Under the pieces are notes generated by a model. That model made no database searches, was not told the origin of the DNA, and saw nothing but the letters and a program-made list of their open reading frames with translations. Positions 1 through 60,726 of a stretch of 60,726 bases of DNA are shown here, piece after piece (position 1 is the stretch's first letter; every line of letters starts with the position of its first letter). The position numbers and the translations under genes were made by a program. The stretch is from an uncultured Candidatus Poseidoniales archaeon (lineage in GTDB: Archaea > Thermoplasmatota > Poseidoniia > Poseidoniales > Thalassarchaeaceae), in NCBI GenBank assembly GCA_902514485.1, contig CABXQY010000001.1, positions 1 to 60,726 on the forward strand, read 5' to 3'.

Positions 1-1
1 T

Positions 2-256
2 GATTGGTCAGTAGATCAAGAACTTTTATTGAAATCTCTTAAAATTAGAGGCGAACAAATGAGACCTAGGATTGGTGCAATAGGTTCAACATTGAAATGG
101 AAGGCTTTCAAAAAAGCCGCAATAAACTATGGCGTTAATGAAGAATGGTTCAATTCAGCAAGATGCCCCATAGGAATAGACATAGGTGCAGAAACACCGG
201 AAGAAATTGGATTAGCTGTGTGTGCAGAAATATTACTACTAGAGAAAAAAGCATAG
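2..256 (+). CDS. XdhC/CoxI-family molybdoenzyme maturation factor, C-terminal fragment (5' end lies outside the window)
   Basis: The frame is open from the window edge. The tail CPIGIDIGAETPEEIGLAVCAEILLLE matches the conserved XdhC C-terminal block (PIGLDIGA.TPEEIA.SI.AEI). It lies 2 kb upstream of a molybdoenzyme operon. Confidence 0.7.
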   Translation, partial: DWSVDQELLLKSLKIRGEQMRPRIGAIGSTLKWKAFKKAAINYGVNEEWFNSARCPIGIDIGAETPEEIGLAVCAEILLLEKKA

Positions 257-296
257 ATACGGAGAACTGAAAAAGAAGTAATCTCTCGGTCATATA

Positions 297-1511
297 ATGA
301 AGAATCTGACCGTGGCTCTTGTGTTAGTAATGACACTCGCATCATTTAGTGGATGTTTGGCTAACGAAGTTGAAAAGGACGATGTTATTGAAACAGAAAA
401 TGACTTCAGAACTTATTCGATCGTCGCACCAGTTGATACTGGAATTAATGTATATCATGACCATTTCAGAACAAATGAAACTTATCCACAATGGCTGTTA
501 GAAGGATTAGGAGTAACAATGACCTGTGAACTAACATTTGTAGGAAGTTGGCAAGAAAGATATGATGCAGATAAGGAATCATGTTGGGACATCATAAATT
601 CAACAGATATCGTATATTTCCCAGGTACAAAAATAATAGGCACTACACCAGATGATGAAACCGACATACCGATACTTGATGACCCCTCAGATGGGCATGG
701 TTCAGCGGTCACTGGGGCTGTTTTAAATGCTAATCCGGATGCCATAATATTCTTTGTCGAGGGATTCAGTGATGCTGCAGTATTAGCTGCAGCAAATCAA
801 CCATTAGTAGACATAATAACGACAAGTTTCGGACCTATTGGTTCAATACCTGTGCCAGGTATTGAAGATGCAACAAAAGTTGCAGTAGTACAAGAAAAGA
901 AAATTCATACTGGTGCGGCTGATAATTCCCCTTCACCAGCAGTTCAAGATTCTACAGCAGGCCCTCCTTGGAGCATAGGGGTTTCAGGATATGCTGAAGA
1001 AGGTGATGATCAGAAAGAAACTATGAGTGGTTCATATCCCGATATTGCAGCAGATTGGACCCAAGTATTACCAAATCATGATGACATTGATGGTTATCAT
1101 GAAACTAGTGGCACCTCTTTTGCAACCCCGAGGACAGCAGGGCTTCTATCAAAAATTATCCAACAACTTAGAACTGAATCTGAAGATTATTCATCAGGCG
1201 CTAGCCCAGATACAAGAGGTGGTTTCTTAGTAAATGGAAACGACCTAAATATCTCACAGGCACAAATAAGAGACGCACTGAATCTTTCTGCTTGGTATCC
1301 CTCATTCAGCACATGGGACCCCTTGTCAGGAACGACTCCAGTGTCTCCGGTAGCCCCTTGTACACAACTTGGATGGGGAGTTGTTAACGAATCAAATGTA
1401 CAGCCAATTATTAATCATCTTAATGGTATTAGTATTCAGCCAAATAGACCTTCTGATGTAACTACATGTATGGAAACAAATCAACAGATTAGAGAATCTT
1501 ACTGGAATTAA
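297..1511 (+). CDS. Secreted subtilisin-like serine protease (peptidase S8), probable lipoprotein
   Basis: Catalytic triad blocks are present: Asp (VAPVDTGINVYH), His (HGSAVTGAV) and Ser (SGTSFATPRTAGLLSKI). The N-terminal signal carries a lipobox-like FSGC. Confidence 0.85.
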   Translation: MKNLTVALVLVMTLASFSGCLANEVEKDDVIETENDFRTYSIVAPVDTGINVYHDHFRTNETYPQWLLEGLGVTMTCELTFVGSWQERYDADKESCWDIINSTDIVYFPGTKIIGTTPDDETDIPILDDPSDGHGSAVTGAVLNANPDAIIFFVEGFSDAAVLAAANQPLVDIITTSFGPIGSIPVPGIEDATKVAVVQEKKIHTGAADNSPSPAVQDSTAGPPWSIGVSGYAEEGDDQKETMSGSYPDIAADWTQVLPNHDDIDGYHETSGTSFATPRTAGLLSKIIQQLRTESEDYSSGASPDTRGGFLVNGNDLNISQAQIRDALNLSAWYPSFSTWDPLSGTTPVSPVAPCTQLGWGVVNESNVQPIINHLNGISIQPNRPSDVTTCMETNQQIRESYWN

Positions 1512-1555
1512 ACAGTATCGGCGGATTCAATAAGAAAGAAGCATAGCGCACCATT

Positions 1556-2206
1556 ATGCGCAAGGTTGTCCTAAGATGGAAGACTAGTTCTTTACGCGGC
1601 GCACAGGGGATTTCAGAAATTTTAAAAATTTGTGAAAGAATAGAAATTTTAGGGCATCTTTCAATTACTAAACAGGGAGTAACACAATTAGCCGAAATTA
1701 AATTGAAAGATGGTAAAAAAGTTGAAGAATTCAATAATTTAGATAATTTCGAAGTAATTAAAGTTCACGAAGAAAATGAAGACGGTGTTTTAGTCAGTCT
1801 TTTTTGTAATCATAACTTGGCAGTTTCTGCAATTGAATTGTCCAATATTCATATCCATCCGCCTTATGGTATTTCTGAAAAAAATGGGATGGAAATGAGA
1901 ATTTCTGGACTATCAAACTCAGTTAGAAGATTTATTCAACTAATTAGAATTGTTTTACCTCCTGATAATATATCAGTGCAAACATTTCAAAAGGAAAATA
2001 ATGATAATGTATGGAAAACTCTTCTTACTGAAAGACAAGTTGAAGTTTTATCCCATGCCATAAGGAAAGGGTTCTACAGTATGGATAGAAATGTGACTCT
2101 AAAACAACTTGCAGATGAGATGCAAATGGCTAGAAGTACGTATGGGGAACATATACGAAGAGCAGAAGTTGAAATAATGAATAAAATATTCAATGATCTG
2201 AACTAA
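1556..2206 (+). CDS. HTH_10 (bacterio-opsin-activator-type HTH) transcriptional regulator
   Basis: The C-terminal block LTERQVEVLSHAIRKGFYSMDRNVTLKQLADEMQMARSTYGEHIRRAEVEIMNKIF is the typical archaeal HTH_10 motif. The true start may lie downstream of the ORF-track start. Confidence 0.7.
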   Translation: MRKVVLRWKTSSLRGAQGISEILKICERIEILGHLSITKQGVTQLAEIKLKDGKKVEEFNNLDNFEVIKVHEENEDGVLVSLFCNHNLAVSAIELSNIHIHPPYGISEKNGMEMRISGLSNSVRRFIQLIRIVLPPDNISVQTFQKENNDNVWKTLLTERQVEVLSHAIRKGFYSMDRNVTLKQLADEMQMARSTYGEHIRRAEVEIMNKIFNDLN

Positions 2207-2234
2207 GTCAGAAAGCCTTGAACCGAATACTAAA

Positions 2235-2831
2235 ATGGAAACCCCTTTTGGTAACGTTGTTAGCATGAGTGTCATACGTCTTCCAATGCTCCCTGGGTCT
2301 GAAAAAATACCTTGGGAAGCAACCATAAATGGCAAACTAATTTCCAAACCAATTGAAAGCAATTCAATACTTCTAGATGTTTTGAGAGATCAAGTCGGAA
2401 CTCTTGGTGTAAAAAGAGGATGTGACATGGGAACCTGCGGTTGTTGTTCAGTATTAATTGATGGAAAACCAAAACTTTCATGCCTTGTTCTAGCTCAAGA
2501 AGCCATTGACTGTGATATTACAACAGTTGAAGGATTAGCAGATGGCCATCACCTTCATCCTATTCAAGAAATGTTTGGAGAATATGGAGGGAGTCAATGT
2601 GGATTTTGTACACCAGGATTTTTAGTGGTAATTTCTGCTCTATTGGAAGAAAATCCATCTCCTAACGATTCCGAAATTAAAACTGCAATTGAAGGAAATC
2701 TGTGTAGATGTACTGGATATCAACAAATTGTCGACTCAGTGAGAGCGGCAAGCGAATTACTAAACTCAGGAAAAAATATCAATAATTCTACAGAACCTAA
2801 GAGTAATCCTAATCCAGGATTTGATGAATGA
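2235..2831 (+). CDS. [2Fe-2S]-binding small subunit of a xanthine-oxidase-family molybdoenzyme (CoxS/HcrC-like)
   Basis: Two 2Fe-2S Cys clusters are present: GCDMGTCGCCSVLIDGKPKLSC and CGFCTPGF...NLCRCTGY. The true start is possibly Met18 (nt 2286). Confidence 0.9.
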   Translation: METPFGNVVSMSVIRLPMLPGSEKIPWEATINGKLISKPIESNSILLDVLRDQVGTLGVKRGCDMGTCGCCSVLIDGKPKLSCLVLAQEAIDCDITTVEGLADGHHLHPIQEMFGEYGGSQCGFCTPGFLVVISALLEENPSPNDSEIKTAIEGNLCRCTGYQQIVDSVRAASELLNSGKNINNSTEPKSNPNPGFDE

Positions 2832-2840
2832 GGAATTTTT

Positions 2841-5618
2841 ATGAGTGAAAAAGAAAAGAAAGAGATGGTTGGTTATAGACAACAACCAGGTAAAATCTCT
2901 TTCTCAAGACCTGGTTCTGGCGGAAAAGGTCCCTTCAGCGAGCCTCGAGATGAAGAAATGATTCCTGAAAGCCAAGGAGGAAAAAAGGAGCAACCTTGGG
3001 GAGACCATAGACATGATAAATTGATTACTGGAAGAATAGTAGGTAAACCAACTTCACTTGTCGATAGTAAATGGAAAGTAACAGGTAGAGCAAAGTATGG
3101 CGATGACATAAGATTACCAAATGAATTGATAGGTAAAATAGTTAGGTCACCCCATCATTATGCAAGAGTATTATCTATTGATTTATCTAAGGCATTAGAA
3201 TTACCAGGAGTAGTATCTATAGCAACTGGAGATGATGCAAGTAACAAGTTCGGCGTTCTTCCGGTGACTAAGGATGAGCACGCTATGGCAGTAGAGAGAG
3301 TGAGACATATCGGGGATTTAGTCGCCTGTGTCGCAGCAGAAGATGAAGCCACTGCTTTGGAAGCAGTTCGATTAATTAATGTAGAATATGAAATTTTAGA
3401 ATCAATACATGACATGAAAGATGGTCTGAAAGACTCAAAAGATCCAATTCACGATAGAGGAGAATATCATATTGGTGAAGCAAATGTTCAAAAAAGAGTT
3501 TTTCAAGAATTTGGAAATATAGAATCAATGCAAGAAAATGCAGTTGTTAGCCATAAAAATAATTGGTTTTTTAATGGAGTAAATCATGCTGCTACGGAAC
3601 CACATGCAGTGGTTGCTGATTGGGACCCCTCTGGTAGATTGACACTATACACACCACAACAAGTACCTCATTATGTACACAGAGCATTAGCAGACGTACT
3701 AGAGATACCAATGCATCAGATAAATGTCCATAGGACATTCGTAGGTGGAGGTTTTGGAGGTAAGTCAGACCCATTTCCACATGAAATGTGCGCTTCAATA
3801 TTAGCTAGAAAATCTGGTAGACCTGTACGAATTACATTTGACCGAGAAGAAGTATATTGGATAAATCGGGGAAGACACCCCTCCCATATCGAAATGAATC
3901 TGCATGCAGATAAACAAGGTAGACTCTGCGGTATTGAGACTGACGCCCTTATTGACGGAGGAGCTTTTGCCTCCTTTGGTCACGTTACTACTTACTATAA
4001 TGGAGTACTACATACAGCACCTTATGAAATAGGAGCATTTCATTATACAGGAGCAAGAGTGTGGACAAACAAGCCAGCAAGTGGAGCAATGAGAGGCCAT
4101 GGAGCTGTAAATTCTAGGTGCGCGGTTGAGGTAGGAATAGATGATATATCTGAGAAACTACAAGTAGATCCCATTTCATTTAGACTTGCGAACCTGCTCC
4201 CACCAAATTCTGCTACGATAACTGGTTTTAGAGTAACAAGTATAGGCATGAGAGAGTGTTTAGAAAGAGTAATGGAAGAATCTGGTTGGAAAGAAAAATT
4301 TAGAAAAATGCCTCTAGGACATGGTATTGGCATAGGCTGTGGATTCTTCATTTCCGGAAGTGGTTTGCCTATTCACTGGGACCCAAATAAATTCCCTCAT
4401 GCAACCGTGCATCTGAAAATTGATATGGATGGTGGAGTAACAGTTCACACAGGTGCTGCAGATATTGGCCAAGGGTCAGATACTGTAGTGGCCCAATCAG
4501 TTGCAGAAGTACTTGGATTACCACTTGATATGATTAGAATAAAATCTAGAGAAACAGATACATCTCCTGTAGATTTAGGGTCATATTCTTCGAGAGTTAC
4601 TTTCATGAATGCAAACGCGGCAATATCTGCAGCAATGAAAATCAGAGAAGATTTACTTAATGCGACTTCAGAAATTACTGACGCACCTGTAGAAAAATTA
4701 GTAATCGGTGATAGAAGAATTTTCAGAAAAGATGACCCAGCAGTGGGCGTATCATATCTAGAAGCATTGCATAAGGCACAAGAAGAGAGAGGAGCATTAG
4801 TTGCATCGGGAGCATATAGAACTCCACCAATGGGTAGAGCACACAAAGGTGCAGCGGCAGGATTAGCACCCGCTTATTCATTTTCTGCTTATGTCGCAGA
4901 AGTGAAAGTTGATGTAGAAACTGGGCAGACGAAAGTTGAGAAAGTCTGGGCGGCTCATGATTGCGGTAAAGCATTGAATCCACTTGCAGTTAAGGGGCAA
5001 ATAATAGGTTCTTGTCATATGGGTATGGGACAGGTTTTGTCTGAAGAAATGCGATATGGTAGAACTGGTAATTTAATGAATACCGACCTTCTAGATTACA
5101 AAATTCCAAGTATACATGAAATGCCAGAAGTGACTCCAATAATTGTGGAGTCAAATGACCCAGAAGGACCATTCGGAGCAAAAGAAGCGGGTGAAGGACC
5201 ACTCTTACCAATTTTACCAGCAGTTTGTAATGCGGTTTATGACGCAATAGGTGTCAGAAGTAATGAACTACCTATAACTCCCGATAGACTATACAAAGAT
5301 ATTGAGAAGAAATGTAGGGAATTAAAAATCGAGGAACCTATTGATCTTCCTTCTCCTCGCTTAGAAACTTCAAAATTACAAAAAACTCTAGAGAAGAGAG
5401 CAGAACAACACTCAGTAAGAGACAAGGAAAGAAGACTGAAATCCGATATCAAACCTTATCACAACGGAGCGTTATTTGGAATGGACCCAACAATCCCTCC
5501 GGATGAGGTTGATGAATCTTGGAAAGTCACTGTAATTCCATCAAAGAAATATTTGGAAACACCTCGTTTAGCAGGAAGTGCGTGGTTGCATACAGAAAGA
5601 AGGAAAAGAGGTGAATGA
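2841..5618 (+). CDS. Molybdopterin-binding large subunit, xanthine oxidase/aldehyde oxidoreductase family (CoxL/HcrA-like), with N- and C-terminal extensions
   Basis: Conserved blocks seen: VGGGFGGK, ASGAMRGHGAVN and FGAKEAGEGPLLPILPAVCNAVYDAIG. The AYxCSFR loop of true CO dehydrogenases is absent. Confidence 0.9.
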   Translation: MSEKEKKEMVGYRQQPGKISFSRPGSGGKGPFSEPRDEEMIPESQGGKKEQPWGDHRHDKLITGRIVGKPTSLVDSKWKVTGRAKYGDDIRLPNELIGKIVRSPHHYARVLSIDLSKALELPGVVSIATGDDASNKFGVLPVTKDEHAMAVERVRHIGDLVACVAAEDEATALEAVRLINVEYEILESIHDMKDGLKDSKDPIHDRGEYHIGEANVQKRVFQEFGNIESMQENAVVSHKNNWFFNGVNHAATEPHAVVADWDPSGRLTLYTPQQVPHYVHRALADVLEIPMHQINVHRTFVGGGFGGKSDPFPHEMCASILARKSGRPVRITFDREEVYWINRGRHPSHIEMNLHADKQGRLCGIETDALIDGGAFASFGHVTTYYNGVLHTAPYEIGAFHYTGARVWTNKPASGAMRGHGAVNSRCAVEVGIDDISEKLQVDPISFRLANLLPPNSATITGFRVTSIGMRECLERVMEESGWKEKFRKMPLGHGIGIGCGFFISGSGLPIHWDPNKFPHATVHLKIDMDGGVTVHTGAADIGQGSDTVVAQSVAEVLGLPLDMIRIKSRETDTSPVDLGSYSSRVTFMNANAAISAAMKIREDLLNATSEITDAPVEKLVIGDRRIFRKDDPAVGVSYLEALHKAQEERGALVASGAYRTPPMGRAHKGAAAGLAPAYSFSAYVAEVKVDVETGQTKVEKVWAAHDCGKALNPLAVKGQIIGSCHMGMGQVLSEEMRYGRTGNLMNTDLLDYKIPSIHEMPEVTPIIVESNDPEGPFGAKEAGEGPLLPILPAVCNAVYDAIGVRSNELPITPDRLYKDIEKKCRELKIEEPIDLPSPRLETSKLQKTLEKRAEQHSVRDKERRLKSDIKPYHNGALFGMDPTIPPDEVDESWKVTVIPSKKYLETPRLAGSAWLHTERRKRGE

Positions 5619-5619
5619 A

Positions 5620-6600
5620 ATGAAAATGCCTCCATTCAACTTACATATACCAACCAGTATAGACGAAGCAATAGAAATTGCTAAAGATTTAGACTCTAAT
5701 GGAGATGAATTTGATTGGGTCGCAGGAGGTACTGATTTACTTCCAAACTATAAATGGCACCTAAATTCAAAGAAGAATGTAATTTCATTGGCTAAGATTT
5801 CACAGTTAACTGAACTATCTGAAACGCACATTGGAGCAATGGTGAGACTGCAAGATTTAGCGGATTCAGAACTAACTCATCCCGTTCTTGTAAAATCAGC
5901 TAATTCAATAGCCAGTATCATGATTAGACGATCAGGAACAGTAGGTGGGAATATTTGTTTGGATACTCGCTGTTACTGGTATAATCAAACCGAAGATTGG
6001 AGAGAATCAATAGATTGGTGCCATAAATGTGACTGTGGAACGGGAGCAGATTGTAGAGTTATACCCAATCAAAATACATTATGCGTAGCCACGTATCAAG
6101 CAGATCTAGCGCCGGTACTGATGTGTATGGGAGCCAGAGTACACTTGATATCTATATCAGGAAAGAGAGAGATGTTATTGAATGACTTTTTTGAATTAGA
6201 TGGGATGAAAAAGAATAAATTATTGCCTGGAGAATTACTTACTCATATAACCTTACCAGAAGAAACTTTGCAATGGAATGGAGATTATCAAAAATTACGT
6301 CAACGCGAATCTTGGGATTTCCCGGAAGCAGGTGTTGCAGTTCTTTGGAAGAAAGATGGTGAAAACCTTAAGCAATTAAGAGTAGCAACCACAGGTTTAG
6401 AATCAATACCTGGATATCATGAAGATATATCTTCTGAATTAGTCAAAGATTGGAATGGAAGGGAGAGTATCAAACTTCTATCAGAACAAATCAGAAAGGC
6501 AGTGAAACCTGTCCAAAATACATGGTATACCCCATCATATAGAAGAAAAATGGTGAAGGTATTAACAAAGAGAGCCTGTAAGGGATTATTAGGTGAGTGA
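5620..6600 (+). CDS. FAD-binding medium subunit (CoxM/HcrB-like) carrying a Cys-rich insertion
   Basis: FAD-binding blocks AGGTDLLP and GTVGGNI are present. I chose ATG 5620, which has an upstream AGGAAAAGAGGTGA; the ORF track starts at 5578. A roughly 40-aa insert with 7 Cys separates GGNI from the YQADLAPVL block. Confidence 0.85.
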   Translation: MKMPPFNLHIPTSIDEAIEIAKDLDSNGDEFDWVAGGTDLLPNYKWHLNSKKNVISLAKISQLTELSETHIGAMVRLQDLADSELTHPVLVKSANSIASIMIRRSGTVGGNICLDTRCYWYNQTEDWRESIDWCHKCDCGTGADCRVIPNQNTLCVATYQADLAPVLMCMGARVHLISISGKREMLLNDFFELDGMKKNKLLPGELLTHITLPEETLQWNGDYQKLRQRESWDFPEAGVAVLWKKDGENLKQLRVATTGLESIPGYHEDISSELVKDWNGRESIKLLSEQIRKAVKPVQNTWYTPSYRRKMVKVLTKRACKGLLGE

Positions 6601-6601
6601 G

Positions 6602-7558
6602 ATGAGGAAATTTGTTTATTTTGTTGTGCTTATATTTTTATTTTCCAATTCTGCTATGCTTACCTATGCACAGGAACCAGAGTTAGGTAATTGGGAGCTA
6701 GGGATAAAATATATCGCAGACGATGAAGGTAAAGCATTTGTTCTAAATGAAAATGGAGAACGAGTAATACAATTCTATGTCCATAATACTGAAATGTTTG
6801 AAGTTGAAATAAGTTTTGAATATGAGCTGCCTTTTGAAGGACTTGCGAATGGACCAGAATCAGAAAAAATACAGGCAGGAGATAATGAAACATTCAACCT
6901 CCTTATAGAGGATATAGATGTTTTCGATTTTGCAGCCATGTCTAAGGAAGAAATGAAAATTACAGCGACTTTAGTATCAAGGGCTGGGATCGCAGTGGTT
7001 ATTCCTGAAAATCAAGAGGCAGTAGCAGATATTGAGATTCCGACAATACATTCAATCACAGTAGATATAGCAGATCCTGCGGGAGCAATGAACGCTGGGA
7101 CCGATATGGTCCTGAGAGTTACTGTGACTAATGATGGAAATATAAAAGATAAAGTCGGAGAAATTGATTTGTCAGATAATTGTCCATTAATGACATTAGA
7201 TAATGGATTAGATAAGTTACTTGTAACAGATCTTGAGATAGGGCAATCGGCAAATGCAGACTTGAAAATAACTGCATCAGATAGTCATCCAAGGAAGAAT
7301 TGTAAATTAGAGGTCGTAATATACTCTAATGGGGCGATGAATACAGGGAACTCAAGAATATCAGAGGATGAAACCTCAATTACTGTGGAACCTCCACTTG
7401 CTAAACCTGTAGATGATCAAGATGATGATGATGATGAAGGCAGTGTTTCAGAAGTGGTAGATTCTAGTCTTCCGGCTCCAGGAATAGGTATAATTCTACT
7501 ATCTTCAATCATGGCTCTATTTTATGCAGGAATAAATAGTAAGAAAAGATACAATTAA
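6602..7558 (+). CDS. Secreted acidic protein with a C-terminal membrane anchor; function unknown (CARDB-like beta domain is possible)
   Basis: Signal peptide MRKFVYFVVLIFLFSNSAMLTYAQE. It has a poly-Asp linker (DDQDDDDDEG) followed by PAPGIGIILLSSIMALFYAGINSKKRYN. The ATG lies 1 nt after the stop of the preceding gene. Confidence 0.55.
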   Translation: MRKFVYFVVLIFLFSNSAMLTYAQEPELGNWELGIKYIADDEGKAFVLNENGERVIQFYVHNTEMFEVEISFEYELPFEGLANGPESEKIQAGDNETFNLLIEDIDVFDFAAMSKEEMKITATLVSRAGIAVVIPENQEAVADIEIPTIHSITVDIADPAGAMNAGTDMVLRVTVTNDGNIKDKVGEIDLSDNCPLMTLDNGLDKLLVTDLEIGQSANADLKITASDSHPRKNCKLEVVIYSNGAMNTGNSRISEDETSITVEPPLAKPVDDQDDDDDEGSVSEVVDSSLPAPGIGIILLSSIMALFYAGINSKKRYN

Positions 7559-7723
7559 TCTAAAAAATGAGTCACTATAGCAGTGCTAAAAATACACTTC
7601 GGATAATATAAACAAGTTGTTGACCTGAACTAATGGCAGCAACATATAACTGTCATTCATCAGTGGGTTGAGTTACTGTCAGCGTTTGCTATGTTCTATA
7701 TTAGAAAAAAGGATTGATTTATT

Positions 7724-9319
7724 GTGGCCGAAGAAAATGAAAATAATCTCGATTTTAATACAGTAGTGATAGGCTCTATAGCCGTAACTGTTGTACTTCT
7801 TTTACTAGCACCAATGATTATGGTTATCGGGAAAGACACCTCATATTCAGCCTATGAATCTGATGATTTAGCACAACTTAGTGAGATGAGATCGGACATG
7901 TCAGACCCTACTGGACTTCCAGATAGTTACTTCATTGCAAACACAATGTCAACTCCAATGCTAGTTAATGACTGGAAGGATCCTCATCGTACAATGTTAG
8001 TGATTGTTTCACCTGAGAAACCAATAGATGAAACAGCAGCAGATGCAATTTATGACTTTGTTACTGAGAAAGGAGGAAAGGTGATAATTGCAGCAGATAA
8101 TACCAATGCGAATCGATTAGCTTCAAAATTCGGAGTATCATATTTCGATTCGCCACTATTAGATCAAAATCAGCATTGGCTAGAATATAACGAAGATGGG
8201 ACAACTGCGCTACCTGTATGGCAGAATGTTTGGAGTGTTGCCAGTGTTGAGAACGATGTTAATGAAATGGAAGCAGGTGCTGCTAGGAAAGGTTGTTCAG
8301 AGTTTCAAATTTCAAATAATGATCCTAAGTCCTGTAGAATACCCGTCATGTTCCGTTCCCCTACTGGAATAAGATTTGAACCAACATCTGAGGACTTACC
8401 ACAACAAAACCCAGATAATCAGAGACAAGTGAGTGTTCTCGCATCAGCATCCTCATCAGCATTCATAGACATTGTAGGGGATGGAGATTCTAGTAATCCT
8501 GCAAACCCTGCACCGGGAGATTTATCTTTAATGATACGTGTAGATTACCCTAATATTCCTGTTTACGATAAAGTGACTGGAAAGGGCGGATTTAGTGACT
8601 TGGAAGAAATAAAAGTAACTGGTAGTATTGTATTCGTTTCCGATGATGAGGCTTTTTCAAATAGACTATGGGATATATCCACAGCTGCTGAGACAGGAAT
8701 GAGAAGTTCTTGTGAAGGAGTTGTAGAATCAAAATGTTGGATGAATGAAATTAACGACAACAATGACTGGAATGGTAATAGTGTATATTTCCAGATGCTA
8801 ATACATTCAATGATGGAATTTGACAATACTCAACTTTCTAGCCAGATTAGACAAGACACTAGTAATTTCCAAATTGTTTTCGATGAAAGCAGACATGTAA
8901 CTGGTACTATATCCGCACCATTCGTAGCCGCTATGTCTACAGTTGTTTTGCTTACATCTAATACATTCCTTAAATGGCTAGTAGTTCTTAATGTAGGTTT
9001 GCTGCTATTGGTATCAATGATGGTCATTCCTGAGAAAGAAAATTGGAGACATGTATTTGATCTAACTCGATTTAATCAAAGACCAAAAAAGTTGGATTCG
9101 AGTACATACAAACTAAGAGTCAAGCAGGCACTATTTACTAAAGTCAGAGTACATCATGACCTGACTCGTGACCAAATGGCTTCAAAACCCCCTGCAGAAG
9201 TCCAAGCAATGATAGGCGACCCTAGGCTAGTCGAACTAGCCTACAGCCAAACACGTACATACTCACCCCAAGAACTAAGGCAACTTATGATAGCAATTAG
9301 AAAATGGGGTAAGAATTAG
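7724..9319 (+). CDS. Membrane protein of the MoxR-operon-associated type (DUF4350-like, tentative)
   Basis: It has an N-terminal TM, a large extracytoplasmic domain, a second TM pair and a basic C-terminal tail. It lies immediately upstream of MoxR and DUF58, as in many archaeal MoxR modules. Confidence 0.45.
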   Translation: MAEENENNLDFNTVVIGSIAVTVVLLLLAPMIMVIGKDTSYSAYESDDLAQLSEMRSDMSDPTGLPDSYFIANTMSTPMLVNDWKDPHRTMLVIVSPEKPIDETAADAIYDFVTEKGGKVIIAADNTNANRLASKFGVSYFDSPLLDQNQHWLEYNEDGTTALPVWQNVWSVASVENDVNEMEAGAARKGCSEFQISNNDPKSCRIPVMFRSPTGIRFEPTSEDLPQQNPDNQRQVSVLASASSSAFIDIVGDGDSSNPANPAPGDLSLMIRVDYPNIPVYDKVTGKGGFSDLEEIKVTGSIVFVSDDEAFSNRLWDISTAAETGMRSSCEGVVESKCWMNEINDNNDWNGNSVYFQMLIHSMMEFDNTQLSSQIRQDTSNFQIVFDESRHVTGTISAPFVAAMSTVVLLTSNTFLKWLVVLNVGLLLLVSMMVIPEKENWRHVFDLTRFNQRPKKLDSSTYKLRVKQALFTKVRVHHDLTRDQMASKPPAEVQAMIGDPRLVELAYSQTRTYSPQELRQLMIAIRKWGKN

Positions 9320-9338
9320 AAAATTGGAGAGATAAAAA

Positions 9339-10394
9339 ATGAACGCAACACCACCAGCAGAAAAACCAGCAGCACCGCAAGCAGACGCGGTCAGTCAGGG
9401 ATATGCAAAGAAAGCCGAAACCGTCCGTGGATCTAAGAAAATGAGTGAAAAACTCGAAGCTGTAGGAGCAATTGCAGAAGCAATTAGTCTAGAGGTACAG
9501 AAAGTTATTATTGGGAAAAGCCACGTAATTGACAATGTTATGGTTAACATTTTGTCTAACGGTAACCTTCTATTCGAAGATTACCCTGGACTTGCAAAAA
9601 CACTGATGACCAACACCTTCGCAGACGCATTAGGATGCGATTTCAAGCGTGTACAATTTACGCCTGATTTGCTTCCAGCAGATATTACTGGAACAAATAT
9701 CTATGATGCAAAGAAAGGAGAATTTAGTTTCAAACCAGGTCCTATCTTCTGCAATTTACTCCTATCTGATGAGATAAATAGAGCACCTCCAAAGACACAG
9801 GCTGCTTTACTGGAAGCGATGCAGGAAAAGCAAGTTACTATTGGTGTAATTACTCACAAATTACCATCTCCGTTCTTGACAATGGCTACACAAAACCCAG
9901 TAGAACAAGAAGGAACTTATCCTCTACCTGAAGCTCAATTAGACCGTTTCATGTTCAAAATGTCCGTAGGATATCCAGACAGGGCTGATGAAGACGAGAT
10001 TCTAAGAAGAAGGATTGAAAGAAAGAAAGATGCAGTTGAAGTCGATGTAATAACCGACCCTGCTAGGGTTGTTGCCATGCAACAAGCAATTGAAGATGTG
10101 TATGTAGATCCAGCAGTAAGAATGTATATGGTAGAAATAGTTTCTAGGACTAGAGAAGACCCACGAGTGTTAGTTGGTTCTTCACCTCGTGGTTCTCAAG
10201 CATTGCTGAAGACAAGTCGTGCTGCTGCTGCTATGCGAGGAAGAGATTTCGTCACACCAGATGATGTTAAGGCCGTAGCTACATTAGCAGTTTCTCACAG
10301 ATTAATTTTGAAACCAGAACATCAAATAAAGGGTCTTGAGACTGATCAAGTTGTTTCAGACATTCTTAGGCAAGTTCCAGTCCCAACGGTTTGA
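9339..10394 (+). CDS. moxR: MoxR-family AAA+ ATPase
   Basis: Characteristic MoxR blocks: FEDYPGLAKT (Walker A variant GxAKT), VQFTPDLLPADITG, LLLSDEINRAPPKTQAALLEAMQE and SPRGSQALL. Confidence 0.9.
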   Translation: MNATPPAEKPAAPQADAVSQGYAKKAETVRGSKKMSEKLEAVGAIAEAISLEVQKVIIGKSHVIDNVMVNILSNGNLLFEDYPGLAKTLMTNTFADALGCDFKRVQFTPDLLPADITGTNIYDAKKGEFSFKPGPIFCNLLLSDEINRAPPKTQAALLEAMQEKQVTIGVITHKLPSPFLTMATQNPVEQEGTYPLPEAQLDRFMFKMSVGYPDRADEDEILRRRIERKKDAVEVDVITDPARVVAMQQAIEDVYVDPAVRMYMVEIVSRTREDPRVLVGSSPRGSQALLKTSRAAAAMRGRDFVTPDDVKAVATLAVSHRLILKPEHQIKGLETDQVVSDILRQVPVPTV

Positions 10395-10417
10395 ATAGAA
10401 GACAGATCTAAGGAGGT

Positions 10418-11743
10418 TTGCTTATGGCATGGAGTAGAAAATCAGCGATGTTCGCTTCTTTAGCGATAGCTCTTTATCTCCTCGGCCTAGTTTTACGTAA
10501 TCAGCAGTTGGTAACAGTAGCTGTAGTCCTTCTTTCTTTCCTTACTTGGGCAGCATTCAGAACTATAAATGCTGATGTTTCATCATCCGGTAGAAGGATG
10601 GATGAAGAAGTGTACTCAGGTGGGGTCGCATTACAGAATCTCGTGGCATTAAGAAGACTCTCTTCAGCACGAGTCTTCGAAGATGGTGAAGTCGATGTAT
10701 CTATCAGAATCCAGAACAAATCAAATCTCTCCAAGGTTCTGGAAGTTAGAGATCGTGTTCCTGAAGTAATGAGAATAAAGAAGGGTGCAAACTATGTTTT
10801 AATGGAATTAGGGCCTCAAAGAGAAACAGAAATAGCGTATACTATTGAGGCCCCATTAAGAGGATTTTATACTATAGGACCAGTATGTATCAGGATACAA
10901 GATACATTTGGACTATTCCATAATGAAAGAGAAATACACTTGTACGATGATTTTCTTGTATTTCCAAAAATGGAAGATATCAAGGATGCACTAATTAAAA
11001 GTCGTGTACCAAAAATATTCACAGGTGCAGTGAATATTAGGAATCCTGGGGAAGGCTCAAATTTCTATAACCTTAGAGAATATGTACCAGGGGACGCAAT
11101 GAAAAAAGTCAACTGGAAAGCTACGGCTCGTTCTGGTGGTAAACTAATGGTAAATGAGTTTGAAAGAGACGCTGTCAGCGACATTATATTGTTAGTAGAT
11201 AGTAGATCGGTTTCTGAAACAGGTCCAGTCAGTAGGAATTCGTTAGTATACAGCACTAGAGCAGCAGCAAGTCTTGCACAATATTTCCTCTCAAGAAGAG
11301 ACTCAGTAGGATTGGTTGTTTACGGCGATGAAATTGTTTCAGTTGACAGAGATACCGGTAAAAAGCAGTTATATGTTATTCTAACAAAACTAGCAGGAGC
11401 AATGGCTAAGGGGAATACTCCACTTAAAGTCGTCACAAATAGAATAATGCCTCACATAAATAGAGGGAGTCCAATTATTATTCTGAGTCCATTGGAAGAC
11501 GACCCTACAATAATTGAAGCAGTTAGGGATTTAAGGTCAAGAAACTTTGACGTCACTATACTATCTCCAAGTAGTTTACAATTCGAATTTGATGCAAGGA
11601 GATTAGATAGGACTGGTTACGAATTACTCAAAACAGAAAGAGATATCCTAATGAGCGAGTTAAGAGGACTAGGTGCTAATGTAATGGACTGGGAACCAGA
11701 TATGCTACTAAACACAGCTTTGTCAGGAGCTAGAGGATTTTGA
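10418..11743 (+). CDS. DUF58 (vWA-like) protein, MoxR partner
   Basis: Two N-terminal TM helices. It carries the conserved DUF58 block REYVPGDAMKKVNWKATARSGGLMVNEFE followed by LLVDS, a vWA-like MIDAS remnant. Confidence 0.8.
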   Translation: MLMAWSRKSAMFASLAIALYLLGLVLRNQQLVTVAVVLLSFLTWAAFRTINADVSSSGRRMDEEVYSGGVALQNLVALRRLSSARVFEDGEVDVSIRIQNKSNLSKVLEVRDRVPEVMRIKKGANYVLMELGPQRETEIAYTIEAPLRGFYTIGPVCIRIQDTFGLFHNEREIHLYDDFLVFPKMEDIKDALIKSRVPKIFTGAVNIRNPGEGSNFYNLREYVPGDAMKKVNWKATARSGGKLMVNEFERDAVSDIILLVDSRSVSETGPVSRNSLVYSTRAAASLAQYFLSRRDSVGLVVYGDEIVSVDRDTGKKQLYVILTKLAGAMAKGNTPLKVVTNRIMPHINRGSPIIILSPLEDDPTIIEAVRDLRSRNFDVTILSPSSLQFEFDARRLDRTGYELLKTERDILMSELRGLGANVMDWEPDMLLNTALSGARGF

Positions 11744-11755
11744 GGAGGTGATTAA

Positions 11756-12679
11756 TTGGTTGAACAAAAATCAGATACTGCTCATTTGTATGATGGGAAG
11801 ACTATCAGGTCATCCGCACCTAGCAGGAAAAAAGCTGCTGGGAAGATGAAAGGTAGCACTGAAATCCCTAAAGATGCAATACCAGAAGTGCATGTACCTT
11901 CCGTTATTGAGTCATTCTTTGGAGGACCAATTGTAACTAAGACGAAATTCCTCCCTCCGGATCGAGTAGTTAGTACTCTACAACTTTCAGCAGCAATTAT
12001 TCTAACATTATTGTGTATTGTAACATTTACAGTTACGCCCGTTTCAGGCACAGCATGGTTCTGGCTAAGTGACCTCATGGATATACCGATTATGGGAGTA
12101 GCAATCCATCTCTTACTGATAGGCATTGGATTTATTGGAGGCATGTATGGAATTTTTCAAAGAGATCAACGAGCAATATTGATATCTTATGTAGTTCTAA
12201 TATTAGTAACAATTAGATTTGCAGGGAGTAAAGTTGAATTTGGTATTGACCTATTACCAGATGGTGAGATTGCACAAAAATTACTCCTAATCTCCTATGC
12301 AATTTTCCTTGTAATGTACATTGAACTAACTAGTGGAGTCATACGGTTCTCTATGCTAGATAAATCCATTAGAACCGGCGAAGTTTATGTCATGAATGTT
12401 AAGAAAATAACATCTCAGTATTATAAGTCATTAATAATTACTCCAACAGTGGCGGGATTAGTTGCTTTGGTTACTTTAATGATCAATCTAATTATTCCAT
12501 CAATAGTTGGATTACTAGGTAGTGATGCTGCTGCAGATAGATTATCAGAGAGTGTGGAATTAACATCAGTTTACGGTGTAGCTCTGGGGACGGCAGTTGT
12601 TTTCATGATTGTTGCATCGGCATTTGCAGTGAATCTACCAGTAAGATTAGCCCAAATGAGAGAAAATGGTAGTAAATAA
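11756..12679 (+). CDS. Polytopic membrane protein, unknown function (last gene of the MoxR module)
   Basis: About 6 hydrophobic helices follow a basic cytoplasmic N-terminus. I recognise no family motif. Confidence 0.45.
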   Translation: MVEQKSDTAHLYDGKTIRSSAPSRKKAAGKMKGSTEIPKDAIPEVHVPSVIESFFGGPIVTKTKFLPPDRVVSTLQLSAAIILTLLCIVTFTVTPVSGTAWFWLSDLMDIPIMGVAIHLLLIGIGFIGGMYGIFQRDQRAILISYVVLILVTIRFAGSKVEFGIDLLPDGEIAQKLLLISYAIFLVMYIELTSGVIRFSMLDKSIRTGEVYVMNVKKITSQYYKSLIITPTVAGLVALVTLMINLIIPSIVGLLGSDAAADRLSESVELTSVYGVALGTAVVFMIVASAFAVNLPVRLAQMRENGSK

Positions 12680-12685
12680 AAAAAA

Positions 12686-13783
12686 CTATCCAATGTATCC
12701 ACCAATAATTCCTAAGTCTGCCATAACTAATATTGCTACAGATTCGACTACTGGTACTGCTCTTGGCCCTAGAACAGGATCATGGCGACCGAAAACTCGA
12801 AGCGTTCTCTGTTCGCCACTAGGTAAGTGTAGTGTAGATTGTTCTCTAGCAAGGCTACTTGGCGGTTTGAAGTGAACTACAACCCTAACTGCAGCACTAG
12901 TTGAACGGCCACCTAATGAACCGTCGGCATCCCCTGATTCAGAGCCGGCTAAAGAAAACTTCTCATCTTCTAATACCCACGCATCATTATTTTCAGAACC
13001 TCTCATTTTAGAGGTCTCAAATCCATGAGAAAACTCGACCGCTCTGGCACCAGGTATGGCCATCATACCTCTAGCTAGTGCTGGCTCGATGCCATCGAAC
13101 CATGGTTCTCCAACTCCAATGGGTAATCCCTCAATCAATAATTCTACAGATGAACCTATAGAGTCAAGGTCACGTCTTACGCTCTCCAATAATTCGGACA
13201 TTTTAACTACTGCATCTGGATCTCTACAATTCAAACGAGACATGTCAGTGTCATTAACTAGAGGAGATGATCTATCTAACTGAAATAAAGGCTTAGAGTG
13301 AATTATTCCCACACTGGCTAGATGGGCATTACAACTCCAACCTACTGAATCCAGTAAAGTACGTGCTTGACTGCCCGCAGCAACAAGTCCGAAAGTCAAC
13401 CTTGCAGATTGTGAACCCCCTCCTCTCAAATCACTTACGCCTTCAGATCTTACATGTTCGACTAGGTCTGCATGACCTGGCCTAGGATGATCGGGAAGAA
13501 AGGAGTAGTCTTTCGAACGTATATCTGAATTATGAGTCAGTAGAAGTATTGGCCAACCAGTAGCAACGCCCTCATGAACTCCAGACATTATCTCACATTT
13601 GTCGATTTCTGCTCTCGATGAAAGTCCTTTTCTACCCGGTTTTCTTCTTTCTATGAATTCAATTAATACATCATTGTCGATAGGCGTCCCTGCAGGTAAT
13701 CCCTCTAACAATGCACCAACACATCGCCCGTGACTTTCTCCAAAAAGTGTCACTCGGAGTCGGTCTCCTAATTTCATACTCAT
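12686..13783 (-). CDS. aroC: Chorismate synthase
   Basis: Recognisable blocks: N-terminus FGESHGRCVGALLEGLPAG, then RPGHAD, and the GGGSQSARLT region. Confidence 0.92.
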   Translation of the reverse strand: MSMKLGDRLRVTLFGESHGRCVGALLEGLPAGTPIDNDVLIEFIERRKPGRKGLSSRAEIDKCEIMSGVHEGVATGWPILLLTHNSDIRSKDYSFLPDHPRPGHADLVEHVRSEGVSDLRGGGSQSARLTFGLVAAGSQARTLLDSVGWSCNAHLASVGIIHSKPLFQLDRSSPLVNDTDMSRLNCRDPDAVVKMSELLESVRRDLDSIGSSVELLIEGLPIGVGEPWFDGIEPALARGMMAIPGARAVEFSHGFETSKMRGSENNDAWVLEDEKFSLAGSESGDADGSLGGRSTSAAVRVVVHFKPPSSLAREQSTLHLPSGEQRTLRVFGRHDPVLGPRAVPVVESVAILVMADLGIIGGYIG

Positions 13784-14634
13784 TTTATGATCTCCGTTAA
13801 ATTAGATTCCTGAAAACTACTCTCGATAATTTCATATTGATTTCTACTAAGAACTTCTTCAATTAATACTTTGTCTTGTCTAAAGCAAACAACCGAGATA
13901 GCGGGACCAGATCCTGTTATTGCTGCTGAAAGAGCACCATTTGCTATAGCACTATTACAAATCCTGAGTGCTTCATCATCATCTGTTGCTGCAGCAACAG
14001 CCATACCGTTTGCTGACATCGCATGAAATATTGAACCATTCGATAAAGAACTTAATGAGCGTTCAAAAATTGTCATCTGATTCTTGAATTTTTGAGTATT
14101 AATTTCATTCGAACGCCTTCCTCTGAGTAAAATAAATACACAATAATCCTCTTTTATTTCACCCTCGATTAAAATTGAATGTTCTGCTGGTTGAGATGGA
14201 TCAACTAATTTCCAACCCGAAGAAATTGATGCCCATGAATCATCCATACTTCCGGTCACTGTACAGCCAGCATGCCGTTGTGAAGAAACGGACAAATTAA
14301 TTATCTCAGATTTACTCAAGCCAGTCCATGTGGCAAGGTTTAAAGCTTTAATTGCAGCACAAGAAATTGCAGAGCTAGACTTAAGGCCTTGCCCCATTGG
14401 TATATTAGATACTATTTGCCATCCAAAGTTATCTGGTAAAGGAAAGCCTTCTTGCCTCCATATTATTTCAACCGATTCTAACAATGAATGTAAGTCTTCT
14501 TTTACATCTTGAGGCTCAGATACTAACCTAACTAAAACTTTCAAATCAATACCTATTGAACAACCTTTACCTAACCCTAGAGCATGAAGAACAGAAATTG
14601 CGGCGTTGGCTTCAGCCTCGGCGAGAACTTTCAT
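13780..14634 (-). CDS. aroK: Archaeal GHMP-family shikimate kinase
   Basis: GHMP ATP motif PMGQGLKSSSAISCA. The size (284 aa) and the position between DHQ synthase II and aroC fit. Start and stop codons overlap on both sides by 4 nt. Confidence 0.8.
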   Translation of the reverse strand: MKVLAEAEANAAISVLHALGLGKGCSIGIDLKVLVRLVSEPQDVKEDLHSLLESVEIIWRQEGFPLPDNFGWQIVSNIPMGQGLKSSSAISCAAIKALNLATWTGLSKSEIINLSVSSQRHAGCTVTGSMDDSWASISSGWKLVDPSQPAEHSILIEGEIKEDYCVFILLRGRRSNEINTQKFKNQMTIFERSLSSLSNGSIFHAMSANGMAVAAATDDDEALRICNSAIANGALSAAITGSGPAISVVCFRQDKVLIEEVLSRNQYEIIESSFQESNLTEIIK

Positions 14635-15584
14635 TTTTCTCTCATCTCCCCTTCAAGTGCGTTACCTATATGTCGCATTTGATTATCATTACGTACAATG
14701 ATTTCATCTCCAACTTCTAAGTCAGTAACAGAAATTATACTACCTGAGCCGTCAACAAGTCTTACGGTCTCCGCCTGCTGTAACATTATCTGACCTTCAT
14801 TACCTGACTTAGATCTAAAACGTATTAGCAAAAAAGGTCTTCTTTCTATTTTCAGTCGACCAATGATAGATTTCCTAACTACACCAGAATGAGAAATCAC
14901 TGTAACCTCATCACCTGCTAATAATTCTGAAAGATATCTAGTTGAACCATCTGACATTAAAACGTAAGAATGTACTGAACCAGCATTCACTCTAAATGGT
15001 CTAGAAGGGACGTATTCTGATTCAATTGTTTCTCCGTGGACTAAAGCCAGAGATGAAGAATTAGACCCAATCACCATACCTTCACCAATTCCTAAACGCT
15101 CGATTAAATCAATACATACTCTTTCTCCTATACCACTAGTATTTATTGAGAATACTTTCGCAATTGATAACTCAACAATAGGCTCAGAATTTATAATTGT
15201 AGATTTTTTGCTAGAAACTATTAGTTCTGCTTCATCCCATATTTCTTTATCTTGAGAAGGCAACACTAGTGCATCAACTCCATGTTCAAGAGCAAATGCA
15301 GCACCATTAATGTCCATTGCATTACTTATCGCGACCGCAATTTTTGTACCGCTACCCAAGGAATGTGAAATTAAGTTCTCTAAAGGAATCATTTTCCAAT
15401 TAGAACATCTAACAAGAATCCAAGGAATCATTCCAATAAGTGATATCGCTTCCTTCTGCGATGAATAATCATCAAGATTGACTTCCGCAACATCAGAATC
15501 TGAAGCTTGCCAAATTCGAGTACAAGATTCACGGGAAGATTCTGGACCTGAATCTTGCCAAAGTTGCATGTAATCACCTTCCAA
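14631..15584 (-). CDS. aroB': 3-dehydroquinate synthase II (archaeal type)
   Basis: Called on size, position directly downstream of the ADH synthase gene, and general resemblance to archaeal DHQS-II. No single diagnostic motif could be verified by eye. Confidence 0.7.
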   Translation of the reverse strand: MEGDYMQLWQDSGPESSRESCTRIWQASDSDVAEVNLDDYSSQKEAISLIGMIPWILVRCSNWKMIPLENLISHSLGSGTKIAVAISNAMDINGAAFALEHGVDALVLPSQDKEIWDEAELIVSSKKSTIINSEPIVELSIAKVFSINTSGIGERVCIDLIERLGIGEGMVIGSNSSSLALVHGETIESEYVPSRPFRVNAGSVHSYVLMSDGSTRYLSELLAGDEVTVISHSGVVRKSIIGRLKIERRPFLLIRFRSKSGNEGQIMLQQAETVRLVDGSGSIISVTDLEVGDEIIVRNDNQMRHIGNALEGEMREK

Positions 15585-16371
15585 TTAACTTTGAAGCTTC
15601 ATTTGCTGTTGATCCATTATGAACTATAGCCCTGAGTGCCCGAATACAAGATTCGGGGTCCTCTGATCCAAATACTTGACGACCGATGCAGACACCCGAG
15701 CCTCCTGATACAATTGCAGACTCTACAATATCTAGCAGATCAATAAATGAAATACCTCTTGGTCCACCTGAAATAAGGACTGGTATAGGGACTGCTTGAC
15801 ATACTAATTTGAATGAATCAATGTCTCCAGTCCAAGGAACCTTGACTACATCACATCCCAATTCCCAGGCAACTCTTGCTGCATGAGCTGCACCTTTAGT
15901 AGTATCATCTTCAGCAATCTTCAGATTGGGGCCTCTTGGATATATCATCCCTAATGTAGGGAGACCTAGAGGTAAAGCCTCACTTGTCAACATCCCCATA
16001 TCTTCAATCATCTCTGGCTCATTCTCATCGCCAAGATTTATCTGAGCAGAAACACCGTTGGCACCTCGAATCAGGCATTCTTCTGCATTTGCTACTTTTA
16101 CTTTATACTGATCTCTCGAACCTGCGTTCACGGTAGAAACTGACACATGACAAATGAAATTACTCCATCCTGTTGTCTCAACAAAGTGGCTCAGAGCGCC
16201 TTTCTGTAAAACTATGGCATCTGCACCACCAGAGATACAAGATGATATTACTTCATTCATTCTTTCTAGGCCTTTCTCCGGATATCCAGAGATGCCATGA
16301 TCCATAGGCACCCATACGCCTTTACCATCTGGAAGAATTCGAGCAAGACGGTCTACAAGCCCTTCTCCCAT
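15574..16371 (-). CDS. aroA': 2-amino-3,7-dideoxy-D-threo-hept-6-ulosonate (ADH) synthase, DhnA-type class I aldolase
   Basis: DhnA/FbaB-family blocks VPMDHGISGYP, GADAIVLQKG and DVVKVPWTG are present. It is linked to DHQS-II. Confidence 0.8.
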   Translation of the reverse strand: MGEGLVDRLARILPDGKGVWVPMDHGISGYPEKGLERMNEVISSCISGGADAIVLQKGALSHFVETTGWSNFICHVSVSTVNAGSRDQYKVKVANAEECLIRGANGVSAQINLGDENEPEMIEDMGMLTSEALPLGLPTLGMIYPRGPNLKIAEDDTTKGAAHAARVAWELGCDVVKVPWTGDIDSFKLVCQAVPIPVLISGGPRGISFIDLLDIVESAIVSGGSGVCIGRQVFGSEDPESCIRALRAIVHNGSTANEASKLIGR

Positions 16372-16445
16372 GGATTAGCGCCTGCTATCTTACTCTTGAA
16401 AGGTATCGTATAGAAATAACAGACAATTCACACAAAAAATATGTC

Positions 16446-17234
16446 TTAAATATCTAAATCTAGGATAAGAGGCGCATGATCAGAGACTACAAGACCCCCT
16501 TCTCTCAAAACTTCAGCTGATCTGAAAATCTTTAGCGCTGCTTCATTAGCAAGAGCATAATCAATTCTCCATCCTCTATTCAAAGCTCTAGCCTGACCCC
16601 TATTAGACCACCAAGAATATGGGCCTTTAATATCACCAACTTCCATCCTAAGTAAGTCATGCCAACCTAAGGATAGGAATCTAGTAAACCATTCTCGCTC
16701 ATGAATAAGAAAACCAGAAGTATTTCGATTGCCAGAAGGATTCCAAATATCATTTTCTGTATGCGCTATATTAAGATCGCCGCAAAGCAAAACCGGTTCA
16801 TCTAATTGTATAAATTTTTTAGACCAAATCAATAAATCTTCTAACCATTGATCTTTAAATTTCTGCCTATCAATATTCGCCCCGCCATTTGGAAGATAAA
16901 TATTGATACAATGAAGATTTCCATGTTTTGTATGAAGTACTCGCCCTTCAGAATCATCGATATCAACTATAGTAGAAATGCCCCGGCCTTCTTCGGACAT
17001 CCCTATTCTTGACCAAGTTGAAACACCCGAATATCCTTTTTTCTCAGCAGGGTGCCAAATAATTTCATGGCCACCTATTGGTTGCCAATCTTTTGGCATC
17101 TGTTCAGGTAAAGCCCTTACTTCTTGGAATAACCAGACATCACTATCTATTTTATTAATAAAGTCATCAAGTCCTTTACGATGTGCGGCTCTAATACCGT
17201 TTAGATTCCAAGTCACAACCCTCATGATATGCAC
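16446..17234 (-). CDS. xth: Exodeoxyribonuclease III (AP endonuclease)
   Basis: Matching blocks: MRVVTWNLNGIRA, LFQEV, GDLNIAHTENDI, RIDYAL and SDHAPL. Confidence 0.9.
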   Translation of the reverse strand: MHIMRVVTWNLNGIRAAHRKGLDDFINKIDSDVWLFQEVRALPEQMPKDWQPIGGHEIIWHPAEKKGYSGVSTWSRIGMSEEGRGISTIVDIDDSEGRVLHTKHGNLHCINIYLPNGGANIDRQKFKDQWLEDLLIWSKKFIQLDEPVLLCGDLNIAHTENDIWNPSGNRNTSGFLIHEREWFTRFLSLGWHDLLRMEVGDIKGPYSWWSNRGQARALNRGWRIDYALANEAALKIFRSAEVLREGGLVVSDHAPLILDLDI

Positions 17235-17235
17235 C

Positions 17236-19683
17236 TCATTGAGATAGGTCTTTTACTTTCTCTACCAAATCCATACGTCTCAATCTCCAAACTCCAACAG
17301 GAACCATACAAACTGCTATTAATAGTACAATTCCTATAATTTGGAAAGAAACACTTGGGACAATCTTCACAGGAATAAAGAACTGCCACGATGAGAATGA
17401 TGCTGAGAGTAAGGCCGCGCCTCCAAATGCGAAGATGACGCCGACAATACCACCAATGAATCCGATTAGAATACTCTCAAACAAAAGCATTGTTCCGAGG
17501 CTCCTTGTGGAAGCACCTAGAACTCTAAGTGTAGCAAGTTCGAAATCACGCTCAGCCACATTCATAATCATCGTATTGAACATGACAACAAGGGTGAAAA
17601 GAAGACCGAGATACATCATTGATTGAAGAAATTCGGTCTGTTGATCTAGTAAACTGTTAATTCCATCTAGCAATGAATGACGCTCGACGATACCGATTGA
17701 GGCTTCTCCTAGGGTTGAATCGACCTCAATTCCATCGGGTAATTCGATATAAATTGAGGTTGCATTAACACCGAGGATTTTACTTAAATCGTCGCGTACA
17801 AAATACATCGTACGGGCTAACTCCCCAGCAGAAACGCCGATAATTTCAACATCTCTTTCTACTCCATCTATACTTACGGTATGACGATCTCCGATATTCC
17901 ATCTAAGGAATTTGATGCTGCCTTCATCCATTATGACTTGAGTTACGGTAGCATTAGCAACTGGTGTACCACCTTCAATAACAGAGACTGAGCGCATTCC
18001 ATTTCTGAATGAATCAAGACCTACGAGAGTGAAAGAGCGTTCAATATCATCAGAATCTGCAACCGAACCAATCGGCATTTCAATAATCATCTCGTAATGT
18101 GCAGAGTTATCTTCTGCCCAATCAACTACAGGCCCCTCTGAGTCTGGTGAAATATAGACCTGAGCATCCCATGTCTGGTCATCTTCTAGACTACCAATCA
18201 TGGTATCTTGGAGTCCAACAGTCATCATCTGAATCGAACCAAAAAGCATTAATGAAATACCAACGGCAACAAAAGTCATTGATAGACGGATTGGTTTGCG
18301 AACACTAGAACGAATTGAAAGACCAAGTGTCGTTGGCATCCATGAAGTCAGCTTTCTGAGACGATTTGAGCCAACGCGTATTTCATTCTGGCCACTCAGC
18401 ACGGACAGAGGATCAAGGCGACTCGCTTTCCATGCTGGGAAAGCACCGGATAAAAATACCACAAACATTGTTAAACCAATAACTGTCACATATACCGAAT
18501 TAGGAACTGTACGTTCGATAATCGGAACTCCTGCAAAATCTTGGTAGAAATCTAACATTCCGTTCATTCCATAAGGACCCGCTAATGCTCCAAATACAGA
18601 GCCAATCCCTCCTATTACCAAAGGTGCAACCAAATAGCCGGTCATGAGAGATGAGCGTTCGACGCCTAATGTTCGTAATACCGCAATTTCCTTGGCCTGA
18701 CTTTGGACCAAACGCTGAAGACTCAGAACGATTGTAATAGCTGCGATAGAGGCAATCATTACAGTGAAAGGAACTGTTGTTCGCTTAGTACCCTCCAAAT
18801 CTTGACGCATGACCTCTACTGGTTCGTTTTGCCCTCGGTCACGTATACGTCCATTCATTTCGGTCGAATTCAATGAAGAATCAACTAGCTGCTTGGCTAC
18901 ATTAATTTCCTCACCTTCATATTTTTGAGTATCTGGTAAGTCAAACGATGGGCTTCCCTCAAGATCAAGAATAATCGTATTGCTAGTACCAATTTCATCA
19001 CCTGTTAGTCGAGCCATCCCCGCATCAGAAAGGTAACCAACTACATATTGTCCAGGTTCGGGAGGAAAAAGACTGCCTTCTGGCGCCATGAGTACGTGAA
19101 GTGGATGATAACCCATACCAACGATTATGAAATCAGCAGTGGTATTTCCCGCACCAATACTCACAGTATCTCCTAGATTGAGATTGAGAGCATCTGTAAC
19201 ATGAGCGTCAATAACAATTTCATCTTCTGCAACGGCTGTTCTTCCTTCAGAATACCCTACTGGCATCCATATGCGATCAGCATTAGCATCTTCGGGAATA
19301 CCGTGCCAAAGAGAATTTATGATATAATCACCAGTATCGTTACTATGAAACATCGCCCCTTGTGTCACTGTACGGCCTTCACATGAATCAAGTGCAAAAC
19401 TTATTGATGAATTATCCCAAGCCGCCCCAAGAGTGTTACAGAATGTATCCACCTGCTCAGGAGTCCATTTCGTGCTTCGATTATCAATCCATATATCTGC
19501 GAGATTAGCCCCCCTCTCATCATCTGCCTGCATAGTATCGTACATACTACCAAGATTGTGAGCATAGCCTCCAAACGTAATACCTGCAAATACACCGACA
19601 AAAACCATAAGAATTACGGCAAAGAGCCGTATTTTAGTTCTCATTAGGCTGCGAGCCAAGCGTTTGTTCAGAAGTGCTGACAT
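17236..19683 (-). CDS. ABC transporter permease, duplicated FtsX/MacB-type
   Basis: Two units, each an N-terminal TM, a large extracytoplasmic domain and three TMs, with FtsX-like blocks (LRTLGVERSSL and LRVLGASTRSL). It lies downstream of the cognate ATPase. Confidence 0.8.
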   Translation of the reverse strand: MSALLNKRLARSLMRTKIRLFAVILMVFVGVFAGITFGGYAHNLGSMYDTMQADDERGANLADIWIDNRSTKWTPEQVDTFCNTLGAAWDNSSISFALDSCEGRTVTQGAMFHSNDTGDYIINSLWHGIPEDANADRIWMPVGYSEGRTAVAEDEIVIDAHVTDALNLNLGDTVSIGAGNTTADFIIVGMGYHPLHVLMAPEGSLFPPEPGQYVVGYLSDAGMARLTGDEIGTSNTIILDLEGSPSFDLPDTQKYEGEEINVAKQLVDSSLNSTEMNGRIRDRGQNEPVEVMRQDLEGTKRTTVPFTVMIASIAAITIVLSLQRLVQSQAKEIAVLRTLGVERSSLMTGYLVAPLVIGGIGSVFGALAGPYGMNGMLDFYQDFAGVPIIERTVPNSVYVTVIGLTMFVVFLSGAFPAWKASRLDPLSVLSGQNEIRVGSNRLRKLTSWMPTTLGLSIRSSVRKPIRLSMTFVAVGISLMLFGSIQMMTVGLQDTMIGSLEDDQTWDAQVYISPDSEGPVVDWAEDNSAHYEMIIEMPIGSVADSDDIERSFTLVGLDSFRNGMRSVSVIEGGTPVANATVTQVIMDEGSIKFLRWNIGDRHTVSIDGVERDVEIIGVSAGELARTMYFVRDDLSKILGVNATSIYIELPDGIEVDSTLGEASIGIVERHSLLDGINSLLDQQTEFLQSMMYLGLLFTLVVMFNTMIMNVAERDFELATLRVLGASTRSLGTMLLFESILIGFIGGIVGVIFAFGGAALLSASFSSWQFFIPVKIVPSVSFQIIGIVLLIAVCMVPVGVWRLRRMDLVEKVKDLSQ

Positions 19684-19692
19684 AGTAATACC

Positions 19693-20388
19693 TCACACAC
19701 CAGAATCATTACCTGTACGCTCATCTGAGATAATTTTTCCACTATCTATTCGTATAACTCGGGTCGCATACTTAACCAATCCTTCATCGTGAGTGACAAA
19801 AACAGAAGTAATATTTTCTTGCTTACATGCACTGACTAGAGCCTCCATGACTTTGTTTGAAGTTTCAGTATCGAGATTTCCAGTCAACTCATCACCTAGT
19901 AAAAGCGTTGGTCTCTTTGCAATACTTCTGGCTATAGCAACACGTTGTTGCTGACCGCCACTAATTTCACCAGGAAAACGGTCAACTTCTGCCTCGAGAC
20001 CAACAAGTTCCAATAATTCCTTTGCGCGCAAAGAATTCTTTTTATTAGCTAATTCTTGAATTAAAAGTATGTTTTCAAGCACAGTAAGATCCTGTAGTAA
20101 ATTAAAAAATTGAAAAACATAGCCGATATTTTCTCTACGGAATGATGTCATTTTTTCTGAATTGTTCCGAGGAACTTCCCTCCCCTTAAAGGAATAATTA
20201 CCACCCGTTGGGCTATCCAATGCTGAAAGACAATTTAGAAGAGTAGTTTTTCCTGACCCGGAGGGTCCCAGAAGAATAACTCGTTCACCTTCAAATATCT
20301 CAAAAGAGATACCGTCAAGTGCTTTAACAACACCTGCTGGTGTTTCATAATGTCTTTCTAGATTCTTCATTTGTAATAATTTATTCAT
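19693..20388 (-). CDS. ABC transporter ATP-binding protein (MacB/LolD-like)
   Basis: Walker A GPSGSGKTT, signature ISGGQQQRVAIAR and Walker B LLLGDE are all present. Confidence 0.92.
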   Translation of the reverse strand: MNKLLQMKNLERHYETPAGVVKALDGISFEIFEGERVILLGPSGSGKTTLLNCLSALDSPTGGNYSFKGREVPRNNSEKMTSFRRENIGYVFQFFNLLQDLTVLENILLIQELANKKNSLRAKELLELVGLEAEVDRFPGEISGGQQQRVAIARSIAKRPTLLLGDELTGNLDTETSNKVMEALVSACKQENITSVFVTHDEGLVKYATRVIRIDSGKIISDERTGNDSGV

Positions 20389-20412
20389 TATTTCACCTCT
20401 GAACTGTTTTAT

Positions 20413-22476
20413 TTAGGCATTAGAATTACTTGATGTCGCAAAAAATGCCATAGATTCCCTGAATAATTCTTCTCTTCTTCTTCTTTTATTCCTTCTAAGA
20501 TGAAGAAACGTAAAGACAAAAGCAAGTAAAATTAAGAATGGAATGAATGTTTGAGCATGATACCTTTCCATGAATTCTATAATTCCTCTAGCAGTGTATG
20601 CCCATGTTATTGAAGCTGCTGAGCCACCAACTAAACAAGCCAGTAGAACTCTTCTGAAACGCATTCTGGCCACTAGACCCAACATAGCACCTACTAATAC
20701 ACCACTAGCCATGAATGGAATCCAAACAAATACAATCAATCCCCAGAACCCATATTTATCTATTCTAGATCTATTTGAGTGGGCTACATATTCAACCGAA
20801 GATAGAATGTCTCCCATAAATGGATTCTGAAGTAATACCCCCGTCAATCCTGCTTGTTTAGCGACCATAGCCTCGCCTACCAAATCATCTTGATTTGAGC
20901 CTAATTCAACTCTTCCTGCCAGTGCTCTATCTGAAAGAGTCGCTTTCTCGTTTCTAGCGCTAATTATCAATTCACGAGAATCTAGATTCTTAGCAAGTAC
21001 TTCACTAAGATATTCAGTCAAATCTTCTTGCATATCAATAAATGACTTTCGATAGAGAAAATATGAGAAACGCATCATAGGAGTGTATATGACCCTAATT
21101 AATATAGATTCATCATCAACAATTATGGCAGAACCATAGTCGATTAGATTGTGTTTCTTAAACCATTTATCCAGTAAATGAATGGTTTTATCTTCTAACT
21201 TACCATTCGCGCTGAGACCAGAGAAAAACGAACTATAATCTTCCGATAAGATACTTCTCTCAGAACCAATGATGGAAAGATCATTAGAAAGTATAAATTC
21301 ATGGTTCGAATTAGAATTAATGCCATCAAGAGAAATAGATTTTATTTGTAGTGGCCTCATTTCACCAAAAACTGCAAATTCTTCTAATAAATCTCTTGTA
21401 AAAGCAGCACGGATATCTGTTGCTTGACCAATGGTTTTATTCGTTGTATTATAAGGAATTATGACATCGATTGATATCGCTCTTTCTTGCATTCTCATTT
21501 CTTCAAATTTTATCGTTATTCTCTGATTATTTTCAGATTTTCGTAAAGTTCTTTCAATAAGTCTGCGCAATTGTTTATCCGTCAACAAATCATCAGTATC
21601 TCGGTGATACATACGATGCATCAAAGGATATTGAACACATAAGAAAAATATAGACATGCCCAAAGAAATGAATGCCATCCACCATGCAGGAACGCTCGCA
21701 CTGCCTCCAGTAAGCATTGCTGTTTCTCTACCACCTGCCCATTCAGCGGCCATCAAAATCCATCCCCAACCACCAAGAATCTCCATGGTGAAACAAGCTC
21801 TAGGGTCAGGATCTGAAATATAGATTGACGAATGAGTTGTTACTTCTAAGTCTACTATCTTTTCATTTCCGACCATCTTAAGTTTTTCAGAGACTTCTGA
21901 GAATGTTGTTGAATTAGTAACCAAAAGTTCACTATCGTTATCTCCTTGATAAAAACTAACAATTAACAAATAATCTCCAGGGTTAATTTCGTCACTTAAG
22001 GTAAATGAAAGATCAATATCACCTTGGCCACTTTGATAATGAACTTCGCCAATATCTGACTTATTTAAATCGGTGAATCTAACAACTAATACTGAAGAAT
22101 TGTCATCTCGGGCATTATGAGTTTCAACATAAATTTCAAGATGCTCTGAATAAATCTGATACCACAATTCGCCTTGCATATCACGACATTCACCTCCTGT
22201 ATCAAGAGGAGTTTTAGACAGTGTCTGATCAATTAATATTGAATCTCCAGCAAACATTCCCGAAGAAAGCAGAGTCACCCCTCCAAAGAATACAATTCCA
22301 GCAATTACTCCAAAAATTAAAACAACATCATCAAATGTTTTAGGGAATCTTTTATCTTTATCTGTTCGCCTCAATCTTATCCTATCAAGCTCTCTATCGA
22401 GACTATCTTTTTCAACTAAATTATTTATTTCTGACAAATCACTAGATTCAACCAATGAGGCGTCCTCGACAGACAT
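20413..22476 (-). CDS. Large membrane protein; the C-terminal domain resembles the COG2426 small multidrug-export-like family
   Basis: It has several TM segments. The C-terminal block GLIVFVWIPFMASGVLVGAMLGLVARMRFRRVLLACLVGG resembles the COG2426/PF06695 pattern as I remember it. The N-terminal two thirds are unrecognised. Confidence 0.5.
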   Translation of the reverse strand: MSVEDASLVESSDLSEINNLVEKDSLDRELDRIRLRRTDKDKRFPKTFDDVVLIFGVIAGIVFFGGVTLLSSGMFAGDSILIDQTLSKTPLDTGGECRDMQGELWYQIYSEHLEIYVETHNARDDNSSVLVVRFTDLNKSDIGEVHYQSGQGDIDLSFTLSDEINPGDYLLIVSFYQGDNDSELLVTNSTTFSEVSEKLKMVGNEKIVDLEVTTHSSIYISDPDPRACFTMEILGGWGWILMAAEWAGGRETAMLTGGSASVPAWWMAFISLGMSIFFLCVQYPLMHRMYHRDTDDLLTDKQLRRLIERTLRKSENNQRITIKFEEMRMQERAISIDVIIPYNTTNKTIGQATDIRAAFTRDLLEEFAVFGEMRPLQIKSISLDGINSNSNHEFILSNDLSIIGSERSILSEDYSSFFSGLSANGKLEDKTIHLLDKWFKKHNLIDYGSAIIVDDESILIRVIYTPMMRFSYFLYRKSFIDMQEDLTEYLSEVLAKNLDSRELIISARNEKATLSDRALAGRVELGSNQDDLVGEAMVAKQAGLTGVLLQNPFMGDILSSVEYVAHSNRSRIDKYGFWGLIVFVWIPFMASGVLVGAMLGLVARMRFRRVLLACLVGGSAASITWAYTARGIIEFMERYHAQTFIPFLILLAFVFTFLHLRRNKRRRREELFRESMAFFATSSNSNA

Positions 22477-22565
22477 ATTACCTCATGAGAAGGAGAGGGA
22501 CATTAAGTCAACGGTATGATGTTAGAAAATAAAAAAATTAAATCAACTGATTCAATTTTTGAAAA

Positions 22566-22650
22566 TGGTGCAGGGGACAGGATTTGAACCTGCGAAGCAC
22601 TACGCACTGGGACCTAAACCCAGCCCCTTTGACCACTCGGGTACCCCTGC
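22566..22650 (-). tRNA. tRNA-Leu (anticodon UAG), class II long variable arm, encoded CCA
   Basis: The reverse complement GCAGGGGTACCCGAGTGGTCAAAGGGGCTGGGTTTAGGTCCCAGTGCGTAGTGCTTCGCAGGTTCAAATCCTGTCCCCTGCACCA folds as a cloverleaf. It has a 7-bp acceptor stem, anticodon loop TT-TAG-GT and T-loop TTCAAAT. Confidence 0.9.
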
Positions 22651-22743
22651 TTGGTTCTGCGGGAGAGCATTTGAGTCAAGAATGCAACGGATGGCGTCTT
22701 CTCATACCCAAGAGGTCTTAACGAGGAGTTAAAGCGACTGAAA

Positions 22744-23766
22744 TTGAGTGGTACTATGGCTCGCATAGGTATAATCGGTTTGGGTAATTGGGGAACAGCA
22801 CTTGCGAAAGTATGGTGTGAAGATGGACATAATGTAATGGGATGGACCATTGAGCAAGAAGTATATGAGTCAATAATGACTGAAAACATCAATAAAAAAT
22901 ATCTACCGCACACAAAGATTCCAGGATTACAAGCTACTATGCAAATAGAAGATATCACTACAGAATGTGAGATTATTGTCTTAGCGGTCCCTAGTGGCAT
23001 AATTCTAGGAGTTGTTGACCAAATAATTCCATATTTACGGCCATCACATTTACTAATAGATTTAGCCAAAGGATTAGCTCCTGAAGAAGAAGGAGGTTCA
23101 GGCATAATATCTAAAGCAATCACAAAAAGATTAGAAGATGCAAAGAAATCTAATCCGTTAGTTGTAATGACCGGCCCTACAATTGCTCCGGAGGTTGCAA
23201 GAGGTGTGATGACTACTGCTCTAGTGGCTTGCCATGATAGGTCGATTGCAGAAAGAATAGCTGGAAGGCTTTCTACCAATACATTAGTACTAACTCCAGC
23301 AGATGACCCAGAGGGAGCAGAATTATGGGGGGCATTCAAAAATACGGTCGCACTTGCTTGCGGTCTAGTTGATGGTCTTAGAAATAGTATAGGAGGAGAT
23401 AATCTGAAGGCCGCATTAGTTCTAGCAGGATTCAGTGAAGGGATTAGGCTACTGAATGCAATGGGGGCAGAACCTACAACTGCATTCGGACCCGCAGGAT
23501 TGGGAGATCTATATGTCACTGCAACTAGCCCAAGAAGTCGAAATAGAACTTTAGGTGAAATGTTGGGCTATGGAAAATCATTAGAAGAAGCTCTAGATGA
23601 AATGCATATGGTTGCAGAAGGTGTTAGAGCGACGAGAATGTTTGTAAAAATCGCCCCTAAATTAAATATAGAAATACCTTTCTTATCGTCGTTAAGTAAA
23701 TTACTAGACGGAGAAATTCCTGTCGAAGATGCCGTTCGTGCAATGGTTGCTTCGTATCAAAATTAA
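22744..23766 (+). CDS. gpsA: NAD(P)H-dependent sn-glycerol-3-phosphate dehydrogenase
   Basis: Rossmann start MARIGIIGLGNWGTALA, then GPTIAPEVARG and ALACGLVDGL blocks typical of GpsA. The likely true start is ATG 22756. Confidence 0.9.
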   Translation: MSGTMARIGIIGLGNWGTALAKVWCEDGHNVMGWTIEQEVYESIMTENINKKYLPHTKIPGLQATMQIEDITTECEIIVLAVPSGIILGVVDQIIPYLRPSHLLIDLAKGLAPEEEGGSGIISKAITKRLEDAKKSNPLVVMTGPTIAPEVARGVMTTALVACHDRSIAERIAGRLSTNTLVLTPADDPEGAELWGAFKNTVALACGLVDGLRNSIGGDNLKAALVLAGFSEGIRLLNAMGAEPTTAFGPAGLGDLYVTATSPRSRNRTLGEMLGYGKSLEEALDEMHMVAEGVRATRMFVKIAPKLNIEIPFLSSLSKLLDGEIPVEDAVRAMVASYQN

Positions 23767-23786
23767 TAATCAAACAGAAAATAATA

Positions 23787-24374
23787 ATGGAGAAATCTAT
23801 GAAAAATTCAGGTCACAGATTAGGGGCATCAGGGACTAATTTGGAAAATACTATTCAAGGATTGAGGAATTCAATAGATAATTTAGATGAAAAGAAATTT
23901 AGATACTGGGAGTTTGACATTAGAGAATCAATTGACGGAGTTGTTTTTGTATTTCATGATGATTTAATAAATCTAAATGGAGAAATAATAGAAATATCAA
24001 AAATGACTTTTTCAGAAATCAAAGATGCTGGTAAAACTTTAGATATATCGATACCTACTTTCGAGGAAGTAGTGATTGAATTAGAAAATCGTAAAGAAAA
24101 AGTAATGGTAGAAATAAAAGAGATTTTTTCAGATCAGGCTAGAAATGAAATTATTAATAGAGTTTCAGAATTAGAAAATTGGAAAATTATGGCTACACCT
24201 GAACGTTTCGAGAAATCATTTCCCAAAGAATCGAGAGCTTTTTGGCGAAAAGAAATTAAAGAATTAGAAATTAAATTTGTGAGAGTTGGTAGACATAGGG
24301 TTGAACTTTTTAAAGCATCAGGATCTTATTGGAGATGGAAAATGGCAAAACCAAAATGGCTATTTGGATTCTGA
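23787..24374 (+). CDS. Short glycerophosphodiester phosphodiesterase (GDPD)-like protein
   Basis: GDPD catalytic pattern GHRLG...ENT...WEFDIRESIDGVVFVFHDD (HR, E, E/D, HD). At 195 aa it is shorter than typical GDPDs. Confidence 0.6.
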   Translation: MEKSMKNSGHRLGASGTNLENTIQGLRNSIDNLDEKKFRYWEFDIRESIDGVVFVFHDDLINLNGEIIEISKMTFSEIKDAGKTLDISIPTFEEVVIELENRKEKVMVEIKEIFSDQARNEIINRVSELENWKIMATPERFEKSFPKESRAFWRKEIKELEIKFVRVGRHRVELFKASGSYWRWKMAKPKWLFGF

Positions 24375-24418
24375 TTCATAAAATCATAAATCGGAACAAA
24401 ATCCCGGACATGAAGATT

Positions 24419-24434
24419 TTTAGGTTACCCTAAA
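24419..24434. promoter_or_regulatory. Palindromic operator-like site TTTAGG-ttac-CCTAAA (copy A), overlapping a TATA-like CCTAAATTTTAT
   Basis: Perfect 6+6 inverted repeat with a 4-nt spacer. It lies 10 nt upstream of the first possible start (24445) and 31 nt upstream of ATG 24466 of the single-lobe transferrin-like gene. Confidence 0.65.
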
Positions 24435-24444
24435 TTTTATCTGT

Positions 24445-25515
24445 ATGTTATTATTCGGTAAAGGTATGAAGGTAGCTACGGTTACAGACTGGGCAGTAAA
24501 AAATAAGGCAATATTGATGGTAGGTGTTCTACTATGTGCAGGGACTATATACATGGTTTTTGATGTCAATTATAAGGAATGTGACGATCAAGAGAATTGT
24601 CTTATTGTTGCTTTTGAAGTACAGGATACTTACCTTATTTGGGATAAAAACCCACAACATCTAGCCGACAAACTTAGTACACTTACAGGAATGGATGTAG
24701 AGATATATCCAGTAACTGATTCGGGTGCTGCAATTGAAGCCGTCAGACTAGGTAATGCAGATATTGCATTCATGGATGGTGCAGCGGCATGGTTAGCATG
24801 GGAAGTATACGGATTAGATGTCTTGGCTGCTGAAGAGAAAGCAGATGGTAGAGTATACTACAATGCAACTGCATGGGTAAAAGCAGACTCGGACATGGCG
24901 GAAGCTTACCTCGATGATGATGATACTACAGACCCATTTGCACTAATGGAAGGAAAAATCTCTTGCCATACAGGATGGCTAAAAAGTGCAGGAATGCTCA
25001 TCCCTATGGGTTATTTGATTGGTAATGGATATGCAGAAGTTGTAGGTGATGAAAATGAAATTGAGTCTCTAAGAGATACAGTGTATGGTTTCTTCTCAGA
25101 TGATTCTAGTATCCCTGAGGGAGGAACGCCTTACTCATCCTACAAAGGAGCACTTAGGTGCCTATCTGATGGAAAGGGAGATGTGGCACTAGCTAAAGAT
25201 TCAGTAGTAAATTCATACTGTACTGGAGAAGATCGCTACGATTGGTGCTTAGATATTGATGAATATGTAATGTTACCTGCATTTGGGCAAGCTCCCAGCC
25301 ACCCTGCCATGTATAATTCAGAAGTGATGGATGAAGAAACCGTTATTATTGTTCAAGAAGGATTGGCAAAACTTGGAGATGATGATGAAGGAAGAGAAAT
25401 CCTCAATGACTTATTGAATACAGATGGAATGGTTGTTGCTAACTCCGAAGATCACTTGGGGACTTACGCTGCAGCTATATCCAATGTACCTGGAATTCAG
25501 GCTTATTTTGAATAA
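24445..25515 (+). CDS. Single-lobe transferrin-like substrate-binding protein, membrane- or lipid-anchored
   Basis: Blocks match transferrin lobes: NADIAFMDGAAAW, RVYYNATAWVKADSD, GKISCHTGWLKSAGMLIPMGYL, YSSYKGALRCLSDGKGDVALAKDSVV, DWCLDIDEY and APSHPAMY. It has an N-terminal hydrophobic anchor. Confidence 0.75.
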   Translation: MLLFGKGMKVATVTDWAVKNKAILMVGVLLCAGTIYMVFDVNYKECDDQENCLIVAFEVQDTYLIWDKNPQHLADKLSTLTGMDVEIYPVTDSGAAIEAVRLGNADIAFMDGAAAWLAWEVYGLDVLAAEEKADGRVYYNATAWVKADSDMAEAYLDDDDTTDPFALMEGKISCHTGWLKSAGMLIPMGYLIGNGYAEVVGDENEIESLRDTVYGFFSDDSSIPEGGTPYSSYKGALRCLSDGKGDVALAKDSVVNSYCTGEDRYDWCLDIDEYVMLPAFGQAPSHPAMYNSEVMDEETVIIVQEGLAKLGDDDEGREILNDLLNTDGMVVANSEDHLGTYAAAISNVPGIQAYFE

Positions 25516-25554
25516 ACATAAAATCACATGATTACTTAAAATGAGAGGGAGAAT

Positions 25555-26742
25555 ATGAAGTATTTTGCTATATTTGTTCTAATAATTCTTTGTTCAGGAT
25601 TGACGGGGTGTATTGATTCTGAGGACGACTTTGAATGGCCAGAACCAACAGAATTTAATTGCGAATTATCCCTAGACTTAAATCTAGAATGTAAATTGTA
25701 TATGGAAGGATTCGAAACTCCACATCACTCAATTTCCAATCCTGAAAATGAGGAAATATGGATTATTTATCTTAACGGATTTGTTAAGTCATGGGATGGA
25801 GAGGAACTGGAAGAAATCGCCGACTTAAGTTCATTTGTGAATCGCTGCCACATGGAACAGGGGCTTCTAGGAATGGCCTTCGATGAAGATTTCAATACTT
25901 CAAAAACAGTACTGATATCATATATAGAGGAAGGTGATTGTGATGGCCCTAATGATTCAGATTTGATATTAGCATCAATAAAATTGGGGGAAAGTGGATT
26001 ACTAGATCCTTCTACTATTTCTTCTTTAAGAACCGTAGAACAACCTTACAGGAATCATAATGGAGGACACCTGATTAGTATTGGAGATAATCAATATCTT
26101 TGGGGCATAGGTGACGGAGGTAGCGCAAATGATCCTGAAAATAATGGCCAAAATAGGAGTAACTCACTTGGAACTATAAACCTTTTTTCATACGAAAATG
26201 GGAAAATTTCTCCCGTACTTAACAACTCAGAAGATGACCCATATATCTTACATCATGGTTTGAGAAATCCATGGAGATTTTCACTTGGTGAAGATAATAT
26301 GATCTGGATTGGAGATGTTGGACAAAATTGTTGGGAAGAAATAAATTTAGTTCCATTGTTTGAAAGAAAGAATCTTGGTTGGTCATTAAAAGAAGGTTTT
26401 CAATATTTTGACGAGGATGGAGATTGTTATGAAGAAGATGACCACGAGGACCATAGTGATGATGACCTGACTTACCCAGTTGTTGCTTATGGTCATGAAA
26501 ATGGAAATTGTTCAATCACAGGAGGATTTTGGATGGATTGGGGGCCGGAATCACTACAAAATGGATATTTATATGGAGATTTTTGCAGTGGGGAGATTTG
26601 GTTATTGAAAGAAACTGATGACGGGAAATGGAAAGAAAACTATGTCGGTTCAAGTGGTGGAATGATTGTCGGGTTTGGTAGAGGAATTGCTGATGAAATA
26701 TTAATTTTTCATTGGACTGGCGATATAGTACTAATTGAATAA
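25555..26742 (+). CDS. PQQ-dependent sugar (glucose/sorbosone) dehydrogenase-like beta-propeller lipoprotein
   Basis: Signal plus lipobox LTGC. Family blocks GLLGMAFD, YRNHNGGHLISIGDN, GIGDGG, HGLRNPWRFS and GDVGQNCWEEIN are present. Confidence 0.75.
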   Translation: MKYFAIFVLIILCSGLTGCIDSEDDFEWPEPTEFNCELSLDLNLECKLYMEGFETPHHSISNPENEEIWIIYLNGFVKSWDGEELEEIADLSSFVNRCHMEQGLLGMAFDEDFNTSKTVLISYIEEGDCDGPNDSDLILASIKLGESGLLDPSTISSLRTVEQPYRNHNGGHLISIGDNQYLWGIGDGGSANDPENNGQNRSNSLGTINLFSYENGKISPVLNNSEDDPYILHHGLRNPWRFSLGEDNMIWIGDVGQNCWEEINLVPLFERKNLGWSLKEGFQYFDEDGDCYEEDDHEDHSDDDLTYPVVAYGHENGNCSITGGFWMDWGPESLQNGYLYGDFCSGEIWLLKETDDGKWKENYVGSSGGMIVGFGRGIADEILIFHWTGDIVLIE

Positions 26743-26752
26743 TAAAAAGACA

Positions 26753-27736
26753 TCATTTATTCACACTAGATGGTAAAAAGATACTTTTCCAAGATGGGCG
26801 ATTAAGCCCAATATCTTCTGTGAAATATGAACGTGCCTTAATTGAAATAAAATCAATGATTAAAACTACTACGAAGATAATAATTAGGTATGCAATTACT
26901 TTATCATATTGTAAAAATTTCAAATATAAATTAATGTAGTATCCAATTCCTCCAGCACCTACTATTCCAATCACAGTACCATGCCTGAAATTATATTCAA
27001 ACATGAAAATTACTTGAGAGATTAAATCATTTGCACATTCAGGAATAACTACCTTAAATGCTATTTCAAACCTTGTAAGGCCCATTGCTTCAGCAGCATC
27101 GAGAGGAGTTTTAGTCATACCTTCTATTGCTTCATATTGAAGTTTACCGAGATACCCGACTGTATAGACAGTCATAGCTAAGACTCCTGCTAAAGGTCCA
27201 TATCCAACTAGTATTACAAAGAATATTGCCCAAATAATACTTGGTAAACTTCTGAACGCAGCCAGTAAGAATCTAGGTAAATATGACAAAGTAGAAACTA
27301 GAAGAAAAATGATTCCACCATCGTTCCATCTCGTCAAATATTCGTAGAAAAATGATGCATAGTCCAAATTACGTGAAGCTAATATTGAAATTGGAAGGGA
27401 TATAATCGCCCCAAATACTGTTGATACAAATGCAATTTTCATTGTCTCGACCATCCCGATCCAGGCAGTTGAGCAGGTAAAATCCATGAAAGTCGGGTAA
27501 ACAGTGCATACAGGATAAGCTCGCGGTTCAAGGACACTCCAATCAGGAGGCCATAATGATTCATTAAAGAATGTCACAAGATTACCAAGTCCTTGAGATG
27601 CCCTGCCCCAGTCATTAACCATTCCATCAAAAACAACGATGCTGAATAAGAATATTAGAATAAAAATTCCAAGCCATGAGCGTAGTGGACCAAAGAAAGT
27701 ATCTAAGAACTTCCTTAAAGGATTAAAATCATTCAT
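26753..27736 (-). CDS. ABC importer permease, PhnE family
   Basis: The block EAAEAMGLTRFEIAFKVVIPE...RHGTVIGIVGAGGIGYYI matches the PhnE signature (VGAGGIG). Its start overlaps the ATPase stop by 4 nt. Confidence 0.85.
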   Translation of the reverse strand: MNDFNPLRKFLDTFFGPLRSWLGIFILIFLFSIVVFDGMVNDWGRASQGLGNLVTFFNESLWPPDWSVLEPRAYPVCTVYPTFMDFTCSTAWIGMVETMKIAFVSTVFGAIISLPISILASRNLDYASFFYEYLTRWNDGGIIFLLVSTLSYLPRFLLAAFRSLPSIIWAIFFVILVGYGPLAGVLAMTVYTVGYLGKLQYEAIEGMTKTPLDAAEAMGLTRFEIAFKVVIPECANDLISQVIFMFEYNFRHGTVIGIVGAGGIGYYINLYLKFLQYDKVIAYLIIIFVVVLIIDFISIKARSYFTEDIGLNRPSWKSIFLPSSVNK

Positions 27737-28482
27737 AATTTAACCTCCATAGCGGTAGGTTCGGTGATAAATGGATTAGCTCTTCCATCATCAATTACTA
27801 GTAACCTATCTGCCATCATTTTTGCACGTGTAATATCATGCTCTACAACAAGAAGTGCAGAATTACTAGATTTGACATATTTTGTGACCTCCTTAAGGAC
27901 CATACCAACTGTTTTTTCATCTAGTTCACTTAGGAACTCATCAGCCATTATCAGTTCAGGACATTGAGCCAATGTTCTAGCAGTAGCAACTCTTCTCTGT
28001 TGACCTCCTGAAAGCCGCCTTATTGGTTCACTAATTTTATCTTCAAGGCCCATGGAGTTAATTGCCTGAATAGCTTTTTTCTTTGCAAATGAGGACGGTA
28101 AACAAACACCAATAAAAGGTATTGGAGTATTATGACCTGCATTTGCACCTAACATTACATTATGTAATACGCTTGCATGTCTAACTAACCCCAAACTTTG
28201 TGGCACATATCCTAACTTTCCTCTTTTAGGACTGTCAGGAATAGTTTTACCACATACTTCAATACTACCTGAGATAGGACTTATCAGACCTGCAATTGTT
28301 TTCAACAAAGTCGACTTACCGACTCCAGAAGGCCCGGCAATTGCAACAATTTCTCCAGGGAATATTTCTAGATTTGGTATCTGAACTAAAGGCTTATCAT
28401 GCTTATATCCTATCGAAACATCATTTAATCGTATAATTGGTTCAATATTCTTAGGAATATTTGTCATAGACTCACCCCCCAC
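27733..28482 (-). CDS. ABC importer ATP-binding protein, PhnC family
   Basis: Walker A GPSGVGKST, signature LSGGQQRRVATAR and Walker B LIMADE are present. The likely true start is ATG 28467, preceded by GGGGGGTGAG. Confidence 0.85.
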   Translation of the reverse strand: MGGESMTNIPKNIEPIIRLNDVSIGYKHDKPLVQIPNLEIFPGEIVAIAGPSGVGKSTLLKTIAGLISPISGSIEVCGKTIPDSPKRGKLGYVPQSLGLVRHASVLHNVMLGANAGHNTPIPFIGVCLPSSFAKKKAIQAINSMGLEDKISEPIRRLSGGQQRRVATARTLAQCPELIMADEFLSELDEKTVGMVLKEVTKYVKSSNSALLVVEHDITRAKMMADRLLVIDDGRANPFITEPTAMEVKL

Positions 28483-28496
28483 ACCCGATTACTAAG

Positions 28497-28512
28497 TTTA
28501 GGCGCCCCTAAT
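28497..28512. promoter_or_regulatory. Palindromic operator-like site TTTAGG-cgcc-CCTAAt (copy D, one mismatch)
   Basis: Located between the stop of the bilobal binding-protein gene (28570) and the ATPase start (28467/28482). Confidence 0.55.
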
Positions 28513-28569
28513 TCCTATTTGGTATTGACGGAGTGGAGTGAAAACTCAAAATTTACATTCAAAAAATAA

Positions 28570-30669
28570 TTAGTTTGCAAAGATATCAGAATAATATGAA
28601 GAAATATCAGGAATAATTGCTATGAATGACGAATACTGCCCTAGATGTTCTTGAGATGTCGCTCTGGTTAATCCGGATGTACCTAATATGTTATTCATTA
28701 TCTCAGAACCACACATATTTTTCTGAGATGTTTCATCAATTACATGTACTGAAATGTCATAACAACCTGTATATACCGATCCTCGTGTACTGAAATTTTC
28801 CAAATACATCTCATAGTTAAGTGAGATTAAAGCATTCAAGACCGCTGTTCTTGTCTGTATATCCAGCAACTCAGGATTATAGATTACAGAATCGCTTGGG
28901 ATAGGGGCAATAGCAGGGAGGGAGGTATACTCTTCAATATCTAAACACCAATTCATATTTTCTGAAATAACAACATTGTCACAATACATATTAACAGTAT
29001 TTTCTTCTAAAAATACAATATCTCCTCCGCCCTCAGAAAGACATCTTAGTGCTCCTGAATCGCCAAAATACGTATCATTTTGATTAGGTATTGATGAATT
29101 ATAATTGAAGAAAGAATAAATTATTTCTGATAAATAATCTATATCATTACTTTGATTTAATTCGAGATAATTATTTTTCGCTAAATAACTGATTGGAAGC
29201 ATCATACTTTCCACATCTGAAGAATCAGAATGGCAGGATGTTTTTCCTTCCAACAAATCAAAAGGATTAGTCAAAGGATCATTGTCTAAATGACTTATTG
29301 CGATTGAACTATTCGAATTAACCCAAGCTAAAGTATCGGAATATGTTCTACTATCTTCCATTTCTACTGCCGCCATTACTGCCAATTCATATTGTTTCCA
29401 TCCAACCCATGCCAACTCAGAATTAACAATTGCAATATCGGCATGACCATCTCTTAAACTGTTAAGTAATTCGTTTTGAGAATTAACAAAAAATATTTCC
29501 ACATCTATTTTTAATTTCTGAGATAGAAAATCGGCTAAGAGTTCCGGATTTTTATCTACATCATCAGATAATTTACCTAAATCATAAGCAATCTTAATTT
29601 GATTAATATCTGGGGAAACAGAAGTATTCAAGGAGAACTTATCGTTATAATAAGCAGAGATACCCGGTATATTGGAAATTAATGATGAATAACTACCCAA
29701 GTGTACTGAAGTGTTTGTTGCAATGAATCCAGGCGTATTAAGGATATTCTCGAGAATATTAGTCGCTTCGGGATCACTGCTCATTTCAACTAAAATATTT
29801 GTAACTTTACTTGTAATTTCTGAATCTAAAAAATTAGGGTTATACATTACTGGATGGCTAGGTGATTGCCCAAAAGCGGGTAATGCAATATACTCCTCAA
29901 TGTCAAGACACCATTCTTGATTGAGAGAAGAAATTTCATTATTACAAAGAATTTCTACGCTATTTTCTTCTAAAAAGGCAACATCTCCTTTTCCTTCCGA
30001 TAAACATTTCAAAGCACCCGAATAACCATAATATGGAGTTCCAGTGTCTGGAATTGAAGAATTTGGATTAAAAAATCCATGTATAGTATTTCTTATGGTC
30101 TCGACATCATTAGGATCTCCTATAATATTTGCATAACCTAGACCAATTAGGTAACCCATGGGAAGAAGCATACCCACTGATTTTAGCCATCCTGTATGGC
30201 AGGATGTTTTACCAGATAAAAGTGCAAACGGATCAGAATAGGGGTTATCGTCGAGATAAGCACTAGCAACGTCACTATCTGACTTTACCCATGCATTAGC
30301 ATTGTAATATGTTCTTCCATCGACATTAAGGTCTGCAGCTAAAACTTCTAATTGATATTGTTGCCAACCAACCCATGCGGCTCCAGCATCCATTAATGCA
30401 ATATCTGCATTGCCAAACCTCAGAGCTTCCACCATAGCACCCTCCGAGTCAACGCTGAACAGAGAAACATCATAATTTAATTTCTCAGAAAGATAATCTG
30501 CAAAAATCTGAGGGTTAGAATCGATGATGTCGATATTATCTTTGATCTCATATGCAATTACTAGAGTGCCAAGACTGCCTTCTTCACTATCATTACCGAT
30601 ACAACCTGAAACATAAGTCATTATCAAGATTGAAGTAATTAGAATAGAGACTAGCTTACCATTGGCCAT
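28570..30669 (-). CDS. Bilobal (tandem two-lobe) transferrin-like substrate-binding lipoprotein
   Basis: Signal plus lipobox VSGC. Lobe 1 (about aa 35-342) carries NADIALMDAGAAW, RTYYNANAWVKSDSD, GKTSCHTGWLKSVGMLLPMGYL, YYGYSGALKCLSEGKGDVAFLEE, EWCLDIEEY and SPSHPVMY. Lobe 2 (about aa 355-699) repeats the same block order with substitutions. GGAGTG lies 7 nt upstream of the ATG. Confidence 0.75.
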   Translation of the reverse strand: MANGKLVSILITSILIMTYVSGCIGNDSEEGSLGTLVIAYEIKDNIDIIDSNPQIFADYLSEKLNYDVSLFSVDSEGAMVEALRFGNADIALMDAGAAWVGWQQYQLEVLAADLNVDGRTYYNANAWVKSDSDVASAYLDDNPYSDPFALLSGKTSCHTGWLKSVGMLLPMGYLIGLGYANIIGDPNDVETIRNTIHGFFNPNSSIPDTGTPYYGYSGALKCLSEGKGDVAFLEENSVEILCNNEISSLNQEWCLDIEEYIALPAFGQSPSHPVMYNPNFLDSEITSKVTNILVEMSSDPEATNILENILNTPGFIATNTSVHLGSYSSLISNIPGISAYYNDKFSLNTSVSPDINQIKIAYDLGKLSDDVDKNPELLADFLSQKLKIDVEIFFVNSQNELLNSLRDGHADIAIVNSELAWVGWKQYELAVMAAVEMEDSRTYSDTLAWVNSNSSIAISHLDNDPLTNPFDLLEGKTSCHSDSSDVESMMLPISYLAKNNYLELNQSNDIDYLSEIIYSFFNYNSSIPNQNDTYFGDSGALRCLSEGGGDIVFLEENTVNMYCDNVVISENMNWCLDIEEYTSLPAIAPIPSDSVIYNPELLDIQTRTAVLNALISLNYEMYLENFSTRGSVYTGCYDISVHVIDETSQKNMCGSEIMNNILGTSGLTRATSQEHLGQYSSFIAIIPDISSYYSDIFAN

Positions 30670-30793
30670 ACTAACACTCCATTCTCAAACATACGAATAG
30701 ACACTAGTAATTTAATGTGAGTTTGTGGCATCGAACAATAGAAATAATTTATTCTGAAAGTTTTCTCGCCTTTTAAATCGTTATTTCAATACC

Positions 30794-30809
30794 TTTTTTT
30801 TAAAAAAAA
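30794..30809. terminator. T8A8 tract; it reads as an oligo-T run on either strand and may be an archaeal termination signal
   Basis: The sequence ccTTTTTTTTAAAAAAAAtgg lies in the 300-bp spacer between two co-directional minus-strand genes. Confidence 0.3.
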
Positions 30810-30928
30810 TGGGTTAACGAGAGACGCTAAAATTGAATGTGAGTCCCATTTTAACTTTGATGAAGCCAATGATTACCTGATGTGAGCCAGGATAAATCAG
30901 CGCCTCCCGTTACCGTTCAAGTATGTCC

Positions 30929-30957
30929 TTCGATGTGGGCAAAATGCCCACATCGAA
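30929..30957 (-). terminator. Perfect 13-bp stem / 3-nt loop hairpin 14 nt downstream of the stop of the Cys-module lipoprotein gene
   Basis: TTCGATGTGGGCA-aaa-TGCCCACATCGAA, all Watson-Crick. There is no adjacent oligo-T on the minus strand, so it may be an RNA-stability or processing element rather than a terminator. Confidence 0.4.
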
Positions 30958-30970
30958 ATCGTCAATTTAT

Positions 30971-32620
30971 TTATTGGAGTGTTCCAATGTCTTCCGCAGT
31001 TATTCCTAGCATATCCCAAGCTGGTTGTAGATGTGCGCGAACAGCGGCCTGATAGTCAGTTCCTGCTACTGGTACATTACTGAAATCATAGATTCCATTA
31101 ATTCCAGTTGTTCCAAATCCATCGAAGTGTGTAAATGCCGAACACTCTGCTTCAGTCATATCTGCATCAGTTGTATGGGACACCATATTATAACATCCAG
31201 TAAACATAGTAGCGCCATAATTCACATACCAACCATAAGATTCGCATGTAGTCTGATCTACTGCTGTGTCCCATGAGTGAGATACGCTGTTGTAGCAACC
31301 GTCTTGCCCAGCAACTGTGACATAATCTTCAACCCAAATATATGATGTGCATGTAGCATTATCATCGCTTGATGTTTCATGAGATACCATGTTGTAACAT
31401 CCAGTGAAAGTAGTGGAACCCCATGAAGCATTATCATAGTAATCCCAAGACTCGCAGATTGATTGATTCCATGAACTGTTCATACCATGAGATACACTGT
31501 TGTAACAACCTGTGTAAGTTTGTTCACCATAATTCTCTAAGAACATGTATCCAAGACATGAGGTCTCGTCACTGTCTCCAGAAACTTCGTGAATATTCAT
31601 ATTGTAGCAAATATCCTCACCATCACCCATATCATAATCAGTCATGTAGATGTATCCTGCACATTCATCAGCTGCCGCACCACTAACAGTCATAGTAACA
31701 CCATTGTAACAATCGTCACCAGGTGATGGATTCGCTTCAGCAACGTATTTTTCAATTACTCTCCAGAAAGAATATCCCTCTGCTTGATGTGTTTGAGCTT
31801 TTTCTACTGTATCATCAGTATTCATCTTGTGAGCATAACGTATTGTTGCTTGTGAGTAAATAATTACTAGATTCTTTACTATATCGTCTCTTGCAGCAGT
31901 TGCTCCAGCGAGATCTTCGGCTTGTAGTGCAGCAAGGCCCTCATTCATTGCTAAAAGAATTGCTGCATTTGCTATAGCAGTACCATCTGCATTTGCAGTA
32001 GCATAGTTACCTGCTCTCTTGTCTCCAGTAGCATACGGAGAGCATGAAGCATACTCATCTAGACCGTGATAAAACGCCCATCCTTCATCCCATGCGTGTT
32101 GTGCATCATCGGTGCCAAAGTTTCCAGCTTCTGCCTTGTTTATGGCTGCATTTAATTCATGAATTGCATATGCAACCATTATCTGATTTTGGACGCCTTT
32201 CTCAACAGCTTGCTCTCGAACACTATCTGAAGTTCCTTCAAAAATACCAGTTCCATCCAGTGCTGACATCAAGTAGTCATCTAAAGGTGAATCAGTACCG
32301 TAGAAGGTATCTAATCCATGTTGCTTACCAGTAGCATCTGCAAATCCTTGCAATGTTCTGTATGAACCATCGCTCTTTTCTGCATGCTTACCATTCATGT
32401 AAATATCTTTTACCCCATCCCAATCATGCTCTTCCGCTAGATCTTTGATATCACAAACATCTTCAACTAACATTCTATGATTATCAACATTTGAGGCGTA
32501 TTCATATCCGCCGTCTATTTCGTCAAAGTTATTATCAGTATCATCCGATAAACAGCCAGCAAAAGCTGCGGCTAACATACTTAATGTCATCATTATAGCA
32601 ATTATTTTATCATTTTTCAT
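30971..32620 (-). CDS. Secreted lipoprotein: unknown helical N-domain plus six tandem CYN.VSH...C modules
   Basis: Signal plus lipobox FAGC. GGAG lies upstream of the ATG. aa 304-496 contain six modules of about 30 aa, each with two Cys. Confidence 0.6.
   Translation of the reverse strand: MKNDKIIAIMMTLSMLAAAFAGCLSDDTDNNFDEIDGGYEYASNVDNHRMLVEDVCDIKDLAEEHDWDGVKDIYMNGKHAEKSDGSYRTLQGFADATGKQHGLDTFYGTDSPLDDYLMSALDGTGIFEGTSDSVREQAVEKGVQNQIMVAYAIHELNAAINKAEAGNFGTDDAQHAWDEGWAFYHGLDEYASCSPYATGDKRAGNYATANADGTAIANAAILLAMNEGLAALQAEDLAGATAARDDIVKNLVIIYSQATIRYAHKMNTDDTVEKAQTHQAEGYSFWRVIEKYVAEANPSPGDDCYNGVTMTVSGAAADECAGYIYMTDYDMGDGEDICYNMNIHEVSGDSDETSCLGYMFLENYGEQTYTGCYNSVSHGMNSSWNQSICESWDYYDNASWGSTTFTGCYNMVSHETSSDDNATCTSYIWVEDYVTVAGQDGCYNSVSHSWDTAVDQTTCESYGWYVNYGATMFTGCYNMVSHTTDADMTEAECSAFTHFDGFGTTGINGIYDFSNVPVAGTDYQAAVRAHLQPAWDMLGITAEDIGTLQ
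31133..31711 (-). repeat. Coding repeat: six modules of the form C-Y-N-x-[VNM]-[STI]-[HM]-x8-11-C-x-[SGA]-[YWF]
   Basis: The modules are CYNGVTMTVSGAAADECAGY, CYNMNIHEVSGDSDETSCLGY, CYNSVSHGMNSSWNQSICESW, CYNMVSHETSSDDNATCTSY, CYNSVSHSWDTAVDQTTCESY and CYNMVSHTTDADMTEAECSAF. Confidence 0.8.
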
Positions 32621-32637
32621 ATTTCTATCTCCGTGTT

Positions 32638-32653
32638 TTTAGGTCGCCCTAAA
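32638..32653. promoter_or_regulatory. Palindromic operator-like site TTTAGG-tcgc-CCTAAA (copy B)
   Basis: Perfect inverted repeat 18 nt upstream of ATG 32620 of the Cys-module lipoprotein gene, which probably places it at the TSS or 5' UTR. Confidence 0.65.
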
Positions 32654-32680
32654 CTTCCGAGACAGATAGAGTATATCAAA

Positions 32681-32696
32681 TTTAGGTGAGCCTAAA
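32681..32696. promoter_or_regulatory. Palindromic operator-like site TTTAGG-tgag-CCTAAA (copy C) in a divergent promoter region
   Basis: Perfect inverted repeat. On the minus strand it abuts the TATA-like CCTAAATTTGATATA about 45-60 nt upstream of ATG 32620. It is 51 nt upstream of the plus-strand gene start at 32747. Confidence 0.65.
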
Positions 32697-32746
32697 TTAG
32701 AGATTAGGTCTTAAAAAATCTATGAATATGAAAACGATATAATGAT

Positions 32747-34765
32747 GTGAGTATACCTTCTCGATATATTGTGAGTTATTCTGGACGAACGAAAATTTTG
32801 ACGGCAATCTGCGTTATTCTTATGTTTTCGATGTTTTTCCCTCTGGAAAATGAAGATAAAGTACTAGATACAGAGATAATAACTAAAAATCAACTGGGCG
32901 GCGGTGGAGGAAGTATAGAAGATAGATGCAGTTCTATTACTTTCGAAGATATTCTGCCTTATACTCATGCACATTTCGATATTGTGGTCAATGATGACTG
33001 GGATTCTGCAGAGGTAGAAGCGAGAGCATGGATAAATGGTAGCAGTGTTGATTTGTTAAGAGAAAAACTCGACTCATATTTGGAAGAACTATATCCGAGC
33101 GGAGGAGATGGTTGGATCTCAACTGATGAAAAATCTGCTGTTGAGGCAGTTGCTTCAGAATGCATAGAATATGCAATGACTCGAATAGGATTGAGAGAGT
33201 CTTCCCCTCACAGAGGGGGCGTGGGATTAGATTGGAAGAATGCTACTTGGCAAGATAATGGCGTTATAATAGAAGAGTGGAATTTAGTCCCTTCTAATCA
33301 TGCAGATATAAGGGATTGTACTGCTATAGGATCTAGTAATGATTGTGAAGAAGTTCCTGTTTATCCCAATTCAGAAAGAGATTGTAATACCTTGGTTGAA
33401 ACTTCTGAGGGAGTAGATGAATGCAGACTTGAACTATGGATGAATGCTACGATGGTAATACCCAATATGGCCCAAGGAGAGGAGTTTACTCTCGCATTTA
33501 ATGCATCTAATATGACCAATGCAGTTCTAGACTTTACATTCCCTAGTAATCCTGATTTAAGATTAGATATGTGGGAAGAATGCGAAGGAAGAGATGTTGA
33601 ATTCGAGCCTATGACTCATGAAGATGCGCCGTTGAGAGGAACATGTGTCGGAGATGGCTCATCCACATATACATTTGAAAATAATGAAGATATCAAGTAT
33701 ATTCTATCCCCACATCGAAGTAGAGATGTTTGGCCTAGTGGAGAGGATATTTTTGCAGATTTTACAATTGCGCCGATACCTATTGACGAACCACCGGTTT
33801 GGACAGAAAATGCACCACTTGATGAATCATGGTTTCCTTCTCTAGAAAGTGGGGAAATAGTATGGGCAGAATGGGATAGCGTTTCTTCATGGTTTGTCGA
33901 TGAAAAACCACTTACTCAATTAGAGGTTAATTGTGAAGCTGATGAATCAGCAAATATATTCCAACGATCGGATAAATCATTCTCAGGAATTATACCAAGC
34001 GATGGAGTCGTAAGTGTTACTTGTGAAGCAATTGATGTCGCAGGACAGAGTTCAGGAAATAGAACTTGGCACCTTGGAATCCCAATTTCTGTATCGACGA
34101 CATCTAATATTCTCCAAAGTCCACACCCGATAAAGATTGAATTGAATCAAGGATGGCCGGAATTAAGTATAGACTATAGTTTCACACAAACTCAAAATAT
34201 TAATTTAGCTACAATTGATACAGTTACGATAATATCAGAAACGACATTAATGGTTGAATCAATGGGAATGAATCCAGGATTGGTTGATCTTTGGGTTGGA
34301 GTTTACGGAGAAAATGTATATCCCGTTGACAAGATATTTAGTCTAAATATAATTAAAGAGAGTTCACCACCTCTGATTTCTGTTTCCGAATATGGATGGG
34401 AATTAGATACTTGGAAGGCACAGGGTCAATTTAGTGACCCAGATGGAGAAGAAGTCGTATTTTCATTATCCATAGATAATATATCAGCAGGTAGTATATC
34501 TGTTTCGGGAGATTCTTGGAGTACTCCGATAATAAATTTCGGATTATGGGATGAAGGAATCCACGAAGTAAAAGTTATTGGTTGCGATATTTCATTGAAA
34601 TGTAACGAGGTTATTATGATGGTAAATAATTCTCATTTATTCAATACAATTGCTCCTCTTCCCGTCGAAAATCCTAAGGAAACTGGTTTTTTGCCCGGGC
34701 CGAGTATTGTTTTAACTATTTTAGCTCTAACTGTCGGTCTCATATACTCGACCCGACGCGAATGA
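32747..34765 (+). CDS. Large secreted surface protein with a C-terminal membrane anchor; function unknown
   Basis: GTG start and N-terminal signal anchor. The protein is acidic, has many N-x-S/T sequons and includes a HYR-like stretch (VSVTCEAIDVAGQSS). The C-terminus is GFLPGPSIVLTILALTVGLIYSTRRE. Confidence 0.55.
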   Translation: MSIPSRYIVSYSGRTKILTAICVILMFSMFFPLENEDKVLDTEIITKNQLGGGGGSIEDRCSSITFEDILPYTHAHFDIVVNDDWDSAEVEARAWINGSSVDLLREKLDSYLEELYPSGGDGWISTDEKSAVEAVASECIEYAMTRIGLRESSPHRGGVGLDWKNATWQDNGVIIEEWNLVPSNHADIRDCTAIGSSNDCEEVPVYPNSERDCNTLVETSEGVDECRLELWMNATMVIPNMAQGEEFTLAFNASNMTNAVLDFTFPSNPDLRLDMWEECEGRDVEFEPMTHEDAPLRGTCVGDGSSTYTFENNEDIKYILSPHRSRDVWPSGEDIFADFTIAPIPIDEPPVWTENAPLDESWFPSLESGEIVWAEWDSVSSWFVDEKPLTQLEVNCEADESANIFQRSDKSFSGIIPSDGVVSVTCEAIDVAGQSSGNRTWHLGIPISVSTTSNILQSPHPIKIELNQGWPELSIDYSFTQTQNINLATIDTVTIISETTLMVESMGMNPGLVDLWVGVYGENVYPVDKIFSLNIIKESSPPLISVSEYGWELDTWKAQGQFSDPDGEEVVFSLSIDNISAGSISVSGDSWSTPIINFGLWDEGIHEVKVIGCDISLKCNEVIMMVNNSHLFNTIAPLPVENPKETGFLPGPSIVLTILALTVGLIYSTRRE

Positions 34766-34768
34766 ATC

Positions 34769-35587
34769 ATGAGTTTCTCCGGGAGTGTCAGCCAACCATC
34801 TCATGAAGGAGGTTTGTTGGTATCTTTCGAAGGTAGGGCTCCGGGACTATATACAGGAATAAGAATTGTAGGTGGAAAATTCTTAGGAAGAGTCGATTCA
34901 GTAATTGGATCAGTAAATGGTGCATTCATTCATATCAAACCACTGGCAGAAGGCGTAGTAGCAGAAAATGCATTAGGTTCGCCTGTTGAGATTGCACCAA
35001 GAGATCGAAGACCACGTGATGATAGAAAGAGAAATAATAGAGGAAGAGACAATAATCGTGGTGGAAATGATAGACGAAGTTTCGATAGAGATATTCATAT
35101 GAAACCAGGGGATTGGCGTTGTCCAAAATGTAAAAATCATAACTATGCCAATAAACAATTCTGTAATCGTTCAACTTGTAACGAAAAGAAACCAAGTGGA
35201 AGTAATAATTCTTATCAGAGAAGAGGCAATGACCGTGGAAGAAACAATAACCGTGGAAGAGACAATAACCGTGGAAGACATAATACTGATGATTCTAACA
35301 TTAAACCAGGTGACTGGATATGCCCGAAATGTAAAAATCATAATTATGCAAGTAAAAATTTCTGTAACCGCTCAAGTTGTGATATGAGAAAACCAGGGGG
35401 GCCAACAAGTTCCAAAGGTAGTAGAAATACACCGGCTAGGGCGAGAAGACCTGATAGAAAATCTACTGAAAAACGAGGGAATAGTAATTCATCACGTAGG
35501 CAAACAAGTCGGCAAAGTTCATCGGGTTCTGGAAAAAGAAGAAGAGACAATAACAGAAGCGGAAAAAAGTTCAATTCAAGAAGATAA
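34769..35587 (+). CDS. gar1: Gar1-like (H/ACA RNP) domain fused to Arg/Asn/Gly-rich repeats and two RanBP2-type zinc fingers
   Basis: The N-terminal GLLVSFEGRAPGLYTGIRIVGGKFLGRVDSVIGSVNGAFIHIKP parallels archaeal Gar1 (GFLIVRT..VPSLNDRVVD...VGIVKDVFGPVKMPYVAIKP). The fingers are GDWRCPKCKNHNYANKQFCNRSTC (nt 35108-35179) and GDWICPKCKNHNYASKNFCNRSSC (nt 35309-35380). Confidence 0.7.
   Translation: MSFSGSVSQPSHEGGLLVSFEGRAPGLYTGIRIVGGKFLGRVDSVIGSVNGAFIHIKPLAEGVVAENALGSPVEIAPRDRRPRDDRKRNNRGRDNNRGGNDRRSFDRDIHMKPGDWRCPKCKNHNYANKQFCNRSTCNEKKPSGSNNSYQRRGNDRGRNNNRGRDNNRGRHNTDDSNIKPGDWICPKCKNHNYASKNFCNRSSCDMRKPGGPTSSKGSRNTPARARRPDRKSTEKRGNSNSSRRQTSRQSSSGSGKRRRDNNRSGKKFNSRR
35233..35286 (+). repeat. 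3 x 18-nt tandem coding repeat (ccgtggaagaNacaataa) encoding RGRNNN-RGRDNN-RGRHNT
   Basis: Read directly: ccgtggaagaaacaataa / ccgtggaagagacaataa / ccgtggaagacataatac. A related copy lies at about 35040-35070. Confidence 0.85.
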
Positions 35588-35607
35588 TTTCTATTTAACA
35601 GACGTCC

Positions 35608-36648
35608 TTGTACCCGAGGTTTAATTTCTTAGAACTAATACCGATGTTTATGGCGAAGGACTCAGAAACGATTTGGCTCGACGCTTTAGATTCAAGAAAA
35701 AGAGGAGATATTGATTCTGCAATAGAACTTGCTAAAGATGTAGTTCATGTGAATGAAGAACATGCTGATGCTTGGATGGGAATAGCAACCTGGTCTCTAC
35801 CCCCTCCATCTAGAGGAAAACAAATACAACCAACTCTCAAACAATCTGCCAAAGCAATGGCTGCTTTAAGGAAGGTTGTACAATATGATTCGAAAAATAT
35901 TGAAGCATGGAAAATCGGTGGCTGGATATTAGTAGATAACTTAGGTATGCTTGAAGATGCCCTTCAGTGGTGGGAAGAATACAGGTATGAATTCCCGAAA
36001 GATGTCACTCCAGTCATAGAACAAATTTCAATATTAGTTAGATTCGGACTATACGAAGAATGTGGCGAAAAAATATCAGAATTATTCAGCGGAAATTTAG
36101 ATACTCTTTCTAGTCAGCAGGCTGTAAGAATTGATGGGGTTAAGAGAATGGTTGAAAGAGCCGCCAATATGGAAAAGGAAGAAATTTTCAAGCCTCAAGA
36201 TTCTACACATCCACGATGGGAAGTAATTGAAAAAATGAAAAAAGTTAAGCCATTAAGTTCAACATTCTGGTTAATTGCTTTCATAGCCCCCGTTGTTTTT
36301 ATTTTTGGTAGCATATCTATGACATTTTTAGGAGGAAGTATACCTGGTTTCATACTTGTTTTTCTAATGATACTCGGAGCTTTTGGTTTCCTGACAAGGG
36401 CTTCGATGGGACTCTTACAAAGAAGGAACCGTCATGCATTAGATGTAGATAGGGCCATTGATTATGAAACCTCATCTGGGAAAATATGTATTCCTGAATC
36501 AATAAGGGGAAGCATTGTTTATAATTCAATGATTAAAAATCGCAGTCCTGCAATTAAGGAAAGACTAGATCTTCTAATTAAAGCAGATGAAAAGATAAGT
36601 TCTAAGTTCATACTAAAAATCCCTACTTGGGATTTAGAGGAAGAGTAG
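35608..36648 (+). CDS. TPR-like N-terminal domain plus two-TM membrane protein; function unknown
   Basis: The helical N-domain has a TPR-like pattern (AIELAKDVVHVNEEHADAWMGIA; NIEAWKIGGWILVD). Two adjacent hydrophobic helices sit at about aa 220-265. The likely start is an internal Met (MFMAKD). Confidence 0.45.
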   Translation: MYPRFNFLELIPMFMAKDSETIWLDALDSRKRGDIDSAIELAKDVVHVNEEHADAWMGIATWSLPPPSRGKQIQPTLKQSAKAMAALRKVVQYDSKNIEAWKIGGWILVDNLGMLEDALQWWEEYRYEFPKDVTPVIEQISILVRFGLYEECGEKISELFSGNLDTLSSQQAVRIDGVKRMVERAANMEKEEIFKPQDSTHPRWEVIEKMKKVKPLSSTFWLIAFIAPVVFIFGSISMTFLGGSIPGFILVFLMILGAFGFLTRASMGLLQRRNRHALDVDRAIDYETSSGKICIPESIRGSIVYNSMIKNRSPAIKERLDLLIKADEKISSKFILKIPTWDLEEE

Positions 36649-36658
36649 AATTATTATT

Positions 36659-37924
36659 CTAGGTTCCTGCACTGTAATCAGTAGAATAGCTAATTTGTTC
36701 ATCAGTTAGTTGGTCAATTGTAACTCCTGTCGTAGATAATTTTAATGCCGCTAATTCACTATCTTGCTCAGTCGTGATATCATAAACGGAATTAGAATAC
36801 GATTTGCCTTCTTTAGCTAATCTGCAAAGTGCAAGAAATTGATTTGCAAAAGACATGTCCATAACCTCGCTAGGATGTCCTTCTGCTGCAGCCAAATTTA
36901 CTAAACGCCCTCGTGCAAGCAAATGAATTGTCCTCCCATCACTCAAACTAAACGCTTCATTATTTTCACGAATTGTAAAAATTTCTACTGCTCTTTCTTC
37001 TAATTCGGGAATATTTATTTCACAATCATAGTGCCCAGTATTACTAATAATTGCACCATCTTTCATTGAATCTATATGACGACCAATTATCACATCTTTC
37101 ATTCCTGTTGCTGTACAAAATATATCACCTATTGATGCTGCGTCATCCATTTTCATTACCCTGAAACCATCCATTATAGCTTTTAGTGCACAAATAGGAT
37201 CTATTTCTGTAATCACTACATTTGCACCCAATCCTCGAGCTCTGTTAGCAAGGCCACGCCCACAATGGCCATATCCGGCAACTACGAATACTTTGCCTGC
37301 AAGAAGAACACTTGTTGACCTTACTATACCATCAATAGTCGACTGCCCTGTTCCATGTACATTATCAAAATCCCACTTGGTCTCTGCATCATTAACTGCT
37401 ATTACTGGATATAATAATTCACCAGCGTCTGCCATAGCTCGAAGTCGGTGTACACCAGTTGTAGTTTCCTCAGTACCACCAATAATTCCTGTAGATAATT
37501 CAGGATATTTGCTGTGGACTCTGTAAATTAAGTCGGCACCATCATCAAGTGTCAAAGTTGGTTTGAAATCTAAAGTACGGTCAATACATTCGTAAAAACC
37601 ATCGTTACTCTGACCATACCAAGCGTGGACTCCATAACCTTCTCTTGCTAACCAAGCAGCTACATCGTCTTGCGTCGATAGAGGGTTACAACCAGACCAA
37701 GAGACTTCTGCGCCAGCAGCAACTATGGTTTCAATTAATATCGCTGTTTCTTTAGTTACGTGAAGACAACCAGAAACTCTCTGACCGGAAAGAGGTTTGT
37801 CAATCTCTGCTTGCTTCCTGAGAGCTGCTAAAGCGGGCATTCTACTTCTTGCCCATGCAACTCTTTTTTCACCTGCATCTGCTAAAGAAATATCTGCAAC
37901 AGTATAAGGCCCTGATGTATCCAT
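36659..37924 (-). CDS. ahcY: Adenosylhomocysteinase
   Basis: Matching blocks: ADISLADAGEKRVAWA, LDDGADL, GGTEETTTGVHRL, INVNDAETK-like AVNDAETKWDFDN and the NAD site VAGYGHCGRG. Confidence 0.95.
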   Translation of the reverse strand: MDTSGPYTVADISLADAGEKRVAWARSRMPALAALRKQAEIDKPLSGQRVSGCLHVTKETAILIETIVAAGAEVSWSGCNPLSTQDDVAAWLAREGYGVHAWYGQSNDGFYECIDRTLDFKPTLTLDDGADLIYRVHSKYPELSTGIIGGTEETTTGVHRLRAMADAGELLYPVIAVNDAETKWDFDNVHGTGQSTIDGIVRSTSVLLAGKVFVVAGYGHCGRGLANRARGLGANVVITEIDPICALKAIMDGFRVMKMDDAASIGDIFCTATGMKDVIIGRHIDSMKDGAIISNTGHYDCEINIPELEERAVEIFTIRENNEAFSLSDGRTIHLLARGRLVNLAAAEGHPSEVMDMSFANQFLALCRLAKEGKSYSNSVYDITTEQDSELAALKLSTTGVTIDQLTDEQISYSTDYSAGT

Positions 37925-37973
37925 AAATCTAAGGCGTTCGCAACTGGTTATTCAAGGTACGTTTTAACGCACC

Positions 37974-37990
37974 CGTATAATTTTTATACG
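37974..37990. promoter_or_regulatory. Palindrome CGTATAA-ttt-TTATACG abutting the stop of the giant gene; a TATA-like element or hairpin upstream of ahcY
   Basis: Perfect 7-bp arms. On the minus strand it reads TATAAAAATTATA about 50-63 nt upstream of the ahcY ATG (37924). Confidence 0.3.
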
Positions 37991-40900
37991 TTAATTTCCG
38001 CCTTTTTGTTGGGCATAGTAAGATGCATAGTATTGCTCAGCATACTGCCTAGCTGTTTGCTCATCATAACCGGATGCAACCATCTGTTGGACATAAGCTT
38101 CCACTGGATCCATCTGCTCGACACCACCAAACTGCTCTACTGCATCGTCATCACTATCTTTACCACCTCTGCCTCGGGCTACAAGAGTGACTCCAACTAT
38201 AGCTAGAATAGCAATTAAACCACCTATTCCTATGAAAAGCGGATTAATACCACCCGATTCAGAGCCACCACATCCTGAAGATGTAGGGTCAAGAACGCAA
38301 GCATCCTTAGGCAGTAAATTGATTACAATTTCTTCAGTCAATACATATCTACTCCCATCTCCCTCAGTTATTCTGAAGTAAAGAGTTGCACTTACACCAC
38401 TAATTGAATAAAGTTCAGATATGTCTAAAGTCATTGAGAAACCATCTCCATCACCTAAATTACTAGATACATTGTATTTACCTATTGACTTTTGAGTGAT
38501 TTTCTGAGTAGGAGTGTAATCCAAGATTAATGGATCTAACGATACCTCTATCATTACATCACTATTTTCAGCACCACCAACGATATTACCTACAATTGTC
38601 ACATCATCAGAGGATTGTGAGTCACTAGGTCTTGGCGAAGTGAAAGACCATACTGGTTGAGCATCGCCATCATCTTCTCCAACTATTATGAAATACATAC
38701 GATATTTGTTTTGAGTTTGCTTACCTGCTTTATCATAAACAATTAACTCGACTCTTACGTCTTTCTCAATTGTTGCACTTGTAGTGATATTTCGGAAAGT
38801 ATAACTCCACTCATCGGTTACTGCTGCAGGATTTTGCCAAACGTGTTGTTCGTCATTGAATTCACCAACTGGCATATCATTAATCACTCTCCATTCATAC
38901 AGAGCTATTCCTGATTCTCCTTCAGGTGCATCAGGATCAGTACTATTCTCACCTGTAAATTGAATTGTTGTCTCTCCCGTCTCAGATAGTCTCACTCTGT
39001 AAACCGGCCAATCAACTCCTGCGATTGGTTTAGTACCTGCAGGAGTGATATATTCAGAAGTCAAATCATCATGGATAATAGTTGCAGCAGAAATTGGGTA
39101 GAAATCATCTGCAAGTGTATCATTAGTGATTAGGCGAATATAAGTAATTCTAGTATGACCTGCGTCATCATGGAGGTAAAGTGTCAATAACCACTCTGCA
39201 CCAATTCGACAAGGTTCATCTACGCCCGCTGCACAAAATGACCCCATAGTTGGTATCGAAGGACTCAACTGATTAGTGTGACTTACCAAACCGGACTCAA
39301 GTACAGCTCCGTCCCAACCAGTGACTGAATCATTGTTACCTGATTCTAAATCCCAGTCTGCAGTTAGGCCAGGGATAGTTGATACATAATTGAATTCTAA
39401 ATCTGCATTGCTCTTAATATATTTATCACGATATGCAGCGGTAGTCGGATTGATATCAACGGATTCACCGTTAATTATCAGATCGAAATCTGTACCTGCA
39501 ATACCGAAGTCAATAGGATATGGAGTTAAGTGATAAGAAAGCATATTGGAAAGTAGAGGTATATTCTCCCCACCATAGGATTCAGAAACACTAGGGTTCT
39601 CTACATCAATAGTCGTAACAATTAATCCACCTGCACCTTTATTGCAAAGAGACATTAGAGAATGCCCTTGATCAGTATCTCTGAGTAATGTGTGGAAAGT
39701 CCCTCCAGTAACACTAATTCGACCACCACATGTGGCAGGTATCTGATTAGTTTGGACTTGGGATGCAACATCTATTCCAGCTGTTGCAACATAATTACCT
39801 GCATGAATTCCAGAAAATGTTACTTTATCAATACCTAACAGTATAGGATGATATGGGTCATCAATCGAGAGATCATCATAATTAATTCTGTTATCAGTTG
39901 AGAAATTATACTGATTTCTATCTTTTATTGCCATATCGAAAATTAATCTACCTGGGTCATATTCATTCTGATATGGACCCAAATGCATCTGTACAGTACC
40001 TCCATTGACCATGAAATTTTCTAGAACATCAACAACACTCAGACCATCGGTATCTCTAGTTGTATCCATTATTTCATAATAATCGCCATAAACGACGTTA
40101 TAATCAGTCTGCCAAGGTAGTAATACCTTATTGTAATGTTCAATCCAATCAGGTGTTGCGTATGTATTCCAGTCATCTACTCTTAATTGAGTGTAGGTCA
40201 TTTCCATAGCTTCAAGATCTTTCTTCACTTGCTGAAGTCGATTCTGATCAGTAGGATTAGACAATATTGCTACATCTACCTGATCATAGAACTCTATTTC
40301 AAAGAATCTCTCATTGCCTGAACTATTACCATCATCGGTGAAAGTTGCAAAGAAACTAATATTGTATTTATGTTCATCATACCAATTAGAATAAGGCGCC
40401 GTCCAATTAGCCCATGACCTCTCATGAGGGACTAAATCAAATGGCCCATTGTCCGAATTCTCCTCATAGACTGTTTGCCCCGTTTCTAAATCCACAATTC
40501 TCATAGTCAATTGATATTCTGCTTCAATAACTCCGTTCAATAATGGTAATACAAAGTCATGTGATGACGCACCATAAGCACCTTGCTGGTCCTTATTTGT
40601 GGTGTAAACACATGCATAAGTTATATCTGTAGTACAGTCCAAAATGTCAGGTTGCATCAAAGTGATATCAGCACTAGCAATACTAAACATTATTGTAGTA
40701 AAGTTATTTGCTAAGTTGACTTCATCTTCATTATACCACTTATCTAGAGGGTCAGTATTATCAAAAATTGTCTTTACATCAATTCGATAAATTCCACTCT
40801 GGAAATCATGATTTGCCACGTTTATTAATTGTCTCTCGGAGGCATCCATACCATTGACATCTACGGTGTAAGTGCCATCATCTTCGAAAGTAAATTCCTC

Positions 40901-43900
40901 AATTCGGATATTATCTATAGCGAATCCAGCGGACCCGGCATTTCCATTTACGCCATCGTCATTTGATAAAAATCTCCATGTCAAGGTAACATCAGATCCT
41001 GAAAGTGAAGTACATTCATCCTGCCATTCAAAGGTACTATCGCTGGTTTGATTTTGCAAGAATATATTTGACATGTCAACTGTAACTGACTTGACAATTT
41101 GCTCAGAGTCATACCAAACAACTGAATTATATTTATCAGAGAAGTCCCCGAAATACTCTACTTCGTCATATCCGTTATTATCGAAATCTTCACAAGAATC
41201 AAAAGGACGTGGCCCGTTCTCATTAAGGTCGGTCCAACTACCAAATATTATACCATTGAAATTTTCTCCATTCTTTGTCCATGAAACTTCCAATTGCGCG
41301 GCATCCCTGATTGCGAGAATATTGCCATCACTATCTTTCAGGTAGTCCCCCTCAGCATAATAATCGAATGTCAAATATGTGAAATCAGCTCCATCCGCTC
41401 CAACTGGTATATCTTCAATAGTCAGAGTCTCATTCCAATTATCACCATAACCAGTATCTGGATGGCCTAACCAATATGCATGATTATTGAAAACTCCTTG
41501 ATTTTGAGGAAGCATGCCATTAGATCCACTTGAGTCATCAATACGACTTCCATTTTCATTACCATCGTCAGTCCAGATTTGATCCGCAGAATTACCAAAA
41601 GAGAAATCTTCTATAGCAACTAAATCAGGAAGTGCATTGCGTACTCTTGCCTCAAGTTGGAAATCTGTTACTGTATTACCATAATTCTGAACCTTGACAT
41701 TAATATCTCTAGTCCCTGATGCATATCTAACGCCATTTTCTAGATCTACCCAAGGTTCTTCAGCCACACCTGGGTCGTAAAGATTGTCGACATTTAACTG
41801 GAATTTCACTTCATCATTTGTTGCATCAGCATTTAGGAAACCGGAAGGATTTTCGAGAGTTGTAGAAATATAGTAGGTCTTGTTATCTACGAAATCGGAG
41901 GTTAATGAAACATCACGTGAAGCACCAGCGCCGAGATTTGTAAATGAGATTTCTTGACTTACTACTTCTTCAGTTCCGAAAGTAACATCTCTCTTCCTGA
42001 TAGAAATATTATCAAATGCAAAACCATCCAAACCTGTATCATAAGATGCACCTTCTGGTCCAACTGAACCTACTAGTCCACTTCTAAATCTAAATCTTAT
42101 ATCGATTACTTGACCAGCATAAGGAGTCAAATCAATTGAATCGATCTTCTCTTGATCGGGAGATTCTGAGCCCTCCTCTGTGAAATTTAGCCAACCGGTT
42201 ATGGTCTCACTAGAAATATCACCATTGTAAGTATTGTATTCCGGATCTACACCCTGATACAGAAGACGGAAATAGCGATCATTATCCCACCCTCCAGCAA
42301 AGAACACTTGTTCCCAACCACTTCCATCACTCCATACTTCAACACTGCATGAATCTTCATACAACCAACGTTCAACAACATCAAACTGTTCGGCAAGATA
42401 TAGTTGGAAGAAAGAAGCACTGCACATTGCCCACATGTCAAGGTAAGCAGCATCAGAACCTGTCAAGTCTACATTTTGAAGAATTACTGCTTCGTCTTGA
42501 TGGTTATAATATCCAGAATCTGATTCGTTCTGACCTCCCTCATAATCGAGTCCAGCCCAATAATAGTTTGTAGGGTTAGAGTCTGCTTCCCATGCTGATG
42601 CATTTTGATTTACAGTTGAACCAGTTTCTACATGCCAAGATGAGTCTCCTTCATCAAATTCTCCCGTATAAGAGAATTTTTCCCAAGCACACGAGTTACA
42701 ACCAGATGTATCTTCATTACCATCAAAATCATTAGCATATACTATTGTATCTACACCACCTAATACTTCTTTCACTTCTAGGTCAACATCTACACTTCCT
42801 GAAATTGGATTTAATCCTGTATTTTTAATTGTGACATTGACATATCTGTTTCCTTCACCAAGTTGAGCGGCTCCAGTTGCAGGATTATATGAAGCAGGAG
42901 CTACAGAAACATCTGTGATACCTACATCTTCATTGTCAAGAGATAATACTGAGAGGAAATCGCCTGCACCAGGCCAACCCTGAGTATCTAGCCACATCGC
43001 ATTATTAGCAAATCTGTAAGCGTAATCACGTTGCCCTATCACAATTTCGAATGCACTGTCTTCACCACCTTGTAATTGCCCCGGGTGCGCCATAGTAGGC
43101 CTTCTTCCAACATCAAAAGAAAGCCCTGGAAGATAGCCATTACCATTAGGATTACCAAGAAGTATCTCCACTGAATTGATTTCTCTCAAATTATCAAGAA
43201 GGAGGAAGGTCTGATTCTGAGAAGTAGAATCTTGAATTCTTGTTAAGGTTAACTCAGTAGGAATAAAGAAATCATATATTCCGTCTTGATTAATATCTTC
43301 AATTGTGATAGATGCACCTTTGAAATCACCTAGGTAGGCGTAATTTTGAGTAGTCCAAGAGGAACCGGACCCATAGGCATATGACACATTACCGGTCAAA
43401 CCATCGATAGCTGCAATCAGATCAATCTCTCCATTGTTATCGGTATCCTTGATATCTATCCCATACAGTGGTTCATTGTGCTCAGCATCTAATTTGAACT
43501 CATGAACTCCTTGAGCACCGGGAGTTAATGGATTTGGGTATTGCCCCTGAAGGCAATCATATTCTAGGACAGTCATATTGTCATAATGCCCTACTGAAGT
43601 CCCCACTCCTGTATTATATGGAGGGGTTCTAAGTAACCAAATATCAAGATCTTCACAATCACCAATACCACCGCCACCGGGGAATCCCCCGCCAGTTACG
43701 GTTTCACCATAATGGCCAAGCATCATGTCAGTGTAAAGTCCGGTTGTAAGAGGGACTGCAAGCGTTTGTTGAGCAGTTAGTAATGTTGGATCTGGTCCTT
43801 TATAGATCTGAATATATTGATTTGTAGCGGTATTATCTCTAACTACCATAACAATATCTGCATTACCATCGCCATCTATGTCGCCTACTTCCATATCAGA

Positions 43901-44494
43901 TAAATATGGATTTGAAACAGTTATTTCAGAATCGCTCCAGGTATTAACTCTCTCACTACAATCCCCCCATAGGACGGTAAGGTTTCCTGGCCTAACGAAT
44001 GATTCTCCAACAAATCTAATATTTTGCTGGTAGTAAACTAAGTCATTTACACCATCACCATCAATATCAGCAACTTCAACACGAGTCCCATCGGCAGTAT
44101 CAACGAAGCCAGCTCTCCGAGAATCATTGTTGGATATGAATACGTCTTGTCTATCCGCAAATCCTCCTGAACCATCATTATATAGTACAGTGATAAATAA
44201 TCCCATAGTACTTGCAGATGCTATGTCATTGTCACCATCACAGTCAAGATCCCCGATAGAAATGTAAGAAGGGTCTCTTTGTACCGCATATTGCGTAATG
44301 TGTGATGCAGAGACTGCAGGAACTAATGACACAAAAAGGGAACTGACAAACAAAAAGACAAGAAAGAGCGCTTTCCGGCTCTTCGCGGATTGATTATTCG
44401 TATTGTTCTGGTTATACAACATACTCCTTCGGAGTTTCGTTCCATTCTTAGCACTTATCACCACGTGATTAAGCAGTGTAGAAGAATGATACAA
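37991..44494 (-). CDS. Giant (about 2150 aa) secreted surface protein with an N-terminal FG-GAP/integrin-alpha-like propeller, a C-terminal TM anchor and a cytoplasmic tail
   Basis: Ca-binding FG-GAP loops DLDCDGDNDI, DIDGDGVNDL, DIDGDGNADI, DTDNNGEIDL and DINQDGIYDF. The signal peptide follows an internal Met, so the likely start is nt 44422. The TM LFIGIGGLIAILAIVGVTLVA is followed by a 60-aa tail. Confidence 0.7.
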   Translation of the reverse strand: MYHSSTLLNHVVISAKNGTKLRRSMLYNQNNTNNQSAKSRKALFLVFLFVSSLFVSLVPAVSASHITQYAVQRDPSYISIGDLDCDGDNDIASASTMGLFITVLYNDGSGGFADRQDVFISNNDSRRAGFVDTADGTRVEVADIDGDGVNDLVYYQQNIRFVGESFVRPGNLTVLWGDCSERVNTWSDSEITVSNPYLSDMEVGDIDGDGNADIVMVVRDNTATNQYIQIYKGPDPTLLTAQQTLAVPLTTGLYTDMMLGHYGETVTGGGFPGGGGIGDCEDLDIWLLRTPPYNTGVGTSVGHYDNMTVLEYDCLQGQYPNPLTPGAQGVHEFKLDAEHNEPLYGIDIKDTDNNGEIDLIAAIDGLTGNVSYAYGSGSSWTTQNYAYLGDFKGASITIEDINQDGIYDFFIPTELTLTRIQDSTSQNQTFLLLDNLREINSVEILLGNPNGNGYLPGLSFDVGRRPTMAHPGQLQGGEDSAFEIVIGQRDYAYRFANNAMWLDTQGWPGAGDFLSVLSLDNEDVGITDVSVAPASYNPATGAAQLGEGNRYVNVTIKNTGLNPISGSVDVDLEVKEVLGGVDTIVYANDFDGNEDTSGCNSCAWEKFSYTGEFDEGDSSWHVETGSTVNQNASAWEADSNPTNYYWAGLDYEGGQNESDSGYYNHQDEAVILQNVDLTGSDAAYLDMWAMCSASFFQLYLAEQFDVVERWLYEDSCSVEVWSDGSGWEQVFFAGGWDNDRYFRLLYQGVDPEYNTYNGDISSETITGWLNFTEEGSESPDQEKIDSIDLTPYAGQVIDIRFRFRSGLVGSVGPEGASYDTGLDGFAFDNISIRKRDVTFGTEEVVSQEISFTNLGAGASRDVSLTSDFVDNKTYYISTTLENPSGFLNADATNDEVKFQLNVDNLYDPGVAEEPWVDLENGVRYASGTRDINVKVQNYGNTVTDFQLEARVRNALPDLVAIEDFSFGNSADQIWTDDGNENGSRIDDSSGSNGMLPQNQGVFNNHAYWLGHPDTGYGDNWNETLTIEDIPVGADGADFTYLTFDYYAEGDYLKDSDGNILAIRDAAQLEVSWTKNGENFNGIIFGSWTDLNENGPRPFDSCEDFDNNGYDEVEYFGDFSDKYNSVVWYDSEQIVKSVTVDMSNIFLQNQTSDSTFEWQDECTSLSGSDVTLTWRFLSNDDGVNGNAGSAGFAIDNIRIEEFTFEDDGTYTVDVNGMDASERQLINVANHDFQSGIYRIDVKTIFDNTDPLDKWYNEDEVNLANNFTTIMFSIASADITLMQPDILDCTTDITYACVYTTNKDQQGAYGASSHDFVLPLLNGVIEAEYQLTMRIVDLETGQTVYEENSDNGPFDLVPHERSWANWTAPYSNWYDEHKYNISFFATFTDDGNSSGNERFFEIEFYDQVDVAILSNPTDQNRLQQVKKDLEAMEMTYTQLRVDDWNTYATPDWIEHYNKVLLPWQTDYNVVYGDYYEIMDTTRDTDGLSVVDVLENFMVNGGTVQMHLGPYQNEYDPGRLIFDMAIKDRNQYNFSTDNRINYDDLSIDDPYHPILLGIDKVTFSGIHAGNYVATAGIDVASQVQTNQIPATCGGRISVTGGTFHTLLRDTDQGHSLMSLCNKGAGGLIVTTIDVENPSVSESYGGENIPLLSNMLSYHLTPYPIDFGIAGTDFDLIINGESVDINPTTAAYRDKYIKSNADLEFNYVSTIPGLTADWDLESGNNDSVTGWDGAVLESGLVSHTNQLSPSIPTMGSFCAAGVDEPCRIGAEWLLTLYLHDDAGHTRITYIRLITNDTLADDFYPISAATIIHDDLTSEYITPAGTKPIAGVDWPVYRVRLSETGETTIQFTGENSTDPDAPEGESGIALYEWRVINDMPVGEFNDEQHVWQNPAAVTDEWSYTFRNITTSATIEKDVRVELIVYDKAGKQTQNKYRMYFIIVGEDDGDAQPVWSFTSPRPSDSQSSDDVTIVGNIVGGAENSDVMIEVSLDPLILDYTPTQKITQKSIGKYNVSSNLGDGDGFSMTLDISELYSISGVSATLYFRITEGDGSRYVLTEEIVINLLPKDACVLDPTSSGCGGSESGGINPLFIGIGGLIAILAIVGVTLVARGRGGKDSDDDAVEQFGGVEQMDPVEAYVQQMVASGYDEQTARQYAEQYYASYYAQQKGGN

Positions 44495-44800
44495 CTGAAT
44501 AATGATTAAACCTTTAACTATAATTTACAAATTGTGTTTCAAATTGCAAGAAAAAGATGATTAATATTCTAATCCGCATGTAGATTGATGTCATCAATTT
44601 TAATAGGTCGTTGAAATTACATTGAAGAACTAGAATCAAGTATTAATGATTCGAGTTGTTCACTCAACTTTTGCCACAGGTTATCTACTTCAATACTACT
44701 CATAAACATCGAACAGAGTTGCTACATATATACGGTGGTTTGACAAAAAGATACAATCATGCAAAGATAATCATGAAAAATTCAACATTATCTCTATTAA

Positions 44801-45457
44801 TTATTGAGAGACCAACCAACTAGGATTCGGTGCATAATGAACCTCTGCACCGCCGTATATAAGTTCTAAACGACCCATTATCCAAAGTCGATTTAAGAAT
44901 AATTCTAATTCCGGCCCCTCTTTGTTTATTTTTTCACCAATAAGTTCCTCGATTGCACTTATAGAGAGCGATGTTTGACCATGTTGACGTACTACAAGAG
45001 TCAATAGAATTTGCAACCAAGCTTCAGCCATAGGGTCACCAGATAGATTATTTTTCAGGGGTTCAAGTTCATCTATAGATTCAAGAAATTCCCTAATGTA
45101 TTCTAACTGAGGTTCAGTTCTTGAAGGGCCATCTAACTCAGAAATCTCAGCCTTAATATCTAAATCACCAATTCTTCTTACTACCGCAGGAATACTAGTA
45201 GGGTCAGGGGGTGGACCCGGTAGTTTATTCTCGTCGCTGAGATTTCCTGAATCTTCTTCATGACCCATTGCAGGACTTAATTCTGATTCTGGATCGTGAA
45301 CCAAACCATCAGAAAGTGGCTGGATAAAACCAACTCTACCTTGTAGACCTAATTCTTCACGTAGAGAATTAACAACATTATATTCTCCTTCAATAAGGAC
45401 ATCTATCTTACTCTCAGGAGAATGAAAACGGAATCTAACTTTACCTCTCGTCTGCAT
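44801..45457 (-). CDS. Hypothetical acidic cytoplasmic protein
   Basis: Long ORF with coding-like composition. A Pro-rich linker (KLPGPPPDPTSIP) separates two domains. I recognise no family. Confidence 0.4.
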   Translation of the reverse strand: MQTRGKVRFRFHSPESKIDVLIEGEYNVVNSLREELGLQGRVGFIQPLSDGLVHDPESELSPAMGHEEDSGNLSDENKLPGPPPDPTSIPAVVRRIGDLDIKAEISELDGPSRTEPQLEYIREFLESIDELEPLKNNLSGDPMAEAWLQILLTLVVRQHGQTSLSISAIEELIGEKINKEGPELELFLNRLWIMGRLELIYGGAEVHYAPNPSWLVSQ

Positions 45458-45506
45458 AAGTTATCTCCTGCTACGCCCCTCATAGGTAAAAAATCATGTT
45501 TCAAAA

Positions 45507-48221
45507 TTACTCTTTAGCCAAATTACGTAAAACTGTTTGTAATATGCCGCCATTATTATAATAATCAACCTCAACCGGAGTGTCTAAACGCACTACTGCA
45601 CTAAATTGAATTGATTTACCATTAGTTTTTGTAGCTTCGACTTCTATCGTTGAAAGAGGTATAAGTTTATCATTTGCAGGTATATTGAAAACTTCAGTAC
45701 CATCTAATCCAAGAGTTTCTGCATCTTGACCCTCGATGAAAGTTAGAGGAAGAACGCCCATACCAACTAAATTGGAGCGATGAATACGCTCAAAAGAGGT
45801 TGCAATTACTGCCTTGACCCCGAGTAATAGAGTTCCTTTCGCCGCCCAATCTCTACTGCTACCGGTACCATATTGTGAACCGGCTATTACTATCAAATCA
45901 GTCTCATCGGATTGATATCGTTGACTTGCCTCAAAAATTGATGTTACATCCCCTGTAGGGAAATGAGTTGTCCAGCCCCCTTCAGTTCCTTCTGCTATCT
46001 GATTCTTAATTCGAATATTAGCAAAGGTCCCCCGCATCATAACCTCATGATTACCTCTACGACTACCAAATGAGTTGAAATCTTTTGGATTAACGTCATT
46101 ATCTATCAAATATTTACCAGCCGGGCCATGGTGAGGAAAAGCTCCGGCAGGAGATATATGATCAGTAGTAACAGAATCGCCAAGTTTCAGTAATACTCGA
46201 GCATTTTCAATTGGATGAATTGGAGAAGGTTCAGCCTCTATTCCTTCAAAGAAAGATGGTAGACGGACATAAGTAGAGGACTTATCCCACGGATACAAAG
46301 CAGAGGGTTCGGTAGGTATTGAGTCCCATCTTGGTTCTTCTAAAACATCAGAGTATCTTTTTCTAAACATCTCAGGAGTTAAAGATTCAAGCAACGTTGT
46401 ATGTATTTCTTCATCAGTAGGCCAAATGTCTGAGAGCATTACGGGTACATCTTCAGAGGTATATCCTATTGGGTCATTTTGCAAATCGATATCTAATGTT
46501 CCAGCTAAAGCATAGGCAACCACTAATGGAGGACTTGCCAAATAGTTGGCCTTGATTTTTTGATGTATGCGCCCCTCAAAATTACGATTTCCGGAAAGAA
46601 CGCTGCCTACGATAAGATTCGATTCATCAATTGCCGCCTCAATATCCTCATCAAGAGGCCCGGAATTACCTATGCAAGTCGTACAACCATAACCAACTAC
46701 GTTAAATCCTAGAGCAGATAAATCCTCAGTTAATCCTGCAGCATCGAAATATTCTGTCACTACCCGACTCCCTGGCGCTAAACTAGGTCTCACCCATGGT
46801 TTGATTTCAAGACCCTTGAGTCTAGCATTTCTTGCTAAAAGTCCCGCTGCTAACATAACACTCGGATTACTAGTATTTGTGCAACTTGTTATTGCCGCAA
46901 TTACGATATCTCCATGTTTCAGTTCAACTTCACGACTTTCTATGTAAGATGAATCATCATTCCTACTCTGCTCAATGCCATGACCTTGATGGCCTGAGGG
47001 GGAATTAAGGCTATCACGCCAATGGTTTTTCATATTTGATAAGTCGACACGATCTTGAGGTCTCTTGGGTCCTGCCAGAGCGGGTTCAACTGTACTCAAA
47101 TCTAGTGAAATAGAAGAGGTAAATTTAGGAACAGGAGTATTTTCTGTATGAAATAAGCCTTGAGCAATCATGTATCTTCTAACATCTTCAATATGTGATT
47201 CATTCCTGCCTGAAAGATGCATATAGTCAAGAGTTGTTTGGTCTACTGGGAAGAAGCCACAGGTAGCACCATATTCGGGAGCCATGTTGGCGATAGTTGC
47301 TCGATCAGGAAGACTAAGATTAGCCATTCCTGGGCCATAAAACTCTACAAATTTAGAGACGACTCCATGTCCCCTAAGCATCTCTACAATCCTCAGTGTC
47401 ATATCAGTAGCAGTTACTCCTGGATTTAGTTTACCTTTTAGTTCGAAACCTACTACTTCAGGTAATAGCATGTAGATTGGCTGCCCGAGCATTACTGCTT
47501 CTGCTTCTATTCCACCAACACCCCAACCTAAAACACCGAGGCCATTAATCATGGTAGTATGAGAATCAGTACCAACTAGAGAATCGGGAATCCATAGGTC
47601 ATTTTCCAAACGAGCAACGCTTGCAATCCATTCAAGATTAACTTGATGAACTATTCCTCGACCAGGAGGTACTGCACGGAAATTATCAAGACTCATTTGC
47701 CCCCATTTAAGAAATTTATACCTTTCCATATTACGCTTATATTCAATTTCAAGATTACGCTCTCGAGCATCGGGAAATAGACCTGAAACATCGACTTGGA
47801 CTGAATGATCAATAACCAAATCCACTGGAACCTGAGGATTTACTTTCTCAGGGTTACCGCCTAATTCAACCATTGCATCTCTTAATGCTGCGATATCAAC
47901 TACCGCGGGCACACCAGTAAAATCTTGAAGAATTACTCTACTAGGATTGAATGGTATTTCTTCAGGATTCATTGAAGGAGACCAAGATGCTATTCTTCTA
48001 ACATCGTCTTTTGTCACAAGGAAATCATCGCATTTTCTTAGTGCTGATTCCAATAGTATTCGAATAGTGAAAGGGAGTTCATTAAGATAACAAAGTCCCT
48101 GATTTTCAAGCTCTTTAAGAGACATGAATGAGGCCTTTTCCCCAGAATGTGTATCAAACTCAGACCTTGCAGAGAACAAATCATTAGTTGACATGATAAT
48201 AGCCGCTAAGGCACAGCACAA
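45507..48221 (-). CDS. acnA: Aconitate hydratase A
   Basis: Matching blocks: ILQDFTGVPAVVD, VGTDSHTTMINGLGVLGWGVGGIEAE, the Fe-S Cys motifs ITSCTNTSNP and CTTCIGNSG, and GSSRDWAAKG. The likely start is the internal MSTNDLF. Confidence 0.95.
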   Translation of the reverse strand: MCCALAAIIMSTNDLFSARSEFDTHSGEKASFMSLKELENQGLCYLNELPFTIRILLESALRKCDDFLVTKDDVRRIASWSPSMNPEEIPFNPSRVILQDFTGVPAVVDIAALRDAMVELGGNPEKVNPQVPVDLVIDHSVQVDVSGLFPDARERNLEIEYKRNMERYKFLKWGQMSLDNFRAVPPGRGIVHQVNLEWIASVARLENDLWIPDSLVGTDSHTTMINGLGVLGWGVGGIEAEAVMLGQPIYMLLPEVVGFELKGKLNPGVTATDMTLRIVEMLRGHGVVSKFVEFYGPGMANLSLPDRATIANMAPEYGATCGFFPVDQTTLDYMHLSGRNESHIEDVRRYMIAQGLFHTENTPVPKFTSSISLDLSTVEPALAGPKRPQDRVDLSNMKNHWRDSLNSPSGHQGHGIEQSRNDDSSYIESREVELKHGDIVIAAITSCTNTSNPSVMLAAGLLARNARLKGLEIKPWVRPSLAPGSRVVTEYFDAAGLTEDLSALGFNVVGYGCTTCIGNSGPLDEDIEAAIDESNLIVGSVLSGNRNFEGRIHQKIKANYLASPPLVVAYALAGTLDIDLQNDPIGYTSEDVPVMLSDIWPTDEEIHTTLLESLTPEMFRKRYSDVLEEPRWDSIPTEPSALYPWDKSSTYVRLPSFFEGIEAEPSPIHPIENARVLLKLGDSVTTDHISPAGAFPHHGPAGKYLIDNDVNPKDFNSFGSRRGNHEVMMRGTFANIRIKNQIAEGTEGGWTTHFPTGDVTSIFEASQRYQSDETDLIVIAGSQYGTGSSRDWAAKGTLLLGVKAVIATSFERIHRSNLVGMGVLPLTFIEGQDAETLGLDGTEVFNIPANDKLIPLSTIEVEATKTNGKSIQFSAVVRLDTPVEVDYYNNGGILQTVLRNLAKE

Positions 48222-48259
48222 GAAGATGCCTAATCAATGGGTTCAAATAAATCCTAAAA

Positions 48260-49291
48260 TTAAGCAGAAATAGTTACAGATAGTAGACGAACTTCATATA
48301 CAGGTCTATCGCTATCTCCTGTTTCGACATTGCTGATATCAGTTACTGAACTCAGTCCACTGGAAACTTGACCGAATACTGTATGGACTCCATCGAGATG
48401 ACTAGGATTACTATCTTCAGGGACAATGAAGAATTGGCTTCCACCCGTATTGTCTGCATTAGTCTTGGCCATAGATAGAGCACCAGGCACATGAGTTCTA
48501 CCATTATTCGCTTCATCACCTACTGTCCATGAAGTCTGTGAGCAAGCACTAGAACTATCTTCGGCTTCACCATTGCAATAGCCATACCAATTATGTGCAT
48601 AACCGCCAGTTCCAGTTCCAGATTCAAAATCCCCACCCTGTATCATAAAATTATCAATAATTCGATGAAATATAGTTGCATCATAATTTCCACTTCTGGA
48701 ATGATCTGCAAAGTTCTCAACATGATCTGGAGCATCTTCAGAATACAAATCGATGACAATAGTAGCTGTAGTTCTAGAATTTTCGTCCATTCCGTTTGGA
48801 ACGTAGGATATCTGCATTGTGGCCTGAGATGCAGAACTGGGAGAATCAGCCGCGTAATCCGCGATAACTTTTACAGAAGAAAGCAGCAATAAAATCGCTA
48901 CTAAACCTACAAGTAGACCCATTGGAGTAGGACTACCATTATCCAACATTTGGAAACTCTGCCCAATTGAAATCCCTTCTTGATCCATCAATGAAGTAAG
49001 TTTTCCCCTCTCTCGTAAAGTTTCTTTCGATTTCGGGTCTAATTTTAGAGCATTAGAATAATTCTTATATGCACGCTTTAAATTCGCTTTTCGGGAAGGT
49101 AAATCAAGATCTGCTTTTATCACGTAAATGTTACCTGCTAAAGAAAGTGTTTTGGCTCTCTGTACAGCGTCTTCACAAGAATCCCATGCGACTGAACGGA
49201 GTACGTTTAATGCCGCATCAGGATCATCATTTTTCTTCAGTTCATTTTCTGCTTTGTCCCATGCATTCTGGAGAGTCTCGGAAACAGACAT
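48260..49291 (-). CDS. Membrane-anchored cyclophilin-type peptidyl-prolyl isomerase with an N-terminal TPR-like cytoplasmic domain
   Basis: The C-terminal domain carries FHRIIDNFMIQGGDF, GALSMAKT, GSQFFI and HTVFGQV. A single TM, LLVGLVAILLLLSSV, sits mid-protein. Confidence 0.85.
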   Translation of the reverse strand: MSVSETLQNAWDKAENELKKNDDPDAALNVLRSVAWDSCEDAVQRAKTLSLAGNIYVIKADLDLPSRKANLKRAYKNYSNALKLDPKSKETLRERGKLTSLMDQEGISIGQSFQMLDNGSPTPMGLLVGLVAILLLLSSVKVIADYAADSPSSASQATMQISYVPNGMDENSRTTATIVIDLYSEDAPDHVENFADHSRSGNYDATIFHRIIDNFMIQGGDFESGTGTGGYAHNWYGYCNGEAEDSSSACSQTSWTVGDEANNGRTHVPGALSMAKTNADNTGGSQFFIVPEDSNPSHLDGVHTVFGQVSSGLSSVTDISNVETGDSDRPVYEVRLLSVTISA

Positions 49292-49447
49292 GATGCTTCG
49301 GACAACAATCTAATAAAAAACCGCAACGGGTGCTATCAAGTCAAAAATTTCGGATTGTTGAACGGGAATGCATAAGACCCGTTCCCTACGGCAGTTGACT
49401 CACGCAAGCACCGATGGGGCTACGAAACCAATGGAGAATGTGAAGTA

Positions 49448-51235
49448 ATGGCCATCAGAGTTAATGATTTTACAATTAATATAGCAACAGCAAACGGCAC
49501 TGGTTCTCAATCAGCGAATTTAATAATACTACACTCGATGTATGAGATGGGAGTTCCAGTTAGTGGAAAGAATCTATTTCCAAGTAATATTTCTGGATTG
49601 CCTACTTGGTTCATAATTAGAGCTAGTGATGCAGGTTATCAAGCACCAGGAGATAATACACATATCCAGGTAATGATGAATAAGGATACTTGGGAAAAGG
49701 ATTTGAATAACACAGAACCAGGTACTGTGATTATTTACAATCAAGATGTTAAGTTGCCCGTTGAAAGAGACGATTGCGTAGTTCTTCCAATGCCAATGAC
49801 GAAGATGGCTAGGTCAATTAGCCCAAAAATGGCTAAACTTATGGCAAATATGTACTATGTAGGAGCAATGGCACATATATTAAAAATTGATCAAAGAGCA
49901 ATTGAAACCGCAGTCTCCAATCAATTCGGAGGGAAGGAGAAAGCAATAGAATGGAATCTACAGGCTATTGCTGAAGGGAAAGCATATGCTGAAGAAAATT
50001 GGAATTATGAATCAGAATATATGGCAGAAGCAAGAGAAAAAGACCCAAATACATTCCTAATAGAAGGAAATGAGGCAACTGCTCTAGGTGCAATATATGG
50101 TGGAATTAACATGCTCTCTTGGTACCCAATTACACCATCCTCATCAGTAGCGGAATCGATAATTAGTTGGATACCAAAACTACGTGAAGCAGAAGATGGC
50201 GGAGCCACTTGTGCAGTCGTACAAGCGGAAGACGAATTAGCCGCTGCCGGAATGGTACTAGGCGCAGGCTGGGCTGGAGGCAGAGGGATGACATGTACAA
50301 GTGGACCTGGGATTTCATTAATGTCAGAATTTATCGGGCTATTCTACTTCGCCGAAGTCCCTGGAGTAATTTGGGATGTTAATAGAGTTGGACCATCCAC
50401 TGGATTACCCACAAGAACTCAGCAGGGGGATTTATCTATGCTGTATGAAGCAAGCCATGGAGATACACAACATATCGTATTAATTCCGGGAACTGTGGAT
50501 GAATGCTTCGAATTTGGTTGGAGAGCCTTTGATTATGCAGATAGATTCCAAACTATGGTATTCGGATTTGGAGATTTAGATTTAGGCATGAATAGATGGT
50601 CGACTGCAGGGTTTGAGTACCCAGATATACCAATGGATAGAGGGAAAGTAATTCGAAGTCAAGAGCAAATGGATGCTATTACTAATTATGGTCGTTACAG
50701 AGATGTAGATGGTGACGGAATAGCATATAGAACTCTACCAGGGAGTGGTTTAGATCCTATTCTCTACAGAGGTACTGGCCATGACGAAGATGGAATCTAT
50801 TCAGAAGACCCTCAAGTTTATCACTCTACTATGGAGAGATTGAAAAGGAAAATTGATGGTGCCAGAGATCTACTCCCTGCACCTATCATAAGAGAAGAAG
50901 ATGAGAAAAGTTTGGGAATCATATTCTATGGTTCTATGGAAAATACAATAGTAGAAATTGATGATATGTTGGAAGAAACTGGACTTTCAGTAAGTACATG
51001 CCGTGTTCGTGCTTTACCTTACCACTCAGATGTTAAATCTTTTATCGAGGAACATGATAAAATTGTGGTTCTAGAAATTAATCGAGATGGTCAATTATTT
51101 GGCATACTGAGAAAAGAATTACCAGTGGAATTACTTACGAAAATACAGAGTGTTGCGTACAGTGATGGATTACCACCGAGAGCGAGAGTTTATGCTGATT
51201 TAATTCTTGAAACTATGAAGGAGGGGGAATTGTGA
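49448..51235 (+). CDS. korA: 2-oxoglutarate/2-oxoacid:ferredoxin oxidoreductase alpha subunit
   Basis: Fused gamma/alpha-type architecture (IATANGTGSQSAN..., then EGNEATALGAIYGG...YPITPSS). It is followed by the TPP-binding beta subunit with a 4-nt overlap. Confidence 0.9.
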   Translation: MAIRVNDFTINIATANGTGSQSANLIILHSMYEMGVPVSGKNLFPSNISGLPTWFIIRASDAGYQAPGDNTHIQVMMNKDTWEKDLNNTEPGTVIIYNQDVKLPVERDDCVVLPMPMTKMARSISPKMAKLMANMYYVGAMAHILKIDQRAIETAVSNQFGGKEKAIEWNLQAIAEGKAYAEENWNYESEYMAEAREKDPNTFLIEGNEATALGAIYGGINMLSWYPITPSSSVAESIISWIPKLREAEDGGATCAVVQAEDELAAAGMVLGAGWAGGRGMTCTSGPGISLMSEFIGLFYFAEVPGVIWDVNRVGPSTGLPTRTQQGDLSMLYEASHGDTQHIVLIPGTVDECFEFGWRAFDYADRFQTMVFGFGDLDLGMNRWSTAGFEYPDIPMDRGKVIRSQEQMDAITNYGRYRDVDGDGIAYRTLPGSGLDPILYRGTGHDEDGIYSEDPQVYHSTMERLKRKIDGARDLLPAPIIREEDEKSLGIIFYGSMENTIVEIDDMLEETGLSVSTCRVRALPYHSDVKSFIEEHDKIVVLEINRDGQLFGILRKELPVELLTKIQSVAYSDGLPPRARVYADLILETMKEGEL

Positions 51236-52266
51236 GCATTTTAAAATTGAATGTGATAGACTTGGAGAAATCGGAATATAAGGGCGGGAAATCATCACTA
51301 TGCCCCGGTTGTGGTCATGACCAAATTTCAAATGTAATTATCCAAGCGGCTTGGGAGAATGGAATAAAACCCGAGGGAATAGCCAAAATGAGTGGCATTG
51401 GTTGTTCTTCGAAAACTCCAGCGTATTTCCTGGGGAAAAGTCATGGATTTAATACAGTTCATGGAAGAATGCCTTCAGTTACAACTGGTGCTAATATGGT
51501 GAATAAAGATTTATCATTTTTGGCTGTTTCAGGAGATGGAGATACAGCTAGTATTGGCATTGGACAATTTATTCACGCAATACGTAGAAACTTAGACATG
51601 GTTTATATTATCGAAAATAATGGAGTTTACGGATTGACAAAAGGCCAATACAGTGCGACTGTCGAGAAAGGCTCGAAAAAGAAAAAAGGTACTATGAATG
51701 AACAATCACCAATTGATTTGTGCGCTATGGCTGTTAACTTAGGTTGTAGCTTCGTTGCAAGATCATTTTCAGGCAGTAAAAAACAACTAACTGCATTACT
51801 AAGGGCAGCTATGAGTCATAAGGGAATGGCAATTATCGATGTCATATCTCCGTGCGTTACCTTCGCTAATAACGATGAATCATATAAATCATATAATTAT
51901 GTTAAAGAGAATGACGAGGTACTACATATTGTAGATTATATTGCACATTTCTCCCCTATTGAAGCAGTAGAAGTCCCCGCAGGTGAATTCAAAGAAATAA
52001 AATTATTCGATGGTTCGACATTAAGGCTTGAGACAGTGGGTAACGAGCATGACCCAACAGATCCTGTCGAAGCTCTAAGGGCTATACATGAAGCAGATAG
52101 GGAAAGTAGGCATGTAACAGGTCTGCTTTACTACAACCCTGATAAAAAAACGGCTACTGAAACGCTAGGATTGACAAATACGCCCCTAATGGCTCTACCA
52201 GAATCGGAACTAAGACCTAGTAAGCAGAGTCTTAAAGAATTAAATGACGGTTTTAGAACTAATTAA
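51232..52266 (+). CDS. korB: 2-oxoacid:ferredoxin oxidoreductase beta subunit (TPP-binding)
   Basis: Matching blocks: CPGCGH, SGIGCSS, the TPP motif GDGD...IENNGVYGLTKGQ, and SPCVTF. Confidence 0.9.
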   Translation: MSILKLNVIDLEKSEYKGGKSSLCPGCGHDQISNVIIQAAWENGIKPEGIAKMSGIGCSSKTPAYFLGKSHGFNTVHGRMPSVTTGANMVNKDLSFLAVSGDGDTASIGIGQFIHAIRRNLDMVYIIENNGVYGLTKGQYSATVEKGSKKKKGTMNEQSPIDLCAMAVNLGCSFVARSFSGSKKQLTALLRAAMSHKGMAIIDVISPCVTFANNDESYKSYNYVKENDEVLHIVDYIAHFSPIEAVEVPAGEFKEIKLFDGSTLRLETVGNEHDPTDPVEALRAIHEADRESRHVTGLLYYNPDKKTATETLGLTNTPLMALPESELRPSKQSLKELNDGFRTN

Positions 52267-52323
52267 TAATTTACTTTTAGTATCGGTTTTCTTGAAATAG
52301 AGATGCCGTCTCGGATACACAAT

Positions 52324-52399
52324 AGTCCCTTAGTGTAGTGGTCCATCATGTGGGGTTCTGGATCCCACGACCCTGGTTCGAATCCGGGAGGGACTACCA
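52324..52399 (+). tRNA. tRNA-Gln (anticodon CUG), encoded CCA
   Basis: AGTCCCTTAGTGTAGTGGTCCATCATGTGGGGTTCTGGATCCCACGACCCTGGTTCGAATCCGGGAGGGACTACCA. It has a 7-bp acceptor stem with A1-U72, anticodon loop TT-CTG-GA and T-loop TTCGAAT. Confidence 0.85.
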
Positions 52400-52432
52400 A
52401 AATAACTCAACTGTGGACAATAGTATCTGCAA

Positions 52433-52618
52433 TCAAAAATCTAGTGAACGATTTAGTAACTGAGATACCCAACTTAGCATCATTATTATCATGAACCAAC
52501 CTAGTGCTATTTTCCCCCAAGGTTTCGATTCCTTTATTGGAGGAAATGGGTCAATTCCTGCATCTATAGCTGCTGCAATGATTTCTAATTCTTCTTCAAT
52601 AGTTTCGGGCTTTTTCAT
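52433..52618 (-). CDS. Possible small (61 aa) single-TM protein
   Basis: From the internal ATG at 52618 it encodes MKKPETIEEELEIIAAAIDAGIDPFPP...IALGWFMIIMMLSWV. The longer ORF-track version overlaps the AKR gene. No homology recognised. Confidence 0.25.
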   Translation of the reverse strand: MKKPETIEEELEIIAAAIDAGIDPFPPIKESKPWGKIALGWFMIIMMLSWVSQLLNRSLDF

Positions 52619-52628
52619 ATGATCACAC

Positions 52629-53477
52629 TCAAGGTTCAGTAGTAGGATCCCAACCCGAAATATAGGATTCTTCAAGCAAATTAAATTCTTTTTCAAAACC
52701 TGATATATCAAAATTTAATGATTGTAAATTTTCTATTATTCGATTAGGATTACTCGATTTAGGAATTGTAATTGCACCTGTGTCATAAACCCACTTTATT
52801 GCGGCTTGAGCAGGGGTGCAGCCTATCGAATTAGCTATTTTCTCTATATTGACATCGTTTACTTTTTGCCCTCTTGCTAATGGAGAATACCCCATCGGAA
52901 TAGCACCAATATCGATTGTAGCTTTTCTCAACTCAGGCCTTTGTAACCAAGGGTGGATTTCTATTTGATTAACTGAAGGTAAGATTGTCGCGTAATCACG
53001 CATATCTCGAAGATGCGCTGCCCCATAGTTAGAGACGCCGATTGCACGCGTTAAGCCGATTTTCATACATTCTTCCATTGCATTCCATACATCTCCTCGA
53101 GTAGAAATATCTTCAGGAGGCGCATGAACAAGATAAAGATCAATATAATCGAGACCTAAAATTGCTAAACTCTCGCGACATTTCTGCAGTGTTTCATCAT
53201 ATCCAGTTGCATGTACTCTTCGTAATTTAGTAACTATAAATATCTCTTCTCGAGGAATGCTAGATTCACGTATAGCTTCACCAACCGCTTCTTCGTTACC
53301 ATAAGCAGTTGCAGTATCAATTAATCTATATCCTTGATTAAGTGCATGTATGATAGATGACTTACATTCATTTTTATCCATCTGCCAGACACCTAAACCG
53401 AATCTTGGCATTACTATTTCAAAAAGTTTTGAACCATCTTCAACATCGGTATGACCTATCGTCACACTATCTACCAT
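52629..53477 (-). CDS. Aldo/keto reductase (2,5-diketo-D-gluconate reductase-like)
   Basis: Matching blocks: GLGVWQ, IDTATAYGNEEAVGEAI, FIVTKL, LDYIDLYLVHAP, IGVSNY, NQIEIHPWL and IPKSSNPNRI. Confidence 0.9.
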   Translation of the reverse strand: MVDSVTIGHTDVEDGSKLFEIVMPRFGLGVWQMDKNECKSSIIHALNQGYRLIDTATAYGNEEAVGEAIRESSIPREEIFIVTKLRRVHATGYDETLQKCRESLAILGLDYIDLYLVHAPPEDISTRGDVWNAMEECMKIGLTRAIGVSNYGAAHLRDMRDYATILPSVNQIEIHPWLQRPELRKATIDIGAIPMGYSPLARGQKVNDVNIEKIANSIGCTPAQAAIKWVYDTGAITIPKSSNPNRIIENLQSLNFDISGFEKEFNLLEESYISGWDPTTEP

Positions 53478-53550
53478 GATAATCGGTTCACGTACTAAAC
53501 TTGAGTCATTCGACGTGCTGGTTTGAAATCATTGACCTTCTCGAGAGTAC

Positions 53551-55092
53551 ATGGGCGAGTTGCCGGAAGGCGTGGAATTACCACTGGCTAGTGTGGCAAT
53601 ACCAAGACCATCTGCATCTCTAATTATTAGTAGAAATAATTCTGGAAAGGAAGAAATATTATTGTGCCATCGTGTATCAGAAGTTCCTTCTTTCCCTGAT
53701 TTCTGGGCGTTTCCTGGAGGGGGAGTTAGCAGAGTTGATAGAAAAGTAGCAGAGGAAAATCCTGATTGGTTATCCCATACTGAAGACCCAGTTTCGACTA
53801 TTACTTTACTAAGAGAATTAGTTGAAGAAGTTGGTTTCGCACCTGATGGTGAAGGGTCACTAGAATTAGTAGATGAAAACATACAAAATAGTGTTTGTGA
53901 AGATAAAAATACATGGAGTAGTTTCGTTAAACAAAATTTACTCAAAATTGAAAATTTTAACTCGCAAATCGTTGCTGAACGTACTATGCCTCCTTTGGCT
54001 CCTGTTCGATTCACAAATACTTTTCATCATTTATCTATAGGTGACTCTAAGATTGAGCCACGATTCCCCGAGGGATTATCTGAATTTGATGAATATAGAT
54101 GGTGGCAACCTAAAGAGTTACTAGATTTTTGGTTAAAAAATGAAGTAAGATTACCCCCTCCACAAGTTACTCTAACAAGAGACATTGTTCAAGCAATTAA
54201 TGAACGAGGAGATTTAATCTCAGCATTTGAAAAGTTACATGAGAATTCATCAAAAGGGTACCATATCTTAGAATTTGCACCAGGAGTTGAATGTTTACCC
54301 TTACCAACTCAAACTTTACCTCCTGCAACACATACTAATTGTTACGTTTTAGGAGTCTCTGGAGGAGAAAGAATAATTGTAGATCCTGCTGCAAAAAGTA
54401 AAGAGGCTCTAGATACATTGAGGAATAAAGTCAGAGAAATAGAAAGTACAGGAAGCAAAGTTATTGCAACAATATTTACACATAAACATCCTGACCATAT
54501 TGGAGACTTGGAAAATATCTCAAAGATATATCAAGCACCCATATGGGCGAGTAAAGAGACATTGGAAATAATTCCTAAATGTGAATCGAATATAATTCTG
54601 AAAGAAGGATATGAATTCAATTTAATCGGAAAGGGAGAATCGATACCTTGGAGCATAATAGAAACTCATGGGCATTGCCCCGGACATATCTGTTTGGTAG
54701 GAGATGCAGGTATTATTAGTGGAGATAATGTGACAGTCATAGGAACTATTCTAGTACCATCAAGTGATGGAGATATGAATCAATACTTAGAAGGATTAGA
54801 AAGAATCAAAAATCTGAATCCACCATTATTATTCCCAGGGCATGGTCCATTTTCAGCAAATCCTCAGAGACTACTAAACAGATATATTACTCACAGAAAT
54901 GATAGGCACATGTTAGTATATAATGCTGTGAAAAATAATAATAAAGAACTCGCATCGATTGCTAAAAAATCGTATGAAGATACTCCCGATGCACATCCTG
55001 CCTTACTAATCGATCAAACATTATCACATCTTAAAGGGCATATTAAATCAGAGAACATTAGAGAAGAAGATGGGAGATATTACATAAATTAG
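53551..55092 (+). CDS. Nudix hydrolase domain fused to an MBL-fold metallo-hydrolase domain
   Basis: The Nudix box is WAFPGGGVSRVD...TLLRELVEEVGF. The C-terminal half carries the MBL motif FTHKHPDHIGD plus the downstream ETHGHCPGH and GH. Confidence 0.8.
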   Translation: MGELPEGVELPLASVAIPRPSASLIISRNNSGKEEILLCHRVSEVPSFPDFWAFPGGGVSRVDRKVAEENPDWLSHTEDPVSTITLLRELVEEVGFAPDGEGSLELVDENIQNSVCEDKNTWSSFVKQNLLKIENFNSQIVAERTMPPLAPVRFTNTFHHLSIGDSKIEPRFPEGLSEFDEYRWWQPKELLDFWLKNEVRLPPPQVTLTRDIVQAINERGDLISAFEKLHENSSKGYHILEFAPGVECLPLPTQTLPPATHTNCYVLGVSGGERIIVDPAAKSKEALDTLRNKVREIESTGSKVIATIFTHKHPDHIGDLENISKIYQAPIWASKETLEIIPKCESNIILKEGYEFNLIGKGESIPWSIIETHGHCPGHICLVGDAGIISGDNVTVIGTILVPSSDGDMNQYLEGLERIKNLNPPLLFPGHGPFSANPQRLLNRYITHRNDRHMLVYNAVKNNNKELASIAKKSYEDTPDAHPALLIDQTLSHLKGHIKSENIREEDGRYYIN

Positions 55093-55169
55093 TCATGTAA
55101 GTCTAAATTCCGGGTCAATATTGAATAAGTAAGTATTACTAGAAAGGGTATAAAATAGGAGATTTTACA

Positions 55170-56231
55170 ATGCCAGACGACAGATGGTGGGACAAGGGAG
55201 GATCCGAAAAGGAAGAACTTGGTTCTAAAGAAGAAGTAGAAGAAATGATGAACCATACTGAAATGATGAACATCAAAAGAGAAGAAGAAATGGCACAAGC
55301 ACAGCATGAGTTCAATATGAGTAAGATGAATCAAGAAATGCTGGAAACAAAATCTGGAAGCCCTACTCCTGCAACGATAAATCAAGGCGCTATGATGAAT
55401 CAAACAGAGAAAGAAGGTCCATTTAGTTGGATGACAGATGACCCAGGATATCTTTTTCTAGCAATTATTGTTTCTTTGGGACTTGTAGGGTCAATTGTTG
55501 CTTCAATATTGATACCAGATGTTGAGGACATTTGGGGGACGGCTGATGGTACCGTTTTAGAAGGCACTGAATGGTGGGAGTGGGAAATAGAGGAAGAAGA
55601 TTGTCTATACGATGATTATTACGATGAATACTACGACTGCATATACTATTACACATATGATTGTGGAGCAGATGTCATCTATAATTACTCGATATTAGGA
55701 ACAGAATACATTGGCGAAGAATTTGATTGGTTCCTAGGAAATTGGGACGATTATTGTTTAGAAATTGTTGAGAATGACACATTACCATTGGGTCACCGGG
55801 TCACGGTTTGGTACAAGCTTGATGATAATGGAATTAGTCAAATGGAAACACCCAATGATGATGGTGCTCTTTTTGCATTCTTTGGACTGTGTTGCTTACT
55901 CCCCATTTTGCTAAGTTTACTATTCTTCATGTATTTTGAAGGGAATAATGACCAATATGAAAGTGCTGGATCTAACGGCAGTAATGAGGTTCATCATTAC
56001 CACCATGGGGGAGGAATAATGGGTGGAGTGTATTATGGAAGCCCATGGTATAGGAGACCATGGTTCCATCGTCGAAGAAGTCGAAGGAGGGTACGAATCT
56101 CAAGCGGCAATCGTCGCTCAAGTGGTGGCAGTCGCAGATCAGGTGGTGGCAGTCGCAGATCAGGTGGTGGCAGTCGTAGATCAGGTGGTGGCAGTCGTAG
56201 ATCAGGTGGTGGCGGAAGAAGATCTCGTTGA
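55170..56231 (+). CDS. Orphan two-TM membrane protein with a Met/Glu-rich N-terminus, a Tyr/Asp/Cys-rich loop and a C-terminal (RRSGGGS)n tail
   Basis: The ORF has an AGGAG 7 nt upstream of the ATG. Two hydrophobic segments (LFLAIIVSLGLVGSIVASILI and ALFAFFGLCCLLPILLSLLFFMYF) are present, and the tail is encoded by a 21-bp tandem repeat. Confidence 0.5.
   Translation: MPDDRWWDKGGSEKEELGSKEEVEEMMNHTEMMNIKREEEMAQAQHEFNMSKMNQEMLETKSGSPTPATINQGAMMNQTEKEGPFSWMTDDPGYLFLAIIVSLGLVGSIVASILIPDVEDIWGTADGTVLEGTEWWEWEIEEEDCLYDDYYDEYYDCIYYYTYDCGADVIYNYSILGTEYIGEEFDWFLGNWDDYCLEIVENDTLPLGHRVTVWYKLDDNGISQMETPNDDGALFAFFGLCCLLPILLSLLFFMYFEGNNDQYESAGSNGSNEVHHYHHGGGIMGGVYYGSPWYRRPWFHRRRSRRRVRISSGNRRSSGGSRRSGGGSRRSGGGSRRSGGGSRRSGGGGRRSR
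56119..56223 (+). repeat. 5 x 21-bp tandem repeat (caggtggtggcagtcgYagat) encoding SGGGSRR units
   Basis: Units at 56119, 56140, 56161, 56182 and 56203. Units 1-2 carry cgc and units 3-4 cgt. The first unit differs at one further position and the last is degenerate. Confidence 0.9.
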
Positions 56232-57109
56232 TTCCTGAATATTATGGAAGTGGAAAAATGGAAACACATTGGGAGGGAATTCCCAAACTCCCAAATTGCG
56301 AAGGTAAAGAAGATTGGATTAAAGTCTCAGAAAATGTTTCATTGAGAGTTTTTATATGGAAACCTATTGATGAGTCTCTTAGAAATTTATCACCAATAAT
56401 CATGGTTCCAGGGTGGGGTTCGGTTTTCGAGGGATGGAGGCCTTTAATCACAGAATGGGTTGGAAGAAGGCCAATAATATACATTGAAACAAGGGAAAAA
56501 TCAAGTGCTATTTTTGAAACTAAGATGGAAATAAAAGATTTTTATATGAGCAAATTCACCAATGATATAGCAGAAATAATAAGGATTCTCGATTTAAAAA
56601 ATGATTTGCACTTCTTCTCATCATCCCTAGGCTCCACAATATTAATCGACGGTATGCAATCTGGTGTAATATATGGGAAAAGTTCAATCTTTTTAGCTCC
56701 AAATCAAAGATTTATATTCCCACTATGGGCTAAAATTTTGATTAAAATGCCCTTACCAAATTTTACATTAAAATGGCTGATTAAAGCAGCAGTATGGGGC
56801 GTAGAAAGAAAAGTGAAAGAAGAAGGGCAGAAAATTCGTTATCGAAGAACACTATTGTCTCAAAATTTCGAAAGGATACGATTTTCTGCTAGGTACTTAA
56901 TGAAATATACATTACCAGATAATTTATCAAATATAATTATTCCATGCGCAATAATAACCGCTGATTCAGATAAATTACACGGTCTAAAAGATGTAGAGAG
57001 CATTGCTGACAGGATACCTAATTCAAAGATGATAAAAGTCCCATCTAATCAATATGCACATGAAGCGGATTTTCTCGAAGAGATTGAAGATTTTCATGAA
57101 TCTATATAA
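56228..57109 (+). CDS. Alpha/beta-fold hydrolase (tentative)
   Basis: IMVPGWGS (oxyanion-type block), a nucleophile-elbow-like FFSSSLGST, and a late D...H (ADSDKLH; YAHEAD). The likely true start is ATG 56258. Confidence 0.55.
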   Translation: MIPEYYGSGKMETHWEGIPKLPNCEGKEDWIKVSENVSLRVFIWKPIDESLRNLSPIIMVPGWGSVFEGWRPLITEWVGRRPIIYIETREKSSAIFETKMEIKDFYMSKFTNDIAEIIRILDLKNDLHFFSSSLGSTILIDGMQSGVIYGKSSIFLAPNQRFIFPLWAKILIKMPLPNFTLKWLIKAAVWGVERKVKEEGQKIRYRRTLLSQNFERIRFSARYLMKYTLPDNLSNIIIPCAIITADSDKLHGLKDVESIADRIPNSKMIKVPSNQYAHEADFLEEIEDFHESI

Positions 57110-57139
57110 TTACTGCACATAAGCCAAAGCGATTGCCTG

Positions 57140-59314
57140 ATGAAGGATGGCTCTTACCGGATAATGAAATACATGCGTGAACAGGCTTCATCTTTTGACG
57201 TGGCACGTATTGTGCGTGAGCTTTCAAAGATGATAGGCGCGAGAGCAAGAAAAGCATATCAACCGCATTATGAACAGGTCGTAATACGATTGAATCCCAA
57301 AGGTTCACCATCTTCTGATTTAGTAATAGTTAGTGGAAGGAGATTATATCTTTCTCAACGAGATAGACCTATGCCATCACAACCATCGCAATTTGCAATG
57401 GTACTTAGAAAACACCTCAATAATTCAAGATTAATAGAAGTGGAACAATTAGGGTTTGACAGAATTATTTCTTTGACTTTTGAGCATGGAAGTGGGAAAT
57501 TAAAGCTAATAATAGAACTATTTAGAGATGGTAATGTATTACTTCTGGATAATGAAGATATAATTATTCAACCATTAACGCATGCTAATTATGCCAGTAG
57601 AACACTGAAAAGAGGTGTCAAATATATTTCGCCACCACCTGCTATAGATCCCCGAGAAATCGATAGAGGAAAACTAGACCAACTACTCGAAGGAAGTAAT
57701 GATGATCTAATTAGAACATTAGCAGCAAGAGGTAATCTTGGAAGAATATATGGGAGTGCTATTTGTGCTTCGGCAGAATTAGATGAGAAACTAAATGCTA
57801 AGCAACTTGATGATAACCAAAGAGAAAAATTAGATAGTTCGATAAAGGAGTTACTAAATGAACTTGCTGAGAATCAAAGCAGTAGAATGTGGTTTAGCAA
57901 TAGTGAGGCGCTTAAATTATGGGATAATTCTGTAGACACATCCGATAAAGATAGTGCAGCAGAGGGTATTACGGAAATAGCACCTATAGATTTAAGATAT
58001 TTAGACCATGATTTGTCAATTGAAATACCCTCTCTATGTTATGGCTATGATTCTGTATTTGGACCTCATGACGCCTCAGCATTTATTCGAAGAGAAGAGG
58101 AAAAACTTGTCAGTATTGGACAGGATGAAGGAGAAAAAAAAGCGAAATTAGAGAGAAGAGCAGAACAACAAAGAAATGCGATAGGAAGATTCCTATCACA
58201 AGCAGCTATTAGTCAAGAATTAGGTAAAGCGATGCAAGAAAATTGGACGCATCTAGAACATATAATGAACGAATTTAATGAACAAATATCTAAACTAACA
58301 TGGCAAGAAGTTGCAGAAAAATCTAGAGATGTGCCGTGGATTGATAGGCTGAATCCAGAGAAAGGGACTTTTGTAGCATTTCTTCCAGATGAAGAAGGTG
58401 ACCCTGGATCAAGTGTTACTCTCCATGCCAATAAATCAGTACATCAAAATGCACAAAGATATTTTCAAGAGGCAAGGACCTTGAAAGATAAATCCAAAGG
58501 CGCAGAAAAAGCACTAAAGGATACTGAAAATTCTAAATCAAGGCAAGAAAAGAAGAAAGCAAAAGATGTTGCTGCTGGAAGAGTTAAAGGTCTTCAGAGA
58601 AGCAAGAAGTTTTGGTTTGAAAAGTATAGATGGGCAATTCTTGAGGGGGGACATATATTTGTTGGAGGCAGAGATGCTAGAGGAAATGATACAATAGTAC
58701 GTAAACACCTCAATTCAAATGATATTTATGTTCATGCGGATTTACATGGCGCGCCTTCTTGTTCACTGAAGTTAAAGGATGGATTCAGTCGATTAACAGG
58801 TATCACAAATCTACCCGAAGGAGTTATTTCATTACAAATTGCTCAGAACTTGGGGGAGAATGTAGAAGATGCTAGAGACCTAGATAAAAAAATACTCGCT
58901 CAGGCGGCTCAAATCGCAGTTTGTTGGTCCAGAGCTTGGGGTTCAGGAGGAGCAGCAGCAACTGCCTTCCATGTTAGACCAAGTCAGGTTTCTAAACAAA
59001 CAGAAAGTGGAGAATCACTTGGTAGAGGAAGTTTCGTAGTTAGGGGAAAACGTACATGGCATAGAGATTTACCATTAGAATTGGGAATGGGTATAGGAGT
59101 AATTAACGGAGTTCCATTACCAATCTGTGGAACTATTGAGGCAATTTCAAATATGTTCGAGAAATGGATTAAAATTACACCAGGAAGAGAAAAGAAAGAA
59201 TCAATTGCGAATAAGATTGCTAAGGCCACAGGACTTACTCAAGATGATGTTTTAGCATCTTTACCACCTGGTGGATGTACGATAGAAGACTATGGGGTCA
59301 TGAAAAAGACTTAG
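57140..59314 (+). CDS. NFACT-family protein (archaeal Rqc2/NEMF/FbpA homologue) with a DUF814 (NFACT-R) domain
   Basis: The N-terminal NFACT-N pattern is FDVARIVRELSKMIGARARKAYQP...LVIVSGRRLYLS, followed by a central coiled coil. The DUF814 block is GGRDARGNDTIVRKHLNSNDIYVHADLHGAPSCSLK. Confidence 0.8.
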   Translation: MKDGSYRIMKYMREQASSFDVARIVRELSKMIGARARKAYQPHYEQVVIRLNPKGSPSSDLVIVSGRRLYLSQRDRPMPSQPSQFAMVLRKHLNNSRLIEVEQLGFDRIISLTFEHGSGKLKLIIELFRDGNVLLLDNEDIIIQPLTHANYASRTLKRGVKYISPPPAIDPREIDRGKLDQLLEGSNDDLIRTLAARGNLGRIYGSAICASAELDEKLNAKQLDDNQREKLDSSIKELLNELAENQSSRMWFSNSEALKLWDNSVDTSDKDSAAEGITEIAPIDLRYLDHDLSIEIPSLCYGYDSVFGPHDASAFIRREEEKLVSIGQDEGEKKAKLERRAEQQRNAIGRFLSQAAISQELGKAMQENWTHLEHIMNEFNEQISKLTWQEVAEKSRDVPWIDRLNPEKGTFVAFLPDEEGDPGSSVTLHANKSVHQNAQRYFQEARTLKDKSKGAEKALKDTENSKSRQEKKKAKDVAAGRVKGLQRSKKFWFEKYRWAILEGGHIFVGGRDARGNDTIVRKHLNSNDIYVHADLHGAPSCSLKLKDGFSRLTGITNLPEGVISLQIAQNLGENVEDARDLDKKILAQAAQIAVCWSRAWGSGGAAATAFHVRPSQVSKQTESGESLGRGSFVVRGKRTWHRDLPLELGMGIGVINGVPLPICGTIEAISNMFEKWIKITPGREKKESIANKIAKATGLTQDDVLASLPPGGCTIEDYGVMKKT

Positions 59315-59969
59315 CAGTTAGTTTCTCCCATTCAGGAGCAGTTATCGCGTACAAAGCAGCGTCAACATATGTGCCATAGAGCAATTCTCTATCTTTTATT
59401 ATTCCCTCAAGCCTCATACCTAACTTTTCTGCAACTTTGCGGCTAGCATAATTTTCAACGGCTGCTTCAATTACAAAACGATGAATTTGGTTATTAGAAA
59501 TTAAATCATTAATCAAAGATTTGCAACAACGATTAACTATGCCTTTGCCGACTTTATCTTCAGATATCCAGTATCCTAATCCACATGATTTATTATCCCA
59601 ATCTATCCAATTAATACTAATAACCCCTACTAAATCATTATTTTCTTTTATTAGCCAAATACCTGAGCTCCCTTGAATACGATCTTTTTGAGAAATTTCG
59701 ATAAAGTCAAGTTGATCCTTAACTGATAGATTGTTATCAAGCCAGGGTAACCATTCCTTGAGATAATTCCTATTACTATCTACTAATGAGAATAATTCCA
59801 CAGCGTCCTCTGAGGTCGGAACAATGATTGATAATTCATTATCAACAATGATTATTGGAGATAATATGAATCCTAATCTATGAGGGTCATGATTGGACTC
59901 AGGTGAATCAGACATAGAAGTGCCTATCCGCTTTATTATTTGAATTTCTTGGATTAATTGGATTTTCAT
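59298..59969 (-). CDS. GNAT N-acetyltransferase, RimJ/RimL-like
   Basis: Matching blocks: LVGVISINWIDWDNKSCGLGYWISEDKVGKGIV and FVIEAAVENYASRKVAEKLGMRLEGI. The likely start is the internal Met (nt 59915). Its 3' end overlaps the NFACT gene by 17 nt in convergent orientation. Confidence 0.8.
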   Translation of the reverse strand: MKIQLIQEIQIIKRIGTSMSDSPESNHDPHRLGFILSPIIIVDNELSIIVPTSEDAVELFSLVDSNRNYLKEWLPWLDNNLSVKDQLDFIEISQKDRIQGSSGIWLIKENNDLVGVISINWIDWDNKSCGLGYWISEDKVGKGIVNRCCKSLINDLISNNQIHRFVIEAAVENYASRKVAEKLGMRLEGIIKDRELLYGTYVDAALYAITAPEWEKLTAKSFS

Positions 59970-60029
59970 ACAAAAAATCGGAACGGTCGAGACAGTAATG
60001 ATTCAAGAGTGAAACGCTATCGGACGACC

Positions 60030-60726
60030 ATGAGTGACCGGAATTGGACTTATGGGAATTATTTACAGTTAGAGGAATTACTAAGTCTTCAGGGCGATGA
60101 AAGAGGAATCTCATCGGATGAAATGCATTTTATTATAGTTCATCAAACATTCGAATTATGGTTCAAACAAATAATAAGAGAGCTATCTGAAGTAAGAAAT
60201 ATACTCTCTCAAGAGCAAGTACCAGAGAAAGATATTCCAAGAGCAGTTGAGCACTTAGGAAGAACTACTGAAATTTTCAAGTTGATGGGGGCTCAATGGA
60301 ATGTTATGGAAACCTTAACTCCACAAGGTTTCTTGGCTTTCAGAGATGGTTTAGGTTCAGCTTCGGGGTTTGAATCTTTTCAAATGAGGAAATTCGAGAT
60401 ACTTTTAGGACTAAAAAATGAAGATAGATTATTTGGAATGGACCCGATTGATACATTTAGAAAATTAGCAGGTAATAGCGATAATGATGCCGCCATACTT
60501 TCAGATTTAGAAGAAATAGCATCAAACCCATCATTAGAAGAATCATTAATGAAGTGGATTTCAAGAACTCCAATAATGGGTTCTATCTATGAATCAGAGA
60601 ATGACATCGAATCTGTCCAAAACTATGTCAATTCGCATTTGGCTGCGCACAAATCAATGGGTGATTCAGCAGCAGAGCGAATGTCAGGGTACGGCGTTTC
60701 AGATGTAGAAAAGGCGAAAATAAGGT
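60030..60726 (+). CDS. kynA: Tryptophan 2,3-dioxygenase, 3'-truncated by the window end
   Basis: My own translation from ATG 60030 gives MSDRNWTYGNYLQLEELLSLQGDERGISSDEMHFIIVHQTFELWFKQIIRELSEV...TPQGFLAFRDGLGSASGFESFQMRKFEILLGLK. These are the conserved TDO blocks (Y..YL.L..LL..Q; H.E..FI..HQ..ELWFK; F..FR..L...SGFQS.QFR.IE). Confidence 0.85.
   Translation, partial: MSDRNWTYGNYLQLEELLSLQGDERGISSDEMHFIIVHQTFELWFKQIIRELSEVRNILSQEQVPEKDIPRAVEHLGRTTEIFKLMGAQWNVMETLTPQGFLAFRDGLGSASGFESFQMRKFEILLGLKNEDRLFGMDPIDTFRKLAGNSDNDAAILSDLEEIASNPSLEESLMKWISRTPIMGSIYESENDIESVQNYVNSHLAAHKSMGDSAAERMSGYGVSDVEKAKIR

What the first reader, a model, noticed from the sequence alone, without database searches (positions are those of the whole stretch)
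30971..32620. Lipoprotein with six tandem two-cysteine CYN.VSH modules under the same operator
The C-terminal 200 aa consist of six modules of about 30 aa: C-Y-N-x-V/M-S/T/I-H/M, then 8-11 acidic or polar residues, then C-x-S/G/A-aromatic. Four carry an invariant VSH and one carries NIH. Two Cys per module suggests one disulfide each, and the conserved His with surrounding Asp/Glu/Ser suggests repeated metal or ligand sites. I cannot assign the module to any named repeat family. The N-terminal helical domain (...SYRTLQGFADATGKQHGLDTFYG...AQHAWDEGWAFYHG...) reminds me vaguely of low-iron-inducible periplasmic proteins of algae (Fea1/ISIP2a-like) or imelysin-associated lipoproteins, but I cannot verify that from memory. 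Two operator copies sit in its promoter, and the bilobal transferrin-like gene follows 300 bp downstream on the same strand.
Basis: partly seen in the sequence, partly recalled or inferred. Interest (0 to 1): 0.65.

Follow-up and report, generated by a model that had tools for sequence, protein, structure and literature searches.

The report
Archaeal FEA1-like iron lipoprotein with repeats
This gene of a marine Group II archaeon encodes a surface lipoprotein of the algal FEA1/phytotransferrin family. It sits in a tightly regulated iron-uptake gene cluster and carries six copies of a small, undescribed two-cysteine module that these archaea also use in other metal-handling surface proteins.

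Summary
Gene 30971-32620 (minus strand, 549 aa) has a lipobox and a helical domain. The helical domain passes Pfam Fea1 and the curated NCBIfam family "FEA1-related lipoprotein". Six 34-36 aa C-Y-N-x-x-[ST]-H ... C modules (aa 304-509) follow, then a conserved 40-aa tail.

The modules are an insertion into the curated family profile. Orthologues in Poseidoniales carry 0, 2 (commonest), 5, 6, 8 or 10 copies.

No Pfam, NCBIfam or PDB entry covers the module. A profile search of 1.84 billion proteins found only 36 hits. The named ones are all Poseidoniales. They include fasciclin-halocyanin, ZnuA-type and EF-hand surface proteins, two of which were checked and are not under this operator.

The operator TTAGG-N4-CCTAA lies upstream of the gene in 66 of 66 related loci. 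There are 159 exact sites against 1.1 expected by chance. The sites mark only this gene, a PhnC/E-like ABC importer and a transferrin-like binding protein.

Most likely this is an iron-regulated Fe(III)-capturing lipoprotein. Its modules probably form an acidic, disulfide-stapled beta-hairpin arm. Repeated metal sites remain possible but unproven.

Verdict: a new variant of a known family, of moderate interest.

The parts
30971..32620 (-). Whole gene: a 549-aa FEA1-related lipoprotein with six inserted modules.
   Evidence: ORF list. NCBIfam NF038033 at 395 bits against a cut-off of 250. Pfam Fea1 at E 3e-25. 885 homologues. Loci and named relatives are almost all Poseidoniales.
32552..32620 (-). 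Signal peptide and lipobox (MKNDKIIAIMMTLSMLAAAFAG-C23).
   Evidence: Read directly from the translation. A-G-C is invariant in 32 aligned homologues. AF2 confidence is low here, as expected for a cleaved or anchored segment.
31730..32542 (-). FEA1-related helical domain (aa 27-297), with invariant motifs AIHELN, AQHAWDEGWAFYHG, IIYSQA and HQAEG.
   Evidence: NF038033 profile positions 86-361. The AF2 model is all-alpha with pLDDT mostly above 90. Invariant columns are listed.
31610..31711 (-). Module 1 (aa 304-337), CYNGVTM...C; it lacks the His.
31508..31609 (-). Module 2 (aa 338-371), CYNMNIH...C.
31400..31507 (-). Module 3 (aa 372-407), CYNSVSH...C. Four orthologues lost both Cys of this module together.
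31298..31399 (-). Module 4 (aa 408-441), CYNMVSH...C.
31196..31297 (-). Module 5 (aa 442-475), CYNSVSH...C.
31094..31195 (-). Module 6 (aa 476-509), CYNMVSH...C.
30974..31093 (-). Conserved C-terminal tail (aa 510-549, IYDFSNVPV...LQPAWDMLGIT..DIGTLQ). It belongs to the FEA1-related family, not to the repeats.
   Evidence: On its own it matches NF038033 profile positions 370-406. In 0-module orthologues it directly follows the helical domain. It is helical in AF2.
32639..32652 (.). Proximal operator TTAGGTCGCCCTAA, centred 26 bp upstream of the ATG.
   Evidence: An operator lies upstream of the gene in 66 of 66 related loci. The consensus is RTTTAGG-N4-CCTAAAY, with 159 sites against 1.1 expected.
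32682..32695 (.). Distal operator TTAGGTGAGCCTAA, 43 bp from the proximal copy.
30930..30956 (-). Perfect 12-bp hairpin 14 nt after the stop codon. A U8 run follows on this strand at 30802-30809 and is a possible archaeal terminator.
   Evidence: Read from the sequence. Function is inferred only.
28570..30669 (-). Downstream partner gene: a bilobal transferrin/PhnD-like substrate-binding lipoprotein.
   Evidence: Pfam Phosphonate-bd and Transferrin. The best PDB hits are lactoferrins at E 3e-19. It lies immediately downstream of the fea gene in 26 of 49 evaluable loci.
26753..28482 (-). ABC importer: ATPase 27733-28482 and permease 26753-27736, with their own operator at 28498-28511.
   Evidence: Pfam ABC_tran and BPD_transp_1. 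PhnC/PhnE-like, just under the cut-offs. Operator.
24420..25515 (+). Operator 24420-24433 plus a single-lobe transferrin/PhnD-like binding protein at 24445-25515.

Best explanation
What it is. The gene encodes an iron-regulated surface lipoprotein of a Poseidoniales (Marine Group II) archaeon. Its core is the helical FEA1/ISIP2a-type domain plus a C-terminal tail, as in the curated family "FEA1-related lipoprotein".

How the core works (inferred). The core binds Fe(III) at the cell surface and hands it to the neighbouring transferrin-like binding proteins and the PhnC/E-type ABC importer.

Regulation. Transcription is controlled by a repressor that binds the palindrome TTTAGG-N4-CCTAAA. One copy sits at or near the start site and one overlaps the promoter. 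The operator is shown to be real. The regulator and its signal are inferred.

The six modules. They are a 206-aa insertion between the last helix of the domain and the tail. Each is a beta-hairpin followed by a 16-17 residue loop. That loop is closed by a Cys-Cys bond, carries the [ST]-H, and ends in a short helix. The array holds almost no Lys or Arg and is rich in Asp, Glu, Tyr, Ser, Thr and Asn.

Most likely role of the array. It is a lineage-specific, disulfide-stapled, probably glycosylated structural arm. Its length is tuned by tandem duplication and loss. It is not the primary ligand site. At most it adds weak cation binding.
For: Family and anchoring:
- Family membership is shown.
- The lipobox is invariant.

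Insertion and copy number:
- Orthologues with no modules match the whole profile in one piece. The window's tail alone matches profile positions 370-406.
- Copy number is 0, 2, 5, 6, 7, 8, 9 or 10 by CYN count. Most of the odd counts become even once degenerate units are included; P0053 keeps 5.
- Identical adjacent units in P0043 show recent duplication.

Disulfide and fold:
- P0032-P0035 lost both Cys of module 3 together.
- AF2 gives pLDDT 86.7 for the whole protein and 80-91 across the repeats. Each unit is a hairpin plus a short helix.

The module as a general building block:
- Only 36 hits were found in 1.84 billion representatives. They include fasciclin-halocyanin, ZnuA-type and EF-hand/PGF-CTERM proteins. 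The names available (four of the ten clusters looked up) are all Poseidoniales.
- The fasciclin-halocyanin and ZnuA-type genes that were checked lack the operator.

Composition:
- K+R is 0.2% in modules against 6.8% in the N-domains.
- N-glycosylation sequons (N-x-S/T) number 0.85 per module against 0.61 in shuffles. The N-domain has none.

Iron context:
- The operator is present in 66 of 66 loci. There are 159 sites against 1.1 expected, and 158 of them lie upstream of fea, the ABC ATPase or the single-lobe binding protein.
- The neighbouring binding protein's best PDB hits are lactoferrins and transferrins, and it keeps the SCHTG and YGYSGA(L/F)KCL motifs.
- FEA1 and ISIP2a are iron-uptake proteins of algae (PMC7676907, PMC7972479).
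Against: - No experiment exists for any archaeal member.
- Iron binding by the helical domain rests on family membership and context only.
- The regulator was not found (a weak test using recalled sequences), and the signal could be something other than iron.
- The His is conserved in 88% of modules, which is more than a plain spacer needs.
- All four kinds of host protein are metal-related (Fe, Zn/Mn, Cu, Ca).
- ZnuA-type hosts carry His-enriched module variants next to His-rich tracts.
- The near-absence of Lys and Arg would also suit cation binding.
- I could not inspect the model's coordinates. Cys-Cys distances and the His geometry are therefore unverified.
Confidence: 0.55

Rival explanations
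1. Metal antenna. Each module is a small metal-binding unit, with His7 plus Asp/Asn and Tyr, or even Cys-His-Cys, as ligands. The array multiplies low-affinity Fe(III) or other cation sites, concentrating metal at the cell surface next to the FEA1 and transferrin-like sites.
For: - His is present in 181 of 205 modules and at least 90% conserved in orthologous columns.
- Tyr2 and Asn3 are nearly invariant. Asp/Asn at alignment column 15 and Tyr/Phe at column 25 are common.
- K+R is 0.2% and D+E is 13%.
- Host proteins are Fea1, ZnuA-type, cupredoxin and EF-hand proteins.
- Variants such as CHDxxxH...CEAAGH sit beside HDDH tracts in ZnuA-type proteins.
- The array is expanded in an iron-regulated gene.
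Against: - Orthologues with no modules exist, and most have two. The sites would therefore be dispensable.
- The loop between His and the second Cys varies in sequence and length.
- Module 1 of the multi-module forms lacks His.
- The module also sits in linker positions of fasciclin-halocyanin proteins, and two host genes checked are outside this regulon.
- Y-N-x-x-T-H resembles the purely structural Kelch turn Y-D-P-x-T-N. This is only a lead.
Confidence: 0.28
2. Envelope or glycan binding. The aromatic-rich hairpins bind a carbohydrate or an S-layer component. This would hold surface proteins at the right place in the archaeal envelope, or attach them to algal polymers.
For: - Tyr is 10.9% of module residues, and aromatic positions on the hairpin are conserved.
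- The unit is a hairpin repeat, as in other aromatic-rich hairpin repeats that bind ligands (own knowledge).
- The module occurs only in extracellular, lipid-anchored proteins of one order.
Against: - There is no match to any carbohydrate- or wall-binding family in Pfam or the PDB.
- The hosts already have lipid or PGF-CTERM anchors.
- There is no link to glycoside hydrolases or adhesin-only proteins among the 36 hits.
Confidence: 0.1
3. The cluster is a phosphonate or phosphate system, as it is annotated in Marine Group II genome surveys, and the lipoprotein and operator respond to phosphorus rather than iron.
For: - The ATPase, permease and binding proteins score best against PhnC, PhnE and PhnD models.
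- Phosphonate transport is listed as a core Marine Group II trait (PMC6336850).
Against: - All those scores are below the curated cut-offs.
- The binding proteins also pass Pfam Transferrin, and their best solved relatives are lactoferrins, with the anion-site and Tyr-ligand motifs kept.
- The co-regulated partner is a FEA1-family protein.
- The operator arms TTAGG/CCTAA are those of DtxR/IdeR iron boxes (own knowledge), although the spacing differs.
Confidence: 0.07

Closest known systems
NCBIfam NF038033 "FEA1-related lipoprotein" (equivalog)
   Same: - The helical domain and the C-terminal tail match at 395 bits against a cut-off of 250.
- A lipobox is present.
- Relatives from Poseidoniales carry this name.
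   Different: - The profile contains no module.
- Here 206 aa (six modules) are inserted between profile positions 361 and 370.
Algal FEA1 and diatom ISIP2a/phytotransferrin (Pfam Fea1, PF07692)
   Same: - Same Pfam domain (E 3e-25, profile positions 5-264 of 359).
- Extracytoplasmic and tied to low-iron responses (PMC7676907, PMC7972479).
   Different: - It is an archaeal lipoprotein.
- It is paired with binding-protein-dependent ABC import rather than endocytosis or FOX1/FTR1.
- It carries the module array.
- The predicted fold is all-alpha, with no transferrin or binding-protein fold match.
His-rich loops of ZnuA-type zinc-binding proteins (a functional analogy for accessory metal-capturing segments)
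   Same: - An accessory, variable, acidic or His-bearing segment is inserted into a metal-uptake protein.
- Poseidoniales ZnuA-type proteins carry the same module within such inserts.
   Different: - The module is an ordered, disulfide-closed hairpin unit, not a low-complexity loop.
- No metal binding has been shown.
Kelch blade turn (Y-D-P-x-T-N-x-W)
   Same: - There is a local motif likeness to C-Y-N-x-x-T-H.
- Kelch propellers head the Foldseek list.
   Different: - The likeness is not significant (E 2.3 and 6.2).
- The unit is 34 aa with two to three strands and a disulfide.
- Copy number is variable and there is no propeller.
DtxR/IdeR iron box
   Same: - The palindrome arms TTAGG and CCTAA are the same.
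- It precedes iron-uptake-type genes (box sequence from own knowledge).
   Different: - The arms are 4 bp apart rather than 9.
- No DtxR homologue was found in the window or loci.

Membership tests
NCBIfam NF038033 FEA1-related lipoprotein | Whole-protein score above the curated cut-off (250 bits). | tested here: met
   395.1 bits, E 2.9e-118.
NCBIfam NF038033 FEA1-related lipoprotein | Match along the profile, including the C-terminal part. | tested here: met
   Profile positions 86-361 match aa 27-297. Positions 370-406 match aa 510-549. The match is interrupted by the 206-aa module insertion.
NCBIfam NF038033 FEA1-related lipoprotein | Lipoprotein signal with a lipobox cysteine. | tested here: met
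   AFAG-C23 follows a hydrophobic stretch. A-G-C is invariant in 32 homologues. No dedicated predictor was run.
Pfam Fea1 (PF07692) | Score above the gathering threshold (25 bits). | tested here: met
   89.3 bits, covering profile positions 5-264 of 359.
Phytotransferrin (ISIP2a) as a functional class | Fe(III) binding with a synergistic carbonate anion. | not testable with these tools
   This needs biochemistry. The ligand residues of ISIP2a were not available to me for comparison.
Transferrin / periplasmic binding-protein fold (for the N-domain) | Two alpha/beta lobes around a hinge. | tested here: not met
   The AF2 model is all-alpha with high confidence. No binding-protein or transferrin hit appears in Foldseek against the PDB.
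   There is no Pfam or NCBIfam hit. EfeO 7wgu appears only at Foldseek E = 5, TM 0.10-0.15. The profile search against PDB sequences is empty.
Any named repeat or domain family for the module | A match of the repeat region to a Pfam or NCBIfam model, or to a solved structure. | tested here: not met
   - The best Pfam and NCBIfam hits have E of 0.025 or worse and are unrelated.
- PDB sequence profile search: best E is 6.2.
- Foldseek on the repeat-only model: best E is 2.3.
DtxR/IdeR-type iron box (for the operator) | A 19-bp palindrome with TTAGG and CCTAA arms 9 bp apart, bound by a DtxR-family repressor. | tested here: inconclusive
   The arms are identical but 4 bp apart. No DtxR or Fur homologue was found in the window or 69 loci, using sequences recalled from memory. 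The rest of the genome was not searched.

The most novel reading that the evidence does not exclude
The CYN module is a new class of small, disulfide-closed metal-binding unit specific to Marine Group II archaea. Arrays of 2-10 units would act as cation-concentrating antennae on Fe, Zn and Cu handling surface proteins. In this gene they would feed an archaeal iron pathway that joins a phytotransferrin-family protein to true transferrin homologues. That pathway is currently annotated as phosphonate transport.
Probability: 0.25. Interest if true: 0.75.

Novelty: new variant of a known kind. Interest (0 to 1): 0.55.

Why it matters
Marine Group II archaea are among the most abundant surface-ocean microbes. 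They are uncultured, and how they take up iron has not been described.

This gene shows three things:
- They carry the algal FEA1/phytotransferrin domain as a lipoprotein.
- It sits next to true transferrin homologues and an ABC importer.
- All of these lie under one very specific operator.

Genome surveys list phosphonate transport as a core Marine Group II trait, probably on the strength of this cluster (my inference). If the iron reading holds, that trait needs re-reading. The origin of transferrin and phytotransferrin could then also be studied in a prokaryotic setting.

The module itself is a compact, undescribed extracellular building block restricted to one archaeal order. Its role, scaffold or metal site, can be settled with simple biochemistry.

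Tried and rejected
- **Imelysin/EfeO relation of the N-domain.** Only a Foldseek hit at E = 5, and nothing by profile against PDB sequences. Rejected.
- **Solved-structure relatives of the protein.** None by phmmer at E up to 1.
- **A known repeat for the module.** Pfam and NCBIfam scans of the repeat region alone, and of the six modules of P0121, gave only noise. Foldseek on a repeat-only model gave nothing below E 2.3.
- **Kelch-like turn.** Noted but not significant.
- **Bacteroidota-type repeat proteins** (P0135, P0145, P0149, P0154, P0155). They share only a C-x-S-Y-x-W stretch and lack CYN..H. I treat this as motif-level likeness, not homology.
- **DNA-level tandem repeats in the gene.** None, so the six copies are old.
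- **DtxR or Fur regulator in the window or loci.** None found using sequences recalled from memory. This is a weak test.
- **Literature on FEA1, phytotransferrin or transferrin in Poseidoniales.** None found. The McQuaid 2018 paper was not available. No solved phytotransferrin structure turned up.
- **The operator at other module-bearing genes.** Absent at those checked, so the module is not a mark of this regulon.
- **Model coordinates.** I could not obtain them, so Cys-Cys distances and His geometry were not checked.
Full report
**Observation**

- The ORF at 30971-32620 lies on the minus strand and encodes 549 aa.
- It begins with a signal peptide ending in AFAG-C23. A-G-C is invariant in 32 aligned homologues.
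- C-Y-N occurs at aa 304, 338, 372, 408, 442 and 476. This gives units of 34, 34, 36, 34 and 34 aa, plus a last unit that runs into a 40-aa non-repeat tail.
- Each unit has a second Cys 16-17 residues after the first, followed by x-[SGA]-aromatic.
- Positions 5-7 read VTM, NIH, VSH, VSH, VSH, VSH. Two corrections apply: the strand is minus, and the repeats end at aa 509 rather than at the C-terminus.
- The repeats are not a chance pattern. A profile built only from modules of other, non-Fea1 proteins recovers all six. The whole-ORF E-value is 6.5e-48, each unit scores 4e-7 to 1.5e-12, and nothing else in the window matches.
- There is no repeat at the DNA level, so the copies are old.

**What the protein is**

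- Pfam assigns aa 15-275 to Fea1, "low iron-inducible periplasmic protein" (E 3.3e-25, 89 bits against a cut-off of 25).
- NCBIfam assigns the protein to the equivalog NF038033, "FEA1-related lipoprotein" (395 bits against a cut-off of 250).
- The imelysin alternative was not supported. EfeO appears only at Foldseek E = 5.
- Nearly all of the 69 loci found in species-representative genomes are titled as Poseidoniales or as uncultured marine euryarchaeotes. Two records carry bacterial titles. Both families, Thalassarchaeaceae and Poseidoniaceae, are represented.
- The window has 38.7% G+C.

**The modules are an insertion**

- Orthologues P0055 and P0057 have no module. Their sequence runs straight from ...FWRVIEAYVDDANRS to INDIYELSN....
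- P0055 matches NF038033 positions 77-406 in one piece. The window's 40-aa tail alone matches positions 370-406. The helical domain ends at position 361. The curated family therefore has no module, and the array is inserted in a loop near the C-terminus.
- Copy number among homologues by CYN count is 0, 2 (by far the commonest, 405-423 aa), 5, 6, 7, 8, 9 or 10. Most of the odd counts become even when degenerate units (AYN..., CHN...) are included; P0053 stays at 5.
- P0043 has two identical neighbouring units, which shows ongoing tandem duplication.
- In P0032-P0035 the third unit has lost both cysteines together (AYN...ITEGW). This is what a within-module disulfide predicts.
- His at position 7 is present in 181 of 205 distinct modules. 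It is invariant or at least 90% conserved in the orthologous columns of modules 2-6.

**Structure**

- AlphaFold2 with 32 homologues gives mean pLDDT 86.7 and pTM 0.68.
- The N-domain is all-alpha, mostly above pLDDT 90.
- The tail forms helices. It presumably packs back on the N-domain, but I could not see the coordinates.
- Each module is a beta-hairpin whose second strand ends in the next unit's C-Y-N. A loop carrying [ST]-H follows, then a one-turn helix ending at the second Cys.
- Foldseek against the PDB finds nothing for the whole model (best E 0.44) or for a repeat-only model (best E 2.3).
- Sequence and profile searches of PDB chains are empty or noise.
- The all-alpha prediction and the lack of any binding-protein hit do not fit a transferrin-like fold for this Fea1-family member.

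**Where else the module occurs**

- A 35-position profile of 57 modules was scored against 1.84 billion representative proteins. Only 36 had E of 0.001 or better.
- Besides Fea1-type proteins, the hits fall into three groups:
  - proteins with six or two modules joined to fasciclin domains, a halocyanin-like cupredoxin and a PGF-CTERM anchor (P0121, P0130, P0141 and fragments);
  - ZnuA-type zinc/manganese binding proteins with long His/Asp-rich inserts, two modules, and His-enriched variants such as CHDxxxH...CEAAGH (P0137, P0138, P0144, P0126);
  - EF-hand lipoproteins of 1072-1219 aa with five or six modules (P0122, P0123).
- Where sources give names, they are Poseidonia, Poseidoniaceae, Thalassarchaeaceae or Poseidoniales.
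- A few weak hits are Bacteroidota-type repeat proteins that share only a C-x-S-Y-x-W stretch. I do not count them as relatives.
- The module is therefore an unnamed extracellular building block, apparently specific to this lineage.
- Its composition is striking. Lys plus Arg make up 0.2% of 7058 module residues, against 6.8% in the N-domains of the same proteins. Asp plus Glu are 13% and Tyr 10.9%.
- N-glycosylation sequons (N-x-S/T) are enriched: 0.85 per module against 0.61 ± 0.04 in shuffles. The N-domain has none.

**Context and regulation**

- The window holds four exact copies of TTAGG-N4-CCTAA:
  - two upstream of this gene (32639-32652 and 32682-32695, 43 bp apart);
  - one upstream of the ABC ATPase (28498-28511);
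  - one upstream of a single-lobe transferrin/PhnD-like binding protein (24420-24433).
- An operator lies upstream of the fea gene in 66 of 66 related loci with enough sequence. Its arms are fixed while its spacer drifts.
- Across 1.05 Mb of loci there are 159 exact sites against 1.1 expected. Of these, 158 lie within 200 bp upstream of fea, the ATPase or the single-lobe binding protein. Some also face the divergent neighbour orf32747.
- The extended consensus is R-T-TTAGG-N4-CCTAA-A-Y.
- The bilobal binding-protein gene never has its own copy of the operator. It may be read through from fea. However, a 12-bp hairpin and a U8 run lie between the two genes, so co-transcription is open.
- Among 49 loci with enough downstream sequence:
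  - 26 have the bilobal gene next on the same strand;
  - 27 have the ATPase and permease downstream;
  - 42 have the ABC genes somewhere in the locus.

**Why iron**

- The bilobal protein passes Pfam Transferrin as well as Phosphonate-bd.
- Its best solved relatives are lactoferrins and transferrins (E 3e-19). The SCHTG and YYGYSGALKCLSEGKGDVAFLE motifs align to the transferrin anion-site and tyrosine-ligand region (ligand identity from own knowledge).
- The ATPase and permease score as PhnC and PhnE but below the curated cut-offs.
- FEA1 and ISIP2a are iron-uptake proteins of algae (PMC7676907, PMC7972479).
- The operator arms are those of DtxR/IdeR boxes with a different spacing (own knowledge). 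No regulator was found.
- A Marine Group II genome survey lists phosphonate transport as a core trait (PMC6336850). That annotation probably rests on this cluster, but this is my inference.

**Mechanism**

- Shown:
  - family membership;
  - the insertion architecture;
  - variable copy number;
  - the correlated Cys loss;
  - the conserved His;
  - the restricted distribution of the module;
  - the operator and the synteny.
- Inferred: the lipid-anchored helical domain captures Fe(III) and passes it to the transferrin-like binding proteins and the ABC importer, under an iron-responsive repressor.
- For the modules I favour a structural role, an acidic, disulfide-stapled, probably glycosylated arm of adjustable length. 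The reasons are:
  - orthologues do without them;
  - they sit in linker positions of unrelated proteins;
  - two host genes checked (L070-L073) lack the operator;
  - the loop after the His varies;
  - the best-conserved positions are Cys, aromatic, Gly and Asn;
  - Y-N-x-x-T-H resembles a structural turn of Kelch blades, though this is only a lead.
- The main rival is that each module is a weak metal site. It is kept alive by:
  - the conserved His;
  - the exclusion of basic residues;
  - the fact that every host family handles a metal;
  - the His-enriched variants in ZnuA-type proteins.
- I put the scaffold reading, within an iron-capture lipoprotein, at about 0.55. The metal-antenna reading is at about 0.28, envelope or glycan binding at 0.1, and a phosphorus rather than iron system at 0.07.

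**Novelty and verdict**

- The gene is a member of a curated family, so its core is known in name, although no archaeal member has been studied.
- New here are:
  - the six-fold array of an undescribed module;
  - the module's wider use in Poseidoniales metal-handling surface proteins;
  - the very clean operator;
  - the pairing with true transferrin homologues.
- I rate it a new variant of a known kind, with interest 0.55.

Noticed in passing
window 28570-30669 (-): A bilobal substrate-binding lipoprotein. Its best solved relatives are vertebrate lactoferrins and transferrins (E 3e-19). Both lobes keep SCHTG and Y(Y/F)G(Y/D)SGAL(K/R)CLSEG.GD(V/I).FLE. This is a true transferrin homologue in an archaeon, linked to a PhnC/E-like ABC importer.
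   Followed up: partly
window 26753-28482 (-) and 24445-25515 (+): The ABC ATPase and permease score as PhnC and PhnE just under the NCBIfam cut-offs, and the binding proteins score weakly as PhnD. Marine Group II genome surveys list phosphonate transport as a core trait (PMC6336850). This cluster looks like Fe(III) uptake instead.
   Followed up: partly
window 24420-24433, 28498-28511, 32639-32652, 32682-32695; loci L001-L069: The operator R-T-TTAGG-N4-CCTAA-A-Y has 159 exact sites in 1.05 Mb of related loci against 1.1 expected. All but one lie upstream of fea, the ABC ATPase or the single-lobe binding protein. The bilobal gene never has its own copy. The regulator is unknown.
   Followed up: yes
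window 25555-26742 (+): A glucose/sorbosone-dehydrogenase-like beta-propeller protein lies directly after the single-lobe binding protein and behind the same operator. Its role in the regulon is unknown.
   Followed up: no
window 32747-34765 (+): A 672-aa protein with no family match and a C-terminal hydrophobic anchor is transcribed divergently from the operator-bearing intergenic region. It is a conserved neighbour of fea in most loci, at 26-89% identity.
   Followed up: partly
L018, L021, L023 versus L003, L004 (compared with window 27733-37924): The fea locus is mosaic. Some genomes share the transferrin-like gene and SAH hydrolase at about 90% identity with the window but carry a two-module fea only 56-57% identical. 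Others carry the six-module fea at 91-92% identity next to a differently arranged transporter cluster.
   Followed up: partly
L040 16553-19021 and L056 14654-17182: A few kb from the fea cluster lies a lipoprotein of about 820-840 aa. It has two CYN modules, EF-hands, LDL-receptor-A-like CxDGSDE motifs and a PGF-CTERM-like end.
   Followed up: partly
L073 2511-5544: A ZnuA-type binding protein carries two modules and long His/Asp-rich inserts. It is transcribed divergently from a 141-aa gene with a weak NikR C-terminal domain hit. The TTAGG-N4-CCTAA operator is absent there.
   Followed up: partly
window 30930-30956 and 30802-30809: A perfect 12-bp hairpin with a 3-nt loop lies 14 nt after the fea stop codon. 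A T8 run on the coding strand lies 162 nt downstream. Whether fea and the transferrin-like gene are co-transcribed is open.
   Followed up: no
window 34769-35587 (+): A 272-aa protein has two RanBP2-type zinc fingers set in Arg/Asn/Asp-rich low-complexity sequence. It is a conserved neighbour in related loci.
   Followed up: no
window 31730-32542 (-): The Fea1-family domain is predicted all-alpha with high confidence and has no binding-protein or transferrin fold match. This does not fit a transferrin-like fold for this family member.
   Followed up: partly

What the first reader, a model, noticed from the sequence alone, without database searches (positions are those of the whole stretch)
34769..35587. 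Gar1-like domain fused to Arg/Asn/Gly repeats and two RanBP2-type zinc fingers: a eukaryote-like RNA-binding architecture
Archaeal Gar1 is normally a bare beta-barrel of about 75-100 aa. Here a Gar1-like core (aa 15-75) is followed by RDRRPRDDRKRNNRGRDNNRGGNDRR. Next comes a finger, GDWRCPKCKNHNYANKQFCNRSTC, then RRGNDRGRNNNRGRDNNRGRHN, a second finger, GDWICPKCKNHNYASKNFCNRSSC, and an Arg/Ser-rich tail. The fingers fit the RanBP2/ZRANB2 pattern W-x-C-x2-C-x3-N-x6-C-N-R, with a 4-residue instead of 2-residue last spacing. That fold is overwhelmingly eukaryotic, and in ZRANB2 and FUS/EWS/TAF15 it reads single-stranded RNA. Eukaryotic, but not archaeal, Gar1 is flanked by Gly/Arg-rich (GAR) domains, and FUS-family proteins have RGG-ZnF-RGG. 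So this protein combines features otherwise known from eukaryotic snoRNP and RNA-binding proteins. The finger and the repeat are each duplicated at the DNA level, including a 3 x 18-nt tandem repeat at 35233-35286. The gene starts 4 nt after the stop of an unrelated surface protein gene.
Basis: partly seen in the sequence, partly recalled or inferred. Interest (0 to 1): 0.8.

Follow-up and report, generated by a model that had tools for sequence, protein, structure and literature searches.

The report
Archaeal Gar1 with RanBP2 zinc fingers
In a Marine Group II archaeon, Gar1 (a small subunit of the RNA-guided pseudouridine machinery) carries an arginine-rich tail with two zinc fingers of the kind FUS and ZRANB2 use to bind single-stranded RNA, and reviews say archaeal Gar1 lacks RNA-binding extensions of this sort.

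Summary
ORF 34769-35587 (+, 272 aa) has three parts.

- **Gar1 domain:** residues 1-78 form a Gar1 beta-barrel. The AF2 model has pLDDT 88.5. Its top 14 PDB matches are all Gar1 (TM up to 0.84). HHalign against canonical Gar1 gives 98.8% probability.
- **Linkers and tail:** these are Arg/Asn/Gly-rich and low-complexity.
- **Zinc fingers:** there are two RanBP2-type Cys4 fingers. Pfam scores them 36.2 bits against a cut-off of 27. A profile of the family's fingers hits ZRANB2, FUS, TAF15, RBM10 and RBM5 ahead of nucleoporin fingers.

The gene is one member of a single orthologous locus. That locus sits in the same gene neighbourhood across Poseidoniales (Marine Group II).

The C-terminal extension evolves quickly. 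Orthologs carry 0-4 fingers. The fingers have either the canonical C-x2-C spacing or the derived C-x4-C spacing seen here. Some orthologs have true RGG repeats, and one has RGG repeats only.

The most likely role is the lineage's H/ACA Gar1, with an added arm that binds single-stranded RNA, analogous to eukaryotic GAR domains.

Three things are unproven: that no second gar1 exists elsewhere in the genome, that the protein binds Cbf5, and that the fingers bind RNA. In the window's fingers the two guanine-reading arginines are replaced by Asn/Ser-Lys.

I found no publication on this fusion. I class it as a new variant of a known kind.

The parts
34769..35587 (+). Complete gene for the Gar1-ZnF protein (272 aa plus stop)
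   Evidence: ORF list and sequence. 312 homologs, the closest 97% identical. Same syntenic slot in all Poseidoniales loci examined.
34769..35002 (+). Gar1 beta-barrel domain (aa 1-78)
   Evidence: AF2 pLDDT 88.5 with six strands. Foldseek top 14 PDB hits are all Gar1; P. furiosus 2ey4_D has TM 0.84, rmsd 2.2 A, 26% identity. HHalign vs canonical Gar1: 98.8%, E 4.7e-17. A canonical-Gar1 HMM scores 44.8 bits over model positions 4-87 of 89.
35003..35101 (+). Linker 1 (aa 79-111), Arg/Asn/Asp/Gly-rich low-complexity sequence (RDRRPRDDRKRNNRGRDNNRGGNDRR...)
   Evidence: Sequence. Variable in length and composition among orthologs. Outside the fingers, family tails are 20-30% Arg.
35102..35194 (+). 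RanBP2-type zinc finger 1 (aa 112-142, KPGDWRCPKCKNHNYANKQFCNRSTCNEKKP). Ligands C118, C121, C132, C137. C-x4-C last spacing.
   Evidence: Pfam PF00641 above cut-off with 2 stretches. Invariant columns. Finger profile hits ZNF265 at 2.2e-10 and FUS at 9.8e-10.
35195..35302 (+). Linker 2 (aa 143-178), containing the NNRGRD-type repeat
   Evidence: Length differs even among 87-97% identical orthologs.
35227..35278 (+). 18-nt tandem repeat, 2.9 copies, encoding (N/D)NRGR(N/D) units
   Evidence: TRF score 90, 94% matches. Register copies at 35228, 35246 and 35264. Copy number is 3 in the window, 2 in P0001 and about 1 in P0004.
35303..35395 (+). RanBP2-type zinc finger 2 (aa 179-209, KPGDWICPKCKNHNYASKNFCNRSSCDMRKP). 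Ligands C185, C188, C199, C204.
   Evidence: Best Pfam stretch is aa 179-201. AF2 model of aa 170-214 has core pLDDT 93-94. Foldseek top hits are RanBP2-type fingers, including FUS at 43% identity and ZNF265 at 41%. 110-nt DNA repeat with finger 1.
35396..35584 (+). Arg/Ser-rich C-terminal tail (aa 210-272). It includes a conserved peptide, KGSRNTPARARRP (aa 216-228, nt 35414-35452).
   Evidence: G217, T221 and R226 are nearly invariant and R224 is invariant across 28 orthologs. Deep-branching orthologs carry a related motif, GK..GHAHNR.P.
32747..34765 (+). Upstream neighbour: a 672-aa surface or membrane-anchored protein with no Pfam match, always immediately 5' of the gar1-ZnF gene
   Evidence: No Pfam hit. 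Gene order conserved in all loci, including orthologs only 28-29% identical.
35608..36648 (+). Downstream neighbour: a 346-aa TPR-like membrane protein, a conserved part of the gene block
   Evidence: Weak TPR_19 hit. Conserved position.

Best explanation
This gene is the Poseidoniales (Marine Group II) ortholog of Gar1, the accessory subunit of the box H/ACA pseudouridylation RNP.

**Core function (inferred by homology).** The N-terminal barrel (aa 1-78) would dock on the catalytic domain of Cbf5. As in characterised archaeal RNPs, it would tune the thumb loop and so control substrate placement and product release.

**Added function (inferred).** The C-terminal 195 residues are a lineage-specific addition. 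They form a flexible Arg-rich chain carrying two RanBP2-type zinc knuckles of the class that binds single-stranded RNA. This would give the RNP an extra RNA-binding arm with low sequence specificity. The arm could capture or hold substrate rRNA, or other RNA, near the active site. That would be a functional analogue of the GAR/RGG domains flanking eukaryotic Gar1.

**How the extension evolves (shown).** It changes by tandem duplication and loss of finger-plus-linker modules and by slippage of short repeats.

**Shown versus inferred.** Shown: the domain identities, the orthologous locus, and the conservation pattern. Inferred: Cbf5 binding, RNA binding by the fingers, and any effect on pseudouridylation.
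For: **Gar1 identity**
- Foldseek's top 14 hits are all Gar1 chains from archaea, yeast, human and insect.
- The N-domain profile's top five PDB sequence hits are all Gar1.
- 21 of 24 family N-domains hit Pfam Gar1 at E<=10 (a lenient limit), best 1.5e-5.
- The profile reaches Methanothermobacter Gar1 (MTH_886) and other short Gar1 proteins at E 4.5e-6 to 1.8e-4 in 1.84 billion proteins.
- HHalign gives 98.8% probability.

**Orthology and housekeeping character**
- The gene occupies one conserved slot (surface protein, gar1-X, TPR protein, AdoHcyase, ~2100-aa protein) in every MGII locus examined. This includes orthologs at 36% identity, an RGG-only form and a 2.5-Mb contig.
- There is no other Gar1-like ORF in the window.
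- Cbf5 is a core MGII gene, while nothing is annotated as Gar1 in the held supplements of Tully 2019.

**Finger class**
- Pfam scores above its cut-off.
- The finger profile hits ZNF265, FUS, TAF15, ZRANB2, RBM10 and RBM5 (2.2e-10 to 2.2e-5) ahead of Nup153 and RanBP2.
- Among 174 distinct family fingers, D4 is present in 172, N14 in 170, an aromatic at position 17 in 174, a basic residue at position 20 in 174, and N24 in 169. These are the published RNA-contact positions.

**Analogy with GAR domains**
- Orthologs carry 14-19 RGG motifs (P0141, P0114, P0273).
- RGG domains of yeast Gar1 affect catalysis and substrate exchange.
Against: - The window's own N-domain fails Pfam Gar1 and nearly fails NCBIfam Gar1, so it is a divergent Gar1.
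- A second, canonical gar1 elsewhere in the genome cannot be excluded with these tools.
- In the window's C-x4-C fingers, positions 19-20 are N/S-K rather than the guanine-reading R-R or W/F-R. A finger with K-S at these positions (ZRANB1-B) did not bind RNA in PMC6384913, so RNA binding by this sub-type is untested.
- The window protein has only one RGG.
- The canonical Gar1 sequences used for HHalign were themselves found with the family profile, which makes that test partly circular. The PDB and structure evidence is independent of this.
- Foldseek E-values for the 45-residue finger model are individually weak (0.04-1).
Confidence: 0.68

Rival explanations
1. The protein is a Gar1/Naf1-fold paralog that has left the H/ACA RNP. 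It would work as a stand-alone RNA-binding protein or RNA chaperone, for example in ribosome biogenesis or mRNA metabolism, while a canonical gar1 elsewhere in the genome serves Cbf5.
For: The N-domain is divergent enough to miss Pfam Gar1 in the window protein. The family forms a compact, well-separated cluster of only 125 representatives. The whole genome could not be searched.
Against: The gene is a single conserved syntenic locus across the order. The nearest relatives outside the family are genuine archaeal Gar1 proteins rather than Naf1 or other barrels. Tully 2019's supplements list Cbf5 as core but nothing annotated as Gar1. Finger-less and RGG-only forms occupy the same locus, as expected if this locus is the gar1.
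Confidence: 0.17
2. The fingers are protein-binding modules, like Npl4/TAB2 NZF fingers (ubiquitin) or Nup153/Nup358 fingers (Ran). They would tether Gar1 to a protein partner, such as a ubiquitin-like SAMP, rather than binding RNA.
For: By Foldseek E-value, the best structural matches of the finger model are Nup358 and Nup153 fingers. The R19/R20 pair is missing in the window's fingers. A K-S finger did not bind RNA.
Against: At sequence-profile level the ssRNA-binding class (ZNF265, FUS, TAF15, ZRANB2, RBM10, RBM5) outranks the nucleoporin fingers by 5 or more orders of magnitude. D4, N14, the aromatic at 17 and N24 are almost invariant. The residues just after the second Cys are K/N-N, not the Thr-Phe of ubiquitin-binding NZF fingers (sequence; the NZF motif is from my own knowledge). 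The fingers are embedded in Arg-rich or RGG linkers typical of RNA binders.
Confidence: 0.12
3. The fusion is an artefact: an assembly chimera, a frameshifted read-through, or a decaying pseudogene.
For: Some database entries are truncated or frameshifted. Examples are L029 and the split 93-aa plus 59-aa gene calls on the 2.5-Mb long-read contig L033.
Against: The intact fusion occurs in 312 protein clusters and about 30 species-level genomes, including single-cell genomes. The zinc ligands and barrel residues are invariant.
Confidence: 0.01

Closest known systems
Archaeal Gar1 (e.g. Pyrococcus furiosus Gar1 in PDB 2EY4/2HVY; Methanothermobacter MTH_886; Pfam PF04410)
   Same: Same six-stranded barrel (TM 0.84, rmsd about 2.1-2.2 A, 25-26% identity). 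Same hallmark G-x-V-x(2)-V-x-G-P/S motif. It sits at the N-terminus and is followed by basic residues.
   Different: Canonical proteins are 75-105 aa with at most a short Lys/Arg tail. This one adds about 195 residues with two zinc fingers. Its barrel is divergent enough to miss Pfam's Gar1 model.
Eukaryotic Gar1 (yeast Gar1p, human GAR1) with flanking GAR/RGG domains
   Same: A Gar1 core joined to Arg/Gly-rich low-complexity RNA-binding sequence. Some Poseidoniales orthologs (P0141, P0114, P0273) have 14-19 genuine RGG motifs. Yeast, human and insect Gar1 structures also match the barrel.
   Different: Eukaryotic Gar1 has GAR domains on both sides and no zinc fingers. Here the extension is C-terminal only and carries 0-4 RanBP2 fingers. 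The window's repeats are RG/Asn-rich with a single RGG. The barrel is closer to archaeal than to eukaryotic Gar1.
ssRNA-binding RanBP2-type zinc fingers: ZRANB2/ZNF265, FUS/EWS/TAF15, RBM5/RBM10
   Same: W-x-C-x2-C-x3-N-x6-C pattern. D4, N14, aromatic 17 and N24 are conserved. Best sequence-profile hits run from 2.2e-10 to 2.2e-5. The RGG-ZnF-RGG arrangement resembles FET proteins. Deep-branching orthologs carry FR, RR, KR or WR at positions 19-20, as in RBM, ZRANB2 and FUS fingers.
   Different: The window's fingers have a two-residue insertion before the last Cys (C-x4-C). That insertion strictly co-occurs with N/S-K at positions 19-20, so GGU-type recognition is not assured. The host is an archaeon and the partner domain is Gar1.
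Naf1 (eukaryotic H/ACA assembly factor with a Gar1-like domain)
   Same: Same barrel superfamily. It appears in the Foldseek list (2v3m, 2eqn).
   Different: The match is clearly weaker (TM 0.54-0.61, 10-16% identity, E 0.09-0.4) than to Gar1 proper. Naf1 is not known in archaea (own knowledge).
Sulfolobus ArnA N-terminal RanBP2-type zinc finger
   Same: An archaeal protein with a single RanBP2-type C4 finger, which shows the fold is not exclusive to eukaryotes (PMC6509490; 8s05_C appears).
   Different: ArnA pairs the finger with an FHA domain for protein-protein regulation of motility. It has no RGG context, no Gar1 domain, and is not of the ZRANB2/FET sequence class.

Membership tests
Gar1 (PF04410, H/ACA RNP subunit) | Six-stranded beta-barrel with the Gar1 topology | tested here: met
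   AF2 pLDDT 88.5. Foldseek top 14 hits are all Gar1, with TM 0.73-0.84 and rmsd about 2.1-2.4 A for the best.
Gar1 (PF04410, H/ACA RNP subunit) | The window protein's own sequence matches the curated Gar1 models (Pfam PF04410, NCBIfam NF009629) above cut-off | tested here: not met
   No PF04410 hit for the window protein. NCBIfam NF009629 gives E 0.18, 11.9 bits, against a cut-off of 132.
Gar1 (PF04410, H/ACA RNP subunit) | Family-level (profile) sequence match to Gar1 | tested here: met
   21 of 24 orthologs hit PF04410 at E<=10 (a lenient limit), best 1.5e-5. HHalign 98.8%, E 4.7e-17. A canonical-Gar1 HMM scores 44.8 bits. The profile reaches MTH_886.
Gar1 (PF04410, H/ACA RNP subunit) | Binds the catalytic domain or thumb loop of Cbf5 | not testable with these tools
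   No complex prediction was available. The paper consulted gave no residue-level Gar1 interface data.
Gar1 (PF04410, H/ACA RNP subunit) | Is the only Gar1 homolog of the genome (orthology), with Cbf5/Nop10/L7Ae present | tested here: inconclusive
   No second Gar1-like ORF and no cbf5, nop10 or L7Ae in the 60.7-kb window. One conserved locus across the order. Cbf5 is listed as core in MGII and no Gar1 term appears in Tully 2019's supplements. Whole genomes could not be searched.
RanBP2-type zinc finger (PF00641) | Match to the curated profile above the gathering score | tested here: met
   36.2 bits vs 27, E 3.5e-9, two stretches.
RanBP2-type zinc finger (PF00641) | Consensus W-x-C-x(2,4)-C-x3-N-x6-C-x2-C | tested here: not met
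   Every element is present except the last spacing, which is C-x4-C in both window fingers. In the family, 101 distinct fingers have C-x2-C and 73 have C-x4-C, so the insertion is a derived variant.
RanBP2-type zinc finger (PF00641) | Zinc-knuckle fold with four Cys around one Zn | tested here: inconclusive
   The model core has pLDDT 93-94. The top 25 Foldseek hits are almost all RanBP2-type fingers, but with E 0.04-1.
ssRNA-binding subclass of RanBP2 fingers (ZRANB2/FET/RBM5-10) | D4, N14, stacking aromatic at 17, and N24 | tested here: met
   The window fingers have D115/D182, N123/N190, Y126/Y193 and N133/N200. These positions are near-invariant in 174 family fingers. The criteria come from PMC6384913 and PMC11789483.
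ssRNA-binding subclass of RanBP2 fingers (ZRANB2/FET/RBM5-10) | Arg at position 20, with Arg, Trp or Lys at position 19, reading the two guanines | tested here: not met
   The window fingers have N128-K129 and S195-K196. All 73 C-x4-C fingers have NK or SK. The C-x2-C fingers of orthologs have FR, RR, KR, SR or WR.
GAR/RGG domain | Clustered RGG/RG repeats in a Gly/Arg-rich segment | tested here: inconclusive
   Judged from P0001, which is 97% identical to the window protein: 1 RGG, 12 RG/GR dipeptides, and a tail outside the fingers of about 22% Arg, 12% Gly and 14% Asn. Orthologs P0114, P0141 and P0273 have 14-19 RGG and 30-40% Gly.
Ubiquitin-binding NZF fingers | Thr-Phe directly after the second Cys, plus a downstream hydrophobic residue (own knowledge of the Npl4/TAB2 motif) | tested here: not met
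   The positions after the second Cys are K-N (window) or K/N/S-N across the family.

The most novel reading that the evidence does not exclude
Poseidoniales acquired a FET/ZRANB2-like RGG-ZnF-RGG module, possibly by horizontal transfer from eukaryotic plankton. Unnamed high-GC, transcript-like contigs encode multi-finger proteins with the same NHN[YF]AS[KR] signature, and some even share the C-x4-C spacing. On this reading the lineage grafted the module onto Gar1. It would thereby have convergently built a eukaryote-style H/ACA RNP whose Gar1 tail recruits substrate RNA. Like eukaryotic GAR domains, the tail might also drive condensate-like clustering of ribosome-biogenesis factors in an archaeon.
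Probability: 0.15. Interest if true: 0.8.

Novelty: new variant of a known kind. Interest (0 to 1): 0.6.

Why it matters
Reviews of H/ACA RNPs treat RNA-binding extensions of Gar1 as a eukaryotic innovation, and the role of those GAR domains is still described as elusive.

This is an abundant, globally distributed archaeal order whose Gar1 carries an Arg-rich or RGG tail with 0-4 FUS/ZRANB2-like fingers. The orthologs form a natural series: RGG only, one to four fingers, and two finger sub-types.

That series offers a simpler archaeal system for testing what such extensions do for guide-RNA-directed pseudouridylation. It is also a clear case of a largely eukaryotic ssRNA-binding finger class being used in archaea.

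It has an annotation consequence as well. Standard models miss the Gar1 domain in many of these proteins, so Gar1 can appear absent from MGII genomes.

Tried and rejected
- **Pfam and NCBIfam on the window protein alone.** There was no usable Gar1 signal, so I moved to profiles and structure.
- **GC versus composition.** I tested whether Asn-for-Gly replacement in the linkers tracks genomic GC. The held loci span only 0.34-0.39 GC, and the correlation was weak and in the wrong direction. One RGG-rich ortholog sits in about 50% GC DNA, which is suggestive only, so I make no claim.
- **Possible paralog.** L018 and L029 come from the same MAG, but L029 is a broken copy.
- **Short family members as stand-alone Gar1 (P0133/P0285).** The P0133 locus on a 2.5-Mb contig has an RG-rich continuation in another frame. 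It is probably a long-read frameshift of a finger-less, RG-tailed ortholog.
- **Giant proteins hit by the N-domain profile.** The one scanned with Pfam (P0229) is a LapA-domain adhesin. I judged P0195 and P0204 to be the same kind from their 12-19 repeated matches, and all three to be unrelated.
- **L030.** This is an unrelated small protein with two fingers and a RING-like end.
- **Residue-level Gar1-Cbf5 interface data.** PMC4551948 contained none.
- **Gar1 copy number in MGII paper supplements.** Only Cbf5 is listed.
- **Literature on the fusion.** Searches for a paper on a Gar1 zinc-finger fusion or on Gar1 in MGII returned nothing relevant.
- **Rfam.** The window contains only two tRNAs and no H/ACA guide RNA.
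Full report
**Observation.**
Its ATG lies three nucleotides after the TGA of a 672-aa ORF at 32747-34765.

Tandem Repeats Finder reports an 18-nt unit repeated 2.9 times at 35227-35278 with 94% matches. The repeat finder reports a 110-nt direct repeat, 35090-35199 against 35291-35400 at 74% identity, which corresponds to the two fingers.

**Organism and context.**
All 30 related loci recovered from species-representative genomes come from Poseidoniales (Marine Group II) MAGs or single-cell genomes. Two contigs carry bacterial bin labels: L007 has full MGII gene order and is evidently mis-binned, while L030 is unrelated to this gene. The closest loci are 82% and 79% identical.

The rest of the window is ordinary MGII chromosome. 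It encodes aconitase, AdoHcy hydrolase, archaeal-type DHQ synthase II, ABC transporters, an NFACT protein and two tRNAs. It has no cbf5, nop10, L7Ae or H/ACA RNA.

**The N-terminal domain is Gar1.**
- The window protein alone gives no Pfam Gar1 hit and only E=0.18 against NCBIfam Gar1.
- A 24-sequence alignment of the N-domain (A1) was searched as a profile against PDB sequences. The five best hits were all Gar1 chains, at marginal E-values of 0.25-0.59.
- Of the 24 members, 21 hit Pfam Gar1 individually at E<=10 (a lenient limit), best 1.5e-5.
- An AlphaFold2 model of aa 1-85 is confident (pLDDT 88.5, pTM 0.77) and all-beta.
- Foldseek against the PDB returns Gar1 for its 14 best matches. These include P. 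furiosus 2ey4 and 2hvy (E 3.4e-4 to 8.5e-4, TM 0.84, rmsd about 2.1-2.2 A, 25-26% identity), yeast 3u28, human telomerase H/ACA lobes and insect snoRNPs. Naf1's Gar1-like domain ranks lower.
- The A1 profile was searched against 1.84 billion representative proteins and found only 125 at E<=1e-3. The tail of that list holds short canonical Gar1 proteins (E 4.5e-6 to 1.8e-4). P0240 and P0230 pass Pfam's Gar1 cut-off, and P0240 is Methanothermobacter MTH_886, annotated Gar1.
- HHalign of A1 against an alignment of these canonical proteins gives 98.8% probability, E 4.7e-17, over 74 columns.
- An HMM built from the canonical proteins scores the window ORF at 44.8 bits and nothing else in the six-frame translation of the window.
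- The canonical set was chosen through the family profile, so the last two tests are partly circular. The PDB and structure results are independent of that.

**The Cys4 segments are RanBP2-type fingers of the RNA-binding class.**
- Pfam Zn_ribbon_RanBP scores 36.2 bits against a cut-off of 27, in two stretches.
- The four Cys of each finger, the Trp, and the Asn residues are invariant across 28 aligned orthologs.
- A model of finger 2 (aa 170-214) has a core pLDDT of 93-94. Its best PDB matches are almost exclusively RanBP2-type fingers: Nup358, Nup153, RBM5, FUS at 43% identity, ZNF265 at 41%, ZRANB2 and Trabid. Their E-values are individually weak (0.04-1), as expected for about 30 residues.
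- At the sequence level the result is sharper. A profile of 44 family fingers hits ZNF265/ZRANB2 finger 1 (2.2e-10), FUS (9.8e-10), TAF15 (3.5e-9), ZRANB2 finger 2 (1.1e-8), RBM10 (1.7e-6) and RBM5 (2.2e-5). Nup153 (4.2e-5) and RanBP2 (6e-3) come after these.

**RNA-contact positions.**
Published work defines the RNA-contact positions of this class (PMC6384913 and PMC11789483):
- D4;
- N14, which contacts the third base;
- a stacking aromatic at position 17;
- R19 and R20, which read the two guanines;
- N24.

Among 174 distinct fingers in Gar1-family proteins, D4 occurs in 172, N14 in 170, an aromatic at 17 in all 174, a basic residue at 20 in all 174 (R 101, K 73), and N24 in 169.

The last Cys-Cys spacing is canonical C-x2-C in 101 fingers and C-x4-C in 73. 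The C-x4-C form strictly co-occurs with N/S-K at positions 19-20. The C-x2-C form has FR, RR, KR, SR or WR, which are the combinations found in RBM, ZRANB2 and FUS/EWS fingers.

Both window fingers belong to the derived C-x4-C/[NS]K sub-type. RNA binding is therefore well supported for the family in general. For this sub-type it is plausible but untested. A zebrafish finger with K-S at these positions did not bind RNA.

**One orthologous locus with a fast-evolving extension.**
The block of surface protein, gar1-X, TPR-like membrane protein, AdoHcy hydrolase, a roughly 2100-aa FG-GAP protein and aconitase is conserved in every locus examined. That includes:
- orthologs only 36% identical, whose neighbours are 28-42% identical;
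- an RGG-rich ortholog;
- a three-finger ZRANB2-like ortholog, a one-finger ortholog and an RGG-only ortholog;
- a 2.5-Mb contig.

Architectures range from 0 to 4 fingers. Among members of at least 150 aa the counts are 28, 24, 76, 41 and 3. The zero class is inflated by fragments and by degenerate fingers.

Outside the fingers, tails are 20-30% Arg. Gly ranges from about 5% to 40%, and RGG counts from 0 to 19. P0141 is a Gar1 barrel followed only by RGG/GYRGG repeats.

The 18-nt unit is present in 3, 2 and about 1 copies in orthologs that are 87-100% identical.

The RGG-rich ortholog lies in about 50% GC DNA, and the Asn-rich window is 38.6% GC. This is compatible with composition-driven RGG-to-RNN drift, but the held loci could not test it.

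**Mechanism.**
In archaeal H/ACA RNPs Gar1 contacts only Cbf5. It modulates the thumb loop and promotes correct substrate placement and product release (PMC8096250 introduction, PMC4551948).

In yeast, removing the RGG domains of Gar1 changes RNP dynamics, single-turnover yield and multiple-turnover rates. The authors interpret this as RGG contact with substrate RNA.

By analogy, I propose that the barrel docks on Cbf5 and that the Arg-rich linkers plus fingers act as a flexible arm for single-stranded RNA. The arm would raise the local concentration or dwell time of substrate RNA, or of other RNA.

The domain identities and the orthologous locus are shown. Cbf5 binding, zinc binding, RNA binding and any catalytic effect are inferred.

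Cbf5 is a core MGII gene, present in 136 and 78 genomes of the two groups in Tully 2019's table. No held supplement of that paper mentions Gar1. This fits the view that the divergent fusion is the lineage's Gar1 and is missed by routine annotation.

**Rivals.**
- **Paralog outside the RNP, with a canonical gar1 elsewhere.** This remains possible because whole genomes could not be searched. I give it about 0.17.
- **Protein-binding fingers (NZF-like or Ran-binding-like).** This is disfavoured by the sequence-profile ranking, by the conserved RNA-contact positions, and by the absence of the NZF Thr-Phe motif (the motif is from my own knowledge). I give it about 0.12.
- **Assembly artefact.** This is excluded by the breadth and conservation of the family.

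**Novelty.**
JGI's automatic names already pair 'rRNA processing protein Gar1' with 'predicted nucleic-acid-binding Zn-ribbon protein', and NCBI calls some members 'zinc finger protein'. The fusion is therefore latent in databases.

No paper in the searchable library discusses it. Reviews state that archaeal Gar1 lacks GAR regions.

RanBP2-type fingers have an archaeal precedent in ArnA. I found no report of the ZRANB2/FET sequence class fused to Gar1.

I class it as a new variant of a known kind, with interest of about 0.6. It would surprise H/ACA specialists and is directly testable, but it is an elaboration of a known subunit rather than a new system.

Noticed in passing
window 35414-35452 (aa 216-228): A short conserved peptide, KGSRNTPARARRP, follows the last finger (G217, T221, R224 and R226 are invariant or nearly so). 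Deep-branching orthologs carry a related C-terminal motif, GK..GHAHNR.P. It could be a docking motif; its function is unknown.
   Followed up: partly
window 32747-34765 (+) and all related loci: The gar1-ZnF gene always lies 3-50 nt downstream of a ~650-690-aa surface protein gene with no Pfam match. That protein has an N-terminal TM segment and a C-terminal 'LPGPS...TM...TRRE' anchor. The linkage is conserved across the whole order, which is an odd partner for an RNP subunit and may indicate co-transcription.
   Followed up: partly
window 35227-35278: The copy number of the 18-nt (NNRGRD) unit differs among orthologs 87-97% identical to the window protein. The window has 3 copies, P0001 has 2 and P0004 about 1. 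This indicates ongoing replication slippage inside a coding region.
   Followed up: yes
P0102, P0119 (L032) and P0117 (L031): These are multi-finger proteins (7-8 RanBP2 fingers, no Gar1 domain) on 1.5-kb single-gene contigs of 55-62% GC, possibly protist transcripts. They share the NHN[YF]AS[KR] signature, and P0102 and P0119 also share the unusual C-x4-C spacing. They may mark the source or a sink of a horizontal transfer.
   Followed up: partly
L030 7996-8448: A 150-aa protein has two RanBP2-like fingers followed by a RING-like Cys/His C-terminus, an MDM2-like arrangement. Its contig is binned as Pseudohongiella, and the neighbours do not look bacterial.
   Followed up: no
L007 (PARX01000028.1): This contig is labelled as a Rhodobacteraceae MAG but carries the complete MGII gene block, so it is mis-binned in the public assembly.
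   Followed up: yes
L029 vs L018 (MAG LRMED-428); L033 10001-10458: A broken second copy of the gene sits in one MAG. On a 2.5-Mb long-read contig the gene is called as split 93-aa and 59-aa ORFs, with an RG-rich continuation in another frame. Both are probably assembly or frameshift artefacts in the repetitive region.
   Followed up: partly
P0195, P0204, P0229: The Gar1 N-domain profile also matches 7-19 repeated stretches in giant proteins (1199-3462 aa) at E 1e-6 to 1e-12. The one scanned with Pfam (P0229) is a LapA-domain adhesin. This is probably compositional or remote beta-barrel similarity rather than homology of function.
   Followed up: partly
window 30971-32620 (-) and 26753-30669 (-): A protein of the Fea1 family (PF07692, low-iron-inducible periplasmic protein) lies next to a transferrin-like/phosphonate-binding ABC transporter. 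This is a probable iron-uptake cluster, and the same genes recur upstream of gar1 in many MGII loci.
   Followed up: no
window 37991-44494 (-): A 2167-aa ORF is conserved in the same position in all loci. Its orthologs have faint FG-GAP hits. It is probably a large surface protein.
   Followed up: no
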